From Oscillospiraceae bacterium (GTDB taxonomy: Bacteria; Bacillota; Clostridia; Oscillospirales; JAVBNY01), in NCBI GenBank assembly GCA_031551205.1, contig JAVBNY010000003.1:20590-84589 (forward strand): a stretch of 64,000 bases of DNA, given 5' to 3'. A model generated the notes under the pieces. It saw nothing but the letters and a program-made list of their open reading frames with translations, did not search any database and had not been told where the DNA came from. A program made the translations under genes and the position numbers. This document shows positions 1 to 64,000 of this stretch, one piece after another; the first letter of the stretch is position 1, and every line of letters begins with the position of its first letter.

Positions 1-1078
1 CCTTCTGCCTGCTTATCGTCTCCTCGTAGATGCCGATCTTCAGGTTTTTTATCTCGGACGTCATGGAATTAAACGTGTCCCTGACGGCGAGATATTCCTC
101 GCTCACGTTCCTGAGGCTGAGCTTCACGTCAAAATCACCCGCGCGGATCGCATTCATGCCAGACACCAGCTGGCGTATAGGCGACACAAATTCCTTGATC
201 ATGAAAAGCAGGACAACGGCCAGCAGGAAGACGATCACGCAGGCGAACAGTCCGATAAAAAGCTGGAAGGCCTTCAGCCCCTCGAGGACGCTGCTGTCGA
301 GGATCAGCGCCGCCAGCGCCACGTTCCCGGGCTCAAGCGCGTGGCTCACGGCCATATACTGATTCCCCGCGCCGGTGAGATACGGCTTTTCCGCGCCGAG
401 CCTTATCTCCGCTCCGCTTTTAAGTATGGCGGTGTTCTCTGTAATCGCAGTCCCCGATTCCGATACAAAATACAGGTGCTTCAGCCCGATCATGTTTTTT
501 GTGTTAAGCCCCTGCAGGATATCTTCGGCGTTAATCCACCCGCCGACATAGAATTCTCCGAAATCCAACGCCCGGAGAAAGTATTCCCCATTCCCGAAGG
601 CGGCCGCGCCCCACGCGTTGGCAAACCTTTCGATCCCGCCGCCGGAGATATATCGCTCTATGCGCCCAATAACGAGCCTCTCCTGCAGATAACCGTCCTT
701 TGCGCTTGTCATGCTGATGAGAAACTCCCCATTTTTCGGAGATACGAAAACCCCGCCCAATTTTGGAAGAGCCGGGACGACCTTTGAGAGCTTGTCCTTG
801 ACCGCTTCTTTAAAGGCGTATTCCTCCATCCCCTTGCGTGGAATTTCCGACAGCGCAAAACCGCGGTATTCCTGCCCGGCGAGCAGGAGCACCGAATCGA
901 CGGATTTAAGCTCACTGTCAATCTGCTCCGCCAGAACGGAGATGTTGGCGCTCTCCGCCAGAAACGACTGCTTTCGTACGACGCCTATTGCGTAAACGCT
1001 CCAGAAAACGATGGCGGCCAGCGCCAGGGAGAGAACAAACAGAATAATGAGCAGCGTTTTAAAGCGCGCGGAATTCAT
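1..1078 (-). CDS. Sensor histidine kinase, YesM/LytS-like, N-terminal part (C-terminus lies beyond the left window edge)
   Basis: Absent from the ORF track because it runs off the edge. Reverse translation from ATG 1078..1076 gives MNSARFKTLLIILFVLSLALAAIVFW (TM1), a ~270 aa sensor region, LFIGLFACVIVFLLAVVLLFMI (TM2), a HAMP-like segment KEFVSPIRQLVSGMNAIRAGDFDVKL, then EIKNLKIGIYEETISRQK, typical of the start of the His_kinase region in YesM-type kinases. Confidence 0.7.
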   Translation of the reverse strand, partial: MNSARFKTLLIILFVLSLALAAIVFWSVYAIGVVRKQSFLAESANISVLAEQIDSELKSVDSVLLLAGQEYRGFALSEIPRKGMEEYAFKEAVKDKLSKVVPALPKLGGVFVSPKNGEFLISMTSAKDGYLQERLVIGRIERYISGGGIERFANAWGAAAFGNGEYFLRALDFGEFYVGGWINAEDILQGLNTKNMIGLKHLYFVSESGTAITENTAILKSGAEIRLGAEKPYLTGAGNQYMAVSHALEPGNVALAALILDSSVLEGLKAFQLFIGLFACVIVFLLAVVLLFMIKEFVSPIRQLVSGMNAIRAGDFDVKLSLRNVSEEYLAVRDTFNSMTSEIKNLKIGIYEETISRQK

Positions 1079-1265
1079 GTGGCGCCGCGCCCTGTCCCAA
1101 ACCCCAGACCTTATTATCGGCCTGAAGGCGCGCCCGGGGATCTGTCCATGCCTCACTTCCGACATTTTGCAACACCGCGTTTTTCTTTACAGGCATACAC
1201 TGCCTTTTATAAATATTATATCATATTATCTAAAAAGGGGAAACTATTTAATGTATTTTTTGACT

Positions 1266-1335
1266 TAAGGCAACACGGCACAAAAAGCGTCTGACGACTT
1301 TGCGTGCGTCTTGTTTGCGATTTTACGGATTCGTG
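1266..1335. repeat. Intergenic repeat family, copy 1 (module B only, inverted relative to copy 2)
   Basis: ttaaggcaacacggcacaaaaagcgtctgacgactttgcgtgcgtcttgtttgcgattttacgg is the near-exact reverse complement of the right half of the copies at 8824-8950 and 30591-30763. Confidence 0.7.
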
Positions 1336-1343
1336 CCGGGGGA

Positions 1344-1898
1344 TCACTTGTCTTTGAAGGCGGCGCCTCCGTCTTTGCCGATAAGCTTCAGGTGCGTTTC
1401 TATGTATTTCAGCGTCACACCAACAGCTGTGCCCACAAGTATGCCGGTAATAACGCCCGAAACGAGTAACACCGGCAGATACGCGAAAACCGCCGCACTT
1501 GAAACCAGGCAGGAGGCGACCAGAAGCTGCCCCACGTTGTGGGCAATCGCGCCGCATACGCTGACCCCCACCGGCGACAGCCTGCCGCGAAGCAGGCGTA
1601 TCAGCGCATACATAACCGCAAAGCTCAAAAGAGAGCCCGAAAGCGAGTAGAGAAACGTGAATACCGTTCCGAACAGCATCGAGGGAATAAAGCTCTTCAG
1701 CAGAATTATCCCCAGCACGTCCCTCCAACTGAACAGATAGATCGCCGTCAGCACAACGACGTTTGCGAGACCGAGCCTGACGCCCGGCGCAATAAAATCG
1801 AGTGGGATCAGCGTCTCAATAACGCCCATTATAAGCGCGTAGGCGAGGAAAACCGCCATCAGCGTCATTTTTTTTATCTTCTTTGGTTCAGCGCGCAA
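1344..1898 (-). CDS. Gx transporter family membrane protein (heptaprenyl diphosphate synthase component I-like)
   Basis: Polytopic 184 aa ORF. GVIETLIPLDFIAPGVRLGLANVVVL and GAIAHNVGQL resemble the Hpre_diP_synt_I / Gx transporter family. Adjacent to a NusG-II gene, as is usual for this pair. The start may be TTG 1898 or ATG 1868. Confidence 0.7.
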   Translation of the reverse strand: MRAEPKKIKKMTLMAVFLAYALIMGVIETLIPLDFIAPGVRLGLANVVVLTAIYLFSWRDVLGIILLKSFIPSMLFGTVFTFLYSLSGSLLSFAVMYALIRLLRGRLSPVGVSVCGAIAHNVGQLLVASCLVSSAAVFAYLPVLLVSGVITGILVGTAVGVTLKYIETHLKLIGKDGGAAFKDK

Positions 1899-2262
1899 CA
1901 GCGTCCACCCCGTTTCTGCCAGCGTCCCCGGCGAGCTTTATTATCAGTCTGTGCGGCAGGCACGCGATCACCTGCCCCGGAGATGTGATCTTTCCCGTGC
2001 GCACGCACACCTGCGAATGGCAGTCTGCCGACAGGACGCGCGCGCCGTCCGGCTCAACCAGCAGCGTGTTAACGCCCTCTTCCGTCTCAATCACCGCCTC
2101 ATAAGGCGCGGCGCGGAGCTCCAGCGTTCGTATCAGCTCGCCGCCGGAGTACACCTCGACCCGGCCGGCATCGCGCGCGCCGGACAAGGGACCGAGAAAC
2201 ACAAAAATCCCCGCCGCCGCCAGCAGCGCGGCAAAGACTATAATAATATCCGTTTTTTTCAT
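1888..2262 (-). CDS. NusG domain II-containing protein (DUF1312-like)
   Basis: 124 aa with an N-terminal TM/signal anchor, then VEVYSGGELIRTLEL...EGVNTLLVEPDGARVLSADCHSQVCV...ACLPHRLIIKL, which matches the NusG_II pattern. Paired with the Gx transporter gene. Confidence 0.65.
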   Translation of the reverse strand: MKKTDIIIVFAALLAAAGIFVFLGPLSGARDAGRVEVYSGGELIRTLELRAAPYEAVIETEEGVNTLLVEPDGARVLSADCHSQVCVRTGKITSPGQVIACLPHRLIIKLAGDAGRNGVDAVAR

Positions 2263-2929
2263 GCCGCCACTGCCGCGGCGCGTGTGTGTCTGTACAATTA
2301 AAGTCCCTCCGTCATCTGCGGGCGGGTATGCCTAAACCGTCCGCAATTCCTTTTTGCGCCTATTATACAGCATTTTTGCCCGCTCATCAAGACAAACGGG
2401 ATATTACGCCGATGAGCGTCAATTTTTTCGCGGCTATTAGCCGAAACGCGTGCCCGACGCCGTATATATCCGTGCCCGTGGCAGCTTTCGTTTGCGCTGT
2501 AGTAAATTCCGCCCGATTTGTGAAATTCACACACACACTTATTGACAATTGCGTTGCAATGAGTTAAACTGTATATAGTTATATATGTGATGTTTTTTGT
2601 CGGTGTTTTGTATTTTTTTCAGTTTTATTGGCAAATGACGCCCGTTTATGTGTATTTTTTATTGCATTACTTTCATTTTTCGCCATCCCGTGTGGGGTTC
2701 CTGCAATTGTGCGGACGGCAAGCTTGCTTTTTGTTGGCGGCGCCAAAATAGCGTGTGATATTGAGCCTGGGCTTGTGCCCGGGCACATTCACAATAAACA
2801 GCTTATCATTCAGCAGCGCATCACGGGAATAATTTCACCATTTTTTAGGAGGTGGAGCCTTCAGACGCATGGTAAGCAGCGCCGGTGAAAGCAGCGCCGG
2901 ATAAAAAACTGATCAGTAAGGAGAAAATT

Positions 2930-5900
2930 ATGAAAAGAATGTCAAAAATTCTCAGCCTCGTTTTGGTCCTTTGCATGATTATCCCGATCCTTCCCGCGGC
3001 CTCGGCCTACGACACAAACCTGCCGTCTCTCTATAAGACATTTAAAGACTACTTCATGATCGGAACCTTTGGCGAGTGGAGCGGCGCGCAGGCTCAGAAG
3101 CATTACATAATCAACGCCCCCGCGAACAATCTGAAGCTGGACTCTCAGATTGGCACAAGCGCCACGAACTCCGTTTCCAGGCAGTCGTATGTTGCGGCTG
3201 TCAACGCCATCAACGCCAACGAGGCGCTCTCTGCCGAGGAAAAAGCGGCCGCCATCGACGCCGCGAACAAAAACGTCGAGCTCGTCGCGAGCCCGGCTGT
3301 TATCAGCACACTGAACTCGATCCGCACGGCGAACCTTTCCCGCGCCGAGGGCGACAAAATAAAGGTTCGCGGCCACGTTTTCGTTTGGCACGGCGGCCAG
3401 CAGCCGAACTACTTTTTCTGTAACGGCTTTACCTATAACGCCGCCAACCCCGACTGGGCCAGCCCCGAGGTCATGCTCGCCCGTCTGGACAACTACATAA
3501 AGAAGATGACCCAGCGTTACTCGGTGTATAACGACATCATCGTGTCGTTCGACGTCGTCAACGAGGCCATTGACGACTATTCCGGCCAGATCCGCAACGC
3601 GACGGATTATCAGCCCGGCCAGTGGGGCCGCATTTTCCGCAGGGCCGACCTTGACGGCGACCCCGATGCCAGGCTCTACGCCGAATCGGTGTTTGTCCGC
3701 CAGGCGTTTGCCTCCGCGCGCAAATGGTCCAACGAATACGGAGCCGGCTGGAAGCTCTACTACAACGACTTCCAGGATTCCAACAAGCTTTACGACCCCA
3801 AGATGTCGGCCAACATTAAGATGCTGAAGCCCATCTACGAGGCCGGGAACATTGACGGCTTTGGCATGCAGGCCAGGCTCGCTTCAGCATATCCGGACAT
3901 TGAGCTGCTTAAAAAGCACATACTTATGAACCTTACGGTCGCGGATGAGGTCTCCTTCTCCGAGCACGACATCCGCTCAGACTTTGAACCGAACCCGTTT
4001 TATAATCCCGAGCAGCCAACGCGCCGCGTCGTGGCCGGCGATACCCCGCAGTGGGTTGCGAACGACCCGAACAGCGGATCAGGCAGCGTGGCAAACATCT
4101 CCGCAGCCGGCGGCAACACTTTTGACGCGCACAACTCCCCCGTCCGCCGTATCCCGGCCTGGGGCACAGGCGCCAGCGCCCTGGCGACAAACGCCGACGT
4201 CATGAAAAAGCAGGCCGACTACGCGGCCGAGCTCTATGACTTCCTGCTTGAGCACCACGACAAGATCGCGGCCATCTGCTGGGATGGCACGAGCGATTCC
4301 AATACCTTTAACAGCAACAAGGGCGCCCATATATGGGATTCAAGCGGGAACGAGAAGTATTCGTTCTTTGCCATCCTCGGCAGCGTGCCTCGTTATGAGC
4401 TCAAAAACCTCATAGCAGACATTAAAGAAAACCCGGCGAAGTATGTCCAGTCCGACGCACTCAGCGCGGCTATCGCATCAGCCGAGTCAATTCTGGATGT
4501 CAAGATATATAACATGGCCGCCGTGAACGATGTTTATGCCGCCAAATCCGCTCTCGAGAGCGCGGCGATGCTCGTCTCCGAAATGCCGTGCGGCGACAAC
4601 TTCATCGCCGGAACGAAGAACGGCACGTGGTCGATCGTCAATAACGATCCTAACGGCTGGTCCCTCGATAAGGCCAAGGGCCTCCGCCTGCCGACGCAGC
4701 GCTTTGATATCTACGGCGACAGCACGGGCGTCGAGTATAAGAATATCTTCCTCCAGCCCGCCCCCGGCGATTGGGACGTTGTAGCGAAGTTCCATTATCC
4801 GAAGGCTCCTTCCGCGAACTATCAGCAGGGCGCCCTCGTTGTATGGCAGGACGATGAAAACTACATCAAAGTTGAGTGTGAATACGCCTACACGGGCAGT
4901 ATCCGTATGCAGGCGGGCCTTGAGACAGGCGGCTCTTTCACCGGAACGCTTATGAATAATGACCTCCCTCCCGCGGGCGACGGCTCACTCACGGTTTACT
5001 ACCGCGTCAAGAAAGCCGGAAACGCGTACAACGCGTCGTATTCACTGGACGGCGTTAATTACACCGCCGTCGGCGGCACGATGACAGCCGCCCTGACCAA
5101 CCCCAAAATTGGCGTATACGCCACCAAGAACACAGAAATTACGGAAGAATCCCCGGTTATCGACACCTACTGCGAGTATGTTTCTGTTCTCGCGTCCGGC
5201 GGTGAGGTTCATATGACGCCGCAGGATATGATGCATAACGCGGTTGAGGCTGTGCTAAAATATGTTGCCGCGGAGGTTCCGACGACCACGAAGGAGAGCT
5301 TTAAGCTCGCGGCCGTCCCGCATGGATACACCGTGACAGGCCTTTCCGACAGCGTCGGGACAATCACAAACGACGGCGTTGTCACACAGTCTGAGGTGCA
5401 GAAGGAGATCGTCAACTATACGGTTACGGTTTCCGACGGAGTCAGCTCGGCCAGCGAGGCTATCGCCATCACGGTTCCGAAGCTCAGCGTGGCCCCCACG
5501 TCCGATTCCTTTGTCGCCGGCAACAAGGATTCCAAATGGACGGTTCTGCGCGAGAATACGGCCACCTATTCCGTCGATAAGGGCCTCGGCCTCAGGCTCC
5601 CGACCCAAAGATATGAGATCGGCTCCGCAAACGCCTGGGAAAACTGCTTTGTCCGCCCGGCCGGCGGAGACTGGGAAGCAGTCGCGAAGGTATTCTACCC
5701 CGTCGCTCCAAGCGCCGGATACCAGCAGATCGCCTTCCTGGCCTTCCAGGACGACATGAACTTTATCAAGGTCGACCATGAGTACAACGGCGGCCAGCGC
5801 ACGAAGGCCGCCGCCTGCAGAAGCGGCGCCGCCACCGAGATCGGCAACATGGGCGCGGCAGGTTCGCTTACCGCGAATACGGACGGCTCGCTCACCGGCT

Positions 5901-7792
5901 ACTTCAAGATCAAAAAGGTCGGCGACGTGTTCACCTGCTCCTTCTCGAAGGACGGGCTGACCTATACTCAGATTGGAAACCCCGTGACCTACGTTATGGA
6001 CGATCCTCAGCTCGGCCTGTTCGCCACCAGGAACAACACCTCGGCCGAAATAAACGCCTACTGCGAGTATATCACCGTGACCGAGATAGACGGCGTTCAG
6101 ATTAGGCCCTATGATATGATGCTTCTGGAAGCCGTGAGTAACGTTGGGATGTATGTCCTCGCCGACATCCCCGCTGTCATTAAAGAGGACATCGTGTTCA
6201 GCCCCGTTCCGCACGGATACACGGTAACTCTTGAATCCAGCGACGAATCCGTCATCTCGAACACAGGCAAGATCGGCCCTAACGCGGCCGGCAAATCTGT
6301 TGACCTGACCGTGAGGGTTTCCGACGCCACAGCCTCCACCACGGGAACAGTTAAAGTCACCGTCGAGGGTGAGCCCACTCCTCCCAACCCGATGACCGGC
6401 GACAACTTCGTGGCCGGCAGGATGGACGACCAGTGGACCATCATCAGGCCTGAAACCGAGACCTATTCGCTTGACAAGGGCCTGGGCCTGCGCCTCGTCG
6501 CGAAGAAGGAAGCCATCTCCGGGACCGCCGAGGTCGACAAGGAGTGGAGAAACGTCGTCGCGCGGCCTGCCTATGGCGACTATGAGGTCGTCGCGAAGAC
6601 CTACTTCCCGTTGGCTCCGTCCACAAACTACCAGCAGTCCGCGCTGCTCGTCTATCAGGATGAGGACAACTACATCAAAGTTGACGCGGAGCGCAACGGC
6701 AGGAACGTCATCGCCCAGTTCTTCGTGGAGACGGACGGCGTCTTCTCCGGAACCAGGATCGACGCGCTTGCCCCGGCCTCCGACGGCTCACTGACGGTTT
6801 ACTACAGGATCGTCAAGACCGGCAATACCTACGTCGGTTCGTATTCCCTCGACGGAATAACCTACAAGAACATCGGCAACCCGATTACCAGGACATACGC
6901 CGATCCCAAGATTGCCCTCTATGCCACAAAGCATACGCAAACCAACGAGCCGCTCATCAACACCTACTTTGAGTATGTCTCCGTGCTCTCCAAGGACGGA
7001 ACCGTAATCATGACCCCGGAAGAGATGCTCAATGAGGCGTTTGAAAAGGTCGTCGAGTATGTATCCGAAGAGATCCCCGCGGTTCTCTCCTCCGATCTTT
7101 CGATCCGCGTGCCGTACGGCTATGTGCTTTCCTACAGCTGCTCTGAGCCCGGCGTGATCTCCTCCACCGGAGCCGTCACGCGCGGCGCCGCTGAGAAGGA
7201 CGTCGTCCTGACCGTGAACATCACGAACGGAACACGGATCGCCAGCCATGAAGTCGGCGTTAAGATTCCCAAGGCCGACCCGAAGGTCACAGTATCGGTT
7301 GGAACCCTTGTTGCCGGACGTGCGGCCAACCTGCCGTTCACCGTCAGCTTCACGGATCTCACCGGCCTCAAGGCCACCCTGTTCGGCAAGACTGTCGACG
7401 TCGTTGACGGTGCCGGCCTCTTCGCCTTCACAGCCGCCCAGGTTCCGGCGGCGGGCGTATATGCCCTGACAATCACTAACGGCGAAGACCTGGTCGCATC
7501 CGCAGCTGTCGAGGTTGTGGCCGAGCCGGTCGGCCTGTGGGCGCCTGTAATTAACTCGGGCGATACCAAGTTCTCTGTCATCTTCGGCGCGCCAATAAGC
7601 TTTAACGAGGCCAAGAAGAGCGTCAAGATCGGTTCCGATCCTGCCCTCGACAGCTCTCTCTACGTGATTAACGGCAATACGCTTGCCGTCTCGGCCCCTG
7701 TCGCCTCCGGGCAGAAGGTGGTTATCTCCGGCATCAAGTACGCTGACCTCTTCCCGAGTTACAGCTTCTCGTTCACAGTCACAGCTCCGTAA
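2930..7792 (+). CDS. Secreted multidomain GH10 endo-beta-1,4-xylanase: GH10 + 3x(ConA-like/GH43_C2-like + Ig-like) + shared C-terminal module
   Basis: ATG 2930 is preceded by AAGGAG, so the GTG 2885 extension is rejected. Signal peptide MKRMSKILSLVLVLCMIIPILPAASA. GH10 motifs VRGHVFVWHGGQQP, FDVVNEAIDD (acid/base Glu) and VSFSEHDIR (nucleophile Glu). Three repeats of W(S/T)I(V/L/I)...DKG(L)GLRLPTQR...GDW(D/E)(V/A)VAK..YP.APSA.YQQ. Ends GIKYADLFPSYSFSFTVTAP. Confidence 0.85.
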   Translation: MKRMSKILSLVLVLCMIIPILPAASAYDTNLPSLYKTFKDYFMIGTFGEWSGAQAQKHYIINAPANNLKLDSQIGTSATNSVSRQSYVAAVNAINANEALSAEEKAAAIDAANKNVELVASPAVISTLNSIRTANLSRAEGDKIKVRGHVFVWHGGQQPNYFFCNGFTYNAANPDWASPEVMLARLDNYIKKMTQRYSVYNDIIVSFDVVNEAIDDYSGQIRNATDYQPGQWGRIFRRADLDGDPDARLYAESVFVRQAFASARKWSNEYGAGWKLYYNDFQDSNKLYDPKMSANIKMLKPIYEAGNIDGFGMQARLASAYPDIELLKKHILMNLTVADEVSFSEHDIRSDFEPNPFYNPEQPTRRVVAGDTPQWVANDPNSGSGSVANISAAGGNTFDAHNSPVRRIPAWGTGASALATNADVMKKQADYAAELYDFLLEHHDKIAAICWDGTSDSNTFNSNKGAHIWDSSGNEKYSFFAILGSVPRYELKNLIADIKENPAKYVQSDALSAAIASAESILDVKIYNMAAVNDVYAAKSALESAAMLVSEMPCGDNFIAGTKNGTWSIVNNDPNGWSLDKAKGLRLPTQRFDIYGDSTGVEYKNIFLQPAPGDWDVVAKFHYPKAPSANYQQGALVVWQDDENYIKVECEYAYTGSIRMQAGLETGGSFTGTLMNNDLPPAGDGSLTVYYRVKKAGNAYNASYSLDGVNYTAVGGTMTAALTNPKIGVYATKNTEITEESPVIDTYCEYVSVLASGGEVHMTPQDMMHNAVEAVLKYVAAEVPTTTKESFKLAAVPHGYTVTGLSDSVGTITNDGVVTQSEVQKEIVNYTVTVSDGVSSASEAIAITVPKLSVAPTSDSFVAGNKDSKWTVLRENTATYSVDKGLGLRLPTQRYEIGSANAWENCFVRPAGGDWEAVAKVFYPVAPSAGYQQIAFLAFQDDMNFIKVDHEYNGGQRTKAAACRSGAATEIGNMGAAGSLTANTDGSLTGYFKIKKVGDVFTCSFSKDGLTYTQIGNPVTYVMDDPQLGLFATRNNTSAEINAYCEYITVTEIDGVQIRPYDMMLLEAVSNVGMYVLADIPAVIKEDIVFSPVPHGYTVTLESSDESVISNTGKIGPNAAGKSVDLTVRVSDATASTTGTVKVTVEGEPTPPNPMTGDNFVAGRMDDQWTIIRPETETYSLDKGLGLRLVAKKEAISGTAEVDKEWRNVVARPAYGDYEVVAKTYFPLAPSTNYQQSALLVYQDEDNYIKVDAERNGRNVIAQFFVETDGVFSGTRIDALAPASDGSLTVYYRIVKTGNTYVGSYSLDGITYKNIGNPITRTYADPKIALYATKHTQTNEPLINTYFEYVSVLSKDGTVIMTPEEMLNEAFEKVVEYVSEEIPAVLSSDLSIRVPYGYVLSYSCSEPGVISSTGAVTRGAAEKDVVLTVNITNGTRIASHEVGVKIPKADPKVTVSVGTLVAGRAANLPFTVSFTDLTGLKATLFGKTVDVVDGAGLFAFTAAQVPAAGVYALTITNGEDLVASAAVEVVAEPVGLWAPVINSGDTKFSVIFGAPISFNEAKKSVKIGSDPALDSSLYVINGNTLAVSAPVASGQKVVISGIKYADLFPSYSFSFTVTAP
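7271..7789 (+). other. Shared C-terminal module, copy 1 (173 aa) of the GH10 protein
   Basis: KADPKVTVSVGTLVAG...PAAGVYALTITNGE...PVGLWAPVI...GQKVVISGIKYADLFPSYSFSFTVTAP. Aligns with the C-termini of five other proteins in the window. Confidence 0.8.
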
Positions 7793-7866
7793 GGATTCGG
7801 CTCTGAAGGCGGCCGCACTCCGCCTGATATGACCCGACGCGCCGTTTGCACAGTATAGCTTTGTCC

Positions 7867-7905
7867 GCCCGGATGCCGAAATATCGGCGTCCGGGCTTTG
7901 TTTTC
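7867..7905 (+). terminator. Rho-independent terminator after the GH10 gene
   Basis: GCCCGGATGCCGA-aata-TCGGCGTCCGGGC followed by TTTGTTTT. Confidence 0.75.
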
Positions 7906-8044
7906 CGCGCTCTCCGTCAAAGAAAGGCCCCCGGGGCGGATTGCCTTTGACTTGACGGGGATAATAAAATATAATAGGCGTGCTGGGCGTGAAGCAGGAT
8001 CTTCCATCACGCCCGGTATTATTACCTGAACGGAGACGACCACA

Positions 8045-8791
8045 ATGAACATCTTTGCCATAATGACCCTTTGTGCCCTGCCTCTTTTTATACTTGGCCT
8101 TTTTATGCGAAGAGGGAAGGGCCTTATGCTCCTGGCGGGGTATAACACTCTGCCCAAAAAAGAGCGTGAAAAGATCGATAGAAAGGCGCTGTCAAAAACC
8201 GCGGGGAATCTGCTCCTGAGGGTGGCGCTTGAGCTTTTTTTGTTCGGCGTAGCCATCCATTTGAGGCTCAAACCGGCCCAAATTATCTTTTTGATCGCCT
8301 TTATCGCCGATCTATGCGTGACCATATTCGTCATGTGGCGCAAATATCCGGGTCTCATGGCATTTAAATCCCGCGCCGCGGCAGCCGTAACCGCGGCAGT
8401 ATCCGCGGTGGCAATTATCGTTGTGGGCGGGGTGTTTTATTTCGGAGAAAAAGAGCCGGCAGTCAGTGTTACGGACGCCGGCCTGCATATCGGCGGCATG
8501 TATGGCGCCGATGTCGCGTTTTCTGAAATCACGGATATCTCACTGCTTGAAAAAAGCATGAATGATCTCGGCGTCGGGCTCAGGGTCAACGGTTACGGCG
8601 GCTTGGGAGACGCGCTGAAGGGGCATTTCAGCATTGACGGCGCGGGGAGGCGTCTGCTTTTTGTGAGAGCAGAGTCGGCCCCGACCATATTGATACGGCG
8701 CGCGGCCTCGGAGGATATTTACATCAGCTTTTCCAGCGCTGAAAAAACAAAAGAACTTTACCGTCAGCTAGATGCGGAGCTGGACGCGTAG
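8045..8791 (+). CDS. DUF3784-like membrane protein with C-terminal bacterial PH-like domain
   Basis: 248 aa. N-terminal TMs with LLAGYNTLPKKEREKIDRKALSKTAGN (DUF3784-type motif), further TMs, and a soluble C-terminal ~110 aa. Confidence 0.55.
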   Translation: MNIFAIMTLCALPLFILGLFMRRGKGLMLLAGYNTLPKKEREKIDRKALSKTAGNLLLRVALELFLFGVAIHLRLKPAQIIFLIAFIADLCVTIFVMWRKYPGLMAFKSRAAAAVTAAVSAVAIIVVGGVFYFGEKEPAVSVTDAGLHIGGMYGADVAFSEITDISLLEKSMNDLGVGLRVNGYGGLGDALKGHFSIDGAGRRLLFVRAESAPTILIRRAASEDIYISFSSAEKTKELYRQLDAELDA

Positions 8792-8823
8792 AAGAAAGCG
8801 GCGGACGAAAGTCCGCCGCTTTC

Positions 8824-8950
8824 TTAAGGCAATACAGCACAGATATTGTATGTGTATTGCGTAAGCGATTTTTTTGTAATATACGGCGGTAAAATCGCAA
8901 ACAAGACGCACGCAAAGTCGTCAAACGCTCTTTGTCCGGTGTTTCCTTAA
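8824..8950. repeat. Intergenic repeat family, copy 2 (complete: module A + module B, TTAAGG-type terminal inverted repeats)
   Basis: TTAAGGCAATACAGCACAGATATTGTATGTGTATTGCGTAAGC...CGGCGGTAAAATCGCAAACAAGACGCACGCAAAGTCGTCAAACGCTCTTTGTCCGGTGTTTCCTTAA. The two ends are inverted repeats of each other. Confidence 0.75.
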
Positions 8951-9251
8951 TAGTGAAAAAAATGTCGCGTTTAGAAAAATAAATGCCCTAAACCTTAATA
9001 TTAAAGCCAAACATATGGATTTTTTGGAATAACTATGATAGAATTCTATTGACAGTATAAAGGAAGGGAGGCTTTCTTTAAAGTATAATGAACGAGCCTC
9101 AAATCTGACCCGGCCCTACGACAGGCAAGGCCAAATACACGGCATAACGGCATAGATGTACAAATTTAAGCATGGTTACAAAAAAACACATCCAGGATTC
9201 CAGGCCTTTCGTCTTCAAAAGCTCAAACCGGCATGAAAGGAGAAATATAAC

Positions 9252-12200
9252 ATGAAAAAAAGCAGAATTGTCTCGATGGTTGCCTGCCTCGCGTTGATAT
9301 CCGCGCTGCTTGCTCCGACCGCGCTGCCCGCGCTTGCCGCTGAAGAGCCGCTCTCAGGCATAACCGACATGAAAATCCAACTCCCCTCCTCCGGCGGACT
9401 TCAGACAAAGGTCGTGGCCGCGCTGTATGAGGGCGGCCAGCAGGGCAACTTTTCCGCGATCAAAACGCTCACCCTCACCGGCCTTATGAACGACGCCGAC
9501 TTCAGGTTCATCCGCACCTCCCTCGGACAGAGCCTCATCGGGCTCAATATCCGCGAGGTCTCCTACACGGGCGGCGTAACCGGCGGGCTGACCGGCTGTA
9601 GTAAGCTCGAATGGGTCAAGCTTCCCTTTGGCACAGAGGTGCCGGATAATTTTTTCTACACATGCACATCGCTTAAAACCGTGGGCGACACGGAGGGCGT
9701 TGTTGACCTGCGCGCGCAAAAGCCTGACATAGGCAACCGCGCCTTCTACGAGGCTCATTCAATCGAAAAAGTGCTTCTGCCCGAGTCGGCCTCGCTGGGC
9801 GTCTTCGTGTTTCAGCATTGCGCTTTACTGAAAACAGTTGGAACCACAGCGGGAGTGGTCGACCTGACAAACCCGCGCTATAGCTTCGGCATCGGCGTTT
9901 TTGCCTCCTGCGAATCCATTGAATGGGTCAAGCTCTGCGACGATTTTACATTTACAAATCAGATGTTCTCCGCCTGCGACGGGCTGAAGACAATCGGAGA
10001 CACGGAGGGCGTTATCGACCTGAGAAAAGCCAAGGCCTTCGGCTCCTCGCTCTTTTCCTATTCTGATCGCATTAACAACGTGCTGCTGCCGCCCGGCGTC
10101 TTCCTTCCCGCAAGCATGTTTGAAAGCTGCTCCGCCCTCGACACTATAGGAAGCGTGAAGGGCGTCGTCGATCTGCGTAACGCCCCGCTCACTTACGGGA
10201 ACTATCTGTTTTATTCCTGCACTAATATAAAGCGGGTCAGGCTGCCTGATGGCGCATCTCTGGGCCTGAGTATGTTTTTGGGGAACAGCAGCCTTAAAAC
10301 AGTGGGAGAGACGGAGGGCGTCGTCGACCTGAGCAATGTTTCCATGCCATACAGGACGGATTTTAACGACTATTCCTGCTTTAATAAGTGCACCTCGATT
10401 GAACGGATCAAGCTGCCGAACGGCGCCTGGCTGACCTACAGCATGTTTTTTCAGTGCACAAGCCTGAAGACCGCGGGCGAGGTTGAGGGCGTGCTCGACC
10501 TTCGAAACATAAACGGCTTTCTTCCCAGCGCCAGCTCGGTGTTCGCCCAGACAGCCGTTGAAAAGGTGCTGCTGCCGAACCGTATCGCCCTCGCCCCGAG
10601 TACCTTTAACACCTGTAAAAGCCTTCGCACGGTCGGGGCCGTCGACGGCGTCGTGGATCTGAGAAACGTCTCCGGCTTTGGAGATATGGCCTTTTACGAA
10701 TGCGGCAATATTGAAAAGGTTCTGCTCGCCGACGGCGCGGACCTTTCGGAAAATTCCACAAGCCTGTTCAGCCGCTGCGGCAAGCTCAGTACGGTTGGAA
10801 GCGCCGACGGGATAATTGACCTGAGCAAATGCGGCCCGGCCTTCGCCCCCTCAATTTTCGCTTACTGCTCTCTGGCGCGGCAGGTCAGACTGCCGCAAAA
10901 CGCCGAGCTTGGAGACTCGACGTTTGCTTATTCCGGCCTGAAAACCGTGGGCGAAACGGAGGGCGTAGCCGATTTGCGCGGCGTCGCGGCTTTCGGGAAC
11001 GCCACCTTTGGCTCCTGCCAGAGCCTCGAACGCGTCCTGCTGCCGAAAAACGCGGTACTGCCCGGTTCGCTGTTTATAAGCTGCCGCTCCCTTAAAACCG
11101 TGGGAGAGACAGAGGGAACGGTTGACCTGCGCGGCGTTAAGTCATTCGGTAACGAAAAAACGGAGGTAAACATCTTCAACGGCTGCGCCTCGGTCACAAA
11201 GGTAATCCTTGCGGACGATGCGTATCTGCCGACCGGAACCTTCTATGGCTGCTCAAATCTCTACGATATCAACCTTACATCCGGCCAGAGGTTCGCCTCA
11301 AGCTGCCTCGCGGGCTGCGGCTTCGATTTTACCGACGTCTCTCAGCTGCCCGAGGCGTTCCTGAAGGGCATTAAAAGCTATGCTTCGGGGCAGCTCCCCA
11401 GAATATACTTCTCGCTCAGCGTGGACTACGACACACAGGTCGTTTTGAAGGGCGGGGCGTTTACCCTGCCGTCTCCCGTCCTGCGCACAAAGAGCGGCAT
11501 GACCTATTCCGCGCTGGCGGCAAATAAGTCGCAGTATTCCGACTGGCTGAGCCAGAGCGTAAGCGTACCCGCTGTCACGACAAAAATTACCTTTAACGGT
11601 GGCAGTGTGCCGTCGGTTAACACCAATAACGCCGGCGTTTACCGCATAACCTATTCAATTCCGGAAAGCCGGGCGGCCGACCGCCACGAAAGACTGTTCA
11701 CCCTGACGGTGCGCGAGCCTGACAGCGCGTGGCTCACGGTCTCAGTCACAACGCCGACGCTTGTCGAGACGCTCAAGTCCGTGCTGGATATATCAACCCA
11801 AAGCGCCGGATATGAAACCGCGTCCCTTACTGCGTACCTGATGGCGGACGGCCGCGCGCAGTATCCGACAAAGCTCACAGACGGAAAGGGCCGCATGACG
11901 ATTGAAAAAACTCCTCCGGCGGGGACATACGCCCTCGTGGTCAAAACCGGCGAGGGCCTTGAGGCTGGGCGCTGCGAGATTACTGTCGCGGCCTACAATC
12001 CTGAGCTGCTGTGGCGCCCGTCGCTGCAAAAGGACCCGGACGGAAGCCTTATTATCATCTTTGGCGACAAGATCTCAGCTAAGGACGGGAAATTTGACAC
12101 CGAGGTCACGGTAGGCGGTCAGATAAAGTCCTGCTCGCAGCTTTTGGATCATGTCCTCAAGGTCGACGCGCTCTTCGGCTCAATCCCGCCGGGCACGGCG

Positions 12201-12287
12201 GTCGTCGCCTCGGGCATCAAATATCCCGCGCTTTTCCCGAGCTACAGCTTCACATTTCAGATGGTCATGCCGGAGAGTGTCGGATGA
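9252..12287 (+). CDS. Secreted BspA-type leucine-rich-repeat surface protein with shared C-terminal module
   Basis: RBS AAAGGAG. Signal peptide MKKSRIVSMVACLALISALLAPTALPALA. About 13 repeats of F..C.SLKTVGETEGVVDLR....G...F..C..IE.V.LP (LRR_5/BspA-like). Ends GIKYPALFPSYSFTFQMVMPESVG. Confidence 0.85.
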   Translation: MKKSRIVSMVACLALISALLAPTALPALAAEEPLSGITDMKIQLPSSGGLQTKVVAALYEGGQQGNFSAIKTLTLTGLMNDADFRFIRTSLGQSLIGLNIREVSYTGGVTGGLTGCSKLEWVKLPFGTEVPDNFFYTCTSLKTVGDTEGVVDLRAQKPDIGNRAFYEAHSIEKVLLPESASLGVFVFQHCALLKTVGTTAGVVDLTNPRYSFGIGVFASCESIEWVKLCDDFTFTNQMFSACDGLKTIGDTEGVIDLRKAKAFGSSLFSYSDRINNVLLPPGVFLPASMFESCSALDTIGSVKGVVDLRNAPLTYGNYLFYSCTNIKRVRLPDGASLGLSMFLGNSSLKTVGETEGVVDLSNVSMPYRTDFNDYSCFNKCTSIERIKLPNGAWLTYSMFFQCTSLKTAGEVEGVLDLRNINGFLPSASSVFAQTAVEKVLLPNRIALAPSTFNTCKSLRTVGAVDGVVDLRNVSGFGDMAFYECGNIEKVLLADGADLSENSTSLFSRCGKLSTVGSADGIIDLSKCGPAFAPSIFAYCSLARQVRLPQNAELGDSTFAYSGLKTVGETEGVADLRGVAAFGNATFGSCQSLERVLLPKNAVLPGSLFISCRSLKTVGETEGTVDLRGVKSFGNEKTEVNIFNGCASVTKVILADDAYLPTGTFYGCSNLYDINLTSGQRFASSCLAGCGFDFTDVSQLPEAFLKGIKSYASGQLPRIYFSLSVDYDTQVVLKGGAFTLPSPVLRTKSGMTYSALAANKSQYSDWLSQSVSVPAVTTKITFNGGSVPSVNTNNAGVYRITYSIPESRAADRHERLFTLTVREPDSAWLTVSVTTPTLVETLKSVLDISTQSAGYETASLTAYLMADGRAQYPTKLTDGKGRMTIEKTPPAGTYALVVKTGEGLEAGRCEITVAAYNPELLWRPSLQKDPDGSLIIIFGDKISAKDGKFDTEVTVGGQIKSCSQLLDHVLKVDALFGSIPPGTAVVASGIKYPALFPSYSFTFQMVMPESVG
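11724..12284 (+). other. Shared C-terminal module, copy 2 (187 aa)
   Basis: SAWLTVSVTT...PPAGTYALVVKTGE...PELLWRPSL...GTAVVASGIKYPALFPSYSFTFQMVMPESVG. Confidence 0.8.
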
Positions 12288-12327
12288 TTAACCCTGCCTG
12301 TATCCTTTTTTAGGTATTTACGCCGCG

Positions 12328-12364
12328 CAAGAAGGCCGTCCGTTTTGATCGGACGGCCTTCTTG
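12328..12364 (+). terminator. Stem-loop after the LRR gene (possible terminator, no clear U-tract)
   Basis: CAAGAAGGCCGTCCG-ttttgat-CGGACGGCCTTCTTG, a perfect 15-bp stem. The downstream sequence is not T-rich. Confidence 0.4.
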
Positions 12365-12417
12365 CAGGGATGCGCACGTCACAAATATTTCAAAACTGTA
12401 CAAGTTTTTTGTATATC

Positions 12418-12446
12418 TTGACCAAGTCTCACAGTTGTGATAATAT
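12418..12446 (+). promoter_or_regulatory. Candidate sigma-A promoter of the BACON-repeat giant gene
   Basis: TTGACC, 17 nt, TAATAT (12418-12423 / 12441-12446), ~115 nt upstream of ATG 12561. Confidence 0.45.
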
Positions 12447-12560
12447 CAATCCGGAATAATTTACCTTATACCTTATAAGTATACTTATAAAAAAGGAGGC
12501 TCGCAGGATTGTCCATTGCTCTGTTCTTTAGCTATTAACAAAAAGAAAGAGGCGGAAAAA

Positions 12561-15500
12561 ATGAGGATAAAAAAAGCTCTGTTATTTATTGTGGCATTCA
12601 GTGTGATCATTGCTTTGTCGGCTTCGGTTTTTCAGGCGTCTGCCGTGAGCTACACAGCTCAGGGCGGGTCGGGCTCGCAGACCATCCCGTCAACCTACAA
12701 AAACAACTTCACCGCTACGTCAAATGTCTCCTGGGTTACCATATCCAAGTCGACAACCTCGTTTTCCTACACTGTGGCGGCAAACTACTCCACCTCCTCA
12801 AGATCCGGTACCATTACATATAAATACGGCACCACGACCGGGACAATCCCGGTTTCCCAGTCGGGCGCGACGATGAATGTCTCAACCTCGAGCCATTCCT
12901 CCCCCTATGGAGGCGACCAGTTCTCATTCTCCGCCTCCTCGATTGTCCCCTCATCAATGAGCGTAAGCGTATCGGACAACGCCTCATGGGTCTCCACCGG
13001 CAGCTACGGAACAAACTACTGGATTGCCACCGTCGATCCTAACACCTCCACCTCGTCGAGGAGCGCCACGATCACGGTGAGCGCCAAAAACGGCTCAACC
13101 ACAGTCGTTACAAAGACAATTTCAATCTCACAGGCGGGCACTCCAGCTCCAACGCTGACTGTCAGCCCCACCTCGTGGTCCCCATCGTACGGTTCGGCCT
13201 CAACCAGCTTCTCAGTCTCCACAAACCAGTCGTCCTGGAGCTACAGCTCGGGGGCCTCATGGATATCCGGCTCAAAATCCGGCTCGACTCTCACACTTTC
13301 CGTCACGGCGAATACGAGCACATCCTCGCGTTCGGGCAGCGTCACGGTCAGCGCCGGGGGCCTGACAAGAACCATCTCGGTCACGCAAGCAGGCGCCCCT
13401 GCGCCGACGCTGACTGTCAGCCCCACCTCGTGGTCGCCCACGGCGGCATCCGCCTCAAGCAACTTCTCGGTCTCCACAAACCAGTCGTCCTGGAGCTACA
13501 GCTCGGGGGCCTCATGGATATCCGGCTCAAAGTCCGGCTCCACGCTTGCTCTTTCCGTTACGGCAAATACGAGCGCGTCCTCGCGCTCGGGCAGCGTCAC
13601 GGTCAGCGCCGGGGGCCTGACAAGGACGATCACGGTTACGCAGGACGGAGCGACCATGACGGTATCCACCTCCAGTCACGCGTCGCCCTACGGCGGCGAC
13701 CAATTCTCGTTTTCCGCCGCTGTGGTTCCGTCGTCGCTCAGCGTGAGCGTTTCAGACAACGCCTCGTGGGTGTCCACTGGCAGCTACGGTACGAACTACT
13801 GGATCGCCACCGTCGATGAGAACACCTCCACCTCTTCGAGGAGCGCTACGATTACGGTTTCCGCAAGCAACGGCATAACAAGAACCATCTCGGTTACGCA
13901 GGCAGGCGCCCCGGCGCCGACGCTGACCGTCAGCCCCACCTCGTGGTCGCCCACGGCGGCATCCGCCTCAAGCAACTTCTCGGTCTCCACAAACCAGTCG
14001 TCCTGGAGCTACAGCTCGGGGGCCTCATGGATAACAGGCTCAAAATCCGGCTCCACGCTTGCCCTTTCCGTTACGGCGAATACGAGCTCCTCCTCGCGAT
14101 CCGGCAGCGTCACGGTCAGCGCCGGGGGCCTGACAAGGACGATCACGGTCACGCAGGACGGCGTGACGATGACGGTATCCACCTCCAGTCACTCATCGCC
14201 CACTGCGGGAGACACGTTCACCTTCACTGCCACAACGGTTCCGGTCTCACAATATGTCAAGGTCACCTGCCCAAGCTGGATATCGCTTTCAGAGCCGACA
14301 AACCACTACTATAATGTAACGGTTTCGCCGAACCTCACCGCCTCTCAGCGTACTGGGACGATCACTGTTGAGGCGATAAACGGCACGACGACGATCATCT
14401 CAAAGACGATCACGGTCACGCAAGACGGCGTTTCGATGACCGTTTCCGCCTCCAGCCACGCGTCGCCTTCAGTGGGCGACCAGTTCTCCTTTTCAGCCGC
14501 AACCGTTCCGTCGTCTCTGACAGTGCGGATATCGGATAACGCCTCGTGGGTATCCACCGGCAGCTACGGAACGAACTACTGGATCGCCGATGTCGCGCAG
14601 AACACCACGACAGACCAGCGCAGCGCGGTAATTACGCTTGAGGCGCTCAACGGCTCAACGGTCGTCGCGACTAAGACAATAGCCGTTACCCAGGCCGGGA
14701 CGGTGATGTCGGTGTCAACCGCGAGCCACTCTTCGCCCGTGGGCGGCGACACATTTACCTTTACCGTGTCGCCCTCTTACCTTTCATGCAGCGTCACGCC
14801 GGGCGCATCGTGGATCACTTACGGCCAGCCCAGCCAAAACTACTTTAACGTGACGGTGGCCCCGAATACGACCGCCGCGCAGAGAAGCGCCAACATCACA
14901 ATCTCCTCCGGCAGTGTTTCAAAAACGATTACGGTCACGCAGGAAGGCGTGACGATGACCGTGTCCGCATCAAGCCACGCATCGCCCGCCGCGGGAGATA
15001 CGTTTACCTTCACGGCGACGACAAATCCGGTAAACCAGCTTGTAAAGGTCACAAAATCGGCCGACTGGATCACGACCTCCGAGCCGACAAACCACTATTT
15101 CAATATAACGGTCGCTAAAAACACCACAACCTCAGCCAGAACCGGGACAATAACCGTCGAGGCGGTCAGCGGCGGAACGGCTATCATTACAAAGACCATC
15201 ACGGTCACGCAGGCGGCCGACCCGGTGTCTCTTACGGTCTCCACCGCGAGCCATGATTCGCCCGCCGCGGGCGACCAGTTCTCCTTCTCGGCCACGGTCA
15301 GCCCCTCGGGGCTTAACGTCAAAATCACGCCCAGCGCCTCGTGGATAACCTCGGGCAGCTACGGCACGAATTACTGGATCGCCACCGTCGCCCCGAACAC
15401 CTCCGCCTCGAGCAGAAGCGGGACGATAAAGGTCGAGGCCTTGGACGGCTCTACCGTCGTCGCGACGAAGACCATAAACGTCACGCAGGCCGGAATCAGC

Positions 15501-18500
15501 GTCACGATGACAGTGTCAACCGCAAGCCACGGCTCACCGGGCGCGGGAGATACGTTCACCTTCACTGCAACTACAAACCCCGTCAGCCAGCTTGTCAAGG
15601 TCACTGAAACGGCCGACTGGATCTCCATGTCGGAGCCGATAAATCACTATTACAACGTAACGGTGGCCCCCAATACCACCGGAAAGGCGAGGAGCGCCAC
15701 GATCACGGTTGACGCCATGTCAGGATCGACGGTTCTTATATCAAAGACGATCACAGTTACGCAGGCCGTTGCCGACGTGACAATGACCATGTCGTCCGAA
15801 AGCCACAACTCACCCGGAGAGGGCGAGACGTTCACATTCACTGCCACGACAAACCCTGTCGACCAGCATGTCAAGGTCACGGAAACGGCCGACTGGATAA
15901 GCGTCTCCGAGCCGACAAACCACTACTACCAGGTGACGGTGCTGGATAACAAAACGGGCACGCCGAGAAACGCCACGATAACCGTTCAGGCGATGGTGGG
16001 CTCCACTGTGCTGATCACAAAAAAGCTTGTCGTAACGCAGAACGCGACAACGCTGAAGATTTCAACCTCTTACCACAAATCCCCCGCCGCGGGCGACAGC
16101 TTCGTCTTCACCACGACGACCTATCCGGCAAACGCGACCGTAAAGATCACGCGCAGCGCGGAGTGGATCGCGACCTCTGAGCCCACAAGCCACTACTTTA
16201 TCATTACGGTGGCGCCGAACACGACGACCTTTGAAAAGACGGCTGTCATTACGGTTGAGGCCGGCGAGGTCAAAAAGACCATCAACGTCGTTCAGGAGGC
16301 GGGTCAGGTTCTCAACTTCAACGCGCCGGAAATAAGCCTCGGCAGCAAGTTCAGCGACACCATGCACGGCCCGAAGATAAGCTTTCTGGGGATGGAGTTT
16401 GAGGCCTTCTCGATGGACGTCGGCATAGACCTCCCGCAGAACAAAAACCTTGGGCTTTCCCTTGCCAACGACGCCGCCGAGAAGAAGTACAAGCTTTCAA
16501 TCGGGCTTGAAAAATCCCAGCCGGAGCAGGACCCCAAGGATTCCTATTGGAAGCAGAACTACGCGAATATCAAGCAGCTCGTAGGCCTTGCGGGAAAGAA
16601 CACCTCCTCGTCCTTCTACAATAAATTCAGAAGCATGAGGGGCGTTTTGAGAAGCCATAATCTTCAGGCCGGCTTCCAGGCCAGCGGCAGCGTGACGGGA
16701 TACATGGAGTGGGATTACTCCACAGGCGCGATGCGCTTCTCCGAGGGCGGGCTGGTCATCGCCTTCTCGACAGACCTGAGCTTTAAGTATCCGCTTCCCC
16801 CCGCGCCGGTCGTATACCTGAAATTTGGCATCGAGCTTGAGGCGAGCGGCGCGTTTAAGCTGGTTTTGCAGGATGTCGGACAGATAACCCAGCACGTCAC
16901 AGCCTCAGGGACAGTCGGATTCTCGGCCACGCCCTATATGGGGGTTGGTCTCGACGTGCTCATCGCGAACGTGGAGGCCGGTCTGAAGGGCGCCTTTGAG
17001 GCGGAGATCGGCATACCCTCGGCCAAATTTACCCTGGATTTCACGGGTAAAATGTACCTTAAATACAGCGTTCTCTTCTGGGGCGACGAGCGTACGTGGG
17101 ACTTCCCAAAAATTCAGCTCTATCCGAGAAAGGCATCCCTGATGAGCTCTCTCGCGGGCATACAGATGGACGACCTCAAGCCGCTGCCGCGTGATTACCT
17201 GAAAAGCGGGCTTATGGCAAGGGCGGCGATTATCCCGGGCGTTATCAAGGCGAACACATACCCTTACGGTGAGCCGCAGCTTATAAAGCTCCCCTCCGGC
17301 GGCGATCTGCTCGTGTTTATTGACGACGACGGCACAAGGTCGGATGAAAACCGCACGACCCTGAAATACAGCGTCAACAGCGGAAGCGGCTGGAGCGCCC
17401 CCGCCGCCGTTCTTGAGGACGGCACGGCCGACTTCTCGCCGAGGCTGGCCTCAGACGGAGAGCATGTTTATCTCGCGTGGCAGAATTCCAACAGGATACT
17501 GCCCGAGGGCGCGACGCTTACCGACGCGCTCAGGTCGGTCGACGTCTCATTTGCCAAGTTTGACGGCGCCGTCTTCACGGACTTCGCGGATCTCACCGGC
17601 CCGGACAACACCGCCTACGAAAAGGATCTCTGCATCGCGGCCCGCAAGGGGGAGGTCTCTGTGGCCTACATAATCAACTCCGAGAACGACCACTCCGGCC
17701 TCAGCGGGACAAACAGCATCGTCCGCCGCCGCATGACCGACTCCGTCTGGCAGGAGGCTGAAACGCTTGCCTCCGGCAGGCAGCGCATAACGAGCCACGC
17801 GATAGGATATAACGGCGAGCTCTGCGTTTCGGCCTTCACGGAGGATCTCGACGGTGACGCGGCCACTCAGGACGACTGCGAGCTCTTCTACATCAACGGC
17901 AGCACGGTCCAGCGGATGACCGACGACGAAAGGGTGGACTACGGCGCGAGCTTCTCCGACGGAGAGCTCTTCTGGATGTCCGACAAGACGCTTAGAAGTC
18001 TTTCCGGTGCCTATGCCATCGATACGGCCGACAGGATTACGGGCTACAGGGTGCTTTCAGACGCGCACGGAGGGCGTGCGATAGTGTGGGAGGTAACGGA
18101 CGGCTTTAAAAATGAGGCGTACTGCTCATACTATGACGCGGCCGAGCATGGCTTCGGCGGCGCCGTGCCGATAACGTCCTATGGAGGCAAAATCCGCGAT
18201 ATAAACGGGTATCTCGATGAGGACGGCAGCATCAACTTCGCGTTTAATCTTATCAATGTCAGCGATTCCGGAGAAAAGCCTTACGGCAGCGTCGACCTCA
18301 GGGTGGCGAACATGACGCAGAAATGCGACGTCACCGTCACGGGCGGCGCCTACGCCACCGGCGACATCCTCCCGGGCAATACGGTCGGCCTGACAATAGA
18401 GGCCAGAAACAACGGCGCGAAGACCATCGGCAGCTTCAGGCTCAATGTATACGGTGCCTCGGGCGCGCTGCTGAGCAGCAAAACGGTCTCTCAGGCGCTC

Positions 18501-19508
18501 GCCTCGGGTGAAAGCGCCGAGTTCACGGCGCAGTATACCCTGCCCGCCAATCTTACAAGGCACACCGTGAAGACTGAAATTCTGCCCCTCGGCTTTACGG
18601 ACTCAAATCCCGCCGACAACGTATCACAGATCGAGCTCGGATACGCCGATCTGACGGTTACGGGCGCCGCAAGCGTCTCCGCCGCTCAGAAGCATAACAT
18701 TACGGTGCACGTCAAAAACTCAGGCTACGACAAGGCCTCCGGCGTGAAAGTCACGCTGTTTGACGGCTCAAACTTCGGGAATGTCATCGGCGCCGCGTCC
18801 CTTGCGGACATTGCCGCCGGACAGAGCGCCAACGCGGTAATCATGATTGACGACAGCAGCATCTCCTCGCCCGACGGCATTAAGATGATCTTCTGCTCCG
18901 TCGAGACGCAGGATCCGGAGACGTTGTATAACAACAACGGGTTGAGCTATGTCATTAATGAACTGCCCGTCGTCGCCGTAGCTATCGAGCCCGGCACAAT
19001 CGTTGCCGACCACCAGACAAACCTCAGTCTCAGGCTCTCGGGCGTCAGCTTTGGGGGAAGGCGCATTGAAGCTCATCTCGCCAAGGACGGCTTTATTGTC
19101 GGAGAGATCTATCAGATAGCTTCGGAAACCTCTGTGCTGAGACTTCAGAGCGCCCCCGCAGCCGGGACATACACTGTCGAGGTGCGCATATACGAGGGAA
19201 CGGCGCTCGTCGCCTCCGGCTCCGCGCCGCTTGAGATAGTCAATCCTCCGGCCAATATCTGGAGCCCGAGCATCATCTCACAAAACGGTAAGCTCGGTAT
19301 CCTTTTTGGCGAGGAGATCACCTTAGCGCCAACCTTCTCCGTGAAGCTCAACGGCTCACCGGTCACAGCTTCGCAGGATTCGGCCTACAGTATACTGACA
19401 GACAAGGAGCTTGCCTCCGTCCTGCCCGGCAGCAAGATTATTATCACGGGCATAAAATATCCTCGCCTCTACCCGAGCTACTCCTTCTCATTCACAATCG
19501 AACGGTAA
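12561..19508 (+). CDS. Giant secreted surface protein: ~14 BACON-like repeats + uncharacterised beta-rich domain + propeller-like region + 2 CARDB + shared C-terminal module
   Basis: ATG 12561 after AAAGAGG, so the TTG 12516 extension is rejected. Signal peptide MRIKKALLFIVAFSVIIALSASVFQASA. About 14 repeats of the type S.SSP..GD.F.F.A...P....V.(V/I).....W(V/I)S......NY(W/Y/F)...V..NT....R.A.ITV.A......KTITVTQ.G, which is the BACON pattern. CARDB-like segments LPGNTVGLTIEARNNGAKT and ITVHVKNSGYDKASGVKVTLF. Ends GIKYPRLYPSYSFSFTIER. Confidence 0.85.
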   Translation: MRIKKALLFIVAFSVIIALSASVFQASAVSYTAQGGSGSQTIPSTYKNNFTATSNVSWVTISKSTTSFSYTVAANYSTSSRSGTITYKYGTTTGTIPVSQSGATMNVSTSSHSSPYGGDQFSFSASSIVPSSMSVSVSDNASWVSTGSYGTNYWIATVDPNTSTSSRSATITVSAKNGSTTVVTKTISISQAGTPAPTLTVSPTSWSPSYGSASTSFSVSTNQSSWSYSSGASWISGSKSGSTLTLSVTANTSTSSRSGSVTVSAGGLTRTISVTQAGAPAPTLTVSPTSWSPTAASASSNFSVSTNQSSWSYSSGASWISGSKSGSTLALSVTANTSASSRSGSVTVSAGGLTRTITVTQDGATMTVSTSSHASPYGGDQFSFSAAVVPSSLSVSVSDNASWVSTGSYGTNYWIATVDENTSTSSRSATITVSASNGITRTISVTQAGAPAPTLTVSPTSWSPTAASASSNFSVSTNQSSWSYSSGASWITGSKSGSTLALSVTANTSSSSRSGSVTVSAGGLTRTITVTQDGVTMTVSTSSHSSPTAGDTFTFTATTVPVSQYVKVTCPSWISLSEPTNHYYNVTVSPNLTASQRTGTITVEAINGTTTIISKTITVTQDGVSMTVSASSHASPSVGDQFSFSAATVPSSLTVRISDNASWVSTGSYGTNYWIADVAQNTTTDQRSAVITLEALNGSTVVATKTIAVTQAGTVMSVSTASHSSPVGGDTFTFTVSPSYLSCSVTPGASWITYGQPSQNYFNVTVAPNTTAAQRSANITISSGSVSKTITVTQEGVTMTVSASSHASPAAGDTFTFTATTNPVNQLVKVTKSADWITTSEPTNHYFNITVAKNTTTSARTGTITVEAVSGGTAIITKTITVTQAADPVSLTVSTASHDSPAAGDQFSFSATVSPSGLNVKITPSASWITSGSYGTNYWIATVAPNTSASSRSGTIKVEALDGSTVVATKTINVTQAGISVTMTVSTASHGSPGAGDTFTFTATTNPVSQLVKVTETADWISMSEPINHYYNVTVAPNTTGKARSATITVDAMSGSTVLISKTITVTQAVADVTMTMSSESHNSPGEGETFTFTATTNPVDQHVKVTETADWISVSEPTNHYYQVTVLDNKTGTPRNATITVQAMVGSTVLITKKLVVTQNATTLKISTSYHKSPAAGDSFVFTTTTYPANATVKITRSAEWIATSEPTSHYFIITVAPNTTTFEKTAVITVEAGEVKKTINVVQEAGQVLNFNAPEISLGSKFSDTMHGPKISFLGMEFEAFSMDVGIDLPQNKNLGLSLANDAAEKKYKLSIGLEKSQPEQDPKDSYWKQNYANIKQLVGLAGKNTSSSFYNKFRSMRGVLRSHNLQAGFQASGSVTGYMEWDYSTGAMRFSEGGLVIAFSTDLSFKYPLPPAPVVYLKFGIELEASGAFKLVLQDVGQITQHVTASGTVGFSATPYMGVGLDVLIANVEAGLKGAFEAEIGIPSAKFTLDFTGKMYLKYSVLFWGDERTWDFPKIQLYPRKASLMSSLAGIQMDDLKPLPRDYLKSGLMARAAIIPGVIKANTYPYGEPQLIKLPSGGDLLVFIDDDGTRSDENRTTLKYSVNSGSGWSAPAAVLEDGTADFSPRLASDGEHVYLAWQNSNRILPEGATLTDALRSVDVSFAKFDGAVFTDFADLTGPDNTAYEKDLCIAARKGEVSVAYIINSENDHSGLSGTNSIVRRRMTDSVWQEAETLASGRQRITSHAIGYNGELCVSAFTEDLDGDAATQDDCELFYINGSTVQRMTDDERVDYGASFSDGELFWMSDKTLRSLSGAYAIDTADRITGYRVLSDAHGGRAIVWEVTDGFKNEAYCSYYDAAEHGFGGAVPITSYGGKIRDINGYLDEDGSINFAFNLINVSDSGEKPYGSVDLRVANMTQKCDVTVTGGAYATGDILPGNTVGLTIEARNNGAKTIGSFRLNVYGASGALLSSKTVSQALASGESAEFTAQYTLPANLTRHTVKTEILPLGFTDSNPADNVSQIELGYADLTVTGAASVSAAQKHNITVHVKNSGYDKASGVKVTLFDGSNFGNVIGAASLADIAAGQSANAVIMIDDSSISSPDGIKMIFCSVETQDPETLYNNNGLSYVINELPVVAVAIEPGTIVADHQTNLSLRLSGVSFGGRRIEAHLAKDGFIVGEIYQIASETSVLRLQSAPAAGTYTVEVRIYEGTALVASGSAPLEIVNPPANIWSPSIISQNGKLGILFGEEITLAPTFSVKLNGSPVTASQDSAYSILTDKELASVLPGSKIIITGIKYPRLYPSYSFSFTIER
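12860..14190 (+). repeat. Near-identical intragenic tandem DNA duplications within the BACON array
   Basis: acgctgac(t/c)gtcagccccacctcgtggtc... recurs at 13152, 13407 and 13920. The stretches 13407-13690 and 13920-14200 differ at only a few positions. The flanking domain (12860-13040) also recurs at 13650-13830. Confidence 0.8.
18969..19505 (+). other. Shared C-terminal module, copy 3 (179 aa)
   Basis: VVAVAIEPGTIVAD...APAAGTYTVEVRIYEG...PANIWSPSI...GSKIIITGIKYPRLYPSYSFSFTIER. Confidence 0.8.
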
Positions 19509-19525
19509 CTTTCCCTGCAGTACAA

Positions 19526-19568
19526 GGAGCGGGCGTCCGTATGGACGCCCGCTCCCTGCGCTTTTTTT
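19526..19568. terminator. Terminator between convergent giant genes
   Basis: GGAGCGGGCGTCC-gtat-GGACGCCCGCTCC followed by CTGCGCTTTTTTT. Lies between the 19508 (+) and 19600 (-) stops. Confidence 0.75.
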
Positions 19569-19599
19569 GCGGCAGTCACTGATTCGCCGGTGCCGCAAG

Positions 19600-22500
19600 T
19601 TACTTTATTCCGCTGAACGTAAAGGTGTAACTCGGGAACAGCCCTGCGTATTTTACGCCGGAAACCGTGAAGACGTCGCCCTCAGCGGCGGCATAGGCTA
19701 TCACCAGCGCGTTGCCGTCCTGCACGGGTGTGAAGACATCCTTCCCGTTAGTAGCGGAAAATCCTTTGCTCCCGGCGGAGATCTCGGCTGCGAACTCAAA
19801 CCTCGTCTGAGCGCCGGCCTTCACAAGAGTCACCTTCCAGATGTCGTTGTTTTTAGGCACAATCGTCACCTTGAGTGTCCACTGTGAGTCCACGCCGTCA
19901 ATATTAATCCTGATGCTTTCCACCTTATTTTCGGTTACAGCCGGAACCTCATCCTTTGTGAACCTAAATATTGCGACTCCGTTTTCAGCTTTTTCCGTCT
20001 TGCCGAGGAAGGTGACCGTGACGTCCTTGTCAAGCAGCAGGTCGTTGTTGAGCCTCACCGCGACATTCGCGGCGTAGCCGGACACCAGCGTGTCCACGGC
20101 AGTCGCATTTTTCGTGTTATACACCCTGCTGAGCGTGGTGATGAGGTTCGCGTTTTCATACGTTGTCTGGCTGGCGGCGCGCCTGTGATATTCCCTCGAA
20201 ACCAGTGTGCCGTCGATGCGGCCCTTCACCGCGTTTACCATGTTATACACATAGGTCTCGTCAAAAAGCGTGCGGAATTCGTTGTGACCCGGCATGATGG
20301 TGTAAGGCCTTCCGCCCATTCTCTCGACCATATGCTGTATCCTCGGCAGATATTCCTCCATCGACCATTCGCTGCTCTGGAGCCAGACGTCGCCTGATCC
20401 GATCGAATCACCCGTGAAGACGAGGCCCAGCTTGTCATAGAAGAAGTTCTGCGAGCCTGTGGCGTGGCCGTAGAGCTCGACAGCCTCAATAGTTCCGCCG
20501 CCGATCTCCCATGTGTGCCCGTCGTTAATTGTGATCAGCTTTTCGATGTCCTGCCCCATCGGCGTGACATAGGTCGACCTCTCGCGCCAGTTTACATACA
20601 CGTTTTTGAGCTGGTCATGTCCCACAAAGTCGGGGATCTTTCTCCAGTGGTCGCCCGAGTTGTGCGTGATCAGCAGGTCAATGGGTATTTCCTTGTTTTT
20701 GAGCACGTTGTCGCGGATAAACTGATAGAGGTCGCCTCTGCCCATGCCGGTGTCTATGACAATGGCGCGCTTGTCGTCCTCAATGACGTGGATGAGGCCG
20801 AGATCCTGGTCGGTTATCGATGTCACCCCGTCGGCAAGCTTCTGTATCGTGTATTTCAGTCCGGGGTCCTTCGTGTTTCCCTCCGAGCGCGTGAGCGACT
20901 GCTCAAATATCCAGTTATACCATGTGAGCCCCGTGAAGCATTTCTGCCAGGAGTTGTGCGCCGGTATGCAGGAGCCGGCCGCGAAGGTCTCCGACTTGAT
21001 GCAGACGCCTCCGGCGGCCTTAACGGCGGCAATGGCGTTGTTCATCTCGGCAACGGGCACCACATCGTCGTCGGCCGCGTGGTTGACCCAGATAGCCATA
21101 TTTGCGATGCCCTTAAATATCTCGGGAGTGTCATAGTATTTTTTGTCGATCTTCGCGCTGAACGGGCCGGCGGCGGCAAACTTGGTCGGGTTTTTGAGTA
21201 TATAGTCCCAGACGCCGTCGCCGCCCATTGAGATCCCGACGATATACAGCCTGTTTGTGTCGACGGCAGGATTCGCGGCTATGATGTCGTTAAGCGCCTT
21301 CATCACGAGGGTGTAGACTCCTTCGTCGCTCCATGTCTTGCCGGAGGGGCACTGCGGCGCCAACATAAAGGAGGGGTTTTTCGCTTGAAGGTCGCTGTCG
21401 GTCCAGAAGGTCGCCTTGGCCGCTTCCGAGAGCTGCGACACATTGTCGCTGCCCGATCCGCCCTCGCCGTGGAGATAAAGCACGAGCGGATACTTTCCTT
21501 CCGCGCTCACGCCGACGTTTGCAATCGGGTCGAAGAGCCTGTATCCGAGGCTGCTTTCACCCATGGCCACGGTTCCGGCAGTAAAGCCGCCGGTCACGTA
21601 ATCACCGAGAATATCCCTCGCGCCCAGCGAGTCGAGAATATACTCGCGCAGCATATTGTCCCTGTTTTCCCAATAGCCGGTAAACAGCGAAGACTTGGCC
21701 TTGATGTCGCAGTTCAGCCCCTTGCCGATCTCGAGGAACGTCTTGTTCTCGTTCGTCATGGCGGGCCACTCTGGCAGGCCCGGGCCGTTGGGATTGCCGG
21801 TTTTTATAAAGTTTGCCCACATGGAATTGACCGTTTCCGCAAGCTCTTTGTCCTCGGCGGTCCATGCCCTGTGCTGGGGAATGTCCCTCATGGAATTGAA
21901 CACGTACCAGAGCTCAGAAGAATGCCACGCCTTATCGATGTAAGCGTCGTGCCCAGGCTGGGTGCTGTTGCTCGGCCAGTGATCAAAGTAGTACACATAC
22001 GGGTTCTTACCGAGAACCGAGAGTATCTCGCCGATGACCCTGTGCCTCATCAGCCCCTGCTCTGCGTTGAGCTCGGTGCTGGCGCTGACCGCTGCTCTGA
22101 GGTCATGCATCGGGTACATCGACTCAACCGCGTATTTGTCATAAAGGTTGCCGTAAGTTCTTTTAAGCGAATCCCTTATTGCCTCAATTGATTCCGGTGA
22201 CGTGCCCCTCCACGGGCTCTGTTCGCCGTCGTTTGAGCCATAGATGAGGTCGATGCCGTCGAGCGCCCCCGGCGTCAGGAAATAGTCAACCGGCTGCTTT
22301 GTCAGCGCATATCCGTCAAGGTTTTGTCCCAGACTGACGTAATACTCATCTTTCGTGGTGGTTTCGTTCACAAAATAAGAGGCGGGAACGGCTCTCAGCT
22401 CGTCAAGCGTCTTGCCTTCAAGCCCCTTCGCCTTCATGTAGTTGGACGATCTGGTCTTTATTGTGTTAAGCGTTGAAACATTACTGTAGACGCTGAAGCT

Positions 22501-23298
22501 GCTCTCCATAATCGCGCGGTTAAACAGGCCCTTCGCGAGAGGGGAAGTGAGCAGGAGCCTTGTGGCGCCCGCGCCGGCCGATTGTCCGCCGATGGTTACG
22601 TTGTCGGGGTCGCCGCCAAATGCGGCGATGTTTTCCTTGACCCACTTAAGGGCAGCGATCTGGTCAAGCAGGCCGTAGTTGCCCGAGGTCCCGTATGCAG
22701 CCTCGGCGTCGAGCCTCGAGTCGGCATAATAGCCGAACAGGCCAAGCCTGTACCCTACGGATACGACCGTAATGCCCTTTTTTGCGAAGGCCTCGGGGTT
22801 AAACTCGGGCTCATAGCTGTAGCCGTGATAGCTCGCCCCGCCGTGGAACCAGACGTACACCGGGCGCTTGTCGGCCGCGACTGAAGCGTCCGTCGCAGCG
22901 GTAGCCACGTTCAGATACAGGCAGTCCTCGCTCATCACCGGGTAGCTGTCCAGATAGTCGTAGTAAAATTCGGGACCCCAGTTGTCCGCCGTGCTGAGGA
23001 TCTGCATGGCCATGGGCGCGTATGTATCGCAGGCGCGAACGCCTTCCCAGCCGGCGGCGGGCTGCGGGGCTTTCCAGCGGTTAGCTCCGGTGGGCGGCGC
23101 CGCGAACGGGATGCCCTTGAATATTGTGACGGCGGTATCCTCGCTTGAAACGCCTGTCACGAGGCCGCTTTTCGTCTCAATAGCCTTTGAGAGCGCCGGT
23201 GTCGCATCCACAGCCATTGGGACAGAATATGCCGACAACAATCCCGCAATCATAGCGATGGCAATTAATAAAGGAACCATTCTTCTATAATGTCTCAT
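19600..23298 (-). CDS. Secreted triple-hydrolase fusion: type-B carboxylesterase + second alpha/beta-hydrolase esterase + metallo-beta-lactamase-fold domain + shared C-terminal module
   Basis: Signal peptide MRHYRRMVPLLIAIAMIAGLLSAYSVPMAVDA. The COesterase region has EDCLYLNV, VWFHGGA and GGDPDNVTIGGQSAGA (GxSxG). The second hydrolase has PLVLYLHGEGGSG and RLYIVGISMGG. The MBL fold has DLLITHNSGDHW (HxSxDH in place of HxHxDH), GHATGS and MPGHNE. Ends GVKYAGLFPSYTFTFSGIK. Confidence 0.8.
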   Translation of the reverse strand: MRHYRRMVPLLIAIAMIAGLLSAYSVPMAVDATPALSKAIETKSGLVTGVSSEDTAVTIFKGIPFAAPPTGANRWKAPQPAAGWEGVRACDTYAPMAMQILSTADNWGPEFYYDYLDSYPVMSEDCLYLNVATAATDASVAADKRPVYVWFHGGASYHGYSYEPEFNPEAFAKKGITVVSVGYRLGLFGYYADSRLDAEAAYGTSGNYGLLDQIAALKWVKENIAAFGGDPDNVTIGGQSAGAGATRLLLTSPLAKGLFNRAIMESSFSVYSNVSTLNTIKTRSSNYMKAKGLEGKTLDELRAVPASYFVNETTTKDEYYVSLGQNLDGYALTKQPVDYFLTPGALDGIDLIYGSNDGEQSPWRGTSPESIEAIRDSLKRTYGNLYDKYAVESMYPMHDLRAAVSASTELNAEQGLMRHRVIGEILSVLGKNPYVYYFDHWPSNSTQPGHDAYIDKAWHSSELWYVFNSMRDIPQHRAWTAEDKELAETVNSMWANFIKTGNPNGPGLPEWPAMTNENKTFLEIGKGLNCDIKAKSSLFTGYWENRDNMLREYILDSLGARDILGDYVTGGFTAGTVAMGESSLGYRLFDPIANVGVSAEGKYPLVLYLHGEGGSGSDNVSQLSEAAKATFWTDSDLQAKNPSFMLAPQCPSGKTWSDEGVYTLVMKALNDIIAANPAVDTNRLYIVGISMGGDGVWDYILKNPTKFAAAGPFSAKIDKKYYDTPEIFKGIANMAIWVNHAADDDVVPVAEMNNAIAAVKAAGGVCIKSETFAAGSCIPAHNSWQKCFTGLTWYNWIFEQSLTRSEGNTKDPGLKYTIQKLADGVTSITDQDLGLIHVIEDDKRAIVIDTGMGRGDLYQFIRDNVLKNKEIPIDLLITHNSGDHWRKIPDFVGHDQLKNVYVNWRERSTYVTPMGQDIEKLITINDGHTWEIGGGTIEAVELYGHATGSQNFFYDKLGLVFTGDSIGSGDVWLQSSEWSMEEYLPRIQHMVERMGGRPYTIMPGHNEFRTLFDETYVYNMVNAVKGRIDGTLVSREYHRRAASQTTYENANLITTLSRVYNTKNATAVDTLVSGYAANVAVRLNNDLLLDKDVTVTFLGKTEKAENGVAIFRFTKDEVPAVTENKVESIRINIDGVDSQWTLKVTIVPKNNDIWKVTLVKAGAQTRFEFAAEISAGSKGFSATNGKDVFTPVQDGNALVIAYAAAEGDVFTVSGVKYAGLFPSYTFTFSGIK
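19603..20097 (-). other. Shared C-terminal module, copy 4 (165 aa)
   Basis: VDTLVSGYAANVAVRL...NNDIWKVTL...EGDVFTVSGVKYAGLFPSYTFTFSGIK. The first subdomain is more divergent because the AG.Y motif is absent. Confidence 0.7.
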
Positions 23299-23384
23299 TT
23301 TTCTTCCTCCATTTTTTCATCCGCTTTTTACACTTTCAATCTGATCGCTGCCTTTTTATCACCTTCCCGTCCAAAAAATTAGCG

Positions 23385-23503
23385 CCGGTAAAGACAAGGT
23401 ATCCGGTATCCGCACTGATTCCGCGTGGGCCTCCCGCCCCTTCGTCGGCCCGAGTGCGGCGGGTGACGAAGCTCCGGCGGGACAGTACCGGATAAAAATA
23501 TCC
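23385..23503 (-). promoter_or_regulatory. Candidate structured 5' leader RNA of the esterase gene
   Basis: Minus-strand RNA GGAUAUUUUUAUCCGGUACUGUCCCGCCGGAGCUUCGUCACCCGCCGCACUCGGGCCGACGAAGGGGCGGGAGGCCCACGCGGAAUCAGUGCGGAUACCGGAUACC. Nested helices are CCGGUA/UACCGG, CCCGCC/GGCGGG and CUUCGUC/GACGAAG. Loop CCGCACU is complementary to the downstream AGUGCGG, giving pseudoknot potential. A second CCCGCC competes for the single GGCGGG. Confidence 0.4.
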
Positions 23504-23509
23504 TTTACT

Positions 23510-23538
23510 ATTATAGTAAACTTTCTTTGCGTCATCAA
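23510..23538 (-). promoter_or_regulatory. Sigma-A promoter of the esterase gene
   Basis: Minus strand TTGATG, 17 nt, TATAAT (23538-23533 / 23515-23510). Predicts a ~205-nt 5' UTR before ATG 23298. Confidence 0.6.
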
Positions 23539-23797
23539 TAATTATTGTGCTATGTATTATAAATATTGTGTCTGATTTCTAATATTATTGTAATTTATAT
23601 CTAAGGCCATAACTGTATGTCTCGCTAAAAAGGGAAAAACAATGTCTCGCAAAAGTCGGTTTACCCCATAAATGACAGTGGATTTTTCCCAAGATTTGTG
23701 GTAAAATTTTTGCAACTTAAAGGGTTCAGCCCGTACGCCCGGATCTCTCGGGCTACCCGCGCCAATGATCTGGCAACACTATGTGAGAGGACATTTT

Positions 23798-25258
23798 ATG
23801 ATCCAATTATTGGAGCGCCTGCTGAACAACAGCCTCGCAGCTGCCACTCTTGACATTATGTACACGCTGCTGTGCAATCTTTTCATCTCTGTGCATCTGC
23901 AAAAAATCAATTGCAAAGATATACCAAAATGGCGCTGCGCCGCCTTCGCGCTGACTCTGACTGCCGTTGTGTGCCTTCCCGCGTATATAATTTTGGCCAA
24001 CTACGGGTACGCCGGCGCTCCTGTTCTCTCTGATTTTGCCCAGCTTCTGGTAATTTCGATTTTCAGCTATAGGAACCCGCTGTGGCTGGCCGCATATTTC
24101 TTCGCGGCCCGGTTTATTCTCGGGCTGCCCCGGCAAAATGTATCCGGCTCCGCTCTGCTGGTGTTCTTTTTCAGCGAGCTGTTCGCCTTGGTTTCAAACG
24201 GAGCGGAGTATCTTTACCTCCCGTTTAAAACTCTGCTCTCGCCCATTGCCGGATTTTCCGTCGCGCATATCCTTCTAATATTGTGTGTAATCCTTCTCAA
24301 TATGGCCGTGGCAAGGTTTATCGACCGCAATATCCACAGGCTCAAAATGCTGTTCGAGGTGGGGAGGGAAGGGAAAAGGCACGTCGGGTTTACAAGCTTT
24401 CTGTTTGCGTGCGCGATTTGGAGCGTGCTGGCATTCGGAGATCTTTTGATCACGACTAACCGCCTCGTCGCCAAAGAATATTTTACGCCCGTGATGATCG
24501 CGTTTATAAGCGTACTGATTGTCCTTACCTTCAACATAAAGATGAAGAATGTGGCGCTCTACCAGGCCTCCCTGCACAATAAGGCTCTGTTTGAGGCCAT
24601 CGAGGAGTTTCGCGGTGTCCGCCATGATATGAACAATATACTGCAAGTCTACAACGGCTTTATTCAAATCAATGACTTTGACGGCCTGAAAACATTTCAC
24701 AAGACGCTCTTTGACAAGACTATTGAGCTGAACGAAAAGCTCGAGTTTCACCGATGGCTGAAGGAAAGCCCCGCTCTCTATGGTTTGTTTATGTCCATGG
24801 AGGATGCTGCAAAGGGGTTAGGCGTGGTATTCGACGTAAAGAATGCCTTTTTCTTCACGCAGATCGGCATACCGGATTTCGACCTGTGTCGCCTTCTCAG
24901 CAACCTTATCATAAACGCTGTCGAAAGCGCATCCGATTCGCCGAACCCTTATGTGCAGGTAAGCGTCGCGCGCGGCCTTCGCGGCGAGATGGTTGTCACC
25001 GTCACAAACACAACGAGTGAAAAAGTGGACACCTCGCGCATGTTCAAATGCGGGTTTTCCACCAAGCCGGGGCACTCCGGCCGCGGCCTGTACGAGGTGA
25101 ACAGAATCCTCGCAAAATACTATGGCTGCACCGTCACCCCCGCCTATGAAGAGTCTTTTTTTGTAATGTATCTCCGCCTTCCCCGCAAGGCGCCGGGCTC
25201 TGCCTCAGACCAAAATAGTCAGAAAAGATCTAAATCCGATCCTACGTCTGTTAGATAA
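23798..25258 (+). CDS. AgrC/ComD-like GHKL sensor histidine kinase (HATPase_c_5 type), polytopic N-terminus
   Basis: ATG 23798 after GAGAGGA. About 6 TM helices, then FRGVRHDMNNILQV (H-box-like) and LSNLIINAVES...FKCGFSTKPGHSGRGLYEVNRIL (N and G boxes of the GHKL fold). No LytTR regulator or agrBD genes are adjacent. Confidence 0.7.
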   Translation: MIQLLERLLNNSLAAATLDIMYTLLCNLFISVHLQKINCKDIPKWRCAAFALTLTAVVCLPAYIILANYGYAGAPVLSDFAQLLVISIFSYRNPLWLAAYFFAARFILGLPRQNVSGSALLVFFFSELFALVSNGAEYLYLPFKTLLSPIAGFSVAHILLILCVILLNMAVARFIDRNIHRLKMLFEVGREGKRHVGFTSFLFACAIWSVLAFGDLLITTNRLVAKEYFTPVMIAFISVLIVLTFNIKMKNVALYQASLHNKALFEAIEEFRGVRHDMNNILQVYNGFIQINDFDGLKTFHKTLFDKTIELNEKLEFHRWLKESPALYGLFMSMEDAAKGLGVVFDVKNAFFFTQIGIPDFDLCRLLSNLIINAVESASDSPNPYVQVSVARGLRGEMVVTVTNTTSEKVDTSRMFKCGFSTKPGHSGRGLYEVNRILAKYYGCTVTPAYEESFFVMYLRLPRKAPGSASDQNSQKRSKSDPTSVR

Positions 25259-25294
25259 GCCGCTCCTGCTCCCCACGGCTCATTACGAACGGGT

Positions 25295-25338
25295 AAAAAT
25301 AACCTCTCGCGGCGCTTTTGCCGCGAGAGGTTATTTTC
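25295..25338 (+). terminator. Rho-independent terminator after the kinase gene
   Basis: ATAACCTCTCGCGG-cgcttttg-CCGCGAGAGGTTAT followed by TTT. A-rich on the other side, so potentially bidirectional. Confidence 0.7.
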
Positions 25339-25753
25339 ATTGCAAAACACAGCAAATCCAGCCTTGCCCCGCTTCGGCGGCGCGGGTGATTCAGTTTAAA
25401 GGGCGTGGGGCGCGAGGCCCCGCCCCACGCAAAAATTTTATGCGTTGCCCGTTTTCTATTCATAATTGTGTGAAGCAGAGCATGAAGTTTTGCTCCTAAA
25501 TTCCATGTGTTTTTTGCCATAAGCCCGCCCCAATGCCTTCTGTATGTTCGTTGGAAACGTATATCTTTTGGAAACAATCCCCTCAATATCTAAAGACCGC
25601 CTTTTTTGTGTCGATAAATTTTGTAGTAGACATAAGAAGTCTTTTCGCCTATTTTTTGCAGAAGGAGGAGTGCCTGAGGGGAAAGCACTGCTTAATGACA
25701 GACGGACTAAATAGATTCTTATTCATCAATTTTAAAAATGGGGGTACACAAAA

Positions 25754-28700
25754 ATGAGGAAAAACCTGAGGCTGCTCAGCATTTTGCTTACGTTGAGTTT
25801 CGTTCTGAGTTTCGCGGTTCCCGCGGGTGCCGCATCGCCGGACGCCGGCCAGTATCCCGCGGGGCTCGACATCTCAATGTTTGAAGCCGGGGATCAGCAG
25901 ATGGGGCTTTTGTCCCTGCCCAACATTAAGGCCTCGGACATCACATTGGCAAACGTCGATTACGCAAATGAAACGCTCACAATCTCCGCCGGCAACTTGA
26001 GCATGATTTCCTTTTCGACGGACACGAAAACATATGAGCTCTATGCCGACGAGGCGGACGAAGACGGCGTGCTCAAGCTCTCCGACTATTGGGGCAAAAA
26101 GCTCACCTTCCTCGTCTTCCCGTCGCCCACGCTTCAGGCGCTGACGCTTCCGGCGCGCCCGGCAAAGCCCGCTCCCAAGATCGACTTCGCGCTTGAAAAG
26201 ATCACGGCCGTCTCGAATCTCATGGAGATCAGAAGCGCCGATACTCCGGAGGAGCTGGACGAAGAGGACTTTGAGCCTCTCGGCGCCGTAACCGTCCCCG
26301 CCTCCGATTATTTAGGCAAAACCGTTGAAATCAGGCTGAAATCCACCTCCTCAAAGCCCGCTTCGCTTTCCGCGCAGCTCACGGTGCCCGCGAGGCTGGC
26401 CGCTCCCTCCGCGTCCGAGTTCACCGTCAATTTTGCCACGGCCGCGCTGACAATGGCGAACACGACCACGGCCTATGAGGTCAGCATTGACGACAAGGCG
26501 ACGTGGACGGCCGCTACCAAGACATTTGCTCTGGCAGGCGCGTTTAGCAAGGACGTTGAGAAAATATACGTAAGGATCAAATCCACAACAACAAACTTCG
26601 CCTCATCCGAGGTGGAAAAATCAATATCCGCCGAAAAGGCCGACGCCCCGGATGTGACGCTTGATCTCGCGGGCGAAAAGCTCAAAGGAGTCTCCAAGTC
26701 CACGATGGAATACAGCATAACCAAGGGCGATAAATGGGTTGCCTTCACCGCCGACGGCGATTTCAGCATCTCCGCAATTCTTGACGGCATATCCACAACA
26801 ACCCCTCTTGCCATATACGTAAGAACAAAGGCGCTGGCCGCCGTGCCGGCCTCCGCCTCCGTAATATTCACCTTTACCGCGCGTCCCGCCGCGCCGACGG
26901 GCGTGACACTGGACGTCAAAACCGAGGAGATCAAGGGCCTAACCGCCGACAAGTCTCTTTACAGGTTTGACACCACATCCACGTGGACGGCCGCCGAGGC
27001 TTCCACCGCCGCGCTTTCCGCAACGGCGAAAACCATTCAGGTTCGCAACGTGGGCATAGCGTCCGACGAGGAGGACGACCCCGCAGTTGAAATCCCCGCC
27101 TCAAAGATACTGACCCTGACCGTGCCCACCCGCGGGACAAAGCCCTCGCCTGTCTACAGCTCAGTCACAGACGCGATAACCGGCGTGACAACCGCGATGG
27201 AGTATCAGCCGCTTGACGCCGCCGACTCCGAGATAAAAGCCGACAAGTGGGAAAAGGTCGCCACAGCTAATATGAGCGGCACCGCTTTTAAGGTCGTTCT
27301 CCCGGACGAGGACGAAACCAGGCTGAAATTCGTCGTTTTCCGCATCGCCCCTGTTGAGGGCACCGGAACCTCGGCGAAGCTCGCCTCCCTCCCCAGCGCG
27401 GTAATAAAAGTGGCCGCCACGACGGCAAAGCCCACAGGCATAACCTTTGACAAGGCCACGGAAGCAATCAAAGGCATGACCGCTCTAATGGAATACCGCC
27501 TGAAGGGAGCCACAGCCTGGACCGCGGCTTCCGCCACTCCACTGAACATCTCCGCGGCGCTTGACAAGGCGACGGCGGAGCTCGTTTACGAGGTCAGGAT
27601 AAAGGCCGTCACGAGCGGTACGGGTGTCGCCCCCGCAAGTGAGGCGGCCGAGGTTGAGGCCGGAATGCGCGAAGACCTCGAAGAGGAGCTCAGCTGGGAT
27701 ACCGCAACCGGCAAGGTGAAAAACCTCGACGGAGATACTGCCTATGAGTTCCGCCTTTCCACAGCCACGGCATGGACAGCGTTCACCGAGGCCGGCCTCC
27801 AGGCGCTCGTCCCCGCCGCCTCAGCTACAAAAGACGTGACTGTTTACATCCGCGCGAAGGCTTCGGCCGACGCCGTCGCCTCCAATTACCAAACGCTGAC
27901 GCTCAAGCCGAGAGCAAAGACTCCGGCGGCCAAACTTGATCCGGCAAACGAGACCATAAAGGACGTCACCACAAACATGCAGGTGAAGATCGGCACAGCC
28001 GATTGGGCCGATGTCGATGGCACTACGATTGACATCAGCGCGGTCGGATACAGCGGAAATGTCGATTTGCAGCTGAAGGACGTCTCCACCGTGCCCGCCT
28101 CAGACGTTCAGAAGATAACCGTCAGCAGGCCTGCAGCGCCCAAGGTAACCGCGAATTACACAAACATGACGTTCACCGGCGCGACTGCCCTGATGGAATA
28201 CGCCGTCGATCCTGAGGACGAGGATGCTGAATGGGAAATCGTCGCGCTGGATACAACACTCAAGGCCATGCTGATTAACGAGGAAATGTCCGGCAAGACG
28301 GTCGGCTTCCGTCTTGCGGCGACAGCAACCGTGCTCAAATCGGGCGTCACGAAGATAAGCGTCCTTGAGAGCGCCGCACAGCCAGCCATCACCGTCTCGT
28401 TTGATTACCTGACGGAGACCCTGAAGGGCTCCAAGACCGGCTCTGAGTTCAGGGTCGGAACTACAGGCGCTTGGACGGCGCTCGGCGCCTCAGCCGTCGC
28501 TCTCCCCGCCGCGGCAAAAACAGCGCTTGACGAGGACGACGTCGACGTTTATTACAGGGATATGGCCGTAACCGGCACGTCTCCCAAGCCTCCGTCCACC
28601 TCCGTAAAGATCACCGTTACAAAACGTGCTGCCGCCCCGGATGTGTCCTTCGACAACGCCACCGCAAAGCTCAAGGACATCACAACCGGTATGGAATACA

Positions 28701-29584
28701 GCGCCGACAAGGCAAAGTGGACTAAATTCACGTCCGACAGCTACTCTCCCGCGCTGAAGACCACGGATCAGAAGATATATGTCAGAACTTTAGCCTCGGA
28801 AACCGCGGTTGCCTCGCTCTTCAAGGAAGTGACGATCCCCGCGAGCGCCGCCGCCCCGGCAGTCCCCGCCACTGCCATCAAATATAACGCCGCGGGTGGA
28901 AAGATAACACTTTCGCTCGAGAATACGCTTGAGTTCGCGATAGGCAGCTCCAGTACCTGGACAACGGGCGTTCCCGCAGGGTTTGAGATCATAACGGACT
29001 CCGAGGATGAGGACTATTCCGGCTACAATATGACGGCGGACGTCCCGGTCAGCGTAAGGACAAAGGCCATAGGCGGCGGGCTGCCGTCTCAGAGCGCGGT
29101 TCTCACGCTGAAAAAGAGCGCCGCCGCGCCAACAACCGTCCAGGTCAACTATTCTCTCGCCGCGCAGATCACCGGCCTTACAACCGCTATGGAGTATAAG
29201 TTTGTCGAGAGCGGCGACACGGGTACGTTTGCCGCCTGCACCGGCACGAGCCTTATCCTGACGAGCGGAGACTACGGCAAAAAGCTCGTCGTCAGGATCA
29301 AGGGCACCGACAGCGCTCCTCCGTCACTTGAAGTCTCGAAGGATATCCTCGCGGCCGCCGCCGCGCCCACAGGTATAACCGCCGCTGACGGTATTGTCTC
29401 CGGTGTTTTGACCACGATGGAATACAGCCTCAACGGAAAGTACTGGATTCCGGTCACAGCCACAAAGCTCGACCTCAACTGGCTGAGGGGCGACAGCAGC
29501 GTCGACGTCAAGATCAGGATCAAGGGCACATCTACAAAACCCGCCTCGCAGGAGGCCACGGTCACGGTCGGCGCGCTTGACTGA
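25754..29584 (+). CDS. Secreted protein made of ~14 tandem ~85-95 aa repeats (uncharacterised Ig/Fn3-like repeat), no recognisable anchor
   Basis: Signal peptide MRKNLRLLSILLTLSFVLSFAVPAGA. Repeat signature: (V/I)(T/S)(F/L)D...(E/T).(I/L)(K/T)G(L/V/M)T..MEY.......W(T/V)........(I/L)........(V/I)(Y/E)VR.KA.....AS......(V/L)..R..AP. For example GITFDKATEAIKGMTALMEYRLKGATAWTAAS and DVSFDNATAKLKDITTGMEYSADKAKWTKFT. Confidence 0.8.
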   Translation: MRKNLRLLSILLTLSFVLSFAVPAGAASPDAGQYPAGLDISMFEAGDQQMGLLSLPNIKASDITLANVDYANETLTISAGNLSMISFSTDTKTYELYADEADEDGVLKLSDYWGKKLTFLVFPSPTLQALTLPARPAKPAPKIDFALEKITAVSNLMEIRSADTPEELDEEDFEPLGAVTVPASDYLGKTVEIRLKSTSSKPASLSAQLTVPARLAAPSASEFTVNFATAALTMANTTTAYEVSIDDKATWTAATKTFALAGAFSKDVEKIYVRIKSTTTNFASSEVEKSISAEKADAPDVTLDLAGEKLKGVSKSTMEYSITKGDKWVAFTADGDFSISAILDGISTTTPLAIYVRTKALAAVPASASVIFTFTARPAAPTGVTLDVKTEEIKGLTADKSLYRFDTTSTWTAAEASTAALSATAKTIQVRNVGIASDEEDDPAVEIPASKILTLTVPTRGTKPSPVYSSVTDAITGVTTAMEYQPLDAADSEIKADKWEKVATANMSGTAFKVVLPDEDETRLKFVVFRIAPVEGTGTSAKLASLPSAVIKVAATTAKPTGITFDKATEAIKGMTALMEYRLKGATAWTAASATPLNISAALDKATAELVYEVRIKAVTSGTGVAPASEAAEVEAGMREDLEEELSWDTATGKVKNLDGDTAYEFRLSTATAWTAFTEAGLQALVPAASATKDVTVYIRAKASADAVASNYQTLTLKPRAKTPAAKLDPANETIKDVTTNMQVKIGTADWADVDGTTIDISAVGYSGNVDLQLKDVSTVPASDVQKITVSRPAAPKVTANYTNMTFTGATALMEYAVDPEDEDAEWEIVALDTTLKAMLINEEMSGKTVGFRLAATATVLKSGVTKISVLESAAQPAITVSFDYLTETLKGSKTGSEFRVGTTGAWTALGASAVALPAAAKTALDEDDVDVYYRDMAVTGTSPKPPSTSVKITVTKRAAAPDVSFDNATAKLKDITTGMEYSADKAKWTKFTSDSYSPALKTTDQKIYVRTLASETAVASLFKEVTIPASAAAPAVPATAIKYNAAGGKITLSLENTLEFAIGSSSTWTTGVPAGFEIITDSEDEDYSGYNMTADVPVSVRTKAIGGGLPSQSAVLTLKKSAAAPTTVQVNYSLAAQITGLTTAMEYKFVESGDTGTFAACTGTSLILTSGDYGKKLVVRIKGTDSAPPSLEVSKDILAAAAAPTGITAADGIVSGVLTTMEYSLNGKYWIPVTATKLDLNWLRGDSSVDVKIRIKGTSTKPASQEATVTVGALD

Positions 29585-29611
29585 TAACATGTAATAACCA
29601 GCGAAATAAAA

Positions 29612-29649
29612 GGGCCCGGCGCGATAAATAATCGCGCCGGGCCCTTTTT
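29612..29649. terminator. Bidirectional terminator between the repeat protein gene and miaA
   Basis: GGGCCCGGCGCGA-taaataa-TCGCGCCGGGCCC, flanked by AAAA on the 5' side and TTTTT on the 3' side. Confidence 0.8.
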
Positions 29650-29662
29650 CCACAGCCGCATT

Positions 29663-30565
29663 TCAGCTGCGCAGAAAAGCGTCAACCGCCCTCTCAGCCT
29701 CAGGCAGAAAGCCCTCGTGCATGTCAAGCCACAGAACGTCTCTGTCTCTGCGAAACCATGTCATCTGCCGCTTGGCAAACTGCTTTATCGCGCGCCCAAG
29801 CTCTGAAAAAAGCTCATCCTCGGAAGCAAGCTCTCCCTTCAGATACCGCAGGCAATAGCGGTATTCCAGCCCGAGCGCGTCGAGAAACCCGTCAAGCGCG
29901 CCGCCCGCCCTCAGCGCCGAAACCTCATTCAGCATACCCTGAGCAAGGCGCATACGCAAGCGCTCGTCGATCCTCAAGTCAAGCTCCTGCTTCGGCCAGG
30001 TCACGCCGATCTGAAGCGCGTCGTAGCGTGGATTATTGTTCGTGTCCGTGGTGGGGGCGCCGCTCCTCTGCCTTTCGAGCGCGCGGATAAGCCTGTGCCT
30101 GTTGCAGAGGTCGATGCCCTGAGGCGCGCCCGCCGCTTTAAGAAACATCTCGCCCAGTTCTTCCGTGGAACGCCTCTCAAGCGACGCACGGTACTCAAAA
30201 TCGGGCTCAGGCCCGCCGAAGGAGTACCCCTCGACGACCGCCCGCAGATAAAGCCCCGTCCCACCCACCAAAAAAACGGGCCTGTCTTCGGAGTGGAGCC
30301 TGTCGATCACGGCAAAAGCCCGCTGCTGAAATTCGGCCGCGCTGAATGGCTCGCCGGGCTCCAAAATATCAATCAGATGGTGCGGCACGCCGCGCGTCTC
30401 CTCGGGAGTAACCTTTCCGGTGCCGAGGTCAAGCCCGCGGTAAACCTGCCGGGAATCCGCAGAGATTATCTCTCCGCCGAAACGCTCGGCAAGCTCAATC
30501 CCGAGCGTGCTTTTTCCTGAAGCTGTCGTACCCAGTACGGTTACTATCCTTCCCCTCGGGTTCAT
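29663..30565 (-). CDS. miaA: tRNA dimethylallyltransferase
   Basis: VLGTTASGKSTLGIELAERFGGEIISADSRQVYRGLDLGTGKVTPEE..GVPHHLID...GGTGLYL matches the MiaA P-loop and family motifs. ATG 30565 is preferred (GAGGA 8 nt upstream) over TTG 30580. Confidence 0.9.
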   Translation of the reverse strand: MNPRGRIVTVLGTTASGKSTLGIELAERFGGEIISADSRQVYRGLDLGTGKVTPEETRGVPHHLIDILEPGEPFSAAEFQQRAFAVIDRLHSEDRPVFLVGGTGLYLRAVVEGYSFGGPEPDFEYRASLERRSTEELGEMFLKAAGAPQGIDLCNRHRLIRALERQRSGAPTTDTNNNPRYDALQIGVTWPKQELDLRIDERLRMRLAQGMLNEVSALRAGGALDGFLDALGLEYRYCLRYLKGELASEDELFSELGRAIKQFAKRQMTWFRRDRDVLWLDMHEGFLPEAERAVDAFLRS

Positions 30566-30590
30566 ATGCATCATCCTCAACGCGTTTTAT

Positions 30591-30763
30591 GGCAATACCG
30601 CACAGAGATTGTGCGTGTATTGCGTCGACAATTTTTTCGTCAGATGAAACAAAAAACGCAGTGAATACTGTATGTATTCACGAGGCTTTTTGTGATATAT
30701 GGCGGTAAAATCACAAACAAGACGCACACAAAGTCGTCAGACGCTCTTTGTGAGGTGTTGCCA
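30591..30763. repeat. Intergenic repeat family, copy 3 (complete, with an extra internal hairpin)
   Basis: GGCAATACCGCACAGAGATTGTGCGTGTATTGCG...GTGAATACTGTATGTATTCAC...GGCGGTAAAATCACAAACAAGACGCACACAAAGTCGTCAGACGCTCTTTGTGAGGTGTTGCC. The terminal GGCAAYACC sequences are inverted repeats. Confidence 0.75.
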
Positions 30764-30807
30764 TAGCAATACTATCATCTGAGAAGGCCCTGCGCAAGCA
30801 TTAAAAA

Positions 30808-30832
30808 AGCGCCCCGGAAAATCCGGGGCGCT
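30808..30832 (-). terminator. Rho-independent terminator after the amylase gene
   Basis: Minus strand AGCGCCCCGG-atttt-CCGGGGCGCT followed by TTTTTT. Confidence 0.8.
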
Positions 30833-30842
30833 CTTCTCTGCT

Positions 30843-33110
30843 TTACAGCGTGATTGTATATGTCAGGTTGTAGCTCGGGAACAGATCCTTAAACACAAGC
30901 CCGCTGACGACGATGACGTCGCCCTCCTTAAACGTGTTGTACGGGCGCGGGATGTATATGCGGCAGAGATCGTTAAAGCCGGCGTTGTCGGCCTTGTATA
31001 CAAAGGTGCCTGTCGTGATAACCTCGCCGTTTATCGAGATATGTCCGTCAAAATTCAGGCAGTTCTGCCTGCTGCGCGGCACGGCGCCGAACTTAAGATA
31101 GGTTCCGCCGGTGGCCGGGTTTGTGCCCGACGGCGCGATCGACCTGCTCCAGAGGTCGGCGGCAGGGTCGACAACCTTGAGGGGGCACTCGCCGGTGATC
31201 CCGCCCGAGGATGCGACAAACCGGTAATCTCCGGCCTCAGGCACCTTCACGCAGCGCACGAACGCGGCGCCGTCGCTGCCAGCAATGCCTGTACCGACAA
31301 CCTTGCCGTCCGGCGCGATCAGGCTGACGTTTATCGGGCTCGCGGGCGCGAAGCCAACCGGGAACGCGTTGACGACGATATTCGCGGCGCGGTTGGAGAG
31401 GATGCTTGACTTTGTCGTGACGCTCACATAGATAGCTGGGACAGCCGTATCTCCGCTCAGCACGACGGTGCTGTAAGGCGCGATTGTGAGCGCATTGCCG
31501 TCAAGGGCGGAGGTGGTGTCGAGTGCAAAACGCTTTTTGATCGAGTTAAACCCGGAGAAGGCCTGCGTTTGCGAGAGCGTGACCTTCTGCGGCTCGCCGG
31601 AAAGGTTCGTGGCGACGAGGACGCGGTCGTCCCTCGTCATCCTGACATAGGCGCATACCTTGCTGTTGTCGATGACATATTCCGCGACATCGCCGTCGCG
31701 CAGGACGCGAAGGTCGCGTCTCCAGCCGGTGAGTTCCTTGTAACGGGAGAGTATGGAGGAGGGGTCTTTCGCCTGAGCTTCGACTGAAACGTCGCCGCCA
31801 AGGCTATAGACATTCTTCCAGCTGGCATTGGACTTCGGCTTCCAGTTGGTCTGGCCGGGGCCCTCGTTGCTCTCATACCAGGGCATCGGCTCGCGGATAT
31901 CCTGGTCAGGCTTCATGCCCTGGAGCCCGAGCTCCTCGCCGTAGTAGATAAACGGATTGCCGGGAAGCGTCAGCATCATTGCGGCCGCCGTTTTCGCGTG
32001 GTCGGCGTTCTTTTCAAGCTGGCTCATCACACGGTTCTGATCGTGATTTGTCAGGAAGGTGCAGTTCACAAAGTCATAGCCGGATACAGCGCCGAAGTCG
32101 TCGTAAAGGCGGCAGAGCGCCGCGTTAAAGTTCGGGGAGGCCTGCTCATTTTTGGACATTGCGAGAAGATCTACGGCCTGCTTGAAGTCAAACGTGCTGT
32201 TGAGGGTGCCCGTCTGGATAAACGGCGCCATCAGGCTTGTGTCCTCTTCCCATATCTCGCCGACGAGATATACGTCCGGCTTCACGGCCTGCATGCCTGC
32301 TCTAAATTCCTTCCACCAGTCCATGTTCTTCTTGACGATTTCGGGTGAATGGACAGTCCCCGCGAAGTCGCCAAATATGTGCTTGGCCGCGTCGAGGCGG
32401 AAGCCGCCCACGCCCTTGTTGAGCCAGAACTGGCCGATCTTTATCATCTCGGAACGGACAGCCGTGTTGTCAAAGTTGAGGTCGGGCATCCCGCTCGAGA
32501 AGATGCCTATGTACTTGTATTGTGTGCCATTGATCGTAGTGTTTCTCCACGGGCTGCCCGTGGGGCTGCCTGTAGAGTTGTCCACACGCACGTCGGTGTT
32601 GCTGCGCAGGGTGAAGGTATACCAGTTGAAAAAAGGATTTTCGGGGCCCTTAAGCGCCTCTTTGAACCACATGACGTTGTTGCTCGAGTGGTTCACAACC
32701 AGATCCATGATTACATTAATCCCAAGCGAATTGGCCGTCTGGAGCATGTGTTCAAAATCTTCCATCGTGCCGTAGTCGGGCTCGACGTTATAGTAATCTG
32801 TCGTGTCGTATCCGTGATAGCTCCCGTTGTCCTGTATGGGCATAAGCCAGATACCGGAGACGCCGAGGTCTTTGAGGTAAGTGAGTCTTGACTCAAGGCC
32901 TTTAAAGTCGCCAACGCCGTCTCCGTCGGAGTCGGCAAACGCGCGGACAAATATCTCGTAGTAGACCTCCGACGGCTGCTCGTCGATAAACGCCGTATCG
33001 CCCGCGGCAGCTAAGGCGGAAAGGGGCAGCAGCCCAAAGCAGAGCGCGAAAACAAGCGCAAATGTGATAAATCGGCAGGAGAACGTGCGTAATAAAAGTG
33101 TTTTTTTCAT
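30843..33110 (-). CDS. Secreted GH13 alpha-amylase family enzyme with shared C-terminal module
   Basis: ATG 33110 after GGAGG. The 33143 start coincides with the predicted TSS and is rejected. Signal peptide MKKTLLLRTFSCRFITFALVFALCFGLLPLSALA. GH13 regions GVSGIWLMPI, DLVVNHSS, GGFRLDAAKH, LVGEIWE and FLTNHDQNR. Ends GLVFKDLFPSYNLTYTITL. Confidence 0.9.
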   Translation of the reverse strand: MKKTLLLRTFSCRFITFALVFALCFGLLPLSALAAAGDTAFIDEQPSEVYYEIFVRAFADSDGDGVGDFKGLESRLTYLKDLGVSGIWLMPIQDNGSYHGYDTTDYYNVEPDYGTMEDFEHMLQTANSLGINVIMDLVVNHSSNNVMWFKEALKGPENPFFNWYTFTLRSNTDVRVDNSTGSPTGSPWRNTTINGTQYKYIGIFSSGMPDLNFDNTAVRSEMIKIGQFWLNKGVGGFRLDAAKHIFGDFAGTVHSPEIVKKNMDWWKEFRAGMQAVKPDVYLVGEIWEEDTSLMAPFIQTGTLNSTFDFKQAVDLLAMSKNEQASPNFNAALCRLYDDFGAVSGYDFVNCTFLTNHDQNRVMSQLEKNADHAKTAAAMMLTLPGNPFIYYGEELGLQGMKPDQDIREPMPWYESNEGPGQTNWKPKSNASWKNVYSLGGDVSVEAQAKDPSSILSRYKELTGWRRDLRVLRDGDVAEYVIDNSKVCAYVRMTRDDRVLVATNLSGEPQKVTLSQTQAFSGFNSIKKRFALDTTSALDGNALTIAPYSTVVLSGDTAVPAIYVSVTTKSSILSNRAANIVVNAFPVGFAPASPINVSLIAPDGKVVGTGIAGSDGAAFVRCVKVPEAGDYRFVASSGGITGECPLKVVDPAADLWSRSIAPSGTNPATGGTYLKFGAVPRSRQNCLNFDGHISINGEVITTGTFVYKADNAGFNDLCRIYIPRPYNTFKEGDVIVVSGLVFKDLFPSYNLTYTITL
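30846..31436 (-). other. Shared C-terminal module, copy 5 (197 aa)
   Basis: AIYVSVTTKSSILSNRAAN...PEAGDYRFVASSGG...AADLWSRSI...GDVIVVSGLVFKDLFPSYNLTYTITL. Confidence 0.75.
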
Positions 33111-33149
33111 ATTATTGCCTCCGTTATTTTTTATAAAGTGCATGTAATA

Positions 33150-33178
33150 ATTATATATTTAGCTTGGGGAAAAGTCAA
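33150..33178 (-). promoter_or_regulatory. Sigma-A promoter of the amylase gene
   Basis: Minus strand TTGACT, 17 nt, TATAAT (33178-33173 / 33155-33150), ~40 nt upstream of ATG 33110. Confidence 0.65.
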
Positions 33179-33248
33179 TGCATTTTAGAGTTTATCACAA
33201 ATGTTTTGATGAGCCGCCATATTTCCGCATATCATGAACACTTATGTT

Positions 33249-33277
33249 TTGACAAAACATTTCGATAAGTATAATAT
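33249..33277 (+). promoter_or_regulatory. Candidate promoter of the GGDEF gene
   Basis: TTGACA (33249-33254), 17 nt, TAATAT (33272-33277). A TATAAT at 15-nt spacing overlaps. It lies very close to the annotated ATG, so the true start codon may be a downstream Met. Confidence 0.4.
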
Positions 33278-33289
33278 TGGGAAGTATTA

Positions 33290-34396
33290 ATGTTACGGAG
33301 TACTGCAATGCTGAGGTCAATGATATCGGGGCTTCAAAACAGAATAAAGGATGACATTGCAACCTCGAATATATCCTCGCGGCTGCTGCTTTTGATGTTC
33401 TCATTTCTTGCCGTGCTGCCCCACATTATATTTGTGATATACTTTTTTATTTCCGGCATCCGCCCGCTTTGGATCGCGTACCTCTTGTGCATCCTGTATT
33501 ACTGTATAACCTCCTTTTTAATCTACAATAAAAGGATTGTACTCGGCGCTGTGCTGATTGTCATTGAAAGCGTTTTCATCAGTGTATACGCCACGGCTTT
33601 TTTGGGGTCGGCCTCCCTTTTTCACTGGTATATGGCCCTGCTTTTTATCCCGTTTCTGCTCTACGTTGAGACAAGCGGGCTGTGCAAGGCGCTGGTATGC
33701 TGCGGTGTCGCGGCGGCAATGGTTTTCTGCATACTGTACGATGAATTCCTGCCTGTCGTCTATCCCGATCTGTCATCGCTTTTCTTCCTGGGCCTTGTTA
33801 ACACGCTGTTCGTTTTCGCCGCGCTTATCCTCGAATGTCTTATGGAAAGCATCTCAAAAAAGTTTTCGAGCCTGCTTCAGACCGAAAACATGGAGAAGCT
33901 CAGGCTTGAAAGCTATCAGGATCCTCTGACGGGACTTTTTAACCGCAGATACGCCGAGGTCATTTTTGGAGGAATATCCAGCAGAGAAAGGCTTGAAAGA
34001 GGCGGACGGCTCTGCCTTGCGATTGGAGACCTCGACGACTTTAAGCTGATTAACGACGAACGCGGGCACGACGCCGGTGACGAAATCCTCACATCGGTAT
34101 CCGAGATCCTGAAAAGCGGAGTAAGGAAAGACGATTTTGTTTTCCGCTGGGGCGGCGAGGAATTTATGATTATCCTGCAAGATGCGGCTCTTTCCCAGGC
34201 AGAGACGATATTAAACGGGCTGAGAGAAAGGGTTTCCGAGTCGGTCTTTGAGCACGGAGGGTTTAAACTCAGGATTTCAATCACGTTTGGTGTGACTGAG
34301 ATCAAAAATCTGGATTTTAACGAGGCAATCATCAGGGCTGATTCAAATCTCTATGACGGCAAGAAGTCCGGAAAGAATAAGGTGGTCGCGAGCTGA
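33290..34396 (+). CDS. Membrane-bound diguanylate cyclase (GGDEF domain)
   Basis: About 6 N-terminal TM helices, then DPLTGLFNRRY...AIGDLDDFKLINDERGHDAGDEIL...FRWGGEEFMIIL (GGEEF active site)...ADSNLYDGKKSGKNKV. Confidence 0.85.
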   Translation: MLRSTAMLRSMISGLQNRIKDDIATSNISSRLLLLMFSFLAVLPHIIFVIYFFISGIRPLWIAYLLCILYYCITSFLIYNKRIVLGAVLIVIESVFISVYATAFLGSASLFHWYMALLFIPFLLYVETSGLCKALVCCGVAAAMVFCILYDEFLPVVYPDLSSLFFLGLVNTLFVFAALILECLMESISKKFSSLLQTENMEKLRLESYQDPLTGLFNRRYAEVIFGGISSRERLERGGRLCLAIGDLDDFKLINDERGHDAGDEILTSVSEILKSGVRKDDFVFRWGGEEFMIILQDAALSQAETILNGLRERVSESVFEHGGFKLRISITFGVTEIKNLDFNEAIIRADSNLYDGKKSGKNKVVAS

Positions 34397-34427
34397 AAAC
34401 GCGCGGCCATTTTTATATTAAGCCCCC

Positions 34428-34535
34428 CCACACACACAAAGAGCGTCTGACGGCTTTTTGTGCGTCTTGTTTGCTATATATGGTGGTAAAATCGCTTGCG
34501 CAATGCACAAACAATCTCTGCGCGGTATTGCTTTA
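34428..34535. repeat. Intergenic repeat family, copy 4 (inverted, internally rearranged)
   Basis: cacaaagagcgtctgacggctttttgtgcgtcttgtttgc...ggtggtaaaatcgc...gcgcaatgcacaaacaatctctgcgcggtattgctttaa. This is the reverse complement of modules B and A, with the GGTAAAATCGC segment flipped. Confidence 0.7.
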
Positions 34536-34543
34536 AATTTTTG

Positions 34544-34572
34544 TTGACAAATCAGGGCGTGTCACTTATAAT
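34544..34572 (+). promoter_or_regulatory. Consensus sigma-A promoter of the tRNA operon
   Basis: TTGACA (34544-34549), 17 nt, TATAAT (34567-34572), 24 nt upstream of the first tRNA. Confidence 0.75.
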
Positions 34573-34595
34573 GTTTTTTGCGATTGCATCTCTAT

Positions 34596-34672
34596 GGCGG
34601 CATAGCTCAGTTGGCTAGAGCATTCGGTTCATACCCGAAGTGTCGTTGGTTCAAATCCGACTGCCGCTACCA
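34596..34672 (+). tRNA. tRNA with CAT anticodon (elongator Met or lysidine-modified Ile2; not initiator-like)
   Basis: GGCGGCATAGCTCAGTTGGCTAGAGCATTCGGTTCATACCCGAAGTGTCGTTGGTTCAAATCCGACTGCCGCTACCA. Folds as a cloverleaf with anticodon loop TTCATAC and an encoded CCA. The anticodon stem lacks the three G-C pairs typical of initiators. Confidence 0.85.
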
Positions 34673-34679
34673 TTATTTT

Positions 34680-34776
34680 GGCAATTGACAATGCTCGCCC
34701 GACAGCTGGGATACCCTGAGGGCAAGACGTTTTTTGCGTCTTTGTCACGGTTGTCGGCCGCCGGTTGTCAATTGCC
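34680..34776. repeat. 97-nt imperfect palindrome filling the tRNA-tRNA spacer
   Basis: GGCAATTGACAA (34680-34691) pairs with TTGTCAATTGCC (34765-34776). Inner arms are CCGACA/TGTCGG and CAAGACG-tttttt-GCGTCTTTG. Confidence 0.6.
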
Positions 34777-34786
34777 AGTTTAGTAT

Positions 34787-34861
34787 GGCCCGTTGGTCAA
34801 GCGGTTAAGACACCGCCCTTTCACGGCGGTAACAGGGGTTCGATTCCCCTACGGGTCACCA
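34787..34861 (+). tRNA. tRNA-Glu (TTC)
   Basis: GGCCCGTTGGTCAAGCGGTTAAGACACCGCCCTTTCACGGCGGTAACAGGGGTTCGATTCCCCTACGGGTCACCA. Very close to Firmicutes tRNA-Glu(UUC), with an encoded CCA. Confidence 0.9.
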
Positions 34862-34896
34862 ATTTTCCCGGCGCAGTTTTTGCCGCGTCGGTACGC

Positions 34897-34972
34897 GGAG
34901 GTATAGCTCAGCTGGTAGAGCACCTGCTCCACACGCAGGGGGTCGGGGGTTCGAGTCCCTCTGTCTCCACCA
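34897..34972 (+). tRNA. tRNA-Val (CAC) with atypical anticodon loop (U32 C33)
   Basis: GGAGGTATAGCTCAGCTGGTAGAGCACCTGCTCCACACGCAGGGGGTCGGGGGTTCGAGTCCCTCTGTCTCCACCA. The cloverleaf folds (anticodon stem CCTGC/GCAGG) but the loop is TCCACAC, which places C at position 33. The acceptor stem has two G-U pairs. Confidence 0.7.
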
Positions 34973-34980
34973 CGAATAAA

Positions 34981-35010
34981 CCCTACAGCCTCAATGGCCG
35001 TAGGGTTTTT
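34981..35010 (+). terminator. Terminator of the tRNA operon
   Basis: CCCTACAGCC-tcaat-GGCCGTAGGG (one mismatch) followed by TTTTTG. Confidence 0.7.
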
Positions 35011-35131
35011 GATTTGCCTAAATTGCATCCTGATTTTACTTTTATGTTCCATAATTGCCCCTTGATTTACATGCCTCTGGGGGTCAAAAAAGCTGCCTCC
35101 CATTATCTCGAGAAGCGGCCTTTTTTTATCG

Positions 35132-36439
35132 TTATAATGTCACTGTTTGCGTAAACGTGAACTTGTAGCTTGGGAACAGCGCTGGGTATTTTATGCCCGT
35201 AACCTTGATGCTCAATTCACCTAAAAGCGTCGCGCCGGGCACGAAGACCGAGTTGCCTGCGATGACCGTGGCGTATTTCACGCTATTCACAAAGACCTCG
35301 CCCAGGAACTGCCGCTCATACCCTACATCAGGAAACCTGATCTCAAGTGCATCGCTGCCGTTATACGAGCTCTTTAGCACGTTCATCTCCCAGTACGCCG
35401 CCAGATTTGGGGCAATTATGAGCGGGATCTCAGCCATAACGTCAGTGCCTGTGATGGACGCGCGGAAGGTGTAGTCTCCGTCGGGGAGGGAGAGTTCGGT
35501 TTTATTGAGGCTGAGATTTTCACTGAACGAATCAGAGGCGTCAAACGGATTGCTGGCGTAGACCGCCTCACCCTCGGCGTTTACAATCGAAAAGACAAGC
35601 AGCTTGCTGGTTAGGCCGCTGCCGGTAAGCGTGATGGGAACGACGGCATTGCGGCCTGAAACAAGCGTTGCAGCTTTTCCGACGGAGAGCGAGGCGAGAT
35701 TAGGCCTGTATCTGACTGTCAACCCGTTCCAATTCTGCCCCTCCGCGGGAAAGCCTTTAGCGTCGGACCAGACATAGGCAGTTGCGCCTGTGGCGGCGCC
35801 AGAGAAAACTTCATCGCCCATAATTGGCGCGTTACCGTTAAAATACACGCTCGCGAGGCTCTCGCAGGCTGCAAACGCACTGCGATTGATGCTAGTCACG
35901 CTGTCCGATATCGTAACACTCGTGAGACCCCAGCAGCTCATAAACGCCCATTCGCCGATGCTCGTTACGCTGTCCGGAATTGTCACGCTAATAAGGCTTG
36001 TACAGTATCTAAATGCCTGTTCTCCGATGCTCGTTACACTATTTCCTATTATCACGCTCATGAGACCCCAGCAGTTCATAAACGCCCAATCTCCGATGCA
36101 AGTCACGCTGTCCGGAATTGTCACGCTTGTGAGGCTTTCGCAGTAAGCAAATGCACTGTCGCCTATAGCCGTGACCGCGTACGCTCTGCCGCCGTATGTA
36201 ACTGTATGTGGGATCGTGAAGGCACCGTATGTACCTGTGTTGATCGCCGCCCTTGAGCCGTTCCCCACCTGCACGGTGCCGGTACTGCCGGATTCGGTGA
36301 GTACCTTATACGTTATTCCGCTTACGACAAATGTGTCCCCCACGGCGGCGCTAGCTGATAACGGGACAACCATTACGAGGGTAAACGTGAGGATTAGAAC
36401 AACTGCAAAGGAAATGGGGCGCGATACTGCTTTTTTCAC
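35132..36439 (-). CDS. Secreted BspA-type LRR protein with shared C-terminal module
   Basis: GTG 36439 lies 8 nt after AGGAGG. The GTG 36445 in the track is only 2 nt after the RBS. Signal peptide (M)KKAVSRPISFAVVLILTFTLVMVVPLSASA. LRR_5 repeats C.SLTSVTIPDSVTSIGEWAF. Ends GIKYPALFPSYKFTFTQTVTL. Confidence 0.85.
   Translation of the reverse strand: MKKAVSRPISFAVVLILTFTLVMVVPLSASAAVGDTFVVSGITYKVLTESGSTGTVQVGNGSRAAINTGTYGAFTIPHTVTYGGRAYAVTAIGDSAFAYCESLTSVTIPDSVTCIGDWAFMNCWGLMSVIIGNSVTSIGEQAFRYCTSLISVTIPDSVTSIGEWAFMSCWGLTSVTISDSVTSINRSAFAACESLASVYFNGNAPIMGDEVFSGAATGATAYVWSDAKGFPAEGQNWNGLTVRYRPNLASLSVGKAATLVSGRNAVVPITLTGSGLTSKLLVFSIVNAEGEAVYASNPFDASDSFSENLSLNKTELSLPDGDYTFRASITGTDVMAEIPLIIAPNLAAYWEMNVLKSSYNGSDALEIRFPDVGYERQFLGEVFVNSVKYATVIAGNSVFVPGATLLGELSIKVTGIKYPALFPSYKFTFTQTVTL
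35135..35701 (-). other. Shared C-terminal module, copy 6 (189 aa)
   Basis: NLASLSVGKAATLVSGRNAVVPITL...LPDGDYTFRASITG...LAAYWEMNV...GELSIKVTGIKYPALFPSYKFTFTQTVTL. Confidence 0.75.
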
Positions 36440-36536
36440 ATGCACGACCTCCTAATGTGTATATATTTCCCTCTATATGTTAGCATATAAGTAAAAAAGT
36501 GTCTATACATGGAGAGCAATGTTGTAACATCTCAAT

Positions 36537-36566
36537 GCAAAACCGGGGCGCTCACAGCGCCCCGCA
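36537..36566 (-). terminator. Terminator of the phage lysis cassette
   Basis: Minus strand CGGGGCGCT-gtg-AGCGCCCCG followed by GTTTTGCATT. Overlaps the amidase stop codon. Confidence 0.7.
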
Positions 36567-37190
36567 CCTGTCCAGTATCACAATCATATCCTGCCGCGTG
36601 ATTGCCTCGTGCAATTTTAGGTTGCCCTTGTCGTCGCCCTTGAGGACGCCGTTCGCGATTGCCTTGTCGACGGCCTCCCTGGCATATGCGTCCGGCGTGT
36701 TGTCAAGTTTGGGTTCCGACATAGCTTTTTTCACCCTTTCACAGAATTCATTCCAACGCGCCGTATCCCTCAGGATGCGGGGGCAGTTTTTCCCCGTCCA
36801 GTCGTGGTGCTGCCGGAGCTTGTCCGGCACGAGGCCGAGGGTCCTCAGCGTCGCGGCCGCGACTTGCACAGCGTTTTCGATGGCCTTCTCCCTGTCGCCG
36901 GATTCGCAGATCTCCAGTCCGACGGAGGACGCGTTGCCAGGGCCGTTTGCGCCGTCACCGGCGTGGTAGGCCACCTCGTTAAGCGGTATTGCCTCAATGG
37001 CCTCGCGGTCGTCAACGACAATGTGCCAACCGGTCGATGTGGTGTTCCCGGGGTTTGTGAGCCAGCCGCGCTCATCCCGCGCACTGCTCTTGAGGTTGGC
37101 CGTCGAGTGGATGGTCAGGTATTTGGCTGTCATCGTGCGGCCTGTGCACTTTTTGCTGCCCTTTGGGATGTGGTTTTGTGCGTAGATCAC
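36552..37190 (-). CDS. Phage endolysin: N-acetylmuramoyl-L-alanine amidase (Amidase_2/PGRP) with a C-terminal SLH-like wall-binding segment
   Basis: YLTIHSTAN...GWHIVVDD.EAIEAIPLNEVAYHAGDG...GLEICESG...HHDWTGKNCP matches the Amidase_2 pattern. The C-terminus PDAYAREAVDKAIANGVLKGDDKGNLKLHEAITRQDMIVILDR resembles a single SLH repeat. Confidence 0.8.
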   Translation of the reverse strand: MIYAQNHIPKGSKKCTGRTMTAKYLTIHSTANLKSSARDERGWLTNPGNTTSTGWHIVVDDREAIEAIPLNEVAYHAGDGANGPGNASSVGLEICESGDREKAIENAVQVAAATLRTLGLVPDKLRQHHDWTGKNCPRILRDTARWNEFCERVKKAMSEPKLDNTPDAYAREAVDKAIANGVLKGDDKGNLKLHEAITRQDMIVILDRCGAL

Positions 37191-37609
37191 TGGTTATCTC
37201 CGTCCTTATCCCCGTCCGCATCCTTGAGCTGGGCGAGGGCGCTGAGCAGCCGCTTCGGGATCGGGATGCCGAGCCGTCCGGCGTTCTCCGTAATGCTGAG
37301 CGCCTCATTCGCAATAAAAAAGCTGATCACCGCTCCGCGCAGAAGTCCGGCGTCGTTAAATATTTGGCGGTCGAGTATTGTTCCGACGGCGACTACTAAA
37401 AATATGCCCACCTTTTTGACGAGCCCCTTAACGCCCTGGGAGCTGGAAAGGGCGCCCTCGTTAAACGCCGCCGACACGCCGGAAATGTAGTCCAGCGCGA
37501 CGAGCGCGATCAGCGCGTAAAGAAACCCGTCGGGCGCTCCGAATATCCACATCAGGATTCCGCCACCGAGACCCGCGAGCAGCTTGAGCTTTACAATAAT
37601 GTTTTCCAT
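37187..37609 (-). CDS. Phage holin (Phage_holin_4_1 / TcdE-like)
   Basis: 140 aa with three TM segments. DYISGVSAAFNEGALSSSQGVKGLVKKVGIFLVVAVG and ISFFIANEALSITENAG match the holin_4_1 pattern. Its stop overlaps the amidase start (ATGA). Confidence 0.8.
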   Translation of the reverse strand: MENIIVKLKLLAGLGGGILMWIFGAPDGFLYALIALVALDYISGVSAAFNEGALSSSQGVKGLVKKVGIFLVVAVGTILDRQIFNDAGLLRGAVISFFIANEALSITENAGRLGIPIPKRLLSALAQLKDADGDKDGDNQ

Positions 37610-37668
37610 TAAAATTCCTCCACTTTAGTGTTAAGGCCGCCCCGGTTGGGGCAGCCTCGCCGTGTGCG

Positions 37669-37878
37669 TCAGTCTTCAGTCGTCTCTTTGTCGTACGTGC
37701 GCTCGGCGACAAACCTGTAATACGCCTCACGCTGGGGGCCGATCGCGCCGTACTCCTCAGCCTCGCCGGGGTGCGCGTGATCCCACAGATCGATCGCAAT
37801 GTTAATGGGGACGTCGTTTTCGATGCCGGTCTGGCGGATGCCCTCCGCGTTTTCGATGTAGTAGTTTCTGTTATCCAT
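37669..37878 (-). CDS. Small phage hypothetical protein
   Basis: ATG 37878 lies 7 nt after AAGGGGGA. 69 aa and acidic. Located between the fibre and holin genes, the position of XkdX-like small proteins. Confidence 0.5.
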   Translation of the reverse strand: MDNRNYYIENAEGIRQTGIENDVPINIAIDLWDHAHPGEAEEYGAIGPQREAYYRFVAERTYDKETTED

Positions 37879-37898
37879 GATTTTTCCCCCTTTTAAAT

Positions 37899-39878
37899 TT
37901 AGGCGTACAGCCAATTGTATACGCCTGTCAAAATAAGATTTCTGCCGTTTCCGGAGGCGTCGGATATGATGTCAGTCCCCTCGTCAAAGACGTAATCCGC
38001 GTAGGTGCTGCTGTCGGCGGCGGTAAATTTTACCCGGTACATCTCGCCAATAAGGTACGCGGACGAATCCCCGGAGCTGCGGAGCATGTTAAAGTTCCCG
38101 CCCAGAGTAAAGGTGGCCTTTGTGACCGTCGCGTCCTGCGTCTCGGATCCGCCATCCGGGGTGATGTAGGTTGTAACGGTTGTGTTGCCGCCGGAGACCG
38201 ATATCGCGATCCGCAGCGTGTACACGGTGCCTTGACTGATGGTCTGCGTGCCGGTGGTCAGCCCGTCGAGAAAGTAGTATCGCAGCTTGCCGTTGTAATA
38301 CTGCACGTCGAACATGCCACCCGATGCCTGGAAAGACTGAAGGATGTACCGCGGCGACGTCGCTGCGGAGGCCGCCTTGAACTTAATGGAGATTTCCTTA
38401 AACGCCGACAGCGTCATCCCCGCTCCAAAGGGAGCGACCGCCCGCGCCCCGGCCGTCGCGCCTCCTACTGCGAGAGACGTCGCCTTCACGGGGGCCGCGT
38501 GGAGCTGCACGGTGTAATCCGCACCCGCGCCGAAACGGAAGGTTTTGAGCTCGCCGGTCTCGGGATGGTAAACGCAGGTCGTGACCGCAAGGGCACTGAG
38601 CGTGCCCGCTGTGCGGGGCGACGGGGACACGCCGCCGGTCGGAAGCGTCCCGGTGTTGGGAATCGGCACGCCACACAGAAAGGCGACAGCTTTGAATTTA
38701 GTGTAAGCGGCGGGCATAGTAACGCAGTCAATATGCGTGTGGCCGTTGCACCACAGCACATACTTGGGTTTGGGCTTACCCGTAAAGTCGACGCTGACGA
38801 TCTCAGAATAGTTGCCGGTGGCGGAGCCCGAGAAGGTTGTCGCGTCGATACAGGCCTCGACGATGCCTTTCATGAGATTGTCGTTGTTCAGCGTCATACC
38901 CGGCATGAGCGCCCCGGCAGGCGGGATGTGGCTCAGGATGATGACGCCCCAGTCGGTTTTGCCTGTCAGGTCAAGCGCCTCGCCGAGCCAGCCCAGCTGG
39001 TCGTTTTGCCAGCCGTACAGCTCGTACTGCTCAAAGCCGCCGGACGCGCCCGGATACAGCGGCACGTCGCAGGAATCCAGGAATACGACCCTGAGCTTTT
39101 TGCTCGCAAAGTCCCTGTAGCCGTATGGCCGCTGCTTGGTACCGTTGTTTTTGCCGTTGCGGACAATCGTGCCGTCGTCAAACGGCTGCTGTGCGGCGGC
39201 GGTAAATTGCTGTGGCGTGACGTATGCACCCAGGACGTTGCTGCGGTACAGTCCTATGTCGTGGTTGCCGTTTAATACAAACGTCGGTGAGCTGACGCCC
39301 TCCAGCGCTTTGACAATCTGAGCCATCCACGACAGGTATTTGTCTGTTGTCGTAACGGATATTGGGTCGGCCAGGATATCGCCGAGGTGCGTGCAAAACG
39401 TAGGGCCGAGAGCCTTTGTAATCTCGGCGAACGCGTACATACCCTGCATGCGGTCGTCGCTGACGTCTGCCTCCGCGTGCGTGTCGGTAATGACCGTCAT
39501 GACGACGCTGTCCGGCCGGATGTCGCGCTGTACTTTCCTTATGTACGTCGGCAGGGCGGCGGTGACGTAGGAAGCGAGCGGCGACATTCCGGAGCCCGGG
39601 TCGCCCTTCGGTCCCTGAGGCCCTGTGTCGCCCTTATCCCCTTTGTCTCCCTTCGGGCCTGGTTCGCCGGTACCGCCGGATTGAGGCGTCAGTGTTTTGT
39701 TGCCCGCAACCTCGTAGTGAGTAACGCCGGCGGAGCCCCTGACTTTAATTTCCTGCCCCTCGTAAGAAGCTCCGCCCGCCGCGTAAGCCTCTGCGGCCTC
39801 CAGGCTGTCAAATATCTCGGACTTTTCTACCGGACCCGAGTAAAGCCGCTGAAAGGGCTGTAGTATTGGTGTTGGCAT
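37899..39878 (-). CDS. Phage tail fibre-like protein: collagen-like repeat + calcineurin-type metallophosphoesterase + ConA/LamG-like C-terminal domain
   Basis: GEPGPKGDKGDKGDTGPQGPKGDPGSG (G-X-Y repeats). Metallophosphoesterase motifs VITDTHAE, HLGDIL, LNGNHD, ILSHIPP and CNGHTHID. The C-terminal ~190 aa beta-rich region ends DASGNGRNLILTG. Confidence 0.7.
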   Translation of the reverse strand: MPTPILQPFQRLYSGPVEKSEIFDSLEAAEAYAAGGASYEGQEIKVRGSAGVTHYEVAGNKTLTPQSGGTGEPGPKGDKGDKGDTGPQGPKGDPGSGMSPLASYVTAALPTYIRKVQRDIRPDSVVMTVITDTHAEADVSDDRMQGMYAFAEITKALGPTFCTHLGDILADPISVTTTDKYLSWMAQIVKALEGVSSPTFVLNGNHDIGLYRSNVLGAYVTPQQFTAAAQQPFDDGTIVRNGKNNGTKQRPYGYRDFASKKLRVVFLDSCDVPLYPGASGGFEQYELYGWQNDQLGWLGEALDLTGKTDWGVIILSHIPPAGALMPGMTLNNDNLMKGIVEACIDATTFSGSATGNYSEIVSVDFTGKPKPKYVLWCNGHTHIDCVTMPAAYTKFKAVAFLCGVPIPNTGTLPTGGVSPSPRTAGTLSALAVTTCVYHPETGELKTFRFGAGADYTVQLHAAPVKATSLAVGGATAGARAVAPFGAGMTLSAFKEISIKFKAASAATSPRYILQSFQASGGMFDVQYYNGKLRYYFLDGLTTGTQTISQGTVYTLRIAISVSGGNTTVTTYITPDGGSETQDATVTKATFTLGGNFNMLRSSGDSSAYLIGEMYRVKFTAADSSTYADYVFDEGTDIISDASGNGRNLILTGVYNWLYA

Positions 39879-40207
39879 TATCTGTCACCCCCTGACGTTT
39901 CAATTAATTCGAGTACGGTTTCCTTTATGGTGGCCACTTCCTGTTTCAAGACACTGTCTCCCTCCATTTCATTAATCTTCGCGCTGAGTTCCTCGACCTG
40001 CCGGCGCAGTATATCTATTTCGCTCTCATTGGCGATAACCTCCGGAGGCTGGGAAGGAAGCGCTTTTTGCCATGCGCGTCCATCAAACTTGTCCCCCATG
40101 CCAAAACCCTCGGGCAGCAAAACGGCCCCGATCCGGACGGCGAACGGGGCCTCGGAGACTATTACATTTTCAACGACGCCGTTTTTTACTATCGCGTAGT
40201 TCCCCAT
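39878..40207 (-). CDS. Phage hypothetical protein (coiled-coil C-terminus)
   Basis: 109 aa ORF whose start and stop abut the flanking tail genes. No recognisable family. Confidence 0.5.
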   Translation of the reverse strand: MGNYAIVKNGVVENVIVSEAPFAVRIGAVLLPEGFGMGDKFDGRAWQKALPSQPPEVIANESEIDILRRQVEELSAKINEMEGDSVLKQEVATIKETVLELIETSGGDR

Positions 40208-41596
40208 TTAAGCACCCCCATAATAGATAATGCAGACCCCATCGCCACCCTTGCCGGACAATATTGTCGCGCCGCCACCGTCCGCGCGGCTTATTCCACC
40301 GCCACCCCCGCCAAATCCATCTAATCCGGATCCGGCGGATACCTCTCCGGTCTCGCTTTGGCCAACCGCCCGCCCGAGCCCGCCGCCTCCCGTGTTCGGG
40401 AGTGGAACGGCGTATTCACAGCGCGAGCCGTATCCCCCGCCCGCGTACATGACGCCGCTGTAGGGATTGATGGTAGGGACATGCGCGCCGGCGCCGACGT
40501 AGCCTGTGGAGCCCCCGCTTACAAGCTCTTCTAAAAGTCCGTCCGAACCGTTGTATCCGCCCCATTGACGATAAGAGCCCCCGCCGCTGCCACCCCTGCC
40601 GCCGGCAAGGATGTTGATTCCCGCCTTTCCTCCGCCGGCTTCAAACCCGAACGCCTCAGTTTTGCCCCCCTCCATTCCTATGCCGGCAGTCCCCGTCATT
40701 ATCTTCGCGGCCCCGCCCGCGCCTATAACTATTGGGTACGCGCTGCCGGGGACAACGGGGATACTTTTCTTAAACAGGACATATCCCGCCCCGCCGCCTC
40801 CCGCGCCAAGGGAAGAGGCCTGCCCGTGACTATTTGTCGAACCGCTGGCCCCGCCGCCCACAAGCCAGATATCAACATAGTGCACACCCGCCGGGCAGAT
40901 CCAATCCTGAGACGTTGTGATCGTCACACTGTGCGGATGAGGGTTTACGCAATAAGAACCCACGGCGGTCTGCATTAATCTGCTTTTGCGGAACATGTTC
41001 ATCAGATCCGGCGTGTTTTCAACGGCGGCTCTTTCGGCCTCTGTCATGGCCTCCGGAAACATGAGGTACTCCCAAAGGTTTGCGGGCAGGTCGGACGGAG
41101 GCTGATACGGGGGCTGCCCCGTAAAGGCGGCGAATCCGCAGAGCTCCCGGTTCCCTCTGGTGTCCGTTGCGGTAAGCGTCTCCCAGGTGGCGTCGATCTC
41201 CGCCAGGCATAAGTCATATATCTTTGTTTCGCGGCTTAGCGGAGGATACTCAGCCGCGGTTCCCTTGAGCAGCAACAGCACGAAGTCCTTTACCTCGTCA
41301 GTGAGGTCACACCTTACGACAAGCCGGTATTTGCACGGCCCGTTGTCAGCCGTGATGATCTCCGGCGTGATAATGTGACACAGAAACCCGTTTGCCCAGA
41401 TGCGGCCCGTGTTTACGGTCAGGTTAAATCCGCTTGCCGTGACCTTGCAGGCCTCCGCATCCTCGTTTGCAAATACCCCATTTACGATCAGCGCGCTGAA
41501 ATAATTGCTGAAATCAACCGCATTATATTCGCGGTCGTAGTTTCCGTCCGGCAGTTGACTGCCATTAAAGAAATATCCTTTTACAGCCATAAGCAC
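40208..41596 (-). CDS. Phage tail fibre / glycine-rich domain protein
   Basis: 462 aa. The C-terminal third is Gly-rich (GGGASGS..., GAGGGGAGYV, GGRGGSGGGSY, GGGGGGISRADGGG), typical of phage glycine-rich receptor-binding proteins. Confidence 0.6.
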   Translation of the reverse strand: MLMAVKGYFFNGSQLPDGNYDREYNAVDFSNYFSALIVNGVFANEDAEACKVTASGFNLTVNTGRIWANGFLCHIITPEIITADNGPCKYRLVVRCDLTDEVKDFVLLLLKGTAAEYPPLSRETKIYDLCLAEIDATWETLTATDTRGNRELCGFAAFTGQPPYQPPSDLPANLWEYLMFPEAMTEAERAAVENTPDLMNMFRKSRLMQTAVGSYCVNPHPHSVTITTSQDWICPAGVHYVDIWLVGGGASGSTNSHGQASSLGAGGGGAGYVLFKKSIPVVPGSAYPIVIGAGGAAKIMTGTAGIGMEGGKTEAFGFEAGGGKAGINILAGGRGGSGGGSYRQWGGYNGSDGLLEELVSGGSTGYVGAGAHVPTINPYSGVMYAGGGYGSRCEYAVPLPNTGGGGLGRAVGQSETGEVSAGSGLDGFGGGGGGISRADGGGATILSGKGGDGVCIIYYGGA

Positions 41597-41600
41597 CTCC

Positions 41601-42749
41601 TCATTTGTTGCGGATCTGACGCATGATGCGCCCGAACACGTTCAGCGGCGAACGTCCAAAGGTCAGCGTCAACTTTACTCCTGAGCTGTCAATTTCATGG
41701 GCGGCGCCCGTGATCTGCATGTCGGACGATATGCCCCACTCAAGATTTTGCACGGTCACAAAGTCACCGAGAAAATAGTCTCTGCCGTATCGGTGGCGTG
41801 TGTCCAAAGTGCGGCAGGTAAAGCTTTCGTCAGTCCTGTAGTTTTCGGCCTCGATGAGAGCCTGACGCCGCAATTCGTTGTATTCCTCGCCCGCCTCGGG
41901 AGTTTCCGCCGAAACGGTGAGATGCTGCTCCCAGCGGTATATGCCCTCGGGCTCATCTTCCCCCTCGCGCGTGTACATTACGGTCAGCGCCTCGTCGGCG
42001 AACTCAGCGCCCGAGCGCGTTGTGTAAAATACGTTGCGCATAGCCGCGTCGGAGTTTATGTAGTCCTGCGCCTCGACGGTGCCGCGCCCGGGCGAAAACA
42101 CTATTCGGGGATTTACGTGTTGGCCGTACGTACGGTCCACGCCTTCAAGCACGTCAAAGATAAATGAGTGGGCGTCGAGATCCGGTGTTATCTTCCAGCC
42201 AAGTCTTGCGTTCTCGCCGATCTTCTGGAGCACCTCGGACAAAAATTCGAACCTGGTCATATACTTGTCGTCCGGTATCCCGCGTCCAAGGTCGGGGGCT
42301 ATGACAAAGCCTGTGATATTGCGCATTGGCTGGAGGCTTTCGATCACATTGTGCGCGACAAACTGTTTCATGACCGTCTCGCTGGAGCCGACTGCCGGAT
42401 CATACCCCAGCGCCCCGACGACATCGGTAAACTGCGGCGGCACGGTTGGTCTGGAGGAAAGCAGACCGTTAAGATCAAGGCCCGAGACAGTAATGGTTTC
42501 AGCGTCTTTCAAAGCCGAGATGGAGACGCTGCGGATAATGCCCCAAAAATATTGCCCTATAAACACAAGGTTGTACTTTTTAAGCTGATCCGCGTAAAGT
42601 GTTCCAAACGGCAGCTCAATCTCAAACGCTCCCGGGCCGTAAAAGCTCTCTGTCATGGATATCCGGCTTGCCCGCGAGGTTATCCCGACGCGCTTAAAAT
42701 GCGGGCTGGCAGCCGTCGGCGGCTCATATATGCGTATTTCTATCCCCAT
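41601..42749 (-). CDS. Phage tail protein, siphovirus Gp37-like
   Basis: 382 aa in the position of a tail-tip protein. The N-terminus MGIEIRIYEP...SMTESFYGPGAFEIELPFGT resembles ReqiPepy6 Gp37-like family members. Assigned from memory of the family pattern only. Confidence 0.5.
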   Translation of the reverse strand: MGIEIRIYEPPTAASPHFKRVGITSRASRISMTESFYGPGAFEIELPFGTLYADQLKKYNLVFIGQYFWGIIRSVSISALKDAETITVSGLDLNGLLSSRPTVPPQFTDVVGALGYDPAVGSSETVMKQFVAHNVIESLQPMRNITGFVIAPDLGRGIPDDKYMTRFEFLSEVLQKIGENARLGWKITPDLDAHSFIFDVLEGVDRTYGQHVNPRIVFSPGRGTVEAQDYINSDAAMRNVFYTTRSGAEFADEALTVMYTREGEDEPEGIYRWEQHLTVSAETPEAGEEYNELRRQALIEAENYRTDESFTCRTLDTRHRYGRDYFLGDFVTVQNLEWGISSDMQITGAAHEIDSSGVKLTLTFGRSPLNVFGRIMRQIRNK

Positions 42750-42798
42750 ATTCTTTGTCTCCTTTCGGGCATGACAAAGCCGCCCAAATCTGAGCGGC

Positions 42799-42827
42799 TT
42801 GACAAACGGCGGTCGCCGTGGTATATT
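42799..42827 (+). promoter_or_regulatory. Consensus promoter for an antisense small RNA
   Basis: TTGACA (42799-42804), 17 nt, TATATT (42822-42827) on the strand opposite all the phage genes. Points at the 3' end of the mini-toxin gene. Confidence 0.6.
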
Positions 42828-42833
42828 TTAGGC

Positions 42834-42922
42834 AGAGGGCAGACCGTACGAACGGTTCGCCATGGATTTAGTTATTAGAAAATAACCGCTACCTTGGCTG
42901 GGGGGCGGTTACTTTCTTTTTG
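42834..42922 (+). ncRNA. Candidate antisense antitoxin sRNA (~90 nt)
   Basis: Predicted TSS ~7 nt after the -10. Internal hairpin ACCGT-acga-ACGGT. Terminal hairpin AACCGC...GCGGTT (42884-42910) followed by ACTTTCTTTTT. Overlaps the stop codon and 3' UTR of the convergent toxin ORF. Confidence 0.45.
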
Positions 42923-42989
42923 TATCAAGGAGCGTTAAAACCAGTATCGCGAAAGCGATCATAAGTGTTAACGTCTCATATGTACTCAA
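42909..42989 (-). CDS. Holin-like toxin mini-protein (26 aa)
   Basis: Below the ORF-track size limit. TTG start 5 nt after GGAGGTGAGG. Encodes MSTYETLTLMIAFAILVLTLLDTKRK, which matches the MSxYExLxLMIxF...KK pattern of Firmicutes putative holin-like toxins (Hol-Tox). Followed by the hairpin AACCGCC...GCGGTT and then ATTTTCT. Confidence 0.6.
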   Translation of the reverse strand: MSTYETLTLMIAFAILVLTLLDTKRK

Positions 42990-43047
42990 AGGCCTCACCT
43001 CCAATCAAAGAGGTGTGGCGAACCGTCCCTTGCTGCCCTCTGAGGGC

Positions 43048-43077
43048 ATTATATTATACAGCTCTCCGCCCTGTCAA
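43048..43077 (-). promoter_or_regulatory. Promoter of the mini-toxin gene
   Basis: Minus strand TTGACA (43077-43072), 18 nt, TATAAT (43053-43048), immediately after the distal-tail-protein stop. In the 5' UTR, CACCTC (43015-43010) can pair with the GAGGTG of the RBS (43001-42996), sequestering the SD. Confidence 0.55.
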
Positions 43078-43080
43078 CCA

Positions 43081-43941
43081 TCACACCCCCATGTACGGCA
43101 GGCGGTAGCGGATGCTTGTAACCGGCGTTTCGTTTGGGCTCTCGTTCTCCACGGTCAGCACGTTTTGCCCCGGCTCCAGCGCGAAAAACTCGCTGCCCAT
43201 GGTCAGCCAGTAGCTTACATCAGCAGAGGATCCGTCGGGGCTATGTATTGTAGCCGAGCAGTCGCGCATGTTGATAACAAGCTTCTGCCCCTGCCTTATC
43301 GGGCGGTTTATGGAGATATGCCTGCCGGTGGTTTTATTCCTCACAGTGACAAGCTCGGCCGTGGGACAGACCTCGATGACCGGATATATATCCTCGGTCG
43401 ATGGGTTATGTATCCGCGCCTGGGTGATGGAATATCCAAAGACCGTATTGGAGACGTGCCACGGGAACCGAAAAAGCCTTGTCTGGTCTCCCAATACAGC
43501 AATCTTTTCTTCGGCGCTCTCCCATCCGGATACATCCGCCTGAAGGTCGATATCAAAGGCCTGAGCGTTTTCTGTCCTCTTTTCGAATGTCGGCAGGGCG
43601 GCGGGGCGGCAGCGTATGCTGCGCCCGCCCGCCTCGCTGTAGTACGTCAGCCGCCCGAAATGTTTGGGATTAAACGCCTCGCAGAGTTCGGCCCTTCGGT
43701 CATCAAGAGCGGCCTGGGCGGAATATGCTCTGTTGCCATAGGCGACAATCGGTCCCGTTATATTTATGGTTCTCGGGCCGTTTGAGACAAAGACTGTGTA
43801 ATCGCCGTCGGAGCGCGGCGGCGTGACCGTCTCCGGCCGGCCCGACATGACGTTGCCGTCTAATGTCGCCAGCAAAAACGGAGGCGCGTCGCGCAGCCGT
43901 ACCGTTCGTCCGTTTTCAGATTCCCAAAGGGCTGTTCTCAC
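43081..43941 (-). CDS. Phage distal tail protein (phage tail family, Sipho_tail-like)
   Basis: 286 aa, directly downstream of the tape measure gene with abutting stop and start. Size, position and beta-rich sequence are typical of Dit proteins. Confidence 0.65.
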   Translation of the reverse strand: MRTALWESENGRTVRLRDAPPFLLATLDGNVMSGRPETVTPPRSDGDYTVFVSNGPRTINITGPIVAYGNRAYSAQAALDDRRAELCEAFNPKHFGRLTYYSEAGGRSIRCRPAALPTFEKRTENAQAFDIDLQADVSGWESAEEKIAVLGDQTRLFRFPWHVSNTVFGYSITQARIHNPSTEDIYPVIEVCPTAELVTVRNKTTGRHISINRPIRQGQKLVINMRDCSATIHSPDGSSADVSYWLTMGSEFFALEPGQNVLTVENESPNETPVTSIRYRLPYMGV

Positions 43942-43942
43942 C

Positions 43943-45562
43943 CTATCCTACCCCCGATCCCGCTTTTTCCAGCGCCTTTGTTACCCCAAGCATCACCTGA
44001 CCGCTGGTCAACGCGGCGGCCTGGGTCATATTGATGGTTACTTTGTTAGTGGTCTGCGAATTGTCCGTAATGTTCTGCACTGCCCCCATTTGGAGCTTTT
44101 CCGCCGCCTGAGCGGCCATCTGCTCAACATTTGCCTGGGAATTGAGGAACATCTGTCGGTTCTCGGCCTCAATGGTCTTGGCATTTTCCTTCTGTGACGC
44201 CGCTAACTCCGCCTGTGTTATCCTGCTTGCCAGTTCGGCATTGACCCGGGCCTTGTCGCGCTCTGCCTGTTCGCGTGCCGCCTCAATCTGATCCCGCACG
44301 GCCTGTTTTTCCTCCTCCTTGGCCCGATACCACATCGCGTCTTCTTTTGTGCGGAGGGCCTCCTCAAGGGCCTGCTGCTTTCGGATGACCTCTTTCCGAA
44401 ACTCGGCCTCCTGCTGGGCGTCCCGGGCAAAGGTAAGCTGGGCCTGAGCGGCTTGGAGGTCTTTTCGCGCGCGCGCAATCTTCGCGTCGTAGTCCTCATC
44501 CTCGCGAAGCTCCCGGCGTTTCTGTATCTCCAGGTCAATGCCCTCGATTACGGCGGTGAGCCTGTCCTCCTCGGCCTTCTGGAGACGTTCGATGCTCGCG
44601 ATCTGCCCGTCGGCCCATTCCCGGTAGGCTTCCTGCTGCTGTTGCAGGGCGGATTTTATGAGATCAAGCTCCTTTGAGAGAGCTTCGCCGACCTCCTGTA
44701 TCATCTTTTCACTTTGTGACTTGCGGTAGCTGTATATTTTTTCAAAACCCGCTCGGTATTCGTCGGAGCTTTTATCTAGATGTTCGTTTATATACTGCTC
44801 AAGGCGGTCAAAATACTCACGTTCGCTTACGAGATCGAGCGCCCGCTCGAAGTCAAGATCAGCCATGAATTGCTTGTAGCCCTTGGCCTGCTCTTCCTGC
44901 AGGTTCTTTTCAAGTTCCGCCTTGACATCCTTTTTGTGCCTGTAAATCTCAATATTGACCTTTTTCCACTCATCGGAGCCCTCTTTGAGATGCTTGGTCT
45001 GTAACGCGAGCAAATCTGCGTAGTATTCGTCCTCGGCCTTGATGTCCATATCCCGCAGATAGTCCATTTCTGCCCGGGCCACCTTAAATGCCTCGACGGC
45101 TATCCCTTCTGAGGTCTTCTTTTTAGCTCCGCCGGAACCGGAGCTTCGGGCGCTGCCACCGCCGCCCACCTTGATAGGATTTTTAAGCATCTGGTCGAGC
45201 AGTCCAATTTGCAGATCAAGCGCTTTTGCCTCTTCCTCCATTGCCGCACGCTTGGCGATTGCCATAGCCGAGTATGCCCCAGCGGCGTTTAGCGCCCCGT
45301 TTTTCTCGTATTCAAGCTGTCTTACGATGTTGCTACGCTCTGCAACTAGCGTCGCCTGCTGCTCAAGTATTTTGGCGTTGTATAATTCGCGGTAGCTGTC
45401 GGCGCTAAGTGTGACGGCTCCGGTCTCCTCGTCGATGGCCAGCGCTGCGGCATAGCCCGCTTCCATCAGGGACAGAGTGGTCTTTGCCGACAGCTCGCCG
45501 TTGTTTTTTTGCTCATCAAGGGCAGAGGCGAGGGCCTCAGCCTCTCCGATCAGGTCGCCCAT
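43943..45562 (-). CDS. Phage tail tape measure protein, probable 5'-truncated fragment
   Basis: 539 aa, Ala/Glu/Gln/Lys-rich coiled coil (QQQEAYREWADGQIASIERLQKAEEDRL...). The frame stays open ~120 nt upstream without a start or RBS. No chaperone or tube genes lie upstream. Confidence 0.65.
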   Translation of the reverse strand: MGDLIGEAEALASALDEQKNNGELSAKTTLSLMEAGYAAALAIDEETGAVTLSADSYRELYNAKILEQQATLVAERSNIVRQLEYEKNGALNAAGAYSAMAIAKRAAMEEEAKALDLQIGLLDQMLKNPIKVGGGGSARSSGSGGAKKKTSEGIAVEAFKVARAEMDYLRDMDIKAEDEYYADLLALQTKHLKEGSDEWKKVNIEIYRHKKDVKAELEKNLQEEQAKGYKQFMADLDFERALDLVSEREYFDRLEQYINEHLDKSSDEYRAGFEKIYSYRKSQSEKMIQEVGEALSKELDLIKSALQQQQEAYREWADGQIASIERLQKAEEDRLTAVIEGIDLEIQKRRELREDEDYDAKIARARKDLQAAQAQLTFARDAQQEAEFRKEVIRKQQALEEALRTKEDAMWYRAKEEEKQAVRDQIEAAREQAERDKARVNAELASRITQAELAASQKENAKTIEAENRQMFLNSQANVEQMAAQAAEKLQMGAVQNITDNSQTTNKVTINMTQAAALTSGQVMLGVTKALEKAGSGVG

Positions 45563-45654
45563 AGCAGATGAGAGGTCTTTCAGGGAGGCGGTATAGCCCT
45601 CGGTGGAGGAGGCCGCGTCAGCAGCGGCGCCCGAGGTACGAGCAGGAATACAAG

Positions 45655-45876
45655 ATGCAGTATATGTACTGGTATAACCGGGTCAAGAAGCTCCGCAAAG
45701 CCGCCGACGGGACTGACCGATTTGAAAAGGCGGAGTCGGCGCTGGTAGCTTTCCGTAAGGAGGCTGTACAGCGGAAAAAGGCTGTTGCGGGCGGGACAAC
45801 AGACGAAGCCGATTTCCGCAACTGGATGTTCCGGCAAGGACAGGTCATTGACGGGTTGATGGAGGAGGGGGGTTGA
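45655..45876 (+). CDS. Small hypothetical protein at the prophage truncation junction
   Basis: MQYMYWYNRVKKLRKAADGTDRFEKAESALVAFRKEAVQRKKAV... (73 aa). Composition is plausible for a real protein, the RBS is weak, and it lies on the strand opposite the tail genes. Confidence 0.3.
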   Translation: MQYMYWYNRVKKLRKAADGTDRFEKAESALVAFRKEAVQRKKAVAGGTTDEADFRNWMFRQGQVIDGLMEEGG

Positions 45877-46054
45877 TGCCTAACGCTCACCTGCATTTTA
45901 TATAATACGCGAGTTCACTCGCCTACTTCCGAGTTTCGGCATTATCCAAAAACTATACGAGTATACCGCCGCAATTAGTCCAAGACTTCATAAAAAATTC
46001 TCGCGTTTCTGATATAATATTAAATGAGACCAGCTCCTGATCGGTGGTGAATCC

Positions 46055-48022
46055 ATGAAGCGAAAACAAAACACCGTATTCTTTTCCATATTATTGCTCA
46101 TTTTCCTCGCCTGCGGCGCGCTGTGGCTGTGGACGGATTACCTCGTCACGCATATCTCCGCAGAGGGCGGCGAACGGAATTTGCGCGAAGTGGACTTTTC
46201 TGCCGGCTGTTTCGACCTTTACGGCCCGGTGGAATACATACCTAATGTGCTGTTAACTCCGGAGGAATTTGAAGCGCGTCGGGACGAAATCCAGATTGGC
46301 AATCCGGCGGGCGAAGACCCATACAGCACCAGCCGCCTGCGCGTCTATGTGCCCGTGGGAACATACGGTCTGATGATGTGGAACGCCGAGCTTGCGGCTA
46401 ATATTTACATAAACGGTCAGTTCATGGAAAGCGTCGGCGTCCCCGTCGGCAATGCGGAGCACTCCATTCCGGGCGTAAAACTGCTCTATTTCACAACGGA
46501 CGCCCCGGACGGCGTGATCGAGATTGTACAGCAGGCGTCCAACCATGTTCTGCCGGGGAGCGACAGCCATGCGGACATCCTCATCGGCAGGCCGGAGAAC
46601 ATTCGGGATATTTACAATCAGTACCGCGGCATCCCGACTATGGCGATGGGCTGCTTTCTCGCGCTGGCGCTGGCGCACCTGATTCTTTTCTCCCTGTTCC
46701 GGTCGTACAAGGCGAACCTGTGGTTTGCGCTGTTTTGCTTTGGCTGGTTTTTGCGGACGGGATATGTCAACCCGTGGATTTTATCCACACTGTTTCCGCT
46801 GCCGTGGGGCGCGCTCTTTCGCTTGGACTGCCTGACCTATCCGGCCGGAGCACTGCTATTATGCCTGTCGCTGAACGCGCTGTTTCCCGGTGTGATTCAA
46901 AAGTGGTTCCGAATTGCGCTCTCTGCCGCCTGCGGCATATTTGCCTGCGCGAGCCTATTCCTTGGCAACGCTGCTCTGTGGGATACCATGTCCTATTTTA
47001 ACGCCGTGATCTTTCTCACGGCGGCATACTTACTCGTCCGACTGTGCATGAAGGTGAGGAAGCCGAATGCGGAACAAATTGCCGTTCTCGCGGGGCTTGG
47101 CATCTTTCTTTTCGGCGTTCTGCGGGATATCCTGCACTTTGAAATCCTTCCCGCACAGCACGTCGTGAGCGAGCTAACCCGGCACACGATGGCCGAGTAC
47201 GCACTGCTCGCCTTTGTGTTTTTCCACATGGCCGCCATGTTCCGCAGCACCATGCGGGAGATTGCGGCGGCAAAAGAAGCCGAGCAAAGGCGGGCGATGG
47301 AAGCCGAATCAGAGCGGCGGCTCAGCGCCATGAAAAGTGAGTTTATGGGTGAGCTCTCCCATGAGCTCAGGATGCCGATCTCGGCCATATCGGGCTTTGC
47401 CCAGTATTTTCAGGAGCTGCTCGGCGACGAGACACTTGATATTGACGAACTCCGATACGGCGCGCGGCGGGTCGAAAGCGAGACCGAGCGCATGGACAGG
47501 CTGGTGAGCCAGCTGCTGGACATGTCGGCCATTGAGGCGGGCCGCTTCTCCATCCGCAAAGAGCGTGTTTCGGTGGAGGATTTATTCGACCGGATACGCC
47601 GCAACTACTTCCCCATGATGAACGGCGGGCGCAACCGGCTTGTCGTAAAGCTCGACCGCGATATCGTGATTTACGCAGACCGGGAGCGTGTTCTGCAGGT
47701 GCTGTTAAACCTCGTTTCCAACTCCTGCAAATACACCGAGGACGGCGAAATCACCCTTGCCGCCGAAAAAGAAAACGGCGTGGTCAGGTTCAGCATTGCC
47801 GACACCGGCGAGGGCATGGCCCCCGAAATATTGGCGGCAATCTTCACGCGATACCCGCAGATGCGGGGCGGCGTCAAGGGCGTGACGGGCAACGGGCTGG
47901 GGCTGTTCATCAGCAAGAAGCTGGTTGAGGCTCACGGCGGCGGGATAGGCGTCGAAAGCAACCCCGGAAAAGGGACAAGGGTGTGGTTCACAATTCCAGC
48001 GGAAGGAGAGGATGCAAAATGA
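46055..48022 (+). CDS. Sensor histidine kinase with 7TMR-DISM-like N-terminus (extracellular domain + 7 TM), HisKA and HATPase_c
   Basis: N-terminal TM, a ~190 aa extracytoplasmic domain, then ~7 TM helices. H-box FMGELSHELRMPISAISGF. N and G boxes LLNLVSNSCKYT, ADTGEGM and GNGLGLFISKKLVEAHGG. Confidence 0.85.
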   Translation: MKRKQNTVFFSILLLIFLACGALWLWTDYLVTHISAEGGERNLREVDFSAGCFDLYGPVEYIPNVLLTPEEFEARRDEIQIGNPAGEDPYSTSRLRVYVPVGTYGLMMWNAELAANIYINGQFMESVGVPVGNAEHSIPGVKLLYFTTDAPDGVIEIVQQASNHVLPGSDSHADILIGRPENIRDIYNQYRGIPTMAMGCFLALALAHLILFSLFRSYKANLWFALFCFGWFLRTGYVNPWILSTLFPLPWGALFRLDCLTYPAGALLLCLSLNALFPGVIQKWFRIALSAACGIFACASLFLGNAALWDTMSYFNAVIFLTAAYLLVRLCMKVRKPNAEQIAVLAGLGIFLFGVLRDILHFEILPAQHVVSELTRHTMAEYALLAFVFFHMAAMFRSTMREIAAAKEAEQRRAMEAESERRLSAMKSEFMGELSHELRMPISAISGFAQYFQELLGDETLDIDELRYGARRVESETERMDRLVSQLLDMSAIEAGRFSIRKERVSVEDLFDRIRRNYFPMMNGGRNRLVVKLDRDIVIYADRERVLQVLLNLVSNSCKYTEDGEITLAAEKENGVVRFSIADTGEGMAPEILAAIFTRYPQMRGGVKGVTGNGLGLFISKKLVEAHGGGIGVESNPGKGTRVWFTIPAEGEDAK

Positions 48023-48705
48023 GCCAAAAGAAACCTGTTGTTTTTATGATCGAGGACGATCTGTCCATGCGGGAACTAAACCGGCGCACCCTCGCCCGGC
48101 GCGGCATCGATACGGTCTGCGCCGAAACGCTGAAGGAGGCGCGGAGCCTGCTGCGCGAGCCGTTCGACCTAATTTTGCTTGATCTCCTTCTTCCCGATGG
48201 CAACGGCCTCGACTTCGTGCCCGAGATTCGCGCCGTCACCGCCGTTCCCATCCTGATGCTGACCAGCAAGCGGGAGGACGAGGACATTGTGAAGGGTCTG
48301 CTGGGCGGCGGGGACGACTACATGACCAAGCCTTTCCGCAATGAGGAACTGTACGCCCGCATTGTTGCGCTGCTAAGACGGGTGGAGTTGGCCGAAACGC
48401 GCGGGCGTGAGATCACAAAAGGCTTGCTCAAGCTGGATACGGTGGCTGGCCGGGCGACGCTTTCGGGCGAGGATATACAGCTTGCGCCCAAGGAGTTTGC
48501 GGTGCTGCTTTTGCTCATGCAAAACGAAGGGAAAGTGTTTACAGCCGAAAAGCTGTATGAAGCCGTCTGGAAGCTGCCGATGGCAAGCGACGACCACTCG
48601 CTCAAGAACGCGGTTTACCGCCTGCGTAAAAAACTGGAAAGCGGCGGCAGCGATTATGGGATCACCGCGGCGCGGGGCGAGGGGTATTGCTTTGAAAAGG
48701 TTTAG
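48019..48705 (+). CDS. OmpR-family response regulator
   Basis: Its start overlaps the kinase stop (ATGA). The receiver has VVFMIEDD, FDLILLDLLLPDGNG, LMLTS and YMTKPF. Winged helix LAPKEFAVLLLLMQNEGKVFTAEKLYEAVW...LKNAVYRLRKKL...GEGYCF. Confidence 0.9.
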   Translation: MSQKKPVVFMIEDDLSMRELNRRTLARRGIDTVCAETLKEARSLLREPFDLILLDLLLPDGNGLDFVPEIRAVTAVPILMLTSKREDEDIVKGLLGGGDDYMTKPFRNEELYARIVALLRRVELAETRGREITKGLLKLDTVAGRATLSGEDIQLAPKEFAVLLLLMQNEGKVFTAEKLYEAVWKLPMASDDHSLKNAVYRLRKKLESGGSDYGITAARGEGYCFEKV

Positions 48706-48769
48706 GCGATTAGAACGCCCCTGTTGGGATTGTCAATAGCTTTGTCAATAATTTTAGAAAAATATTCAG

Positions 48770-48805
48770 CGCGAAAGTCCCATTTTTGAGACTTTCGCGT
48801 TTTTG
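48770..48805 (+). terminator. Terminator after the response regulator gene
   Basis: CGCGAAAGTC-ccatttttga-GACTTTCGCG followed by TTTTTGTG. Confidence 0.7.
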
Positions 48806-48904
48806 TGTTCCCCGCATGGTAAAATGTAGGTACGTATCAAAAGAAGTCCAAAGACTTCTGTTTTTTTATTTGCACTCCATTTTTAATGGAAAGGAGCGTG
48901 TTTC

Positions 48905-49312
48905 ATGCCGGAGCAAAAAGCTGTGCTGCTGGTGGACAATGAGCCCAATCTGCTGCGCCTGAACACGCGTGTGCTGGAGCGCGAGGGCTATTATGTCCTG
49001 CCCGCGCGAAGTCTGCGCGACGCACGGTGCCTCATCAAAGACGTCGTTTTCCATGCCGCCGTGCTGGAAGCGGAGCTGCCCGACGGGAGCGGCCTGGACT
49101 TCTGCCGGGAACTGCGGGAGATGAGAGGCGTTCCCGTCGTGCTGCTGACAGCACTCAAGGGGAAAGGGCCCGAACAAGCCGGATATGAGGCCGGCGCCGG
49201 CGACTACATCGTAAAGCCTTATCGTATCGAGCAACTGACCGGGAGCATTGAGGCGCTCCTAAATCGAAAAGCATCAGACAACCCCCATATTATTGAGGAG
49301 GCAAAAAAATGA
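48905..49312 (+). CDS. Stand-alone receiver-domain protein with Glu in place of the phospho-acceptor Asp (pseudo-receiver)
   Basis: RBS AAAGGAG. 135 aa. Aligns with the upstream regulator through LPDG.GLDF, where DLILLDLLLPDGNG corresponds to HAAVLEAELPDGSG (D to E). The acidic pair is DN rather than DD. Thr (LLTA) and Lys (IVKPY) are retained. The stop overlaps the start of the next gene. Confidence 0.8.
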   Translation: MPEQKAVLLVDNEPNLLRLNTRVLEREGYYVLPARSLRDARCLIKDVVFHAAVLEAELPDGSGLDFCRELREMRGVPVVLLTALKGKGPEQAGYEAGAGDYIVKPYRIEQLTGSIEALLNRKASDNPHIIEEAKK

Positions 49313-52300
49313 AATATTCACTCAAGCGTGCGCTTGCAATGCTTCTTGTTTTGGTGTCGATACTCGGCATCGTACCCATGAACGCATTGGCGGTGGAGAC
49401 TCATTACAGCGACACATCCGGCCATTGGGCGGCGCCGGCTATCTATAGATGGTCGGGATACGACGTCCTAAACGGCTATGCCGGCATGTTCAGGCCGAAT
49501 GACCCGATCACCCGCGCGGAAATGGCGACCGTGCTGACAAAGATCGTCGGCTACACCGCTGCCGGAACGAACTCGTTTTCCGATGTCGACAGCGGCAAAT
49601 GGTATTATGATGCCGTACTCAAACTTGCCACGGCCGGCATTATGCTCGGTTCGGACGGAAGGGCCCGTCCGGAGGACAGCATTACCCGCGAGGAAGCGGC
49701 AACTCTTATATCCCGGACTTTTGACATTCCTGAAAACACCACAGACCCCAAGCCATTTGGCGATGCGGCGAGCATCTCCGCGTGGGCGGCAGGTTCTGTC
49801 GGCGGGTTGCACGCCGCAGGGTACATTGCGGGCAAGCCGGGCAATGTGTTTGGACCCAAAGCAAATATCACAAGGGCAGAAACTGTGACCATTCTCGACA
49901 ACATGGTCAAAGCTTTCTATCACTCCAAAGGGGAGTACAGTGCCAGCGTGAACGGCAACGCGGTTGTGCGCGCCGACGGGGTCATATTAAAAGACACCGC
50001 GGTGTCCCGCAATCTCTATCTTACGGAGGGCATTGGTGGTGGCAACGTCACGCTGAACAACGTCACTATCAACGATACGACCTACATACGCGGCGGCGGC
50101 CCGAATTCCGTCCGCGCGACAGGCGGCGATTTGGGCGCTGTGGTATTGAACAGCCTGACTAGTACACATCTGGATCTTTCAGGCGATACAAAAGCTTCCC
50201 GAATCACCATTCGCAACACCGGAACGGTGACCCGCGGTGACATAACCGTGGCGTTTGACGCCGCAATGGGAACGCTAACGCTCGGCGGAACGTTTGACAA
50301 GGCAACACTGCACGCGGACGGTGTGATGAGTGTCACCGCCGGAGGGGTATCATATGAGATCATACCGCCCGAAGGCAAGGTGACGGCGCTCACGCTCGCC
50401 GAGGGCAGTATTGTTAAGGAAATGGACTTAAGCGCGCCATTACATATTACCGGGACGGGTCAAATCGACAATCTGAGCATTCACGCGAGCGGCGTGATGA
50501 TAGACAGCGGCGTGAAGATAAATCCGGATCGCATCGCCATAGACAAAGAGCTCTCCGTGACAGTGGGCGGGAAAACCTACACGGGTATCTCCGACGGTGG
50601 CAGCGGCGGCAACAGTGGCGGCGGTGGCGGCGGTGGCGGCTCTACCGTCAAGGTCTCCTATGAGACATTCGGGGAGCCGAAAATCGACCCCTCCATAATC
50701 GCCAGAGGCGCCACTCTTTCCGACGTACCTCAGCCAGTGCGGCCGGAAGACTCTTTTATCGGCTGGTATACCGATACCGGCTTCACCCAGCCGTTTGACG
50801 CAACCCAGCCGGTTGCCGGGGACATGACGCTGTACGCCGATTGGACGGAGCGGGACAACAACTACGTGGAGTATGCGGACCCGAATAAGTTCATCGACGA
50901 CTGCGACCCGCGCTATGCTATAGCCGTCCTGTCGCCGTTGGCACAGTTGACGCAGACAAACCTGGTAGACTATGTACTGATCGAGGGAAATGGGGAGATC
51001 CCCGCGTTTGCCGTGACCGACCTGGGGAGCGGCCGCTACAAAATTGAGCCGCAATCGGATTACGAAGCGGGCTGCCTGTATACCTTTTCCCTGAAAGACG
51101 ACACGCTGATCTTCGACGGCGAGGACGCAGCCGTGCGCACGCTGACCATCCGGCCGTTCAAAGCGGAGAGCAAAAACGTTGATTTTAACGATAACATCTT
51201 CGATGTGAACTGGGACGATGTGAGCGATTACACAGTGGTCGAGGAAACGGGTATCGGCTCGATGAAGATCCCTGCTCTCCAATACAGCGCCGTCAAAGAG
51301 GCCTTCCTTCTGAACAGCTTCAATCCGGAAGCTCAGACGACCATACGAATCCAGGATTCCAGATACAGCTTGGGGGAAGAAAACTACCGTGAGACGGAGT
51401 ATTGCAATATAACGTCTCTGACGCAGACGGGCGATCTTCTCACTTTGCAAATAGAGAGCAGCGAACCGATAGACGTCTTTGACGATTTGGACGTGTACCT
51501 CAAGGATGTAGAGGTAGATCTGACTGACTATATGAACAGCCTGAATCTGAATGCCCTGGCCGAACAGGCTGAACAAAGCGCAGGCGCGCGGCAGATGGGA
51601 GAGCTGCTCAACGCAGCACTCGCCGAGAGTCCAACGGTGCAGGGCTTGCTGAAAGAGCCAAACGCCCTAGCGGCGGGCCTGTCGTCCGCGGCAGACTACG
51701 GCTTTAAGACGCCTTCGCGTGAGAAGGAGGAAAACTTACTGCCGGCCGCATTCGACATGTTCTTGTCACTGGTCGACGTCAAAGCAACGACCGGTGAAAC
51801 GGACAACGCCAATTTTTACAACAGGCCGGGTTACTTTGTCACGGTGGAGTTTGGCTACAGCGGCACCATCAAGAACAAGGTTCAGGTGGACGCCACCTTC
51901 AAGGTGACGGAGTATATGAGCCTCTATGCCGACTTGGACGCTCAGTATCACGGCGTGTGGAAGAAACCGAAAACATGGGACGACCTGGAGGTTACTTTCC
52001 TCTCCAATATCTATTCGCAGACAGACATTTCGGTGGACGTAGTGGCCAAATCCGTGAGCCAGGATCCGGCTTACTCCTATGAGATCAACGTTACCGAAGA
52101 ACTGACCAAGCTGATGAGCGGCGACGAGCAAGCCGGCGCGGGCGCCTCCTCCATGCTGAAAAAAGTGCTTGCTGACCAGGGGGATTATGTGGAGATCATC
52201 TCGCTGCCTATTGCCAAAGCGAGCATCCAGATCATCCCCGAGGCGCCGGTCGTCCAGGTCGATTTCGATATGAATTTCGTGATCAAGGCCAGCTTTGCCG

Positions 52301-55300
52301 CGGGCGTTCATGCCGACATGACCTTCCTCAACACACGGGCGCTAGGCTTTTACTACAATCTGGACAACGGGGACAAGAAAGACTACAACGTGCCCATCGG
52401 GAGCTATGACGGCGAATACTACATCGACCTGTGGGTCGCCGGGTATTTCGGCGTAAAGGCCGGTGTGTACGGCGAGGTCAGCGTTGGAGTCATCGGCCTG
52501 AAAGAGATTTTCGACGCGGGAATGTCTCTGGAGGTCGGCGCGTTTGCCGACATGTGGGGGCTGATCCATTTGCTGCACTACAAAAACAATTCTCCATCCT
52601 TCCGGGGGACCGACGTGCAGGGCGGATTGTATTTTGAAGTCGGCATCTACGTGGAAGCGTCCGTGTTCGTGCGCTCCAAGTTTCTAAGCAATTTTATGGA
52701 TGCCGCAGAGGCGAGATGGACGTTTTTAGACTTGAAACCCCCGCTGTTTACCTTTGGCGATCAGTATTTATTGTTGAGATTCATGAATAACAATTCGCGT
52801 ATTCTAACGCGCGGGGATTTGCCGCTGACCGGGGGCAGCGGGCTGTTCGACGCGGAGGTCATCGACCTGAAAACGGGGAATATCTTTAAAGGAAGTGAAT
52901 ATATCACCTCCGATAAATTCGCAGTTAACGTACCGTCGCCCTACTTTGAAGTAGATTACACAAACAAAAAAATAAAAATGCGTACGGATAAATTGGGCGA
53001 CCGTACCATTACCCCTTACTTCCCGGCGGGCACACAAACCTTGTCTTCCCCCGCCACAGTCTATTACAAAGGCGGCTCCCTGGCCTTTGGCACCCATACC
53101 GTCATACCTTCGGGCGTTGCGGAGTGGATGTCTTCTCAAAAGGGAATCACGTTGGTCTGGGCGCATCCCACCCTGGAGATCGGCGATTTTGACGACTTGA
53201 AATCCTACAAGGCGTCCTACTATTTGGAACTGGATGGGCAGAGAACCCTGTTGGATCAAAGAGACGTTCTGATGGGGCAGGTACCGGGCGCGCCCCTCTT
53301 GCCAAACGCGAAATGGCCTGACGCCACCTGGAAATTCGACATAGAACTGCGCAATAACTGCGTGGTGAAGGGGGTCTCTCCGGATTTCTACAGCGCGATT
53401 ACCAAGGACACCGATTACATCATCAAAGCGGAAAAGCTGCAGCGGCTGGCGGCCATTGTTTCGCACCACGACGGCGCCTGGTACTTTGACGTCTACGCAG
53501 TGAACTGCGGAGAGATGCCCGCGTTGCCCGCCGGTTACGACGCAGGCTTCGGCGGCTGGACCACGCCCGTAAGCTGGTACGTTGAGAGGGGCTATCCGGA
53601 CTTCAGCGTAACCGCCTTTGATGAGCTTCAACCGGCAGGCAACAAATATAGGGCCGGAATGAACGAAAAAGGGGAAACGGTTTACTCCTTCCGGCCAGAC
53701 GCCACCTGCGTGAGCGGCTACCCCACCGACAGGCCGATTTACAGCTACAAAAGCCCAATCACCGAAGAATATTCCGAGTATCTGTTCAACGATTATTCGG
53801 CGCATGGGTACATGCACAAATTCAAGCGGCCCGCCAAGGACTTTGGGCCCGCCAAGGATATCTTGGGGTCGTGGTGGACGGACTACTACGATATCAAGCC
53901 GGCAGACCGGTTCGGCAACTATTTTGAGGATGCCAACTGGATGCGTTTCTACGAATACCTGTATGTTGCCGAGTACGCCAAGCAGGAATTCACCGTCACA
54001 TTCAACGCCGGGGATGGTGTGTTCTCCGCAGACATGCAGGAACACTTGGATATGTATGGCATATACACACAAGACTATTTGATGAACACGACCCTGGGTA
54101 CGCTATATGGCAGTACAGTCGTTCCTCCATCTGATGATCCGGCCAACACCTATATTCTGAGCGGCTGGAAAGACCAGGATGGCAAAGAATATCAGCCGGG
54201 CGAACGGTACGTGGTCACAAAAGATATGATCTTTACCGCCATGTACACCGTCGTGCCTGATGAGTACACCATTTCGGTCTACCCCGTCGGTGCGGCCTTC
54301 CCGGACGACGACGGGAAAAAGACCTTCACCGGAGCATTTGGCGCCCAGACCGGCATTGGTGCGGCCATTGATTTCAACCTGTTTGACAGCTGGACGGTCT
54401 CTGCCGGCGCGGGATATGACTACGTCTTTGACGGATGGTATTTTGCCGGCAGCAGTGAGAAGCTCACCGCCTGGCCGGAAACGTTTGGGACTTTCGGCAA
54501 AGAAGCGCGCAACATCGTAATTGTCGCCAAAATCAAGCTCGCCACCCAGCTGCACACCATAACCTTCGACGCCAACGGCGGCGCGTTTGAAGGCGGCCAA
54601 ACGACTTATACCAAACAGTACGAGCACGGGGCAATTATTAACCCGGCAGAGATTCCCGTGCCGACGAGGGCGGAAGACGATTTCTTCACCTATACCTTTG
54701 CCGACTGGGAGCTTTACGGCGCGCTGCAGCCCGTAACCCAAGGCCACACCTATTACGCGGATTGGACGAAAACGCTGAAAGGTGGCGCTGCTTTGCCGGA
54801 GGGCATTATGATTTCCAACGGTGTGACGAGCGAGGATATCAACTGCGTGAACCTCGGCGGTGGGTATACGCCCATAGCGGGATACACGTACGAGCCAGAC
54901 AGCAATGGCGTTCCGACACTGACAATCACCGCAAACGGGCTGACCATCAGCGGTGCGGTGAGCGGCACTGTCAATGGCCCGGAGGACACGGTGGCGATCT
55001 TTATCGAGGAAACCGTCACCGACGTCACATTTAAGGATCTCTCCCTGACAGGTCTTCACGAGTACGGCGATGTGATCAGTACTTACGGTGGCGATCCTCT
55101 GACGATAACCATAGCGGGCGTATGCAGCTTCGAAAAACAAAATGACGGCACGGAAGGGACGCTGCGCAGCGTGATCCGCAGCCACAGGGATACCCAGATT
55201 ATTGGCGCGGATGCGGGCGCGCAGCTTTCGATTACGGCGTCAAGAGCCGGAGGCGTATCGTGCTACGGGGATCTTGTGTTTGAAGCTCTCGATATGACGA

Positions 55301-55776
55301 TAAGCGCCATGGGAATCATCTATTACAGAGATTCTGACGGCGACGGGACCCCAGAGTCTCCCGCAATGGCACAGGCCTTTACGGGTGATGCGCAAATGGA
55401 GATTAGGTTCATTGGCTCAAACGTGGAAATCGAGTCGCCAGGGGTCCTGCTTTTTGAAAGCGGCGTAACCCTTGTAGGCGCCACCGATCTCTCCTTTGTA
55501 TCGACCGACGAAAGCCCCGCGCTCGAGCTCGGAACGCTGAATTTTGAGGATTTTACCGGCAGCTTCGAGGCCTCCTTTGAGAATGCGGGAACTACAAAAC
55601 CGATTGTACTGGCGATCGGCGGCATAACGTTCACCGCTTCCGGTTCTGCGGATGATCCTGCGGATTACGGTGTGACTGTCGGCCGGTATTTTGACGAAAT
55701 ACCCGAGACTAACTACTACACCTTCGTTGATGGCAACGGTAACCCGCTTACCACGGTTTCGGTAGCCAAGCGGTAA
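49309..55776 (+). CDS. Giant (2155 aa) SLH-anchored surface protein with beta-helix-like region, Gly linker, Listeria-Bacteroides (Flg_new) repeats and uncharacterised domains
   Basis: Signal peptide [28 protein letters not shown]. Three SLH repeats ([47 protein letters not shown] and similar). Linker [16 protein letters not shown]. Flg_new-type units ([40 protein letters not shown]...[23 protein letters not shown]...YTFADWE...HTYYADWTK). Confidence 0.85.
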   Translation: [2155 protein letters not shown]

Positions 55777-55791
55777 AAACGCCATGAATAA

Positions 55792-55829
55792 AGTGCGGGT
55801 ATCGGAATTTTTGACCCGATACCCGCACT
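55792..55829 (+). terminator. Terminator after the giant SLH gene
   Basis: AGTGCGGGTATCGG-aatttttgac-CCGATACCCGCACT followed by a T-rich tail. Confidence 0.7.
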
Positions 55830-55946
55830 TCTCATTTATTTGCGGTTGTAAAAACTTCATAGCTTATGCCAAGACGCAAGTTGCACCGCGTGGAGAAAAC
55901 GTTAGAGGGTATGTGATAGCATATGCATAGAAAGGGAGCGGATCAC

Positions 55947-56775
55947 ATGCCAAGTAATAACAGCAAATATTCAGAGGAGATGCGAGCTCAAACAGCGCAG
56001 TATATCATCGAAAGCGGGAAATCAGCGGCTAGTATGGCAGAGGAGCTTGGGGATTGATACAAACACCGTCTGCCGGTGGGTGCGGGAGTACCGAAAAGCG
56101 CATAAGCTGCCGAGCTATGCGGAGTCAAAAGGGATAAGAAGAACGGCGCCCAAATCCGAAAAAGAGCTGCTGCGCACGCGTGAGCTGGAACGTGAACTCA
56201 AGCAAAAAGAGAAGCTTTTGTCGGAAGAACGAGAAAAGGTCGAAATCTTAAAAAAATCCCTGCACATCTTCATGCAAACTCGCGGATGAAGTATGAAGCG
56301 ATACGAAAATACAGCCCTGTTTATTCGGTGAGGAAGATGTGCAAGGTGTTGGGGCTCAAAGAGTCCGGGTACTATCAATGGTTCGGACGATATGAAAGGA
56401 ATGCAGGGAAACGTCTTGAAGAACAGCGGCTTTCGGAGGTTGTCGGAGAGGTATTTTCTGCGAACCGGTGCGTTTACGGATACCGCAAAATACAGCGCGC
56501 CTTGGCGAAAGAGGGCGAAGCGCTCAGCGTATATAGAGTCAGGAAAATCATGCGATCCAATGGGTATTACCCGGTTGTGGTCAAGAAACACCGGCCGACA
56601 CGCAACGGAAAAGCCGACGGCCGTTTTTACGAAAACAAGGTGCAGCAGCAAGGCTTATCAGTCCATGCTGAAGAAATTCAACATAATTTGAAACATGTCA
56701 AGACCGTCCTGCCCGTATGACAACGCTCCCGCTGAGAGTTTTTTCAGCGCCGCAAAGCGGGAGCATTGTCATACT
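55947..56775 (+). mobile_element. IS3-family insertion sequence remnant (frameshifted orfA, internally deleted orfB)
   Basis: orfA reads MPSNNSKYSEEMRAQTAQYIIESGKSAASMAEELG, then an extra G in a G-run breaks the frame before IDTNTVCRWVREYRKAHKL...LKKSLHIF. An A7 slippery run lies near the orfA end. orfB keeps the N-terminus (MKYEAIRKYSPVYSVRKMCKVLGLKESGYYQW...) and only the extreme rve C-terminus (CPYDNAPAESFFSAAKRE). The DDE core is missing. Confidence 0.75.
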
Positions 56776-57972
56776 TCATTGTCAGGCCGGAGTTTGATAT
56801 GTCGGGGTTGTTTTCCAGCGACACGGTCAGCGTCACCTTCGAGCCTGCCTCGCCGGATGCGCTTGAGACAGTTACTTTTGGGGTGTTTGCCGGGGCCGGT
56901 TCCTCAATATCGATCGAAAACACTACCGGTTCCGAGGATCCGGCCTCATTTGAGGCGATCACGGTGAAATTGCTCGTACCTATCGTCGTTGGCGTGCCGG
57001 AAATAACGCCGCTGCCGCTGATACTTAAGCCGCTTGGCAAACTCCCAGAGAAAATGTGAAAGGAGGTTGGCAGATTGTCGGCGGTTATTGTAACGGAATA
57101 TTGCGTTCCCACACTACCCGATGTGAGCGGGCCGGAAGGCGCAGTGATAACGGGCGAGATCGGCGTTGGAGCCGGATACTCCTGATTCAAAATTGCATAT
57201 GTATGCGCATACGCTTCAACAGAGGAATAGATGACTGCATTAGCCGAGTAAAGGAACGCATGGTCTCCGATACTCATTACGCTGTCAGGAATTATGGTGC
57301 TCTTGAGGCTATAGCACCAGCTAAAGGCGTAACTGCCGATGCTCGTCAAACCGTCCGGAATGACCACATTCGCGAGGCCCCTGCATTCCTCAAACGCGGA
57401 GCCGCCGATGCTCTGCACGGTATCCGGGATCGTTACGGAGGTAATGCCTCTGCAGGTATAAAACGCGTAGCCGCCGATGCCCTTAACGCTGTATACCACG
57501 CCGTTTAAGGCGGCGCTTGACGGGATTGCAAACAAGCCGACAGTCGTCGCCGTGCTGACCGCCGGGTTCAGGCCGTCTCCCACCTGCGCCGTACCCGTAC
57601 CGCCAAATTCCGCCAGCACTTTGTAGGTAATGCCGCCGACGGTAAAAATATTTCCCGGTTCGGGCGCGCGCACAACGGTCAGTCTGTTCCATTTTCCGTT
57701 TACATCGGTTGTGAAGCCCGCGCGCCGCTGTAAATATAAGCTTTGGCGTTATCGGAAAGATTATAAAAAGCATAAAGTCCAACAGTCGGCGCGTCGCCAA
57801 AAAAGTACACGGAGATCAGGCTTCGGCAGTCGCCAAACGCCCAGTCGCTGATGCTGGTCACGCCGCTCCCAATCGTCACGGATCCGATGCGGGAGTCGTA
57901 AAACGCATAGTCGCCGATGTTCGTCACGCTGTCAGGAATCGTCATGGGCGAATGTTTATAAAAATTTATCAA
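56775..57972 (-). pseudogene. Decayed BspA-type LRR surface protein gene (N-terminally truncated, frameshifted, 3' end cut by the IS remnant) with He_PIG-like Ig and cohesin-like fragments
   Basis: Two frames (57700-57972 and 56744-57673) join as ...AKAYIYSGA(R)GFTTDVNGKWNRLTVV... across a frameshift near 57715. No signal peptide. LRR_5 repeats ITSVTIPDTVQSIGGSAF. LPSGLSISGSGVISGTPT is a putative Ig domain. VTVSSASGEAGSKVTLTVSLENNPDISNSGLTM is cohesin-like strands that end abruptly at the IS junction. Confidence 0.65.
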
Positions 57973-58005
57973 CTACATGTGCTGTGCTCCCATCGAACAG
58001 CATGA

Positions 58006-58500
58006 TTAGACGAGGTACTCCTCTGCACGGAAAACAGTGCGATCCAGTGTGTGGTTGTACACACTGATCCTCGCATTTTCCGGTATTTGCTGTAATCTCT
58101 GGCTGTCTCCGTACATTTTCACCGGCACACAGTCGGCGTCTTGCCCTAAACTCACGGTCTTGTGCCCGCGCCCGCTTGTGCATCGATTTTTAAACTGCCG
58201 ACAGGCGTCTTTGCCCGCATAGATTGTGCTTTTCCCCTTTACTTTCTTCATAACACTTCGGCAGCACTCCTGCGTACAGTCATTTCCGAAGCCCTGAATT
58301 GATGTGTTTCCTGTAAAGTACTTGTCCATATGAGAAAACTGCGTGTTGTGGACTTCTGACAAGCTGATTTCCTGTGCTACTTGTCGCGCGTATTGTCTGT
58401 AAATATCGCGTGCCTTGAACTTCAAAACCTTTTTGCAGAAAGCGTCAAACTGGTGCCGGATATGTTCTTCAAAAGAAGTAACCTCCACTTTGTTCACCAC
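58006..58500 (-). CDS. Hypothetical protein, possibly a degraded conjugative-element regulator
   Basis: The N-terminal FEEHIRHQFDAFCKKVLKFKARDIYRQYARQ..EISLSEV resembles the N-termini of Tn916-ORF7-like sigma/HTH proteins. The remainder is Cys-rich with no recognisable HTH. The region has lower GC. Confidence 0.3.
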   Translation of the reverse strand: MVNKVEVTSFEEHIRHQFDAFCKKVLKFKARDIYRQYARQVAQEISLSEVHNTQFSHMDKYFTGNTSIQGFGNDCTQECCRSVMKKVKGKSTIYAGKDACRQFKNRCTSGRGHKTVSLGQDADCVPVKMYGDSQRLQQIPENARISVYNHTLDRTVFRAEEYLV

Positions 58501-58647
58501 CTTTTCGTTCGGGAATGGAAAGGGGATTTACCAAAGTTGGAGCAAAGAGTTTTGAGGTTTTCTAAAAGGGATTTGGGTTCTCCCAACAAGCTAAAATGAA
58601 CGAGACTGAAAAGGAGAACACGCGGCGGAAGAATCTGGCGGCGGAAT

Positions 58648-58710
58648 TAAGGCAATACCGCACAGAGATTGTGTGTGTATTGCGTAAGCAAATGACTTTT
58701 TGACGCAGGC
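58648..58710. repeat. Intergenic repeat family, copy 5 (module A only)
   Basis: TTAAGGCAATACCGCACAGAGATTGTGTGTGTATTGCGTAAGCAAATGAC. Nearly identical to the left halves of copies 2 and 3. Confidence 0.7.
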
Positions 58711-58872
58711 ATCGCCACGGCCTACGCAGAGCCCGGCAGCCGCTGGGAGAACGGCTGTATAGATAGCTTAAACATGCGGATGCGCTGCGGATTTTTAACC
58801 CGTGTCGGCTATGATTATCCCGGCGGCTCATAAACCGTGAATATAAGCGGCGGCAGGGGGCCGGTGGGGAGG

Positions 58873-60495
58873 CTATCCGCGATCTCGCACGGCGCCCCGC
58901 TCCTTCATCATCTGCGCATACACCATGAGCTCCTTGCGGGACGTGACGTCCAGCTTCATATATATGCGTTTATTATGCGTCTTGATCGTGTTGATCGACA
59001 GGCACAGGGCGTCCGCTATCTGCCTAGCGTCGCAGCCCTCAAGGTATAGGTTGAATACGGCCCTCTCGGCCGGCGACAGAGCGCCGATTTTTTTAATAAA
59101 CGCATCGTACATAGTCGATGAGGCGGGCTTTGCCTCAGAAGCCTGCGCGCTCTTCCCGCGCGCTGAGTCCTGTCCGCTCAAAAACTCTATCAGATCGTCG
59201 ATCTCCGGGATGCGTGTTCTTCCATATTCCTGCGCGCCGGATTCCCTGATCATGCGAAGCGCCTTCAAAACAGGTGAAAGATACCGCCTTGTGAGCACGA
59301 CGGCAGCGAGCAGGCAGAGAATGAAAAAAAACGCCATAAGGCCGATCACCCTGCCGCTGCGCTCAGATACAAAGGCCGTGAAATCCTCCTTTGGCATCAT
59401 CACGGCGAGCGCCCATCTCCGCCCGGCAAAGGCGGAATCGGCCGGGTGGAGAGATATCTCCTCAAACACCCCTGTATATTCTGTCCCGTCGGCGGCAAGG
59501 AACTCGTCAAGCGTATCGTCCCTGACCGTCAGCGCGCCCGCAAGCGCCCGCCGCTCTGCCGGATAGCTGCCCGCCAGCAGCGCACCCGACGCATCTAAGC
59601 GCCCGTCTTCCGTCATCGGCGCGATCATGGAGCACACCCGCGCATACGTCTCGTCCGGAGGCGAATATCTCGTCTTAAAAAGCTGCCCGCTTATCGAAAA
59701 GCCGCACATGCCGATCACGGTTTTGTCCTTTGTGAGAATCGGGACGCACAGAAATACCGACGGGATGTTGCCTCCTTCCAACGCAAAGTCGGAGGTCCAG
59801 AAGCAGAGGCGGGAGAGCACGGGAACACTCCCTCCCGCGGCGTTTTTTGCCGTTTCAAACATACCGCTATCGTATGCTTCGATTTCCTCGCGCCACTGGG
59901 GAAGAAGCGGGAGCCCCTTCTCCCGCGCGACTGCCATCGGTCCGCGCAGATAAGCAAGCCGCCGGCCCTCCGCGCCCCCTGTATCCGGCTCAGCGCTTTT
60001 GAGATACAGCCCCGCGCGGGAACGGCCCGCGGCGGCAGGCGAGGGGTTTGTTGTCGCGTTCAGGATCAAAAACGCTCCGCTTGCACGGCTTTTTTCAAGA
60101 GAGGCCTCGAGACTGTCGAAGGATCCGGCTAAAAGCCCTGTCAGGATCTCCGGGCGGCTTTGAATCCCGTCCGGCCTGACGCCGCCGCTTTTAAGCTGCC
60201 CATCCAGATATGACGAGAGCCCTTCTGCCAGCGCCGCGCCGTCATCGGACAGCTCTCCGAATTCTTCCGATACGTCCTCCGACAGGTGGCTTATCTCGTT
60301 GCGGAGCCAGGCGCTCGTCTCTGCATGTCCCGCTGACAATGCTCCGCTCAGGAGCAAAATCAGCGCGGTGCCCGACATGACGACGGCAAGAAAGAGAAGA
60401 AAAAACAGGAGCAGCCGTCTCTGAAGTGAGACGCCGCGGCTGCCCATATTTTTTATGTCCTCGCTGATCATTTCTGTCACTCGGGGTCTGCTCAC
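58873..60495 (-). CDS. Membrane-anchored LuxR/GerE-family transcriptional regulator with extracytoplasmic sensor region
   Basis: GTG 60495 after GGAGG. TM1 LLLFFLLFLAVVMSGTALILLL, a ~330 aa loop, TM2 VIGLMAFFFILCLLAAVVL, and a C-terminal HTH LSPAERAVFNLYLEGCDARQIADALCLSINTIKTHNKRIYMKLDV. Confidence 0.8.
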   Translation of the reverse strand: MSRPRVTEMISEDIKNMGSRGVSLQRRLLLFFLLFLAVVMSGTALILLLSGALSAGHAETSAWLRNEISHLSEDVSEEFGELSDDGAALAEGLSSYLDGQLKSGGVRPDGIQSRPEILTGLLAGSFDSLEASLEKSRASGAFLILNATTNPSPAAAGRSRAGLYLKSAEPDTGGAEGRRLAYLRGPMAVAREKGLPLLPQWREEIEAYDSGMFETAKNAAGGSVPVLSRLCFWTSDFALEGGNIPSVFLCVPILTKDKTVIGMCGFSISGQLFKTRYSPPDETYARVCSMIAPMTEDGRLDASGALLAGSYPAERRALAGALTVRDDTLDEFLAADGTEYTGVFEEISLHPADSAFAGRRWALAVMMPKEDFTAFVSERSGRVIGLMAFFFILCLLAAVVLTRRYLSPVLKALRMIRESGAQEYGRTRIPEIDDLIEFLSGQDSARGKSAQASEAKPASSTMYDAFIKKIGALSPAERAVFNLYLEGCDARQIADALCLSINTIKTHNKRIYMKLDVTSRKELMVYAQMMKERGAVRDRG

Positions 60496-60834
60496 ATCGC
60501 CCCTCCTCTCGGCTAAATTTGGGGGGTTTTACCCCACAAAAGCGGCCTCTTTTCCCAAAAATCACCCCGGGGGTGATTACAAACGCGCCTAAAATATGTA
60601 CAATTTATAGTGATGTTTTATGTGCGCTTTTGTTCTGGCAATTGCGCGTATACCGCCCTGATTATGGTATTTGGAAATATTATACCACCGCATCCCGGTC
60701 AAGTCCATGCTTTGTTTTTTATATGAAATAATGATTCCTCCAACAAAATTTTGTCTGAAAAACGTGAGCGCGGCGCACAAAGATACCTCTGTGTATGCCG
60801 CGGACGACGCCAAAACTTATACGAGGTGAAGAGA

Positions 60835-61887
60835 ATGAAGGCAAAGGATTTATTTTTCAAAACAATGCCGTTTTGCTGGGCAAAGCTTCTGCTTGGGATC
60901 GCCACCGTGCTTGTTTCCGCTGTGCTGTTCGCCGTGATTATTGGAATTTCCTCGCTTTTCGGCGGCGAGGGCACGTGGATCGGCGTCCTTATCTGGCTTG
61001 GAGCGACAGGCATTGTGCGGTTTTTTATCATGCACTACGCGGGCTATATGGTGAAGGCCGGGCATGTGGCCATCCTTGCCACAGCCGTGACCGAGGGCCG
61101 CATCCCGGATAACCAGGTGAAGGCCGCGAAGCAGATGGTGGGGGAGCGGTTTTTGACCTCCAATGTTTATTTTGCCATTGACAAGCTGGTGAGCGGCGCG
61201 GTTAAACAGCTGCAAGGCATTGTCGGCAGGGCGGGGGGGCTGCTCGGCGCCGTGCCCGGCGTGGACGTTGTTGTTAAGGCGGCGCAGCTGTTTATCGACA
61301 TCTCGCTCGGTTATGTGGACGAGTGCTGCCTGGGGTACACCTTTGTTAAAAAGGATCAGGGCGCTTTTAAGAGCGCCGCCGACGGCGTGGTCATTTATGC
61401 CCAGAACTGGAAGCCGCTCTTAAAAAGCGCCGCCAAGACGACGCTGATCGTTATCCTCTCCCTCGTTTTGGTCACAGCCGTCTCTTTCGCGCTGATCGGC
61501 GGACTTTTCACCCTGTTTAACTGGAACATGCTCGCGGCCTTTATTCTCGCGGCGCTCGTCGCCTTCGCCGTCAAGTTTGCTTTTATCGACAGCTGGATTC
61601 TCTGTAAGACCATCACGGTCTATATGGGCCTCGCGCAGACGACCGAGATTACCTTTGATCTATACGGCAAGCTCTGCGGCCTGTCATCCAAGTTTAAGGA
61701 TCTCTTTGAAAAGGGGCGCGCCGAGGGCGGGCCTCAGCCAGCCTACGCTTCGGCAGGCACAGGCTATCAAAACGGCGGCTATACGCAGACAAAGGCGCCG
61801 GAGGCGAGACCTGTATTTTGCGGCTCCTGCGGCGCAAAAAACGACCCGGGCACCAATTTTTGCGGCTCCTGCGGCGCAAAAGTTTAA
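60835..61887 (+). CDS. Polytopic membrane protein with C-terminal double zinc-ribbon
   Basis: ATG 60835 after GAGGTGA. Several TM helices. C-terminus PVFCGSCGAKNDPGTNFCGSCGAKV (two CxxC knuckles). Confidence 0.7.
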   Translation: MKAKDLFFKTMPFCWAKLLLGIATVLVSAVLFAVIIGISSLFGGEGTWIGVLIWLGATGIVRFFIMHYAGYMVKAGHVAILATAVTEGRIPDNQVKAAKQMVGERFLTSNVYFAIDKLVSGAVKQLQGIVGRAGGLLGAVPGVDVVVKAAQLFIDISLGYVDECCLGYTFVKKDQGAFKSAADGVVIYAQNWKPLLKSAAKTTLIVILSLVLVTAVSFALIGGLFTLFNWNMLAAFILAALVAFAVKFAFIDSWILCKTITVYMGLAQTTEITFDLYGKLCGLSSKFKDLFEKGRAEGGPQPAYASAGTGYQNGGYTQTKAPEARPVFCGSCGAKNDPGTNFCGSCGAKV

Positions 61888-61913
61888 AATACTTATAATG
61901 TGGAGGAATTTAG

Positions 61914-63674
61914 ATGAAACGCAAGGCTTTGGCAATACTTTTGGCTCTCACGGCGACCTTCTCCCTGATGTCCATAACGGCGATAGCGGCTTCGATTCCG
62001 GCAAAAACAGTTGCGCCCGTTATCGAGATTTTGGAAGAGCGCATATCAACTGACGGCGTTCCGTTTTTATATTGCGAGTTTTCCGTTCCCCAGAGCGTTA
62101 TGGATATTGTAACCGCGGAGGGCGATGTTTCTGTGGGCTTTGACTATGCCGTGAAAATGGATAACGGCCAGTGGGTCGGCGGCGAAGGCCTCGCCTATTA
62201 TCTGACGCCCGGTGAGAACATCGAAGGAAAGGCAAATCGGTATTTTTTTAATATTGATCAGCAGAATGACAACATATCCGGCGCAATTGATATTAAGGCG
62301 CACAGTTACAGCGTGAAGCTTCTGTTCCTGTACAATAACCAGGGCGCTATTTCCTATTCTGACTTTGGGACAGAGAAAAGTGTAGGCGCTTCGGGCGCCC
62401 AGTCTCCGGCCCCGGCAGCGGCCGGCAAAACCGTTACGCTTGACGCGACTATCCGCGACTTTCATGCCGACGGTATCCTGTTTGAGGGGAACATTGCCTC
62501 GCCGCAGGGCCTTGTGCAGGCAAAGCTCGGCGCGGGCAAAAAACCGGTGTTCAACCTTCCGCTTTGGAGCGAAAACTGGCCGGGCGCAACGCAGGCGAAG
62601 CTTGATTCTCTGTTCAGCGATGTGGCCGGGGTTAATATGAAAACCACAAAAACGCTGACCTTTACTGCCGACAGCGAAAATTTTTACGTTTTGGATTCGT
62701 CGAAGACCGGCGGGTTTTTCCCCATCGACAAAGAACTCTTCGGCAACGAGGATCGGGATCACAACTTCTGGTTTTCAATGGAATGCCACGCGAAATTCAA
62801 TTACCAGGGCTTTGAGGAGTTTGAATTTGTCGGCGACGACGACGTGTGGGTCTTCATCGACGGCGTGCTCGTCATCGACATCGGGGGCGTACACGGCGCC
62901 TCCGGCAAGAACATCTCGCTTCCCGAGCTTGTGAGCGCCGGAACGCTTGATATCAAAAAGGGCGAAACCGTGGATTTCGACTTTTTTTACATGGAGCGGC
63001 ACACCTCAGAATCAAATTTCTACGCCCGCACGAACATTGATTTCACTTACACACCCATTGCCTCGGGCTGGGCCACGGCCGAGCTGCAAAAAGCCGACGA
63101 GCTGGGACTCATACCCGATTCGCTCAAAACCGCCGACCTGACCAAGAACATCACGAGGGCCGAGTTTGCGGCAGTGGCCGTCAAGGTTTACGAAAAACTG
63201 GCAAACACCAAAGCGCTGCCCGCCACGGTTAATCCCTTTAAGGACACCTCGGACGCTGAAGTACTGAAGGCATACAACACAGGACTGATGGTGGGTATCG
63301 CCGCCGACAAATTCGACCCTAACGCGCTCCTGAACCGCGAGCAGGCGGCCACGGCGCTGACGCGCGTGTTCAAGCGGGCCACGATCCCGGCATGGACCTT
63401 CGCGACCGACGCGAGCTACACGCTTAAATTCACCCAGCCGGCAAGCTTTGCCGACGACGCGCAGATATCCGCCTGGGCCAAGCCATCGGTCTACTTCATG
63501 GTGGCAAACGAGATCATCAAGGGCGTGGGCGGGAATAAATTCGCGCCGCGCGCCGTGACAAGCGCCGAGCAGGCGCAAGATTACGCGTCGGCCACGCGTG
63601 AGCAGGCCCTTGTCATCGCCGTTCGCATGGTTGAGAGCCTCGGCGGCAAGGCGGCCGAGTTTACGGCGGTATAG
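61914..63674 (+). CDS. Secreted fibro-slime (PA14-like) domain protein with three C-terminal SLH repeats
   Basis: RBS GGAGG. Signal peptide MKRKALAILLALTATFSLMSITAIA. Fibro-slime core TIRDFHADGILFEG...GGFFPIDKELFGNEDRDHNFWFSMECHAKFNYQGFEEFEFVGDDDVWVFIDGVLVIDIGGVHG. SLH repeats WATAELQKADELGLIP...ITRAEFAAVAVKVY, FKDTSDAEVLKAYNTGLMVG...LNREQAATALTRVF and FADDAQISAWAKPSVYFMVANEIIKG. Confidence 0.85.
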   Translation: MKRKALAILLALTATFSLMSITAIAASIPAKTVAPVIEILEERISTDGVPFLYCEFSVPQSVMDIVTAEGDVSVGFDYAVKMDNGQWVGGEGLAYYLTPGENIEGKANRYFFNIDQQNDNISGAIDIKAHSYSVKLLFLYNNQGAISYSDFGTEKSVGASGAQSPAPAAAGKTVTLDATIRDFHADGILFEGNIASPQGLVQAKLGAGKKPVFNLPLWSENWPGATQAKLDSLFSDVAGVNMKTTKTLTFTADSENFYVLDSSKTGGFFPIDKELFGNEDRDHNFWFSMECHAKFNYQGFEEFEFVGDDDVWVFIDGVLVIDIGGVHGASGKNISLPELVSAGTLDIKKGETVDFDFFYMERHTSESNFYARTNIDFTYTPIASGWATAELQKADELGLIPDSLKTADLTKNITRAEFAAVAVKVYEKLANTKALPATVNPFKDTSDAEVLKAYNTGLMVGIAADKFDPNALLNREQAATALTRVFKRATIPAWTFATDASYTLKFTQPASFADDAQISAWAKPSVYFMVANEIIKGVGGNKFAPRAVTSAEQAQDYASATREQALVIAVRMVESLGGKAAEFTAV

Positions 63675-63698
63675 CTGTCCTCCAAAATCGTACAGGCA

Positions 63699-63735
63699 AA
63701 AAGCGGGCGGTATCCTTTCGGATATCGCCCGCTTT
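63699..63735. terminator. Bidirectional terminator between convergent genes
   Basis: AAAGCGGGCGGTATCC-tttc-GGATATCGCCCGCTTT, flanked by A-rich and T-rich sequence. Confidence 0.8.
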
Positions 63736-63760
63736 GAAATCCCACGCCATGCTCCCGGCT

Positions 63761-64000
63761 TTACTGAATAATCATCGTCCCGACGCCCTCATCGGAGAAC
63801 AGCTCCATAAGTATCGAATGCTCAACACGTCCGTCGAGGATTGTCGCGCGCTTTACGCCCCTGCGCAGCGCCTCGACGCAGCAGTCAATCTTCGGGATCA
63901 TGCCGCCCGTGATGACGCCGTCTTTAATCAGGCCCGGAACATCGGAGAGCCGAACCAGCGGTATCAGCGTTTTTTCGTCCTTCGCGTCCCCAAGCAGGCC
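63761..64000 (-). CDS. argB: Acetylglutamate kinase, C-terminal 79 aa (N-terminus beyond the right window edge)
   Basis: Reverse translation gives ...LIKDGVITGGMIPKIDCCVEALRRGVKRATILDGRVEHSILMELFSDEGVGTMIIQ*. GGMIPK and the surrounding residues are the conserved ArgB C-terminus. Confidence 0.8.
   Translation of the reverse strand, partial: GLLGDAKDEKTLIPLVRLSDVPGLIKDGVITGGMIPKIDCCVEALRRGVKRATILDGRVEHSILMELFSDEGVGTMIIQ

Follow-up and report, generated by a model that had tools for sequence, protein, structure and literature searches.

The receiver encoded immediately ahead of the giant surface protein gene belongs to a portable kinase-regulator-receiver cassette, of which it is the conserved third component. 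The order within the cassette is kinase, regulator, terminator T1, a TGnTAAAAT element, a leader hairpin of the hp2 type with its T-run, and receiver. The operon that follows opens with the receiver gene as its first cistron, and its cargo is nearly always exported or surface-located and comes from unrelated families. The explanation that we consider best overall is that the receiver of this portable cassette feeds back on the kinase/regulator pair, a reading to which we give roughly an even chance (about 0.5). The window, that is the whole 64,000-nucleotide stretch of DNA that was analysed, comes from an Oscillospiraceae bacterium, and all features described here lie on its + strand.

Kinase, regulator and receiver are found in this order in the window and at loci L003, L004, L005, L096/L097, L099 and L100/L101. 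Remnants of the regulator lie upstream of the receiver at L007 and L098, and L006 and L008 each have a receiver-cargo pair with no kinase or regulator nearby. Among the window, L003, L004 and L005, identities are 63-80% for the kinase, 66-80% for the regulator and 63-77% for the receiver. All three proteins are orthologous in at least five loci with dN/dS of about 0.1-0.2; values for the kinase are 0.11-0.16 and those for the receiver (0.07-0.19) are in line with kinase and regulator. Homology between cassettes at the DNA level spans 46046-49260, from the start of the kinase to the 3' end of the receiver gene, and ends there. The first-pass annotation of this DNA had linked the receiver to the giant. 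What stands of that link is that a family receiver lies directly upstream of an exported-protein gene in 10 of 11 contexts, a signal peptide or lipobox opening 10 of the 11 downstream gene products; the tie to this particular giant does not stand. The cargo includes SLH giants, Ig-like/FIVAR adhesins, LRR lipoproteins and a solute-binding lipoprotein, and in one case an ECF sigma factor with a peptide-modification cluster. Even the cargo proteins of orthologous receivers are unrelated, having only SLH domains or a short repeat in common. The survey of the giant's homologues that had been advised found a single detectable one, P0127/L102 (62% identity over the full length), whose upstream 7.5 kb contain none of the three cassette genes. 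Given the unrelated cargo and a homologue of the giant without the receiver, the receiver belongs to the signalling cassette and not to the giant.

The signalling proteins and a private glutamate

The sensor histidine kinase (655 aa; 46055-48022) has an extracellular N-terminal region, a 7TMR-DISM 7TM block (PF07695, 45 bits against a cut-off of 29), HisKA (PF00512, 48.8 bits) and HATPase_c (PF02518, 94.4 bits), the combination of a 7TMR-DISM sensor kinase. Residues 1-202 have no match to any Pfam family at E <= 0.1, 7TMR-DISMED2 included. The ATG of the OmpR-family response regulator (228 aa; 48019-48705; Response_reg and Trans_reg_C) at 48019 overlaps the kinase TGA at 48020-48022 as ATGA, and the active site of the regulator is canonical (E12 D13, D, T and K; residues EDDTK). 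A candidate extended -10, TGATATAAT, read directly from the sequence at 46010-46018 and present at the equivalent position in L003 and L005, may be the promoter element of the kinase-regulator operon. The initial description, an ATGA overlap between a 7TMR-DISM-like kinase and an OmpR regulator with a terminator behind them, is thus borne out by the coordinates, the Pfam matches and T1 (-19.7 kcal/mol, z -5.8).

The receiver (135 aa; 48905-49312) matches Response_reg (PF00072) over residues 7-115 at 65.5 bits (cut-off 30.2); this is its sole Pfam domain and there is no output domain. Its AF2 model (pLDDT 83.8) has the (beta-alpha)5 fold with beta3 ending at residue 55, and the nearest structures identified by Foldseek are OmpR/PhoB-type receivers (TM 0.8-0.9). 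The protein has no Trans_reg_C and is not an OmpR/PhoB-family regulator; the receiver domain alone is OmpR-like. As had been proposed, it is paralogous to the receiver domain of the regulator, with 36% identity and a shared motif (regulator, DLILLDLLLPDGNGLDF; receiver, HAAVLEAELPDGSGLDF). Alignments place E55 on D52 of ArlR, on the acceptor Asp of MtrA (both by phmmer) and on D57 of CheY. N12 corresponds to the second acid, T82 to T87 and K104 to K109. The Thr at the end of beta4 and the Lys after beta5 are present (T82, K104), but Glu occupies the acceptor position and the two acids after beta1 have become D11 and N12. Both the D-to-E replacement and the DN pair had been noted at first pass. 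The E55 codon (GAA, 49067-49069) is not an assembly slip, as it is read identically in two Logan assemblies, which come from separate runs and match at 100% identity along 1.1-1.2 kb. Since it has neither the acceptor Asp nor the second acid, the protein is an aspartate-less pseudo-receiver as defined in PMC12632262. In pseudo-receivers the acceptor is most often replaced by Glu, and Asn is common at the second acid (PMC12632262); the window protein resembles the aspartate-less and pseudo-receivers (Maule et al. 2015; Bourret et al. 2025, PMC12632262) in being a receiver without conserved catalytic residues.

The receiver family comprises 33 sequences of 122-163 aa, all of them single-domain and descended from OmpR/PhoB-type receivers. 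The acceptor Asp is present in 32 of the 33, the Lys in all, and the switch Thr and the second acid in 20 each. By the definition in PMC12632262, 16 of the 33 are pseudo-receivers, the window copy being the only aspartate-less one. Glu at the acceptor is confined to the window genome, and the closest orthologue (77% identity) has Asp. The D-to-E change does not, then, define this kind of receiver; unlike the state of the aspartate-less class, it is a change in a single lineage of a family that keeps Asp.

It is possible, though we think it rather doubtful, that Glu55 is no more than a recent loss-of-function change, neutral or mildly deleterious, in one lineage, that the receiver is dead, and that to read it as phosphomimetic is excessive. 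The change is private among the 33 members and needs only one third-position substitution (GAT/GAC to GAA); V56A, next to E55, and F80L, E88G and D99G also alter well-conserved columns, and a very recent inactivation would leave no further trace. However the ORF is intact, the Shine-Dalgarno, promoter and leader elements are kept, and the lineage-specific substitutions number 7 in the window receiver against 5 in its sister sequence. Nor is the departure from 5 of 47 conserved columns an outlier, the family range being 0-11. Moreover, PhoB becomes constitutively active when it has Glu at the acceptor and no second acid, to judge by the title of PDB 2jb9 ('constitutively-active double mutant') for PhoB D10A/D53E. 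The window receiver, with N12 and E55, is of the same structural type, although PhoB D10A/D53E was engineered from a regulator that binds DNA. By analogy the window protein is possibly a natural N12/E55 receiver in the locked active form.

A proposed action on the kinase/regulator pair

Judged from its sequence and position, a functional receiver would most likely act on the kinase/regulator pair, either as a phosphate sink or as a kinase-binding inhibitor. Having one domain, it would act only through partner binding, and the partner is most plausibly its own kinase or regulator. Since it is presumably made together with the output of the cassette, its amount would report the level of that output. 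Conservation of the acceptor Asp and the Lys, against the less conserved Thr and second acid, is a pattern that fits a sink or competitor. In RR468 kinase specificity is determined by four positions of alpha1. There, regulator and receiver are similar in the clade of the window (SMLT and NLLV) but dissimilar in a more distant one (NLSL or RLSL compared with MLLV or AMAV), a mixed pattern that counts against taking a common docking surface as given. The E55/N12 form cannot be phosphorylated and in the window genome would act by dosage alone: it might be locked and bind its partner independently of phosphorylation, or it might be a weakened sink and so leave the regulator more active.

Single-domain regulators that serve as phosphate sinks, drawing phosphoryl groups in competition with the output regulator, include LovR, with LovK, in Caulobacter and CheY1 in Sinorhizobium. 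The receiver resembles them in standing alone beside a kinase gene and, across the family, in conserving Asp and Lys while Thr is dispensable. As the window copy has no acceptor, phosphate-sink function as such is lost in this genome. We know of no sink gene that is, like the window receiver, the first cistron of a regulated cargo operon. A second parallel is Osp of Rhodobacter sphaeroides. This receiver-like protein has one domain, needs no phosphorylation to work and inhibits the kinase by binding to its transmitter domain; the osp gene is activated by the output regulator of the system, which results in negative feedback (PMC9430884). The same logic is proposed for the window receiver, for which the gene arrangement and a conserved promoter-like element of its own were observed. 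Unlike the window receiver, Osp has Asp but is without the acidic pair and Lys. It belongs to the CckA-ChpT-CtrA phosphorelay of alphaproteobacteria and is monocistronic, whereas the window receiver leads a cargo operon.

A different partner surface is conceivable but improbable: the receiver might heterodimerise with the receiver domain of the regulator and tune DNA binding, not the kinase, as in CmrR/CmrT or BldM/WhiI. The receiver is closest in sequence and structure to OmpR/PhoB receivers, whose dimers form via alpha4-beta5-alpha5, and AGADDYITKPYRIERL, covering the end of alpha4, beta5 and the start of alpha5, is among the most conserved segments of the family. On the other hand the basic alpha5 positions 'A-R ... 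R-R' of the regulator (ELYARIVALLRR), which we take to be dimer-interface residues of OmpR/PhoB proteins, are non-basic in the family (RLVKSLNTLIA), and this argues against a canonical symmetric interface between receiver and regulator. A precedent for heterodimerisation of a canonical with a Glu-bearing regulator is reported in CmrR/CmrT (PMC12548384). The C. difficile CmrRST system is like that of the window in combining one kinase, a canonical OmpR-type regulator and a Glu-bearing receiver protein (CmrT E53). CmrT, however, has a DNA-binding domain and the window protein is a bare receiver; the gene order also differs, and the window receiver has its own promoter and leader.

The giant, its junction with the receiver, and the leader

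The giant exported protein (2155 aa; 49309-55776) has a signal peptide, three SLH domains, a Gly-rich linker and Flg_new repeats. The SLH matches (117.7 bits) form three stretches at residues ~33-210 and, like the Flg_new repeats, were identified by Pfam; together with an N-terminus judged by inspection to be a signal peptide, the SLH triplet marks an SLH-anchored surface protein. About 1000 aa have no match to any family, and the AF2 model of residues 511-1200 has a pLDDT of 32.9. Past the gene there is a terminator-like hairpin, AAGTGCGGGTATCGG-loop-CCGATACCCGCACTT (55791-55829), read by eye from the sequence. At the junction (49295-49312) the Shine-Dalgarno GAGGAGG (49295-49301) lies within the 3' end of the receiver gene and the ATG of the giant (49309-49311) overlaps the receiver TGA (49310-49312). 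The reported overlap of the stop codon with the ATG of the SLH giant is thus present in the sequence and, with the good Shine-Dalgarno, places receiver and giant in one tightly packed unit.

It had been suggested from this junction that the receiver is a decoy, connector or chaperone-like factor dedicated to the giant through translational coupling. The ATGA overlap and the strength of the Shine-Dalgarno inside the receiver gene are in keeping with that suggestion, and the 4-nt overlap is also found at three further loci (L003, L096 and L099), but at the remaining 7 of 11 loci there is a gap of 14-146 nt instead. Unrelated cargo, which extends to a lipoprotein of 259 aa and to a sigma factor, and the missing receiver at P0127/L102 also count against it. 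So does the lack of an upstream receiver at all five of the other listed large ORFs of the window, four of which encode secreted-enzyme or surface-repeat domains. Comparative data have largely refuted the dedicated role, which we now regard as very unlikely. The decoy or connector part of the idea survives as a property of the cassette, and the chaperone-like factor for the giant, given the unrelated cargo, does not.

The interval between regulator and receiver begins with a direct repeat, TTGTCAATA-N3-TTGTCAATA (48730-48750), located between the regulator stop and T1. The two side-by-side copies are the only exact ones on the + strand of the window, and their counterparts at the equivalent position are ATTGTCAATAG in L007 and ATTGTCAT in L003. 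T1 itself (48768-48804; GCGAAAGTC-loop-GACTTTCGC followed by T5) precedes the receiver gene at 9 of 11 loci; 6 of 10 pairs show compensatory changes, and 93% of cells are paired. The extended -10 TGGTAAAAT (TGnTAAAAT; 48817-48825), a candidate promoter of the receiver-cargo operon, lies 16-19 nt past T1; it is matched in 7 loci and is invariant in six aligned loci, all of which have hp2. The leader hairpin hp2 (48842-48867; AGAAGTC-CAAA-GACTTCT, then G and T7) is promoter-proximal and terminator-like, folds with -8.1 kcal/mol (z -2.35) and has zero Rfam matches. Neither its arms nor its T-run vary among the window, L003, L004, L005, L007 and L099, where the loop is 4-9 nt long. The window has a single copy of the motif, and among 102 loci it lies solely upstream of receiver genes. 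It was not found at the more distant cassettes L096 and L100, nor at L006, L008 and L098, all of which have the receiver. T1, the extended -10 and hp2 are kept despite dS of 0.8 to above 2, with synonymous sites near saturation. The extended -10 and hp2, lying between terminator and receiver gene, had been overlooked in the first-pass annotation. A conserved extended -10 and a promoter-proximal hairpin with a T-run suggest that the receiver has expression signals of its own. A search of the sequence ahead of the receiver promoter at the loci compared gave no shared motif for regulator binding, which, like the receiver-cargo pairs without kinase or regulator at L006 and L008, counts against the feedback reading.

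That receiver and hp2 together form a new output gate, for example by governing read-through of the leader terminator, is hardly credible for a weak hairpin missing from five loci that have the receiver and a bare receiver domain without a known nucleic-acid-binding surface, even if six loci agree fully in arms and T-run although their synonymous sites are saturated, neither the rest of the window nor about 95 other loci contain the motif, and the variable loop fits an RNA hairpin better than a DNA operator of fixed spacing. If hp2 does terminate efficiently, simple co-expression of receiver and cargo becomes more complicated.

The Glu-bearing receiver ahead of a giant is a modest curiosity, since the cassette precedes many unrelated exported proteins. 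In the family at large, the receiver most likely serves as a second phospho-acceptor or as a competitor at the kinase, and in this way would exert negative feedback on a costly product.

The receiver and its family

The ORF map of this part of the window holds four co-directional genes. The first encodes a 655-aa kinase (46055-48022) with a 7TMR-DISM 7TM block, HisKA and HATPase_c, and the second an OmpR regulator (48019-48705) with Response_reg and Trans_reg_C domains, its ATG at 48019 lying within the ATGA shared with the kinase stop. These are followed by the 135-aa receiver (48905-49312), which contains Response_reg alone (65.5 bits, cut-off 30.2), and by the 2155-aa giant (49309-55776), which has a signal-peptide-like start, three SLH domains and Flg_new repeats, these lying around residue 450 and again within the C-terminal third; some 1000 of its central residues gave no family match. 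At the junction of the last two genes the giant ATG (49309-49311) overlaps the receiver TGA (49310-49312), and GAGGAGG lies 7 nt 5' of that ATG.

The first-pass annotation had read a Glu in the receiver where the phospho-acceptor Asp is expected. In phmmer alignments to solved receivers E55 pairs with the acceptor Asp in both ArlR and MtrA, and in an alignment that included CheY, D11 and N12 correspond to D12 and D13, E55 to D57, T82 to T87 and K104 to K109. AF2 predicts a regular (beta-alpha)5 domain (pLDDT 83.8) with residue 55 at the end of beta3, residue 82 at the end of beta4 and K104 after beta5, and the closest structures are receivers of the OmpR/PhoB type (ArcA-BeF3, YycF, RstA and ArlR). 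The E55 codon, GAA at 49067-49069, recurs in two assemblies from other sequencing runs, both matching the window at 100% identity across 1.1-1.2 kb. The acceptor alignments, the fold and the reproduced codon therefore bear out the substitution. The protein has a receiver fold, is a single-domain regulator and, judged by its residues under published definitions, is an aspartate-less pseudo-receiver (PMC12632262); it is not a canonical receiver nor, because it has no DNA-binding domain, an OmpR-family regulator.

A protein search recovered a discrete family of stand-alone receivers of 122-163 aa, 43-77% identical and set apart from ordinary regulators by a wide gap in score. In an alignment of 33 of these sequences the acceptor Asp is kept in 32 and is Glu in the window copy only; on this alignment, loss of the acceptor is unique to the window genome. 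The Lys is kept in all 33, the second acid position has an acidic residue (Asp or Glu) in 20 and otherwise Asn (11) or Lys (two), and the switch Thr is Thr in 20, Ala in 11 and Ile in two. By the five-residue definition (PMC12632262) 16 of the 33 members, about half, are pseudo-receivers. Around 12 members carry a Pro/Ser/Asn-rich insertion of 4-16 residues after CRELR, for example RKLCDNSPLSTGNSPFS, which falls after window residue 71 in the family alignment, in the stretch joining alpha3 to beta4; in this sub-clade the second acid is Asn and the switch Thr is replaced by Ala. The alpha1 specificity positions of regulator and receiver, compared at RR468-type positions, are similar in the window clade but not in the distant clade.

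When one genome per species was scanned with the family alignment, generic response regulators at 29-40% identity crowded the result and no true family member came up, and a metagenome scan with the back-translated pattern EREGYxVLPAR gave seven loci, one of them a family member (L089, on the same contig as L101). The best 150 matches of a profile search of 1.84 billion representatives were mostly proteins with several receiver domains, and the family was represented among them by the proteins P0009, P0022, P0033 and P0036 only.

The cassette and its cargo

Genomic contexts were read for eleven distinct family members, and in nine of them the same 7TMR-DISM kinase and/or OmpR regulator lies immediately 5' of the receiver. 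The full kinase-regulator-receiver order is found in the window and at six other loci (L003, L004, L005, L096/L097, L099 and L100/L101). At L007 the 3' end of the regulator alone is visible, at the contig edge; at L098 a toxin-antitoxin pair has been inserted between a regulator remnant and the receiver; and L006 and L008 are without kinase and regulator. Identity across the window, L003, L004 and L005 is 63-80% for the kinase, 66-80% for the regulator and 63-77% for the receiver, and DNA homology of the window with these three loci runs from 46046 to 49260 with none beyond.

The genes 3' of the receiver are unrelated, with nothing in common beyond SLH domains or a single short repeat. The place taken in the window by the 2155-aa SLH giant is occupied by a 1397-aa Big_3_5/Flg_new_2 protein (L003), a 1239-aa Big_2/CBM_X2 protein (L004), a 2952-aa SLH giant (L006), a 1370-aa GDSL/SLH protein (L007), LRR_5 lipoproteins (L008 and L098), a 992-aa FIVAR protein with a 1210-aa MBG_2 protein (L096), a 259-aa solute-binding lipoprotein (L099) and a protein of at least 830 aa (L100). 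At L005 the cargo is an ECF sigma factor followed by a radical-SAM/SPASM peptide cluster with C39 transporters. On that JGI metagenome contig (AustNasuHG, 3533-13515) the cassette precedes the sigma factor and several small ORFs, with the radical-SAM/SPASM enzyme and two C39-peptidase/ABC transporters further on, and this cargo is a modified-peptide cluster, not a surface protein. The first downstream gene begins with a signal peptide or lipobox in 10 of the 11 loci; stop and start overlap in four, and in the others gaps of 14-146 nt separate them.

A search of 5.8 billion proteins with the central 1041 residues of the giant gave one homologue only, at the locus L102, which aligns with the whole length of the giant at 62% identity. 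This homologue (4455-13981) was called as two genes of 1395 and 743 aa, and tblastn places all 2155 aa in one segment. Receiver, kinase and regulator are all absent from the 7.5 kb 5' of it, where an 827-aa GerE-type regulator and a 78-aa ORF stand in place of the cassette; a 540-aa GerE/sigma-70 region 4 protein is also encoded in the window itself, at 58873-60495 (-). No receiver was found near the five further large ORFs listed for the window. The unrelated cargos, and the absence of a receiver from both the L102 homologue and those large ORFs, place the receiver in the signalling cassette, with the giant as one interchangeable cargo. The overlap of receiver and giant reported in the first-pass annotation is thus real as sequence, but its reading as a decoy, connector or chaperone-like factor for the giant is not supported. 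An AF2 model of giant residues 511-1200, built on a two-sequence alignment, was unusable (pLDDT 32.9).

Four other very large window proteins, at 2885-7792, 9252-12287, 12516-19508 and 19600-23298 (-), are respectively a GH10 xylanase with DUF1349/GH43_C2, an LRR_5 protein, a BACON-rich protein and a protein of carboxylesterase/beta-lactamase fold. At their C-termini they share a domain of about 130-170 aa, 31-38% identical and unnamed by Pfam, which may be an anchoring or sorting module.

The surroundings of the cassette suggest mobility. A truncated siphovirus tail module (37899-45562, -) ends abruptly just left of the kinase, and the cassette thus adjoins a prophage remnant; the module encodes a collagen-repeat fibre/phosphoesterase, a Gly-rich protein, a Gp37-like minor tail protein, Dit and, at the tape-measure position, a 539-aa coiled-coil protein. 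Right of the giant and directly after its terminator lies a frameshifted IS3-family transposase remnant (about 55948-56967). A stop at about 56053 interrupts its OrfA, HTH_21 can be recognised, and the integrase core is reduced to its final part; the remnant abuts or overlaps the end of an LRR_5/He_PIG/cohesin gene at 56744-57673 (-). At L096 (988-9868) the cassette lies directly 3' of TnpW, a serine recombinase, AbiEii, a MobA/MobL relaxase and an HTH_17 gene, which suggests that it is carried there on an integrative mobilisable element.

Signals between regulator and receiver

The stretch from the regulator stop to the receiver start contains four features, of which the extended -10 and the leader hairpin are absent from the first-pass annotation. 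The first is a direct repeat, TTGTCAATA-N3-TTGTCAATA (48730-48750), of two exact copies 12 nt apart from start to start. The equivalent position holds ATTGTCAATAG in L007 and ATTGTCAT in L003; the repeat may be an OmpR-type direct-repeat site, one not kept in all cassettes, and as a general regulator site it was rejected when it was not found across them. It is followed by the terminator T1 (48768-48804; -19.7 kcal/mol, z -5.8), present 5' of the receiver gene in nine of the 11 loci with compensatory changes in six of 10 pairs. A hairpin of this type is retained 5' of the receiver in L006 (9650-10001), after a dCache_1 chemoreceptor gene, and in L008 (2133-2283) despite the missing kinase and regulator, which suggests that the T1-receiver unit is able to move or persist alone.

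An extended -10 element, TGGTAAAAT (TGnTAAAAT, 48817-48825), is found 16-19 nt after T1 in seven loci. The fourth feature, 15-18 nt after the -10, is a weak leader hairpin, hp2 (48842-48867; -8.1 kcal/mol), of the form AGAAGTC-loop-GACTTCT followed by G and T6-7. It recurs in L003 (9936-9960), L004 (7685-7708), L005 (3042-3067), L007 (250-275) and L099 (2221-2246). Arms and T-run are invariant in six loci at dS values of 0.8 to above 2, near or beyond saturation. The motif is confined to receiver-gene leaders, with one copy in the window and none among about 95 unrelated loci, and Rfam gave no match over 45500-49500. Because the loop varies from 4 to 9 nt, an RNA hairpin is favoured over a fixed-spacing DNA operator, and on this varying distance between the arms a double-stranded DNA operator was rejected. 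A regulator site common to the kinase and receiver promoters was also rejected as unsupported, GACTTC being found 5' of the kinase in the window and absent there in L003, L004, L005 and L096. T1, the extended -10 and hp2 thus appear to provide the receiver-cargo unit with a predicted promoter of its own, insulated from the operon of kinase and regulator, and with a terminator-like leader close to that promoter. Hp2 itself may be an attenuator, a stabiliser or a protein target.

Possible roles of the receiver

What is established is the structure and orthology of the cassette, purifying selection, the private Glu and the conserved private expression signals. We give about even odds to a model in which the receiver feeds back on the kinase or regulator. 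A one-domain receiver would be able to act only through protein contacts, and those contacts would be the partners encoded beside it, the kinase and regulator. The near-perfect retention of Asp and Lys, with Thr and the second acid variable, would point to phosphate acceptance or kinase docking more than to a Thr-mediated output switch, and would fit a sink or competitor. With the receiver as the leading cistron of the output operon, such activity could place an expensive product under negative feedback.

In the window copy E55 and N12 exclude phosphorylation. The engineered PhoB D10A/D53E, with two changes of the same kinds, has been described as constitutively active (PDB 2jb9), and Glu, the commonest acceptor replacement in pseudo-receivers, is often, though not always, phosphomimetic (PMC12632262, PMC12548384). 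By analogy the E55 protein may therefore act as a locked binder that depends on dosage; it may equally be a recently disabled sink. Plain loss of function is a less probable explanation, though one of some substance. Decay or relaxed selection of the window gene was tested for and none was found: dN/dS is 0.07-0.19 for the receiver (kinase 0.11-0.16, regulator 0.13-0.29), lineage-specific substitutions number seven against five in the sister sequence, and the protein departs from five of 47 conserved columns in a family range of 0-11.

That the receiver heterodimerises with the regulator is unlikely. Less likely still is a portable 'output gate' for the cargo operon, not described before, made up of the receiver family and its private signals. 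The insulating terminator, the TGnTAAAAT promoter and the promoter-proximal U-run hairpin would be the gate signals, recombination at the receiver 3' end would insert the gate before costly exported proteins, and the receiver, phosphorylated or Glu-locked as in the window, would set read-through or translation of the cargo. A role specific to the giant, or one specific to the leader, is in each case very improbable.

The receiver is an uncharacterised, new accessory receiver of a known kind. CmrRST likewise combines one kinase with one canonical and one Glu-bearing receiver protein. In circuit logic the likely analogues are LovR and Osp of Rhodobacter, the latter a documented instance of such feedback and a single-domain, receiver-like protein whose gene is switched on by the output regulator and which, itself unphosphorylated, binds and blocks the kinase transmitter (PMC9430884). 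What is unusual is its place as first cistron of swappable exported-cargo operons with a conserved leader.

The chief value of the check is negative, in that the link between receiver and giant is an accident of the cargo behind the cassette and no dedicated mechanism. If the feedback model is true, kinase, regulator and dosage-reporting receiver would form a compact modular cassette that gut Clostridia reuse for very different exported products. The Glu55 copy would then be a natural experiment in which the third component is no longer phosphorylatable, of use to the field of auxiliary receivers and pseudo-receivers while opening no new one.
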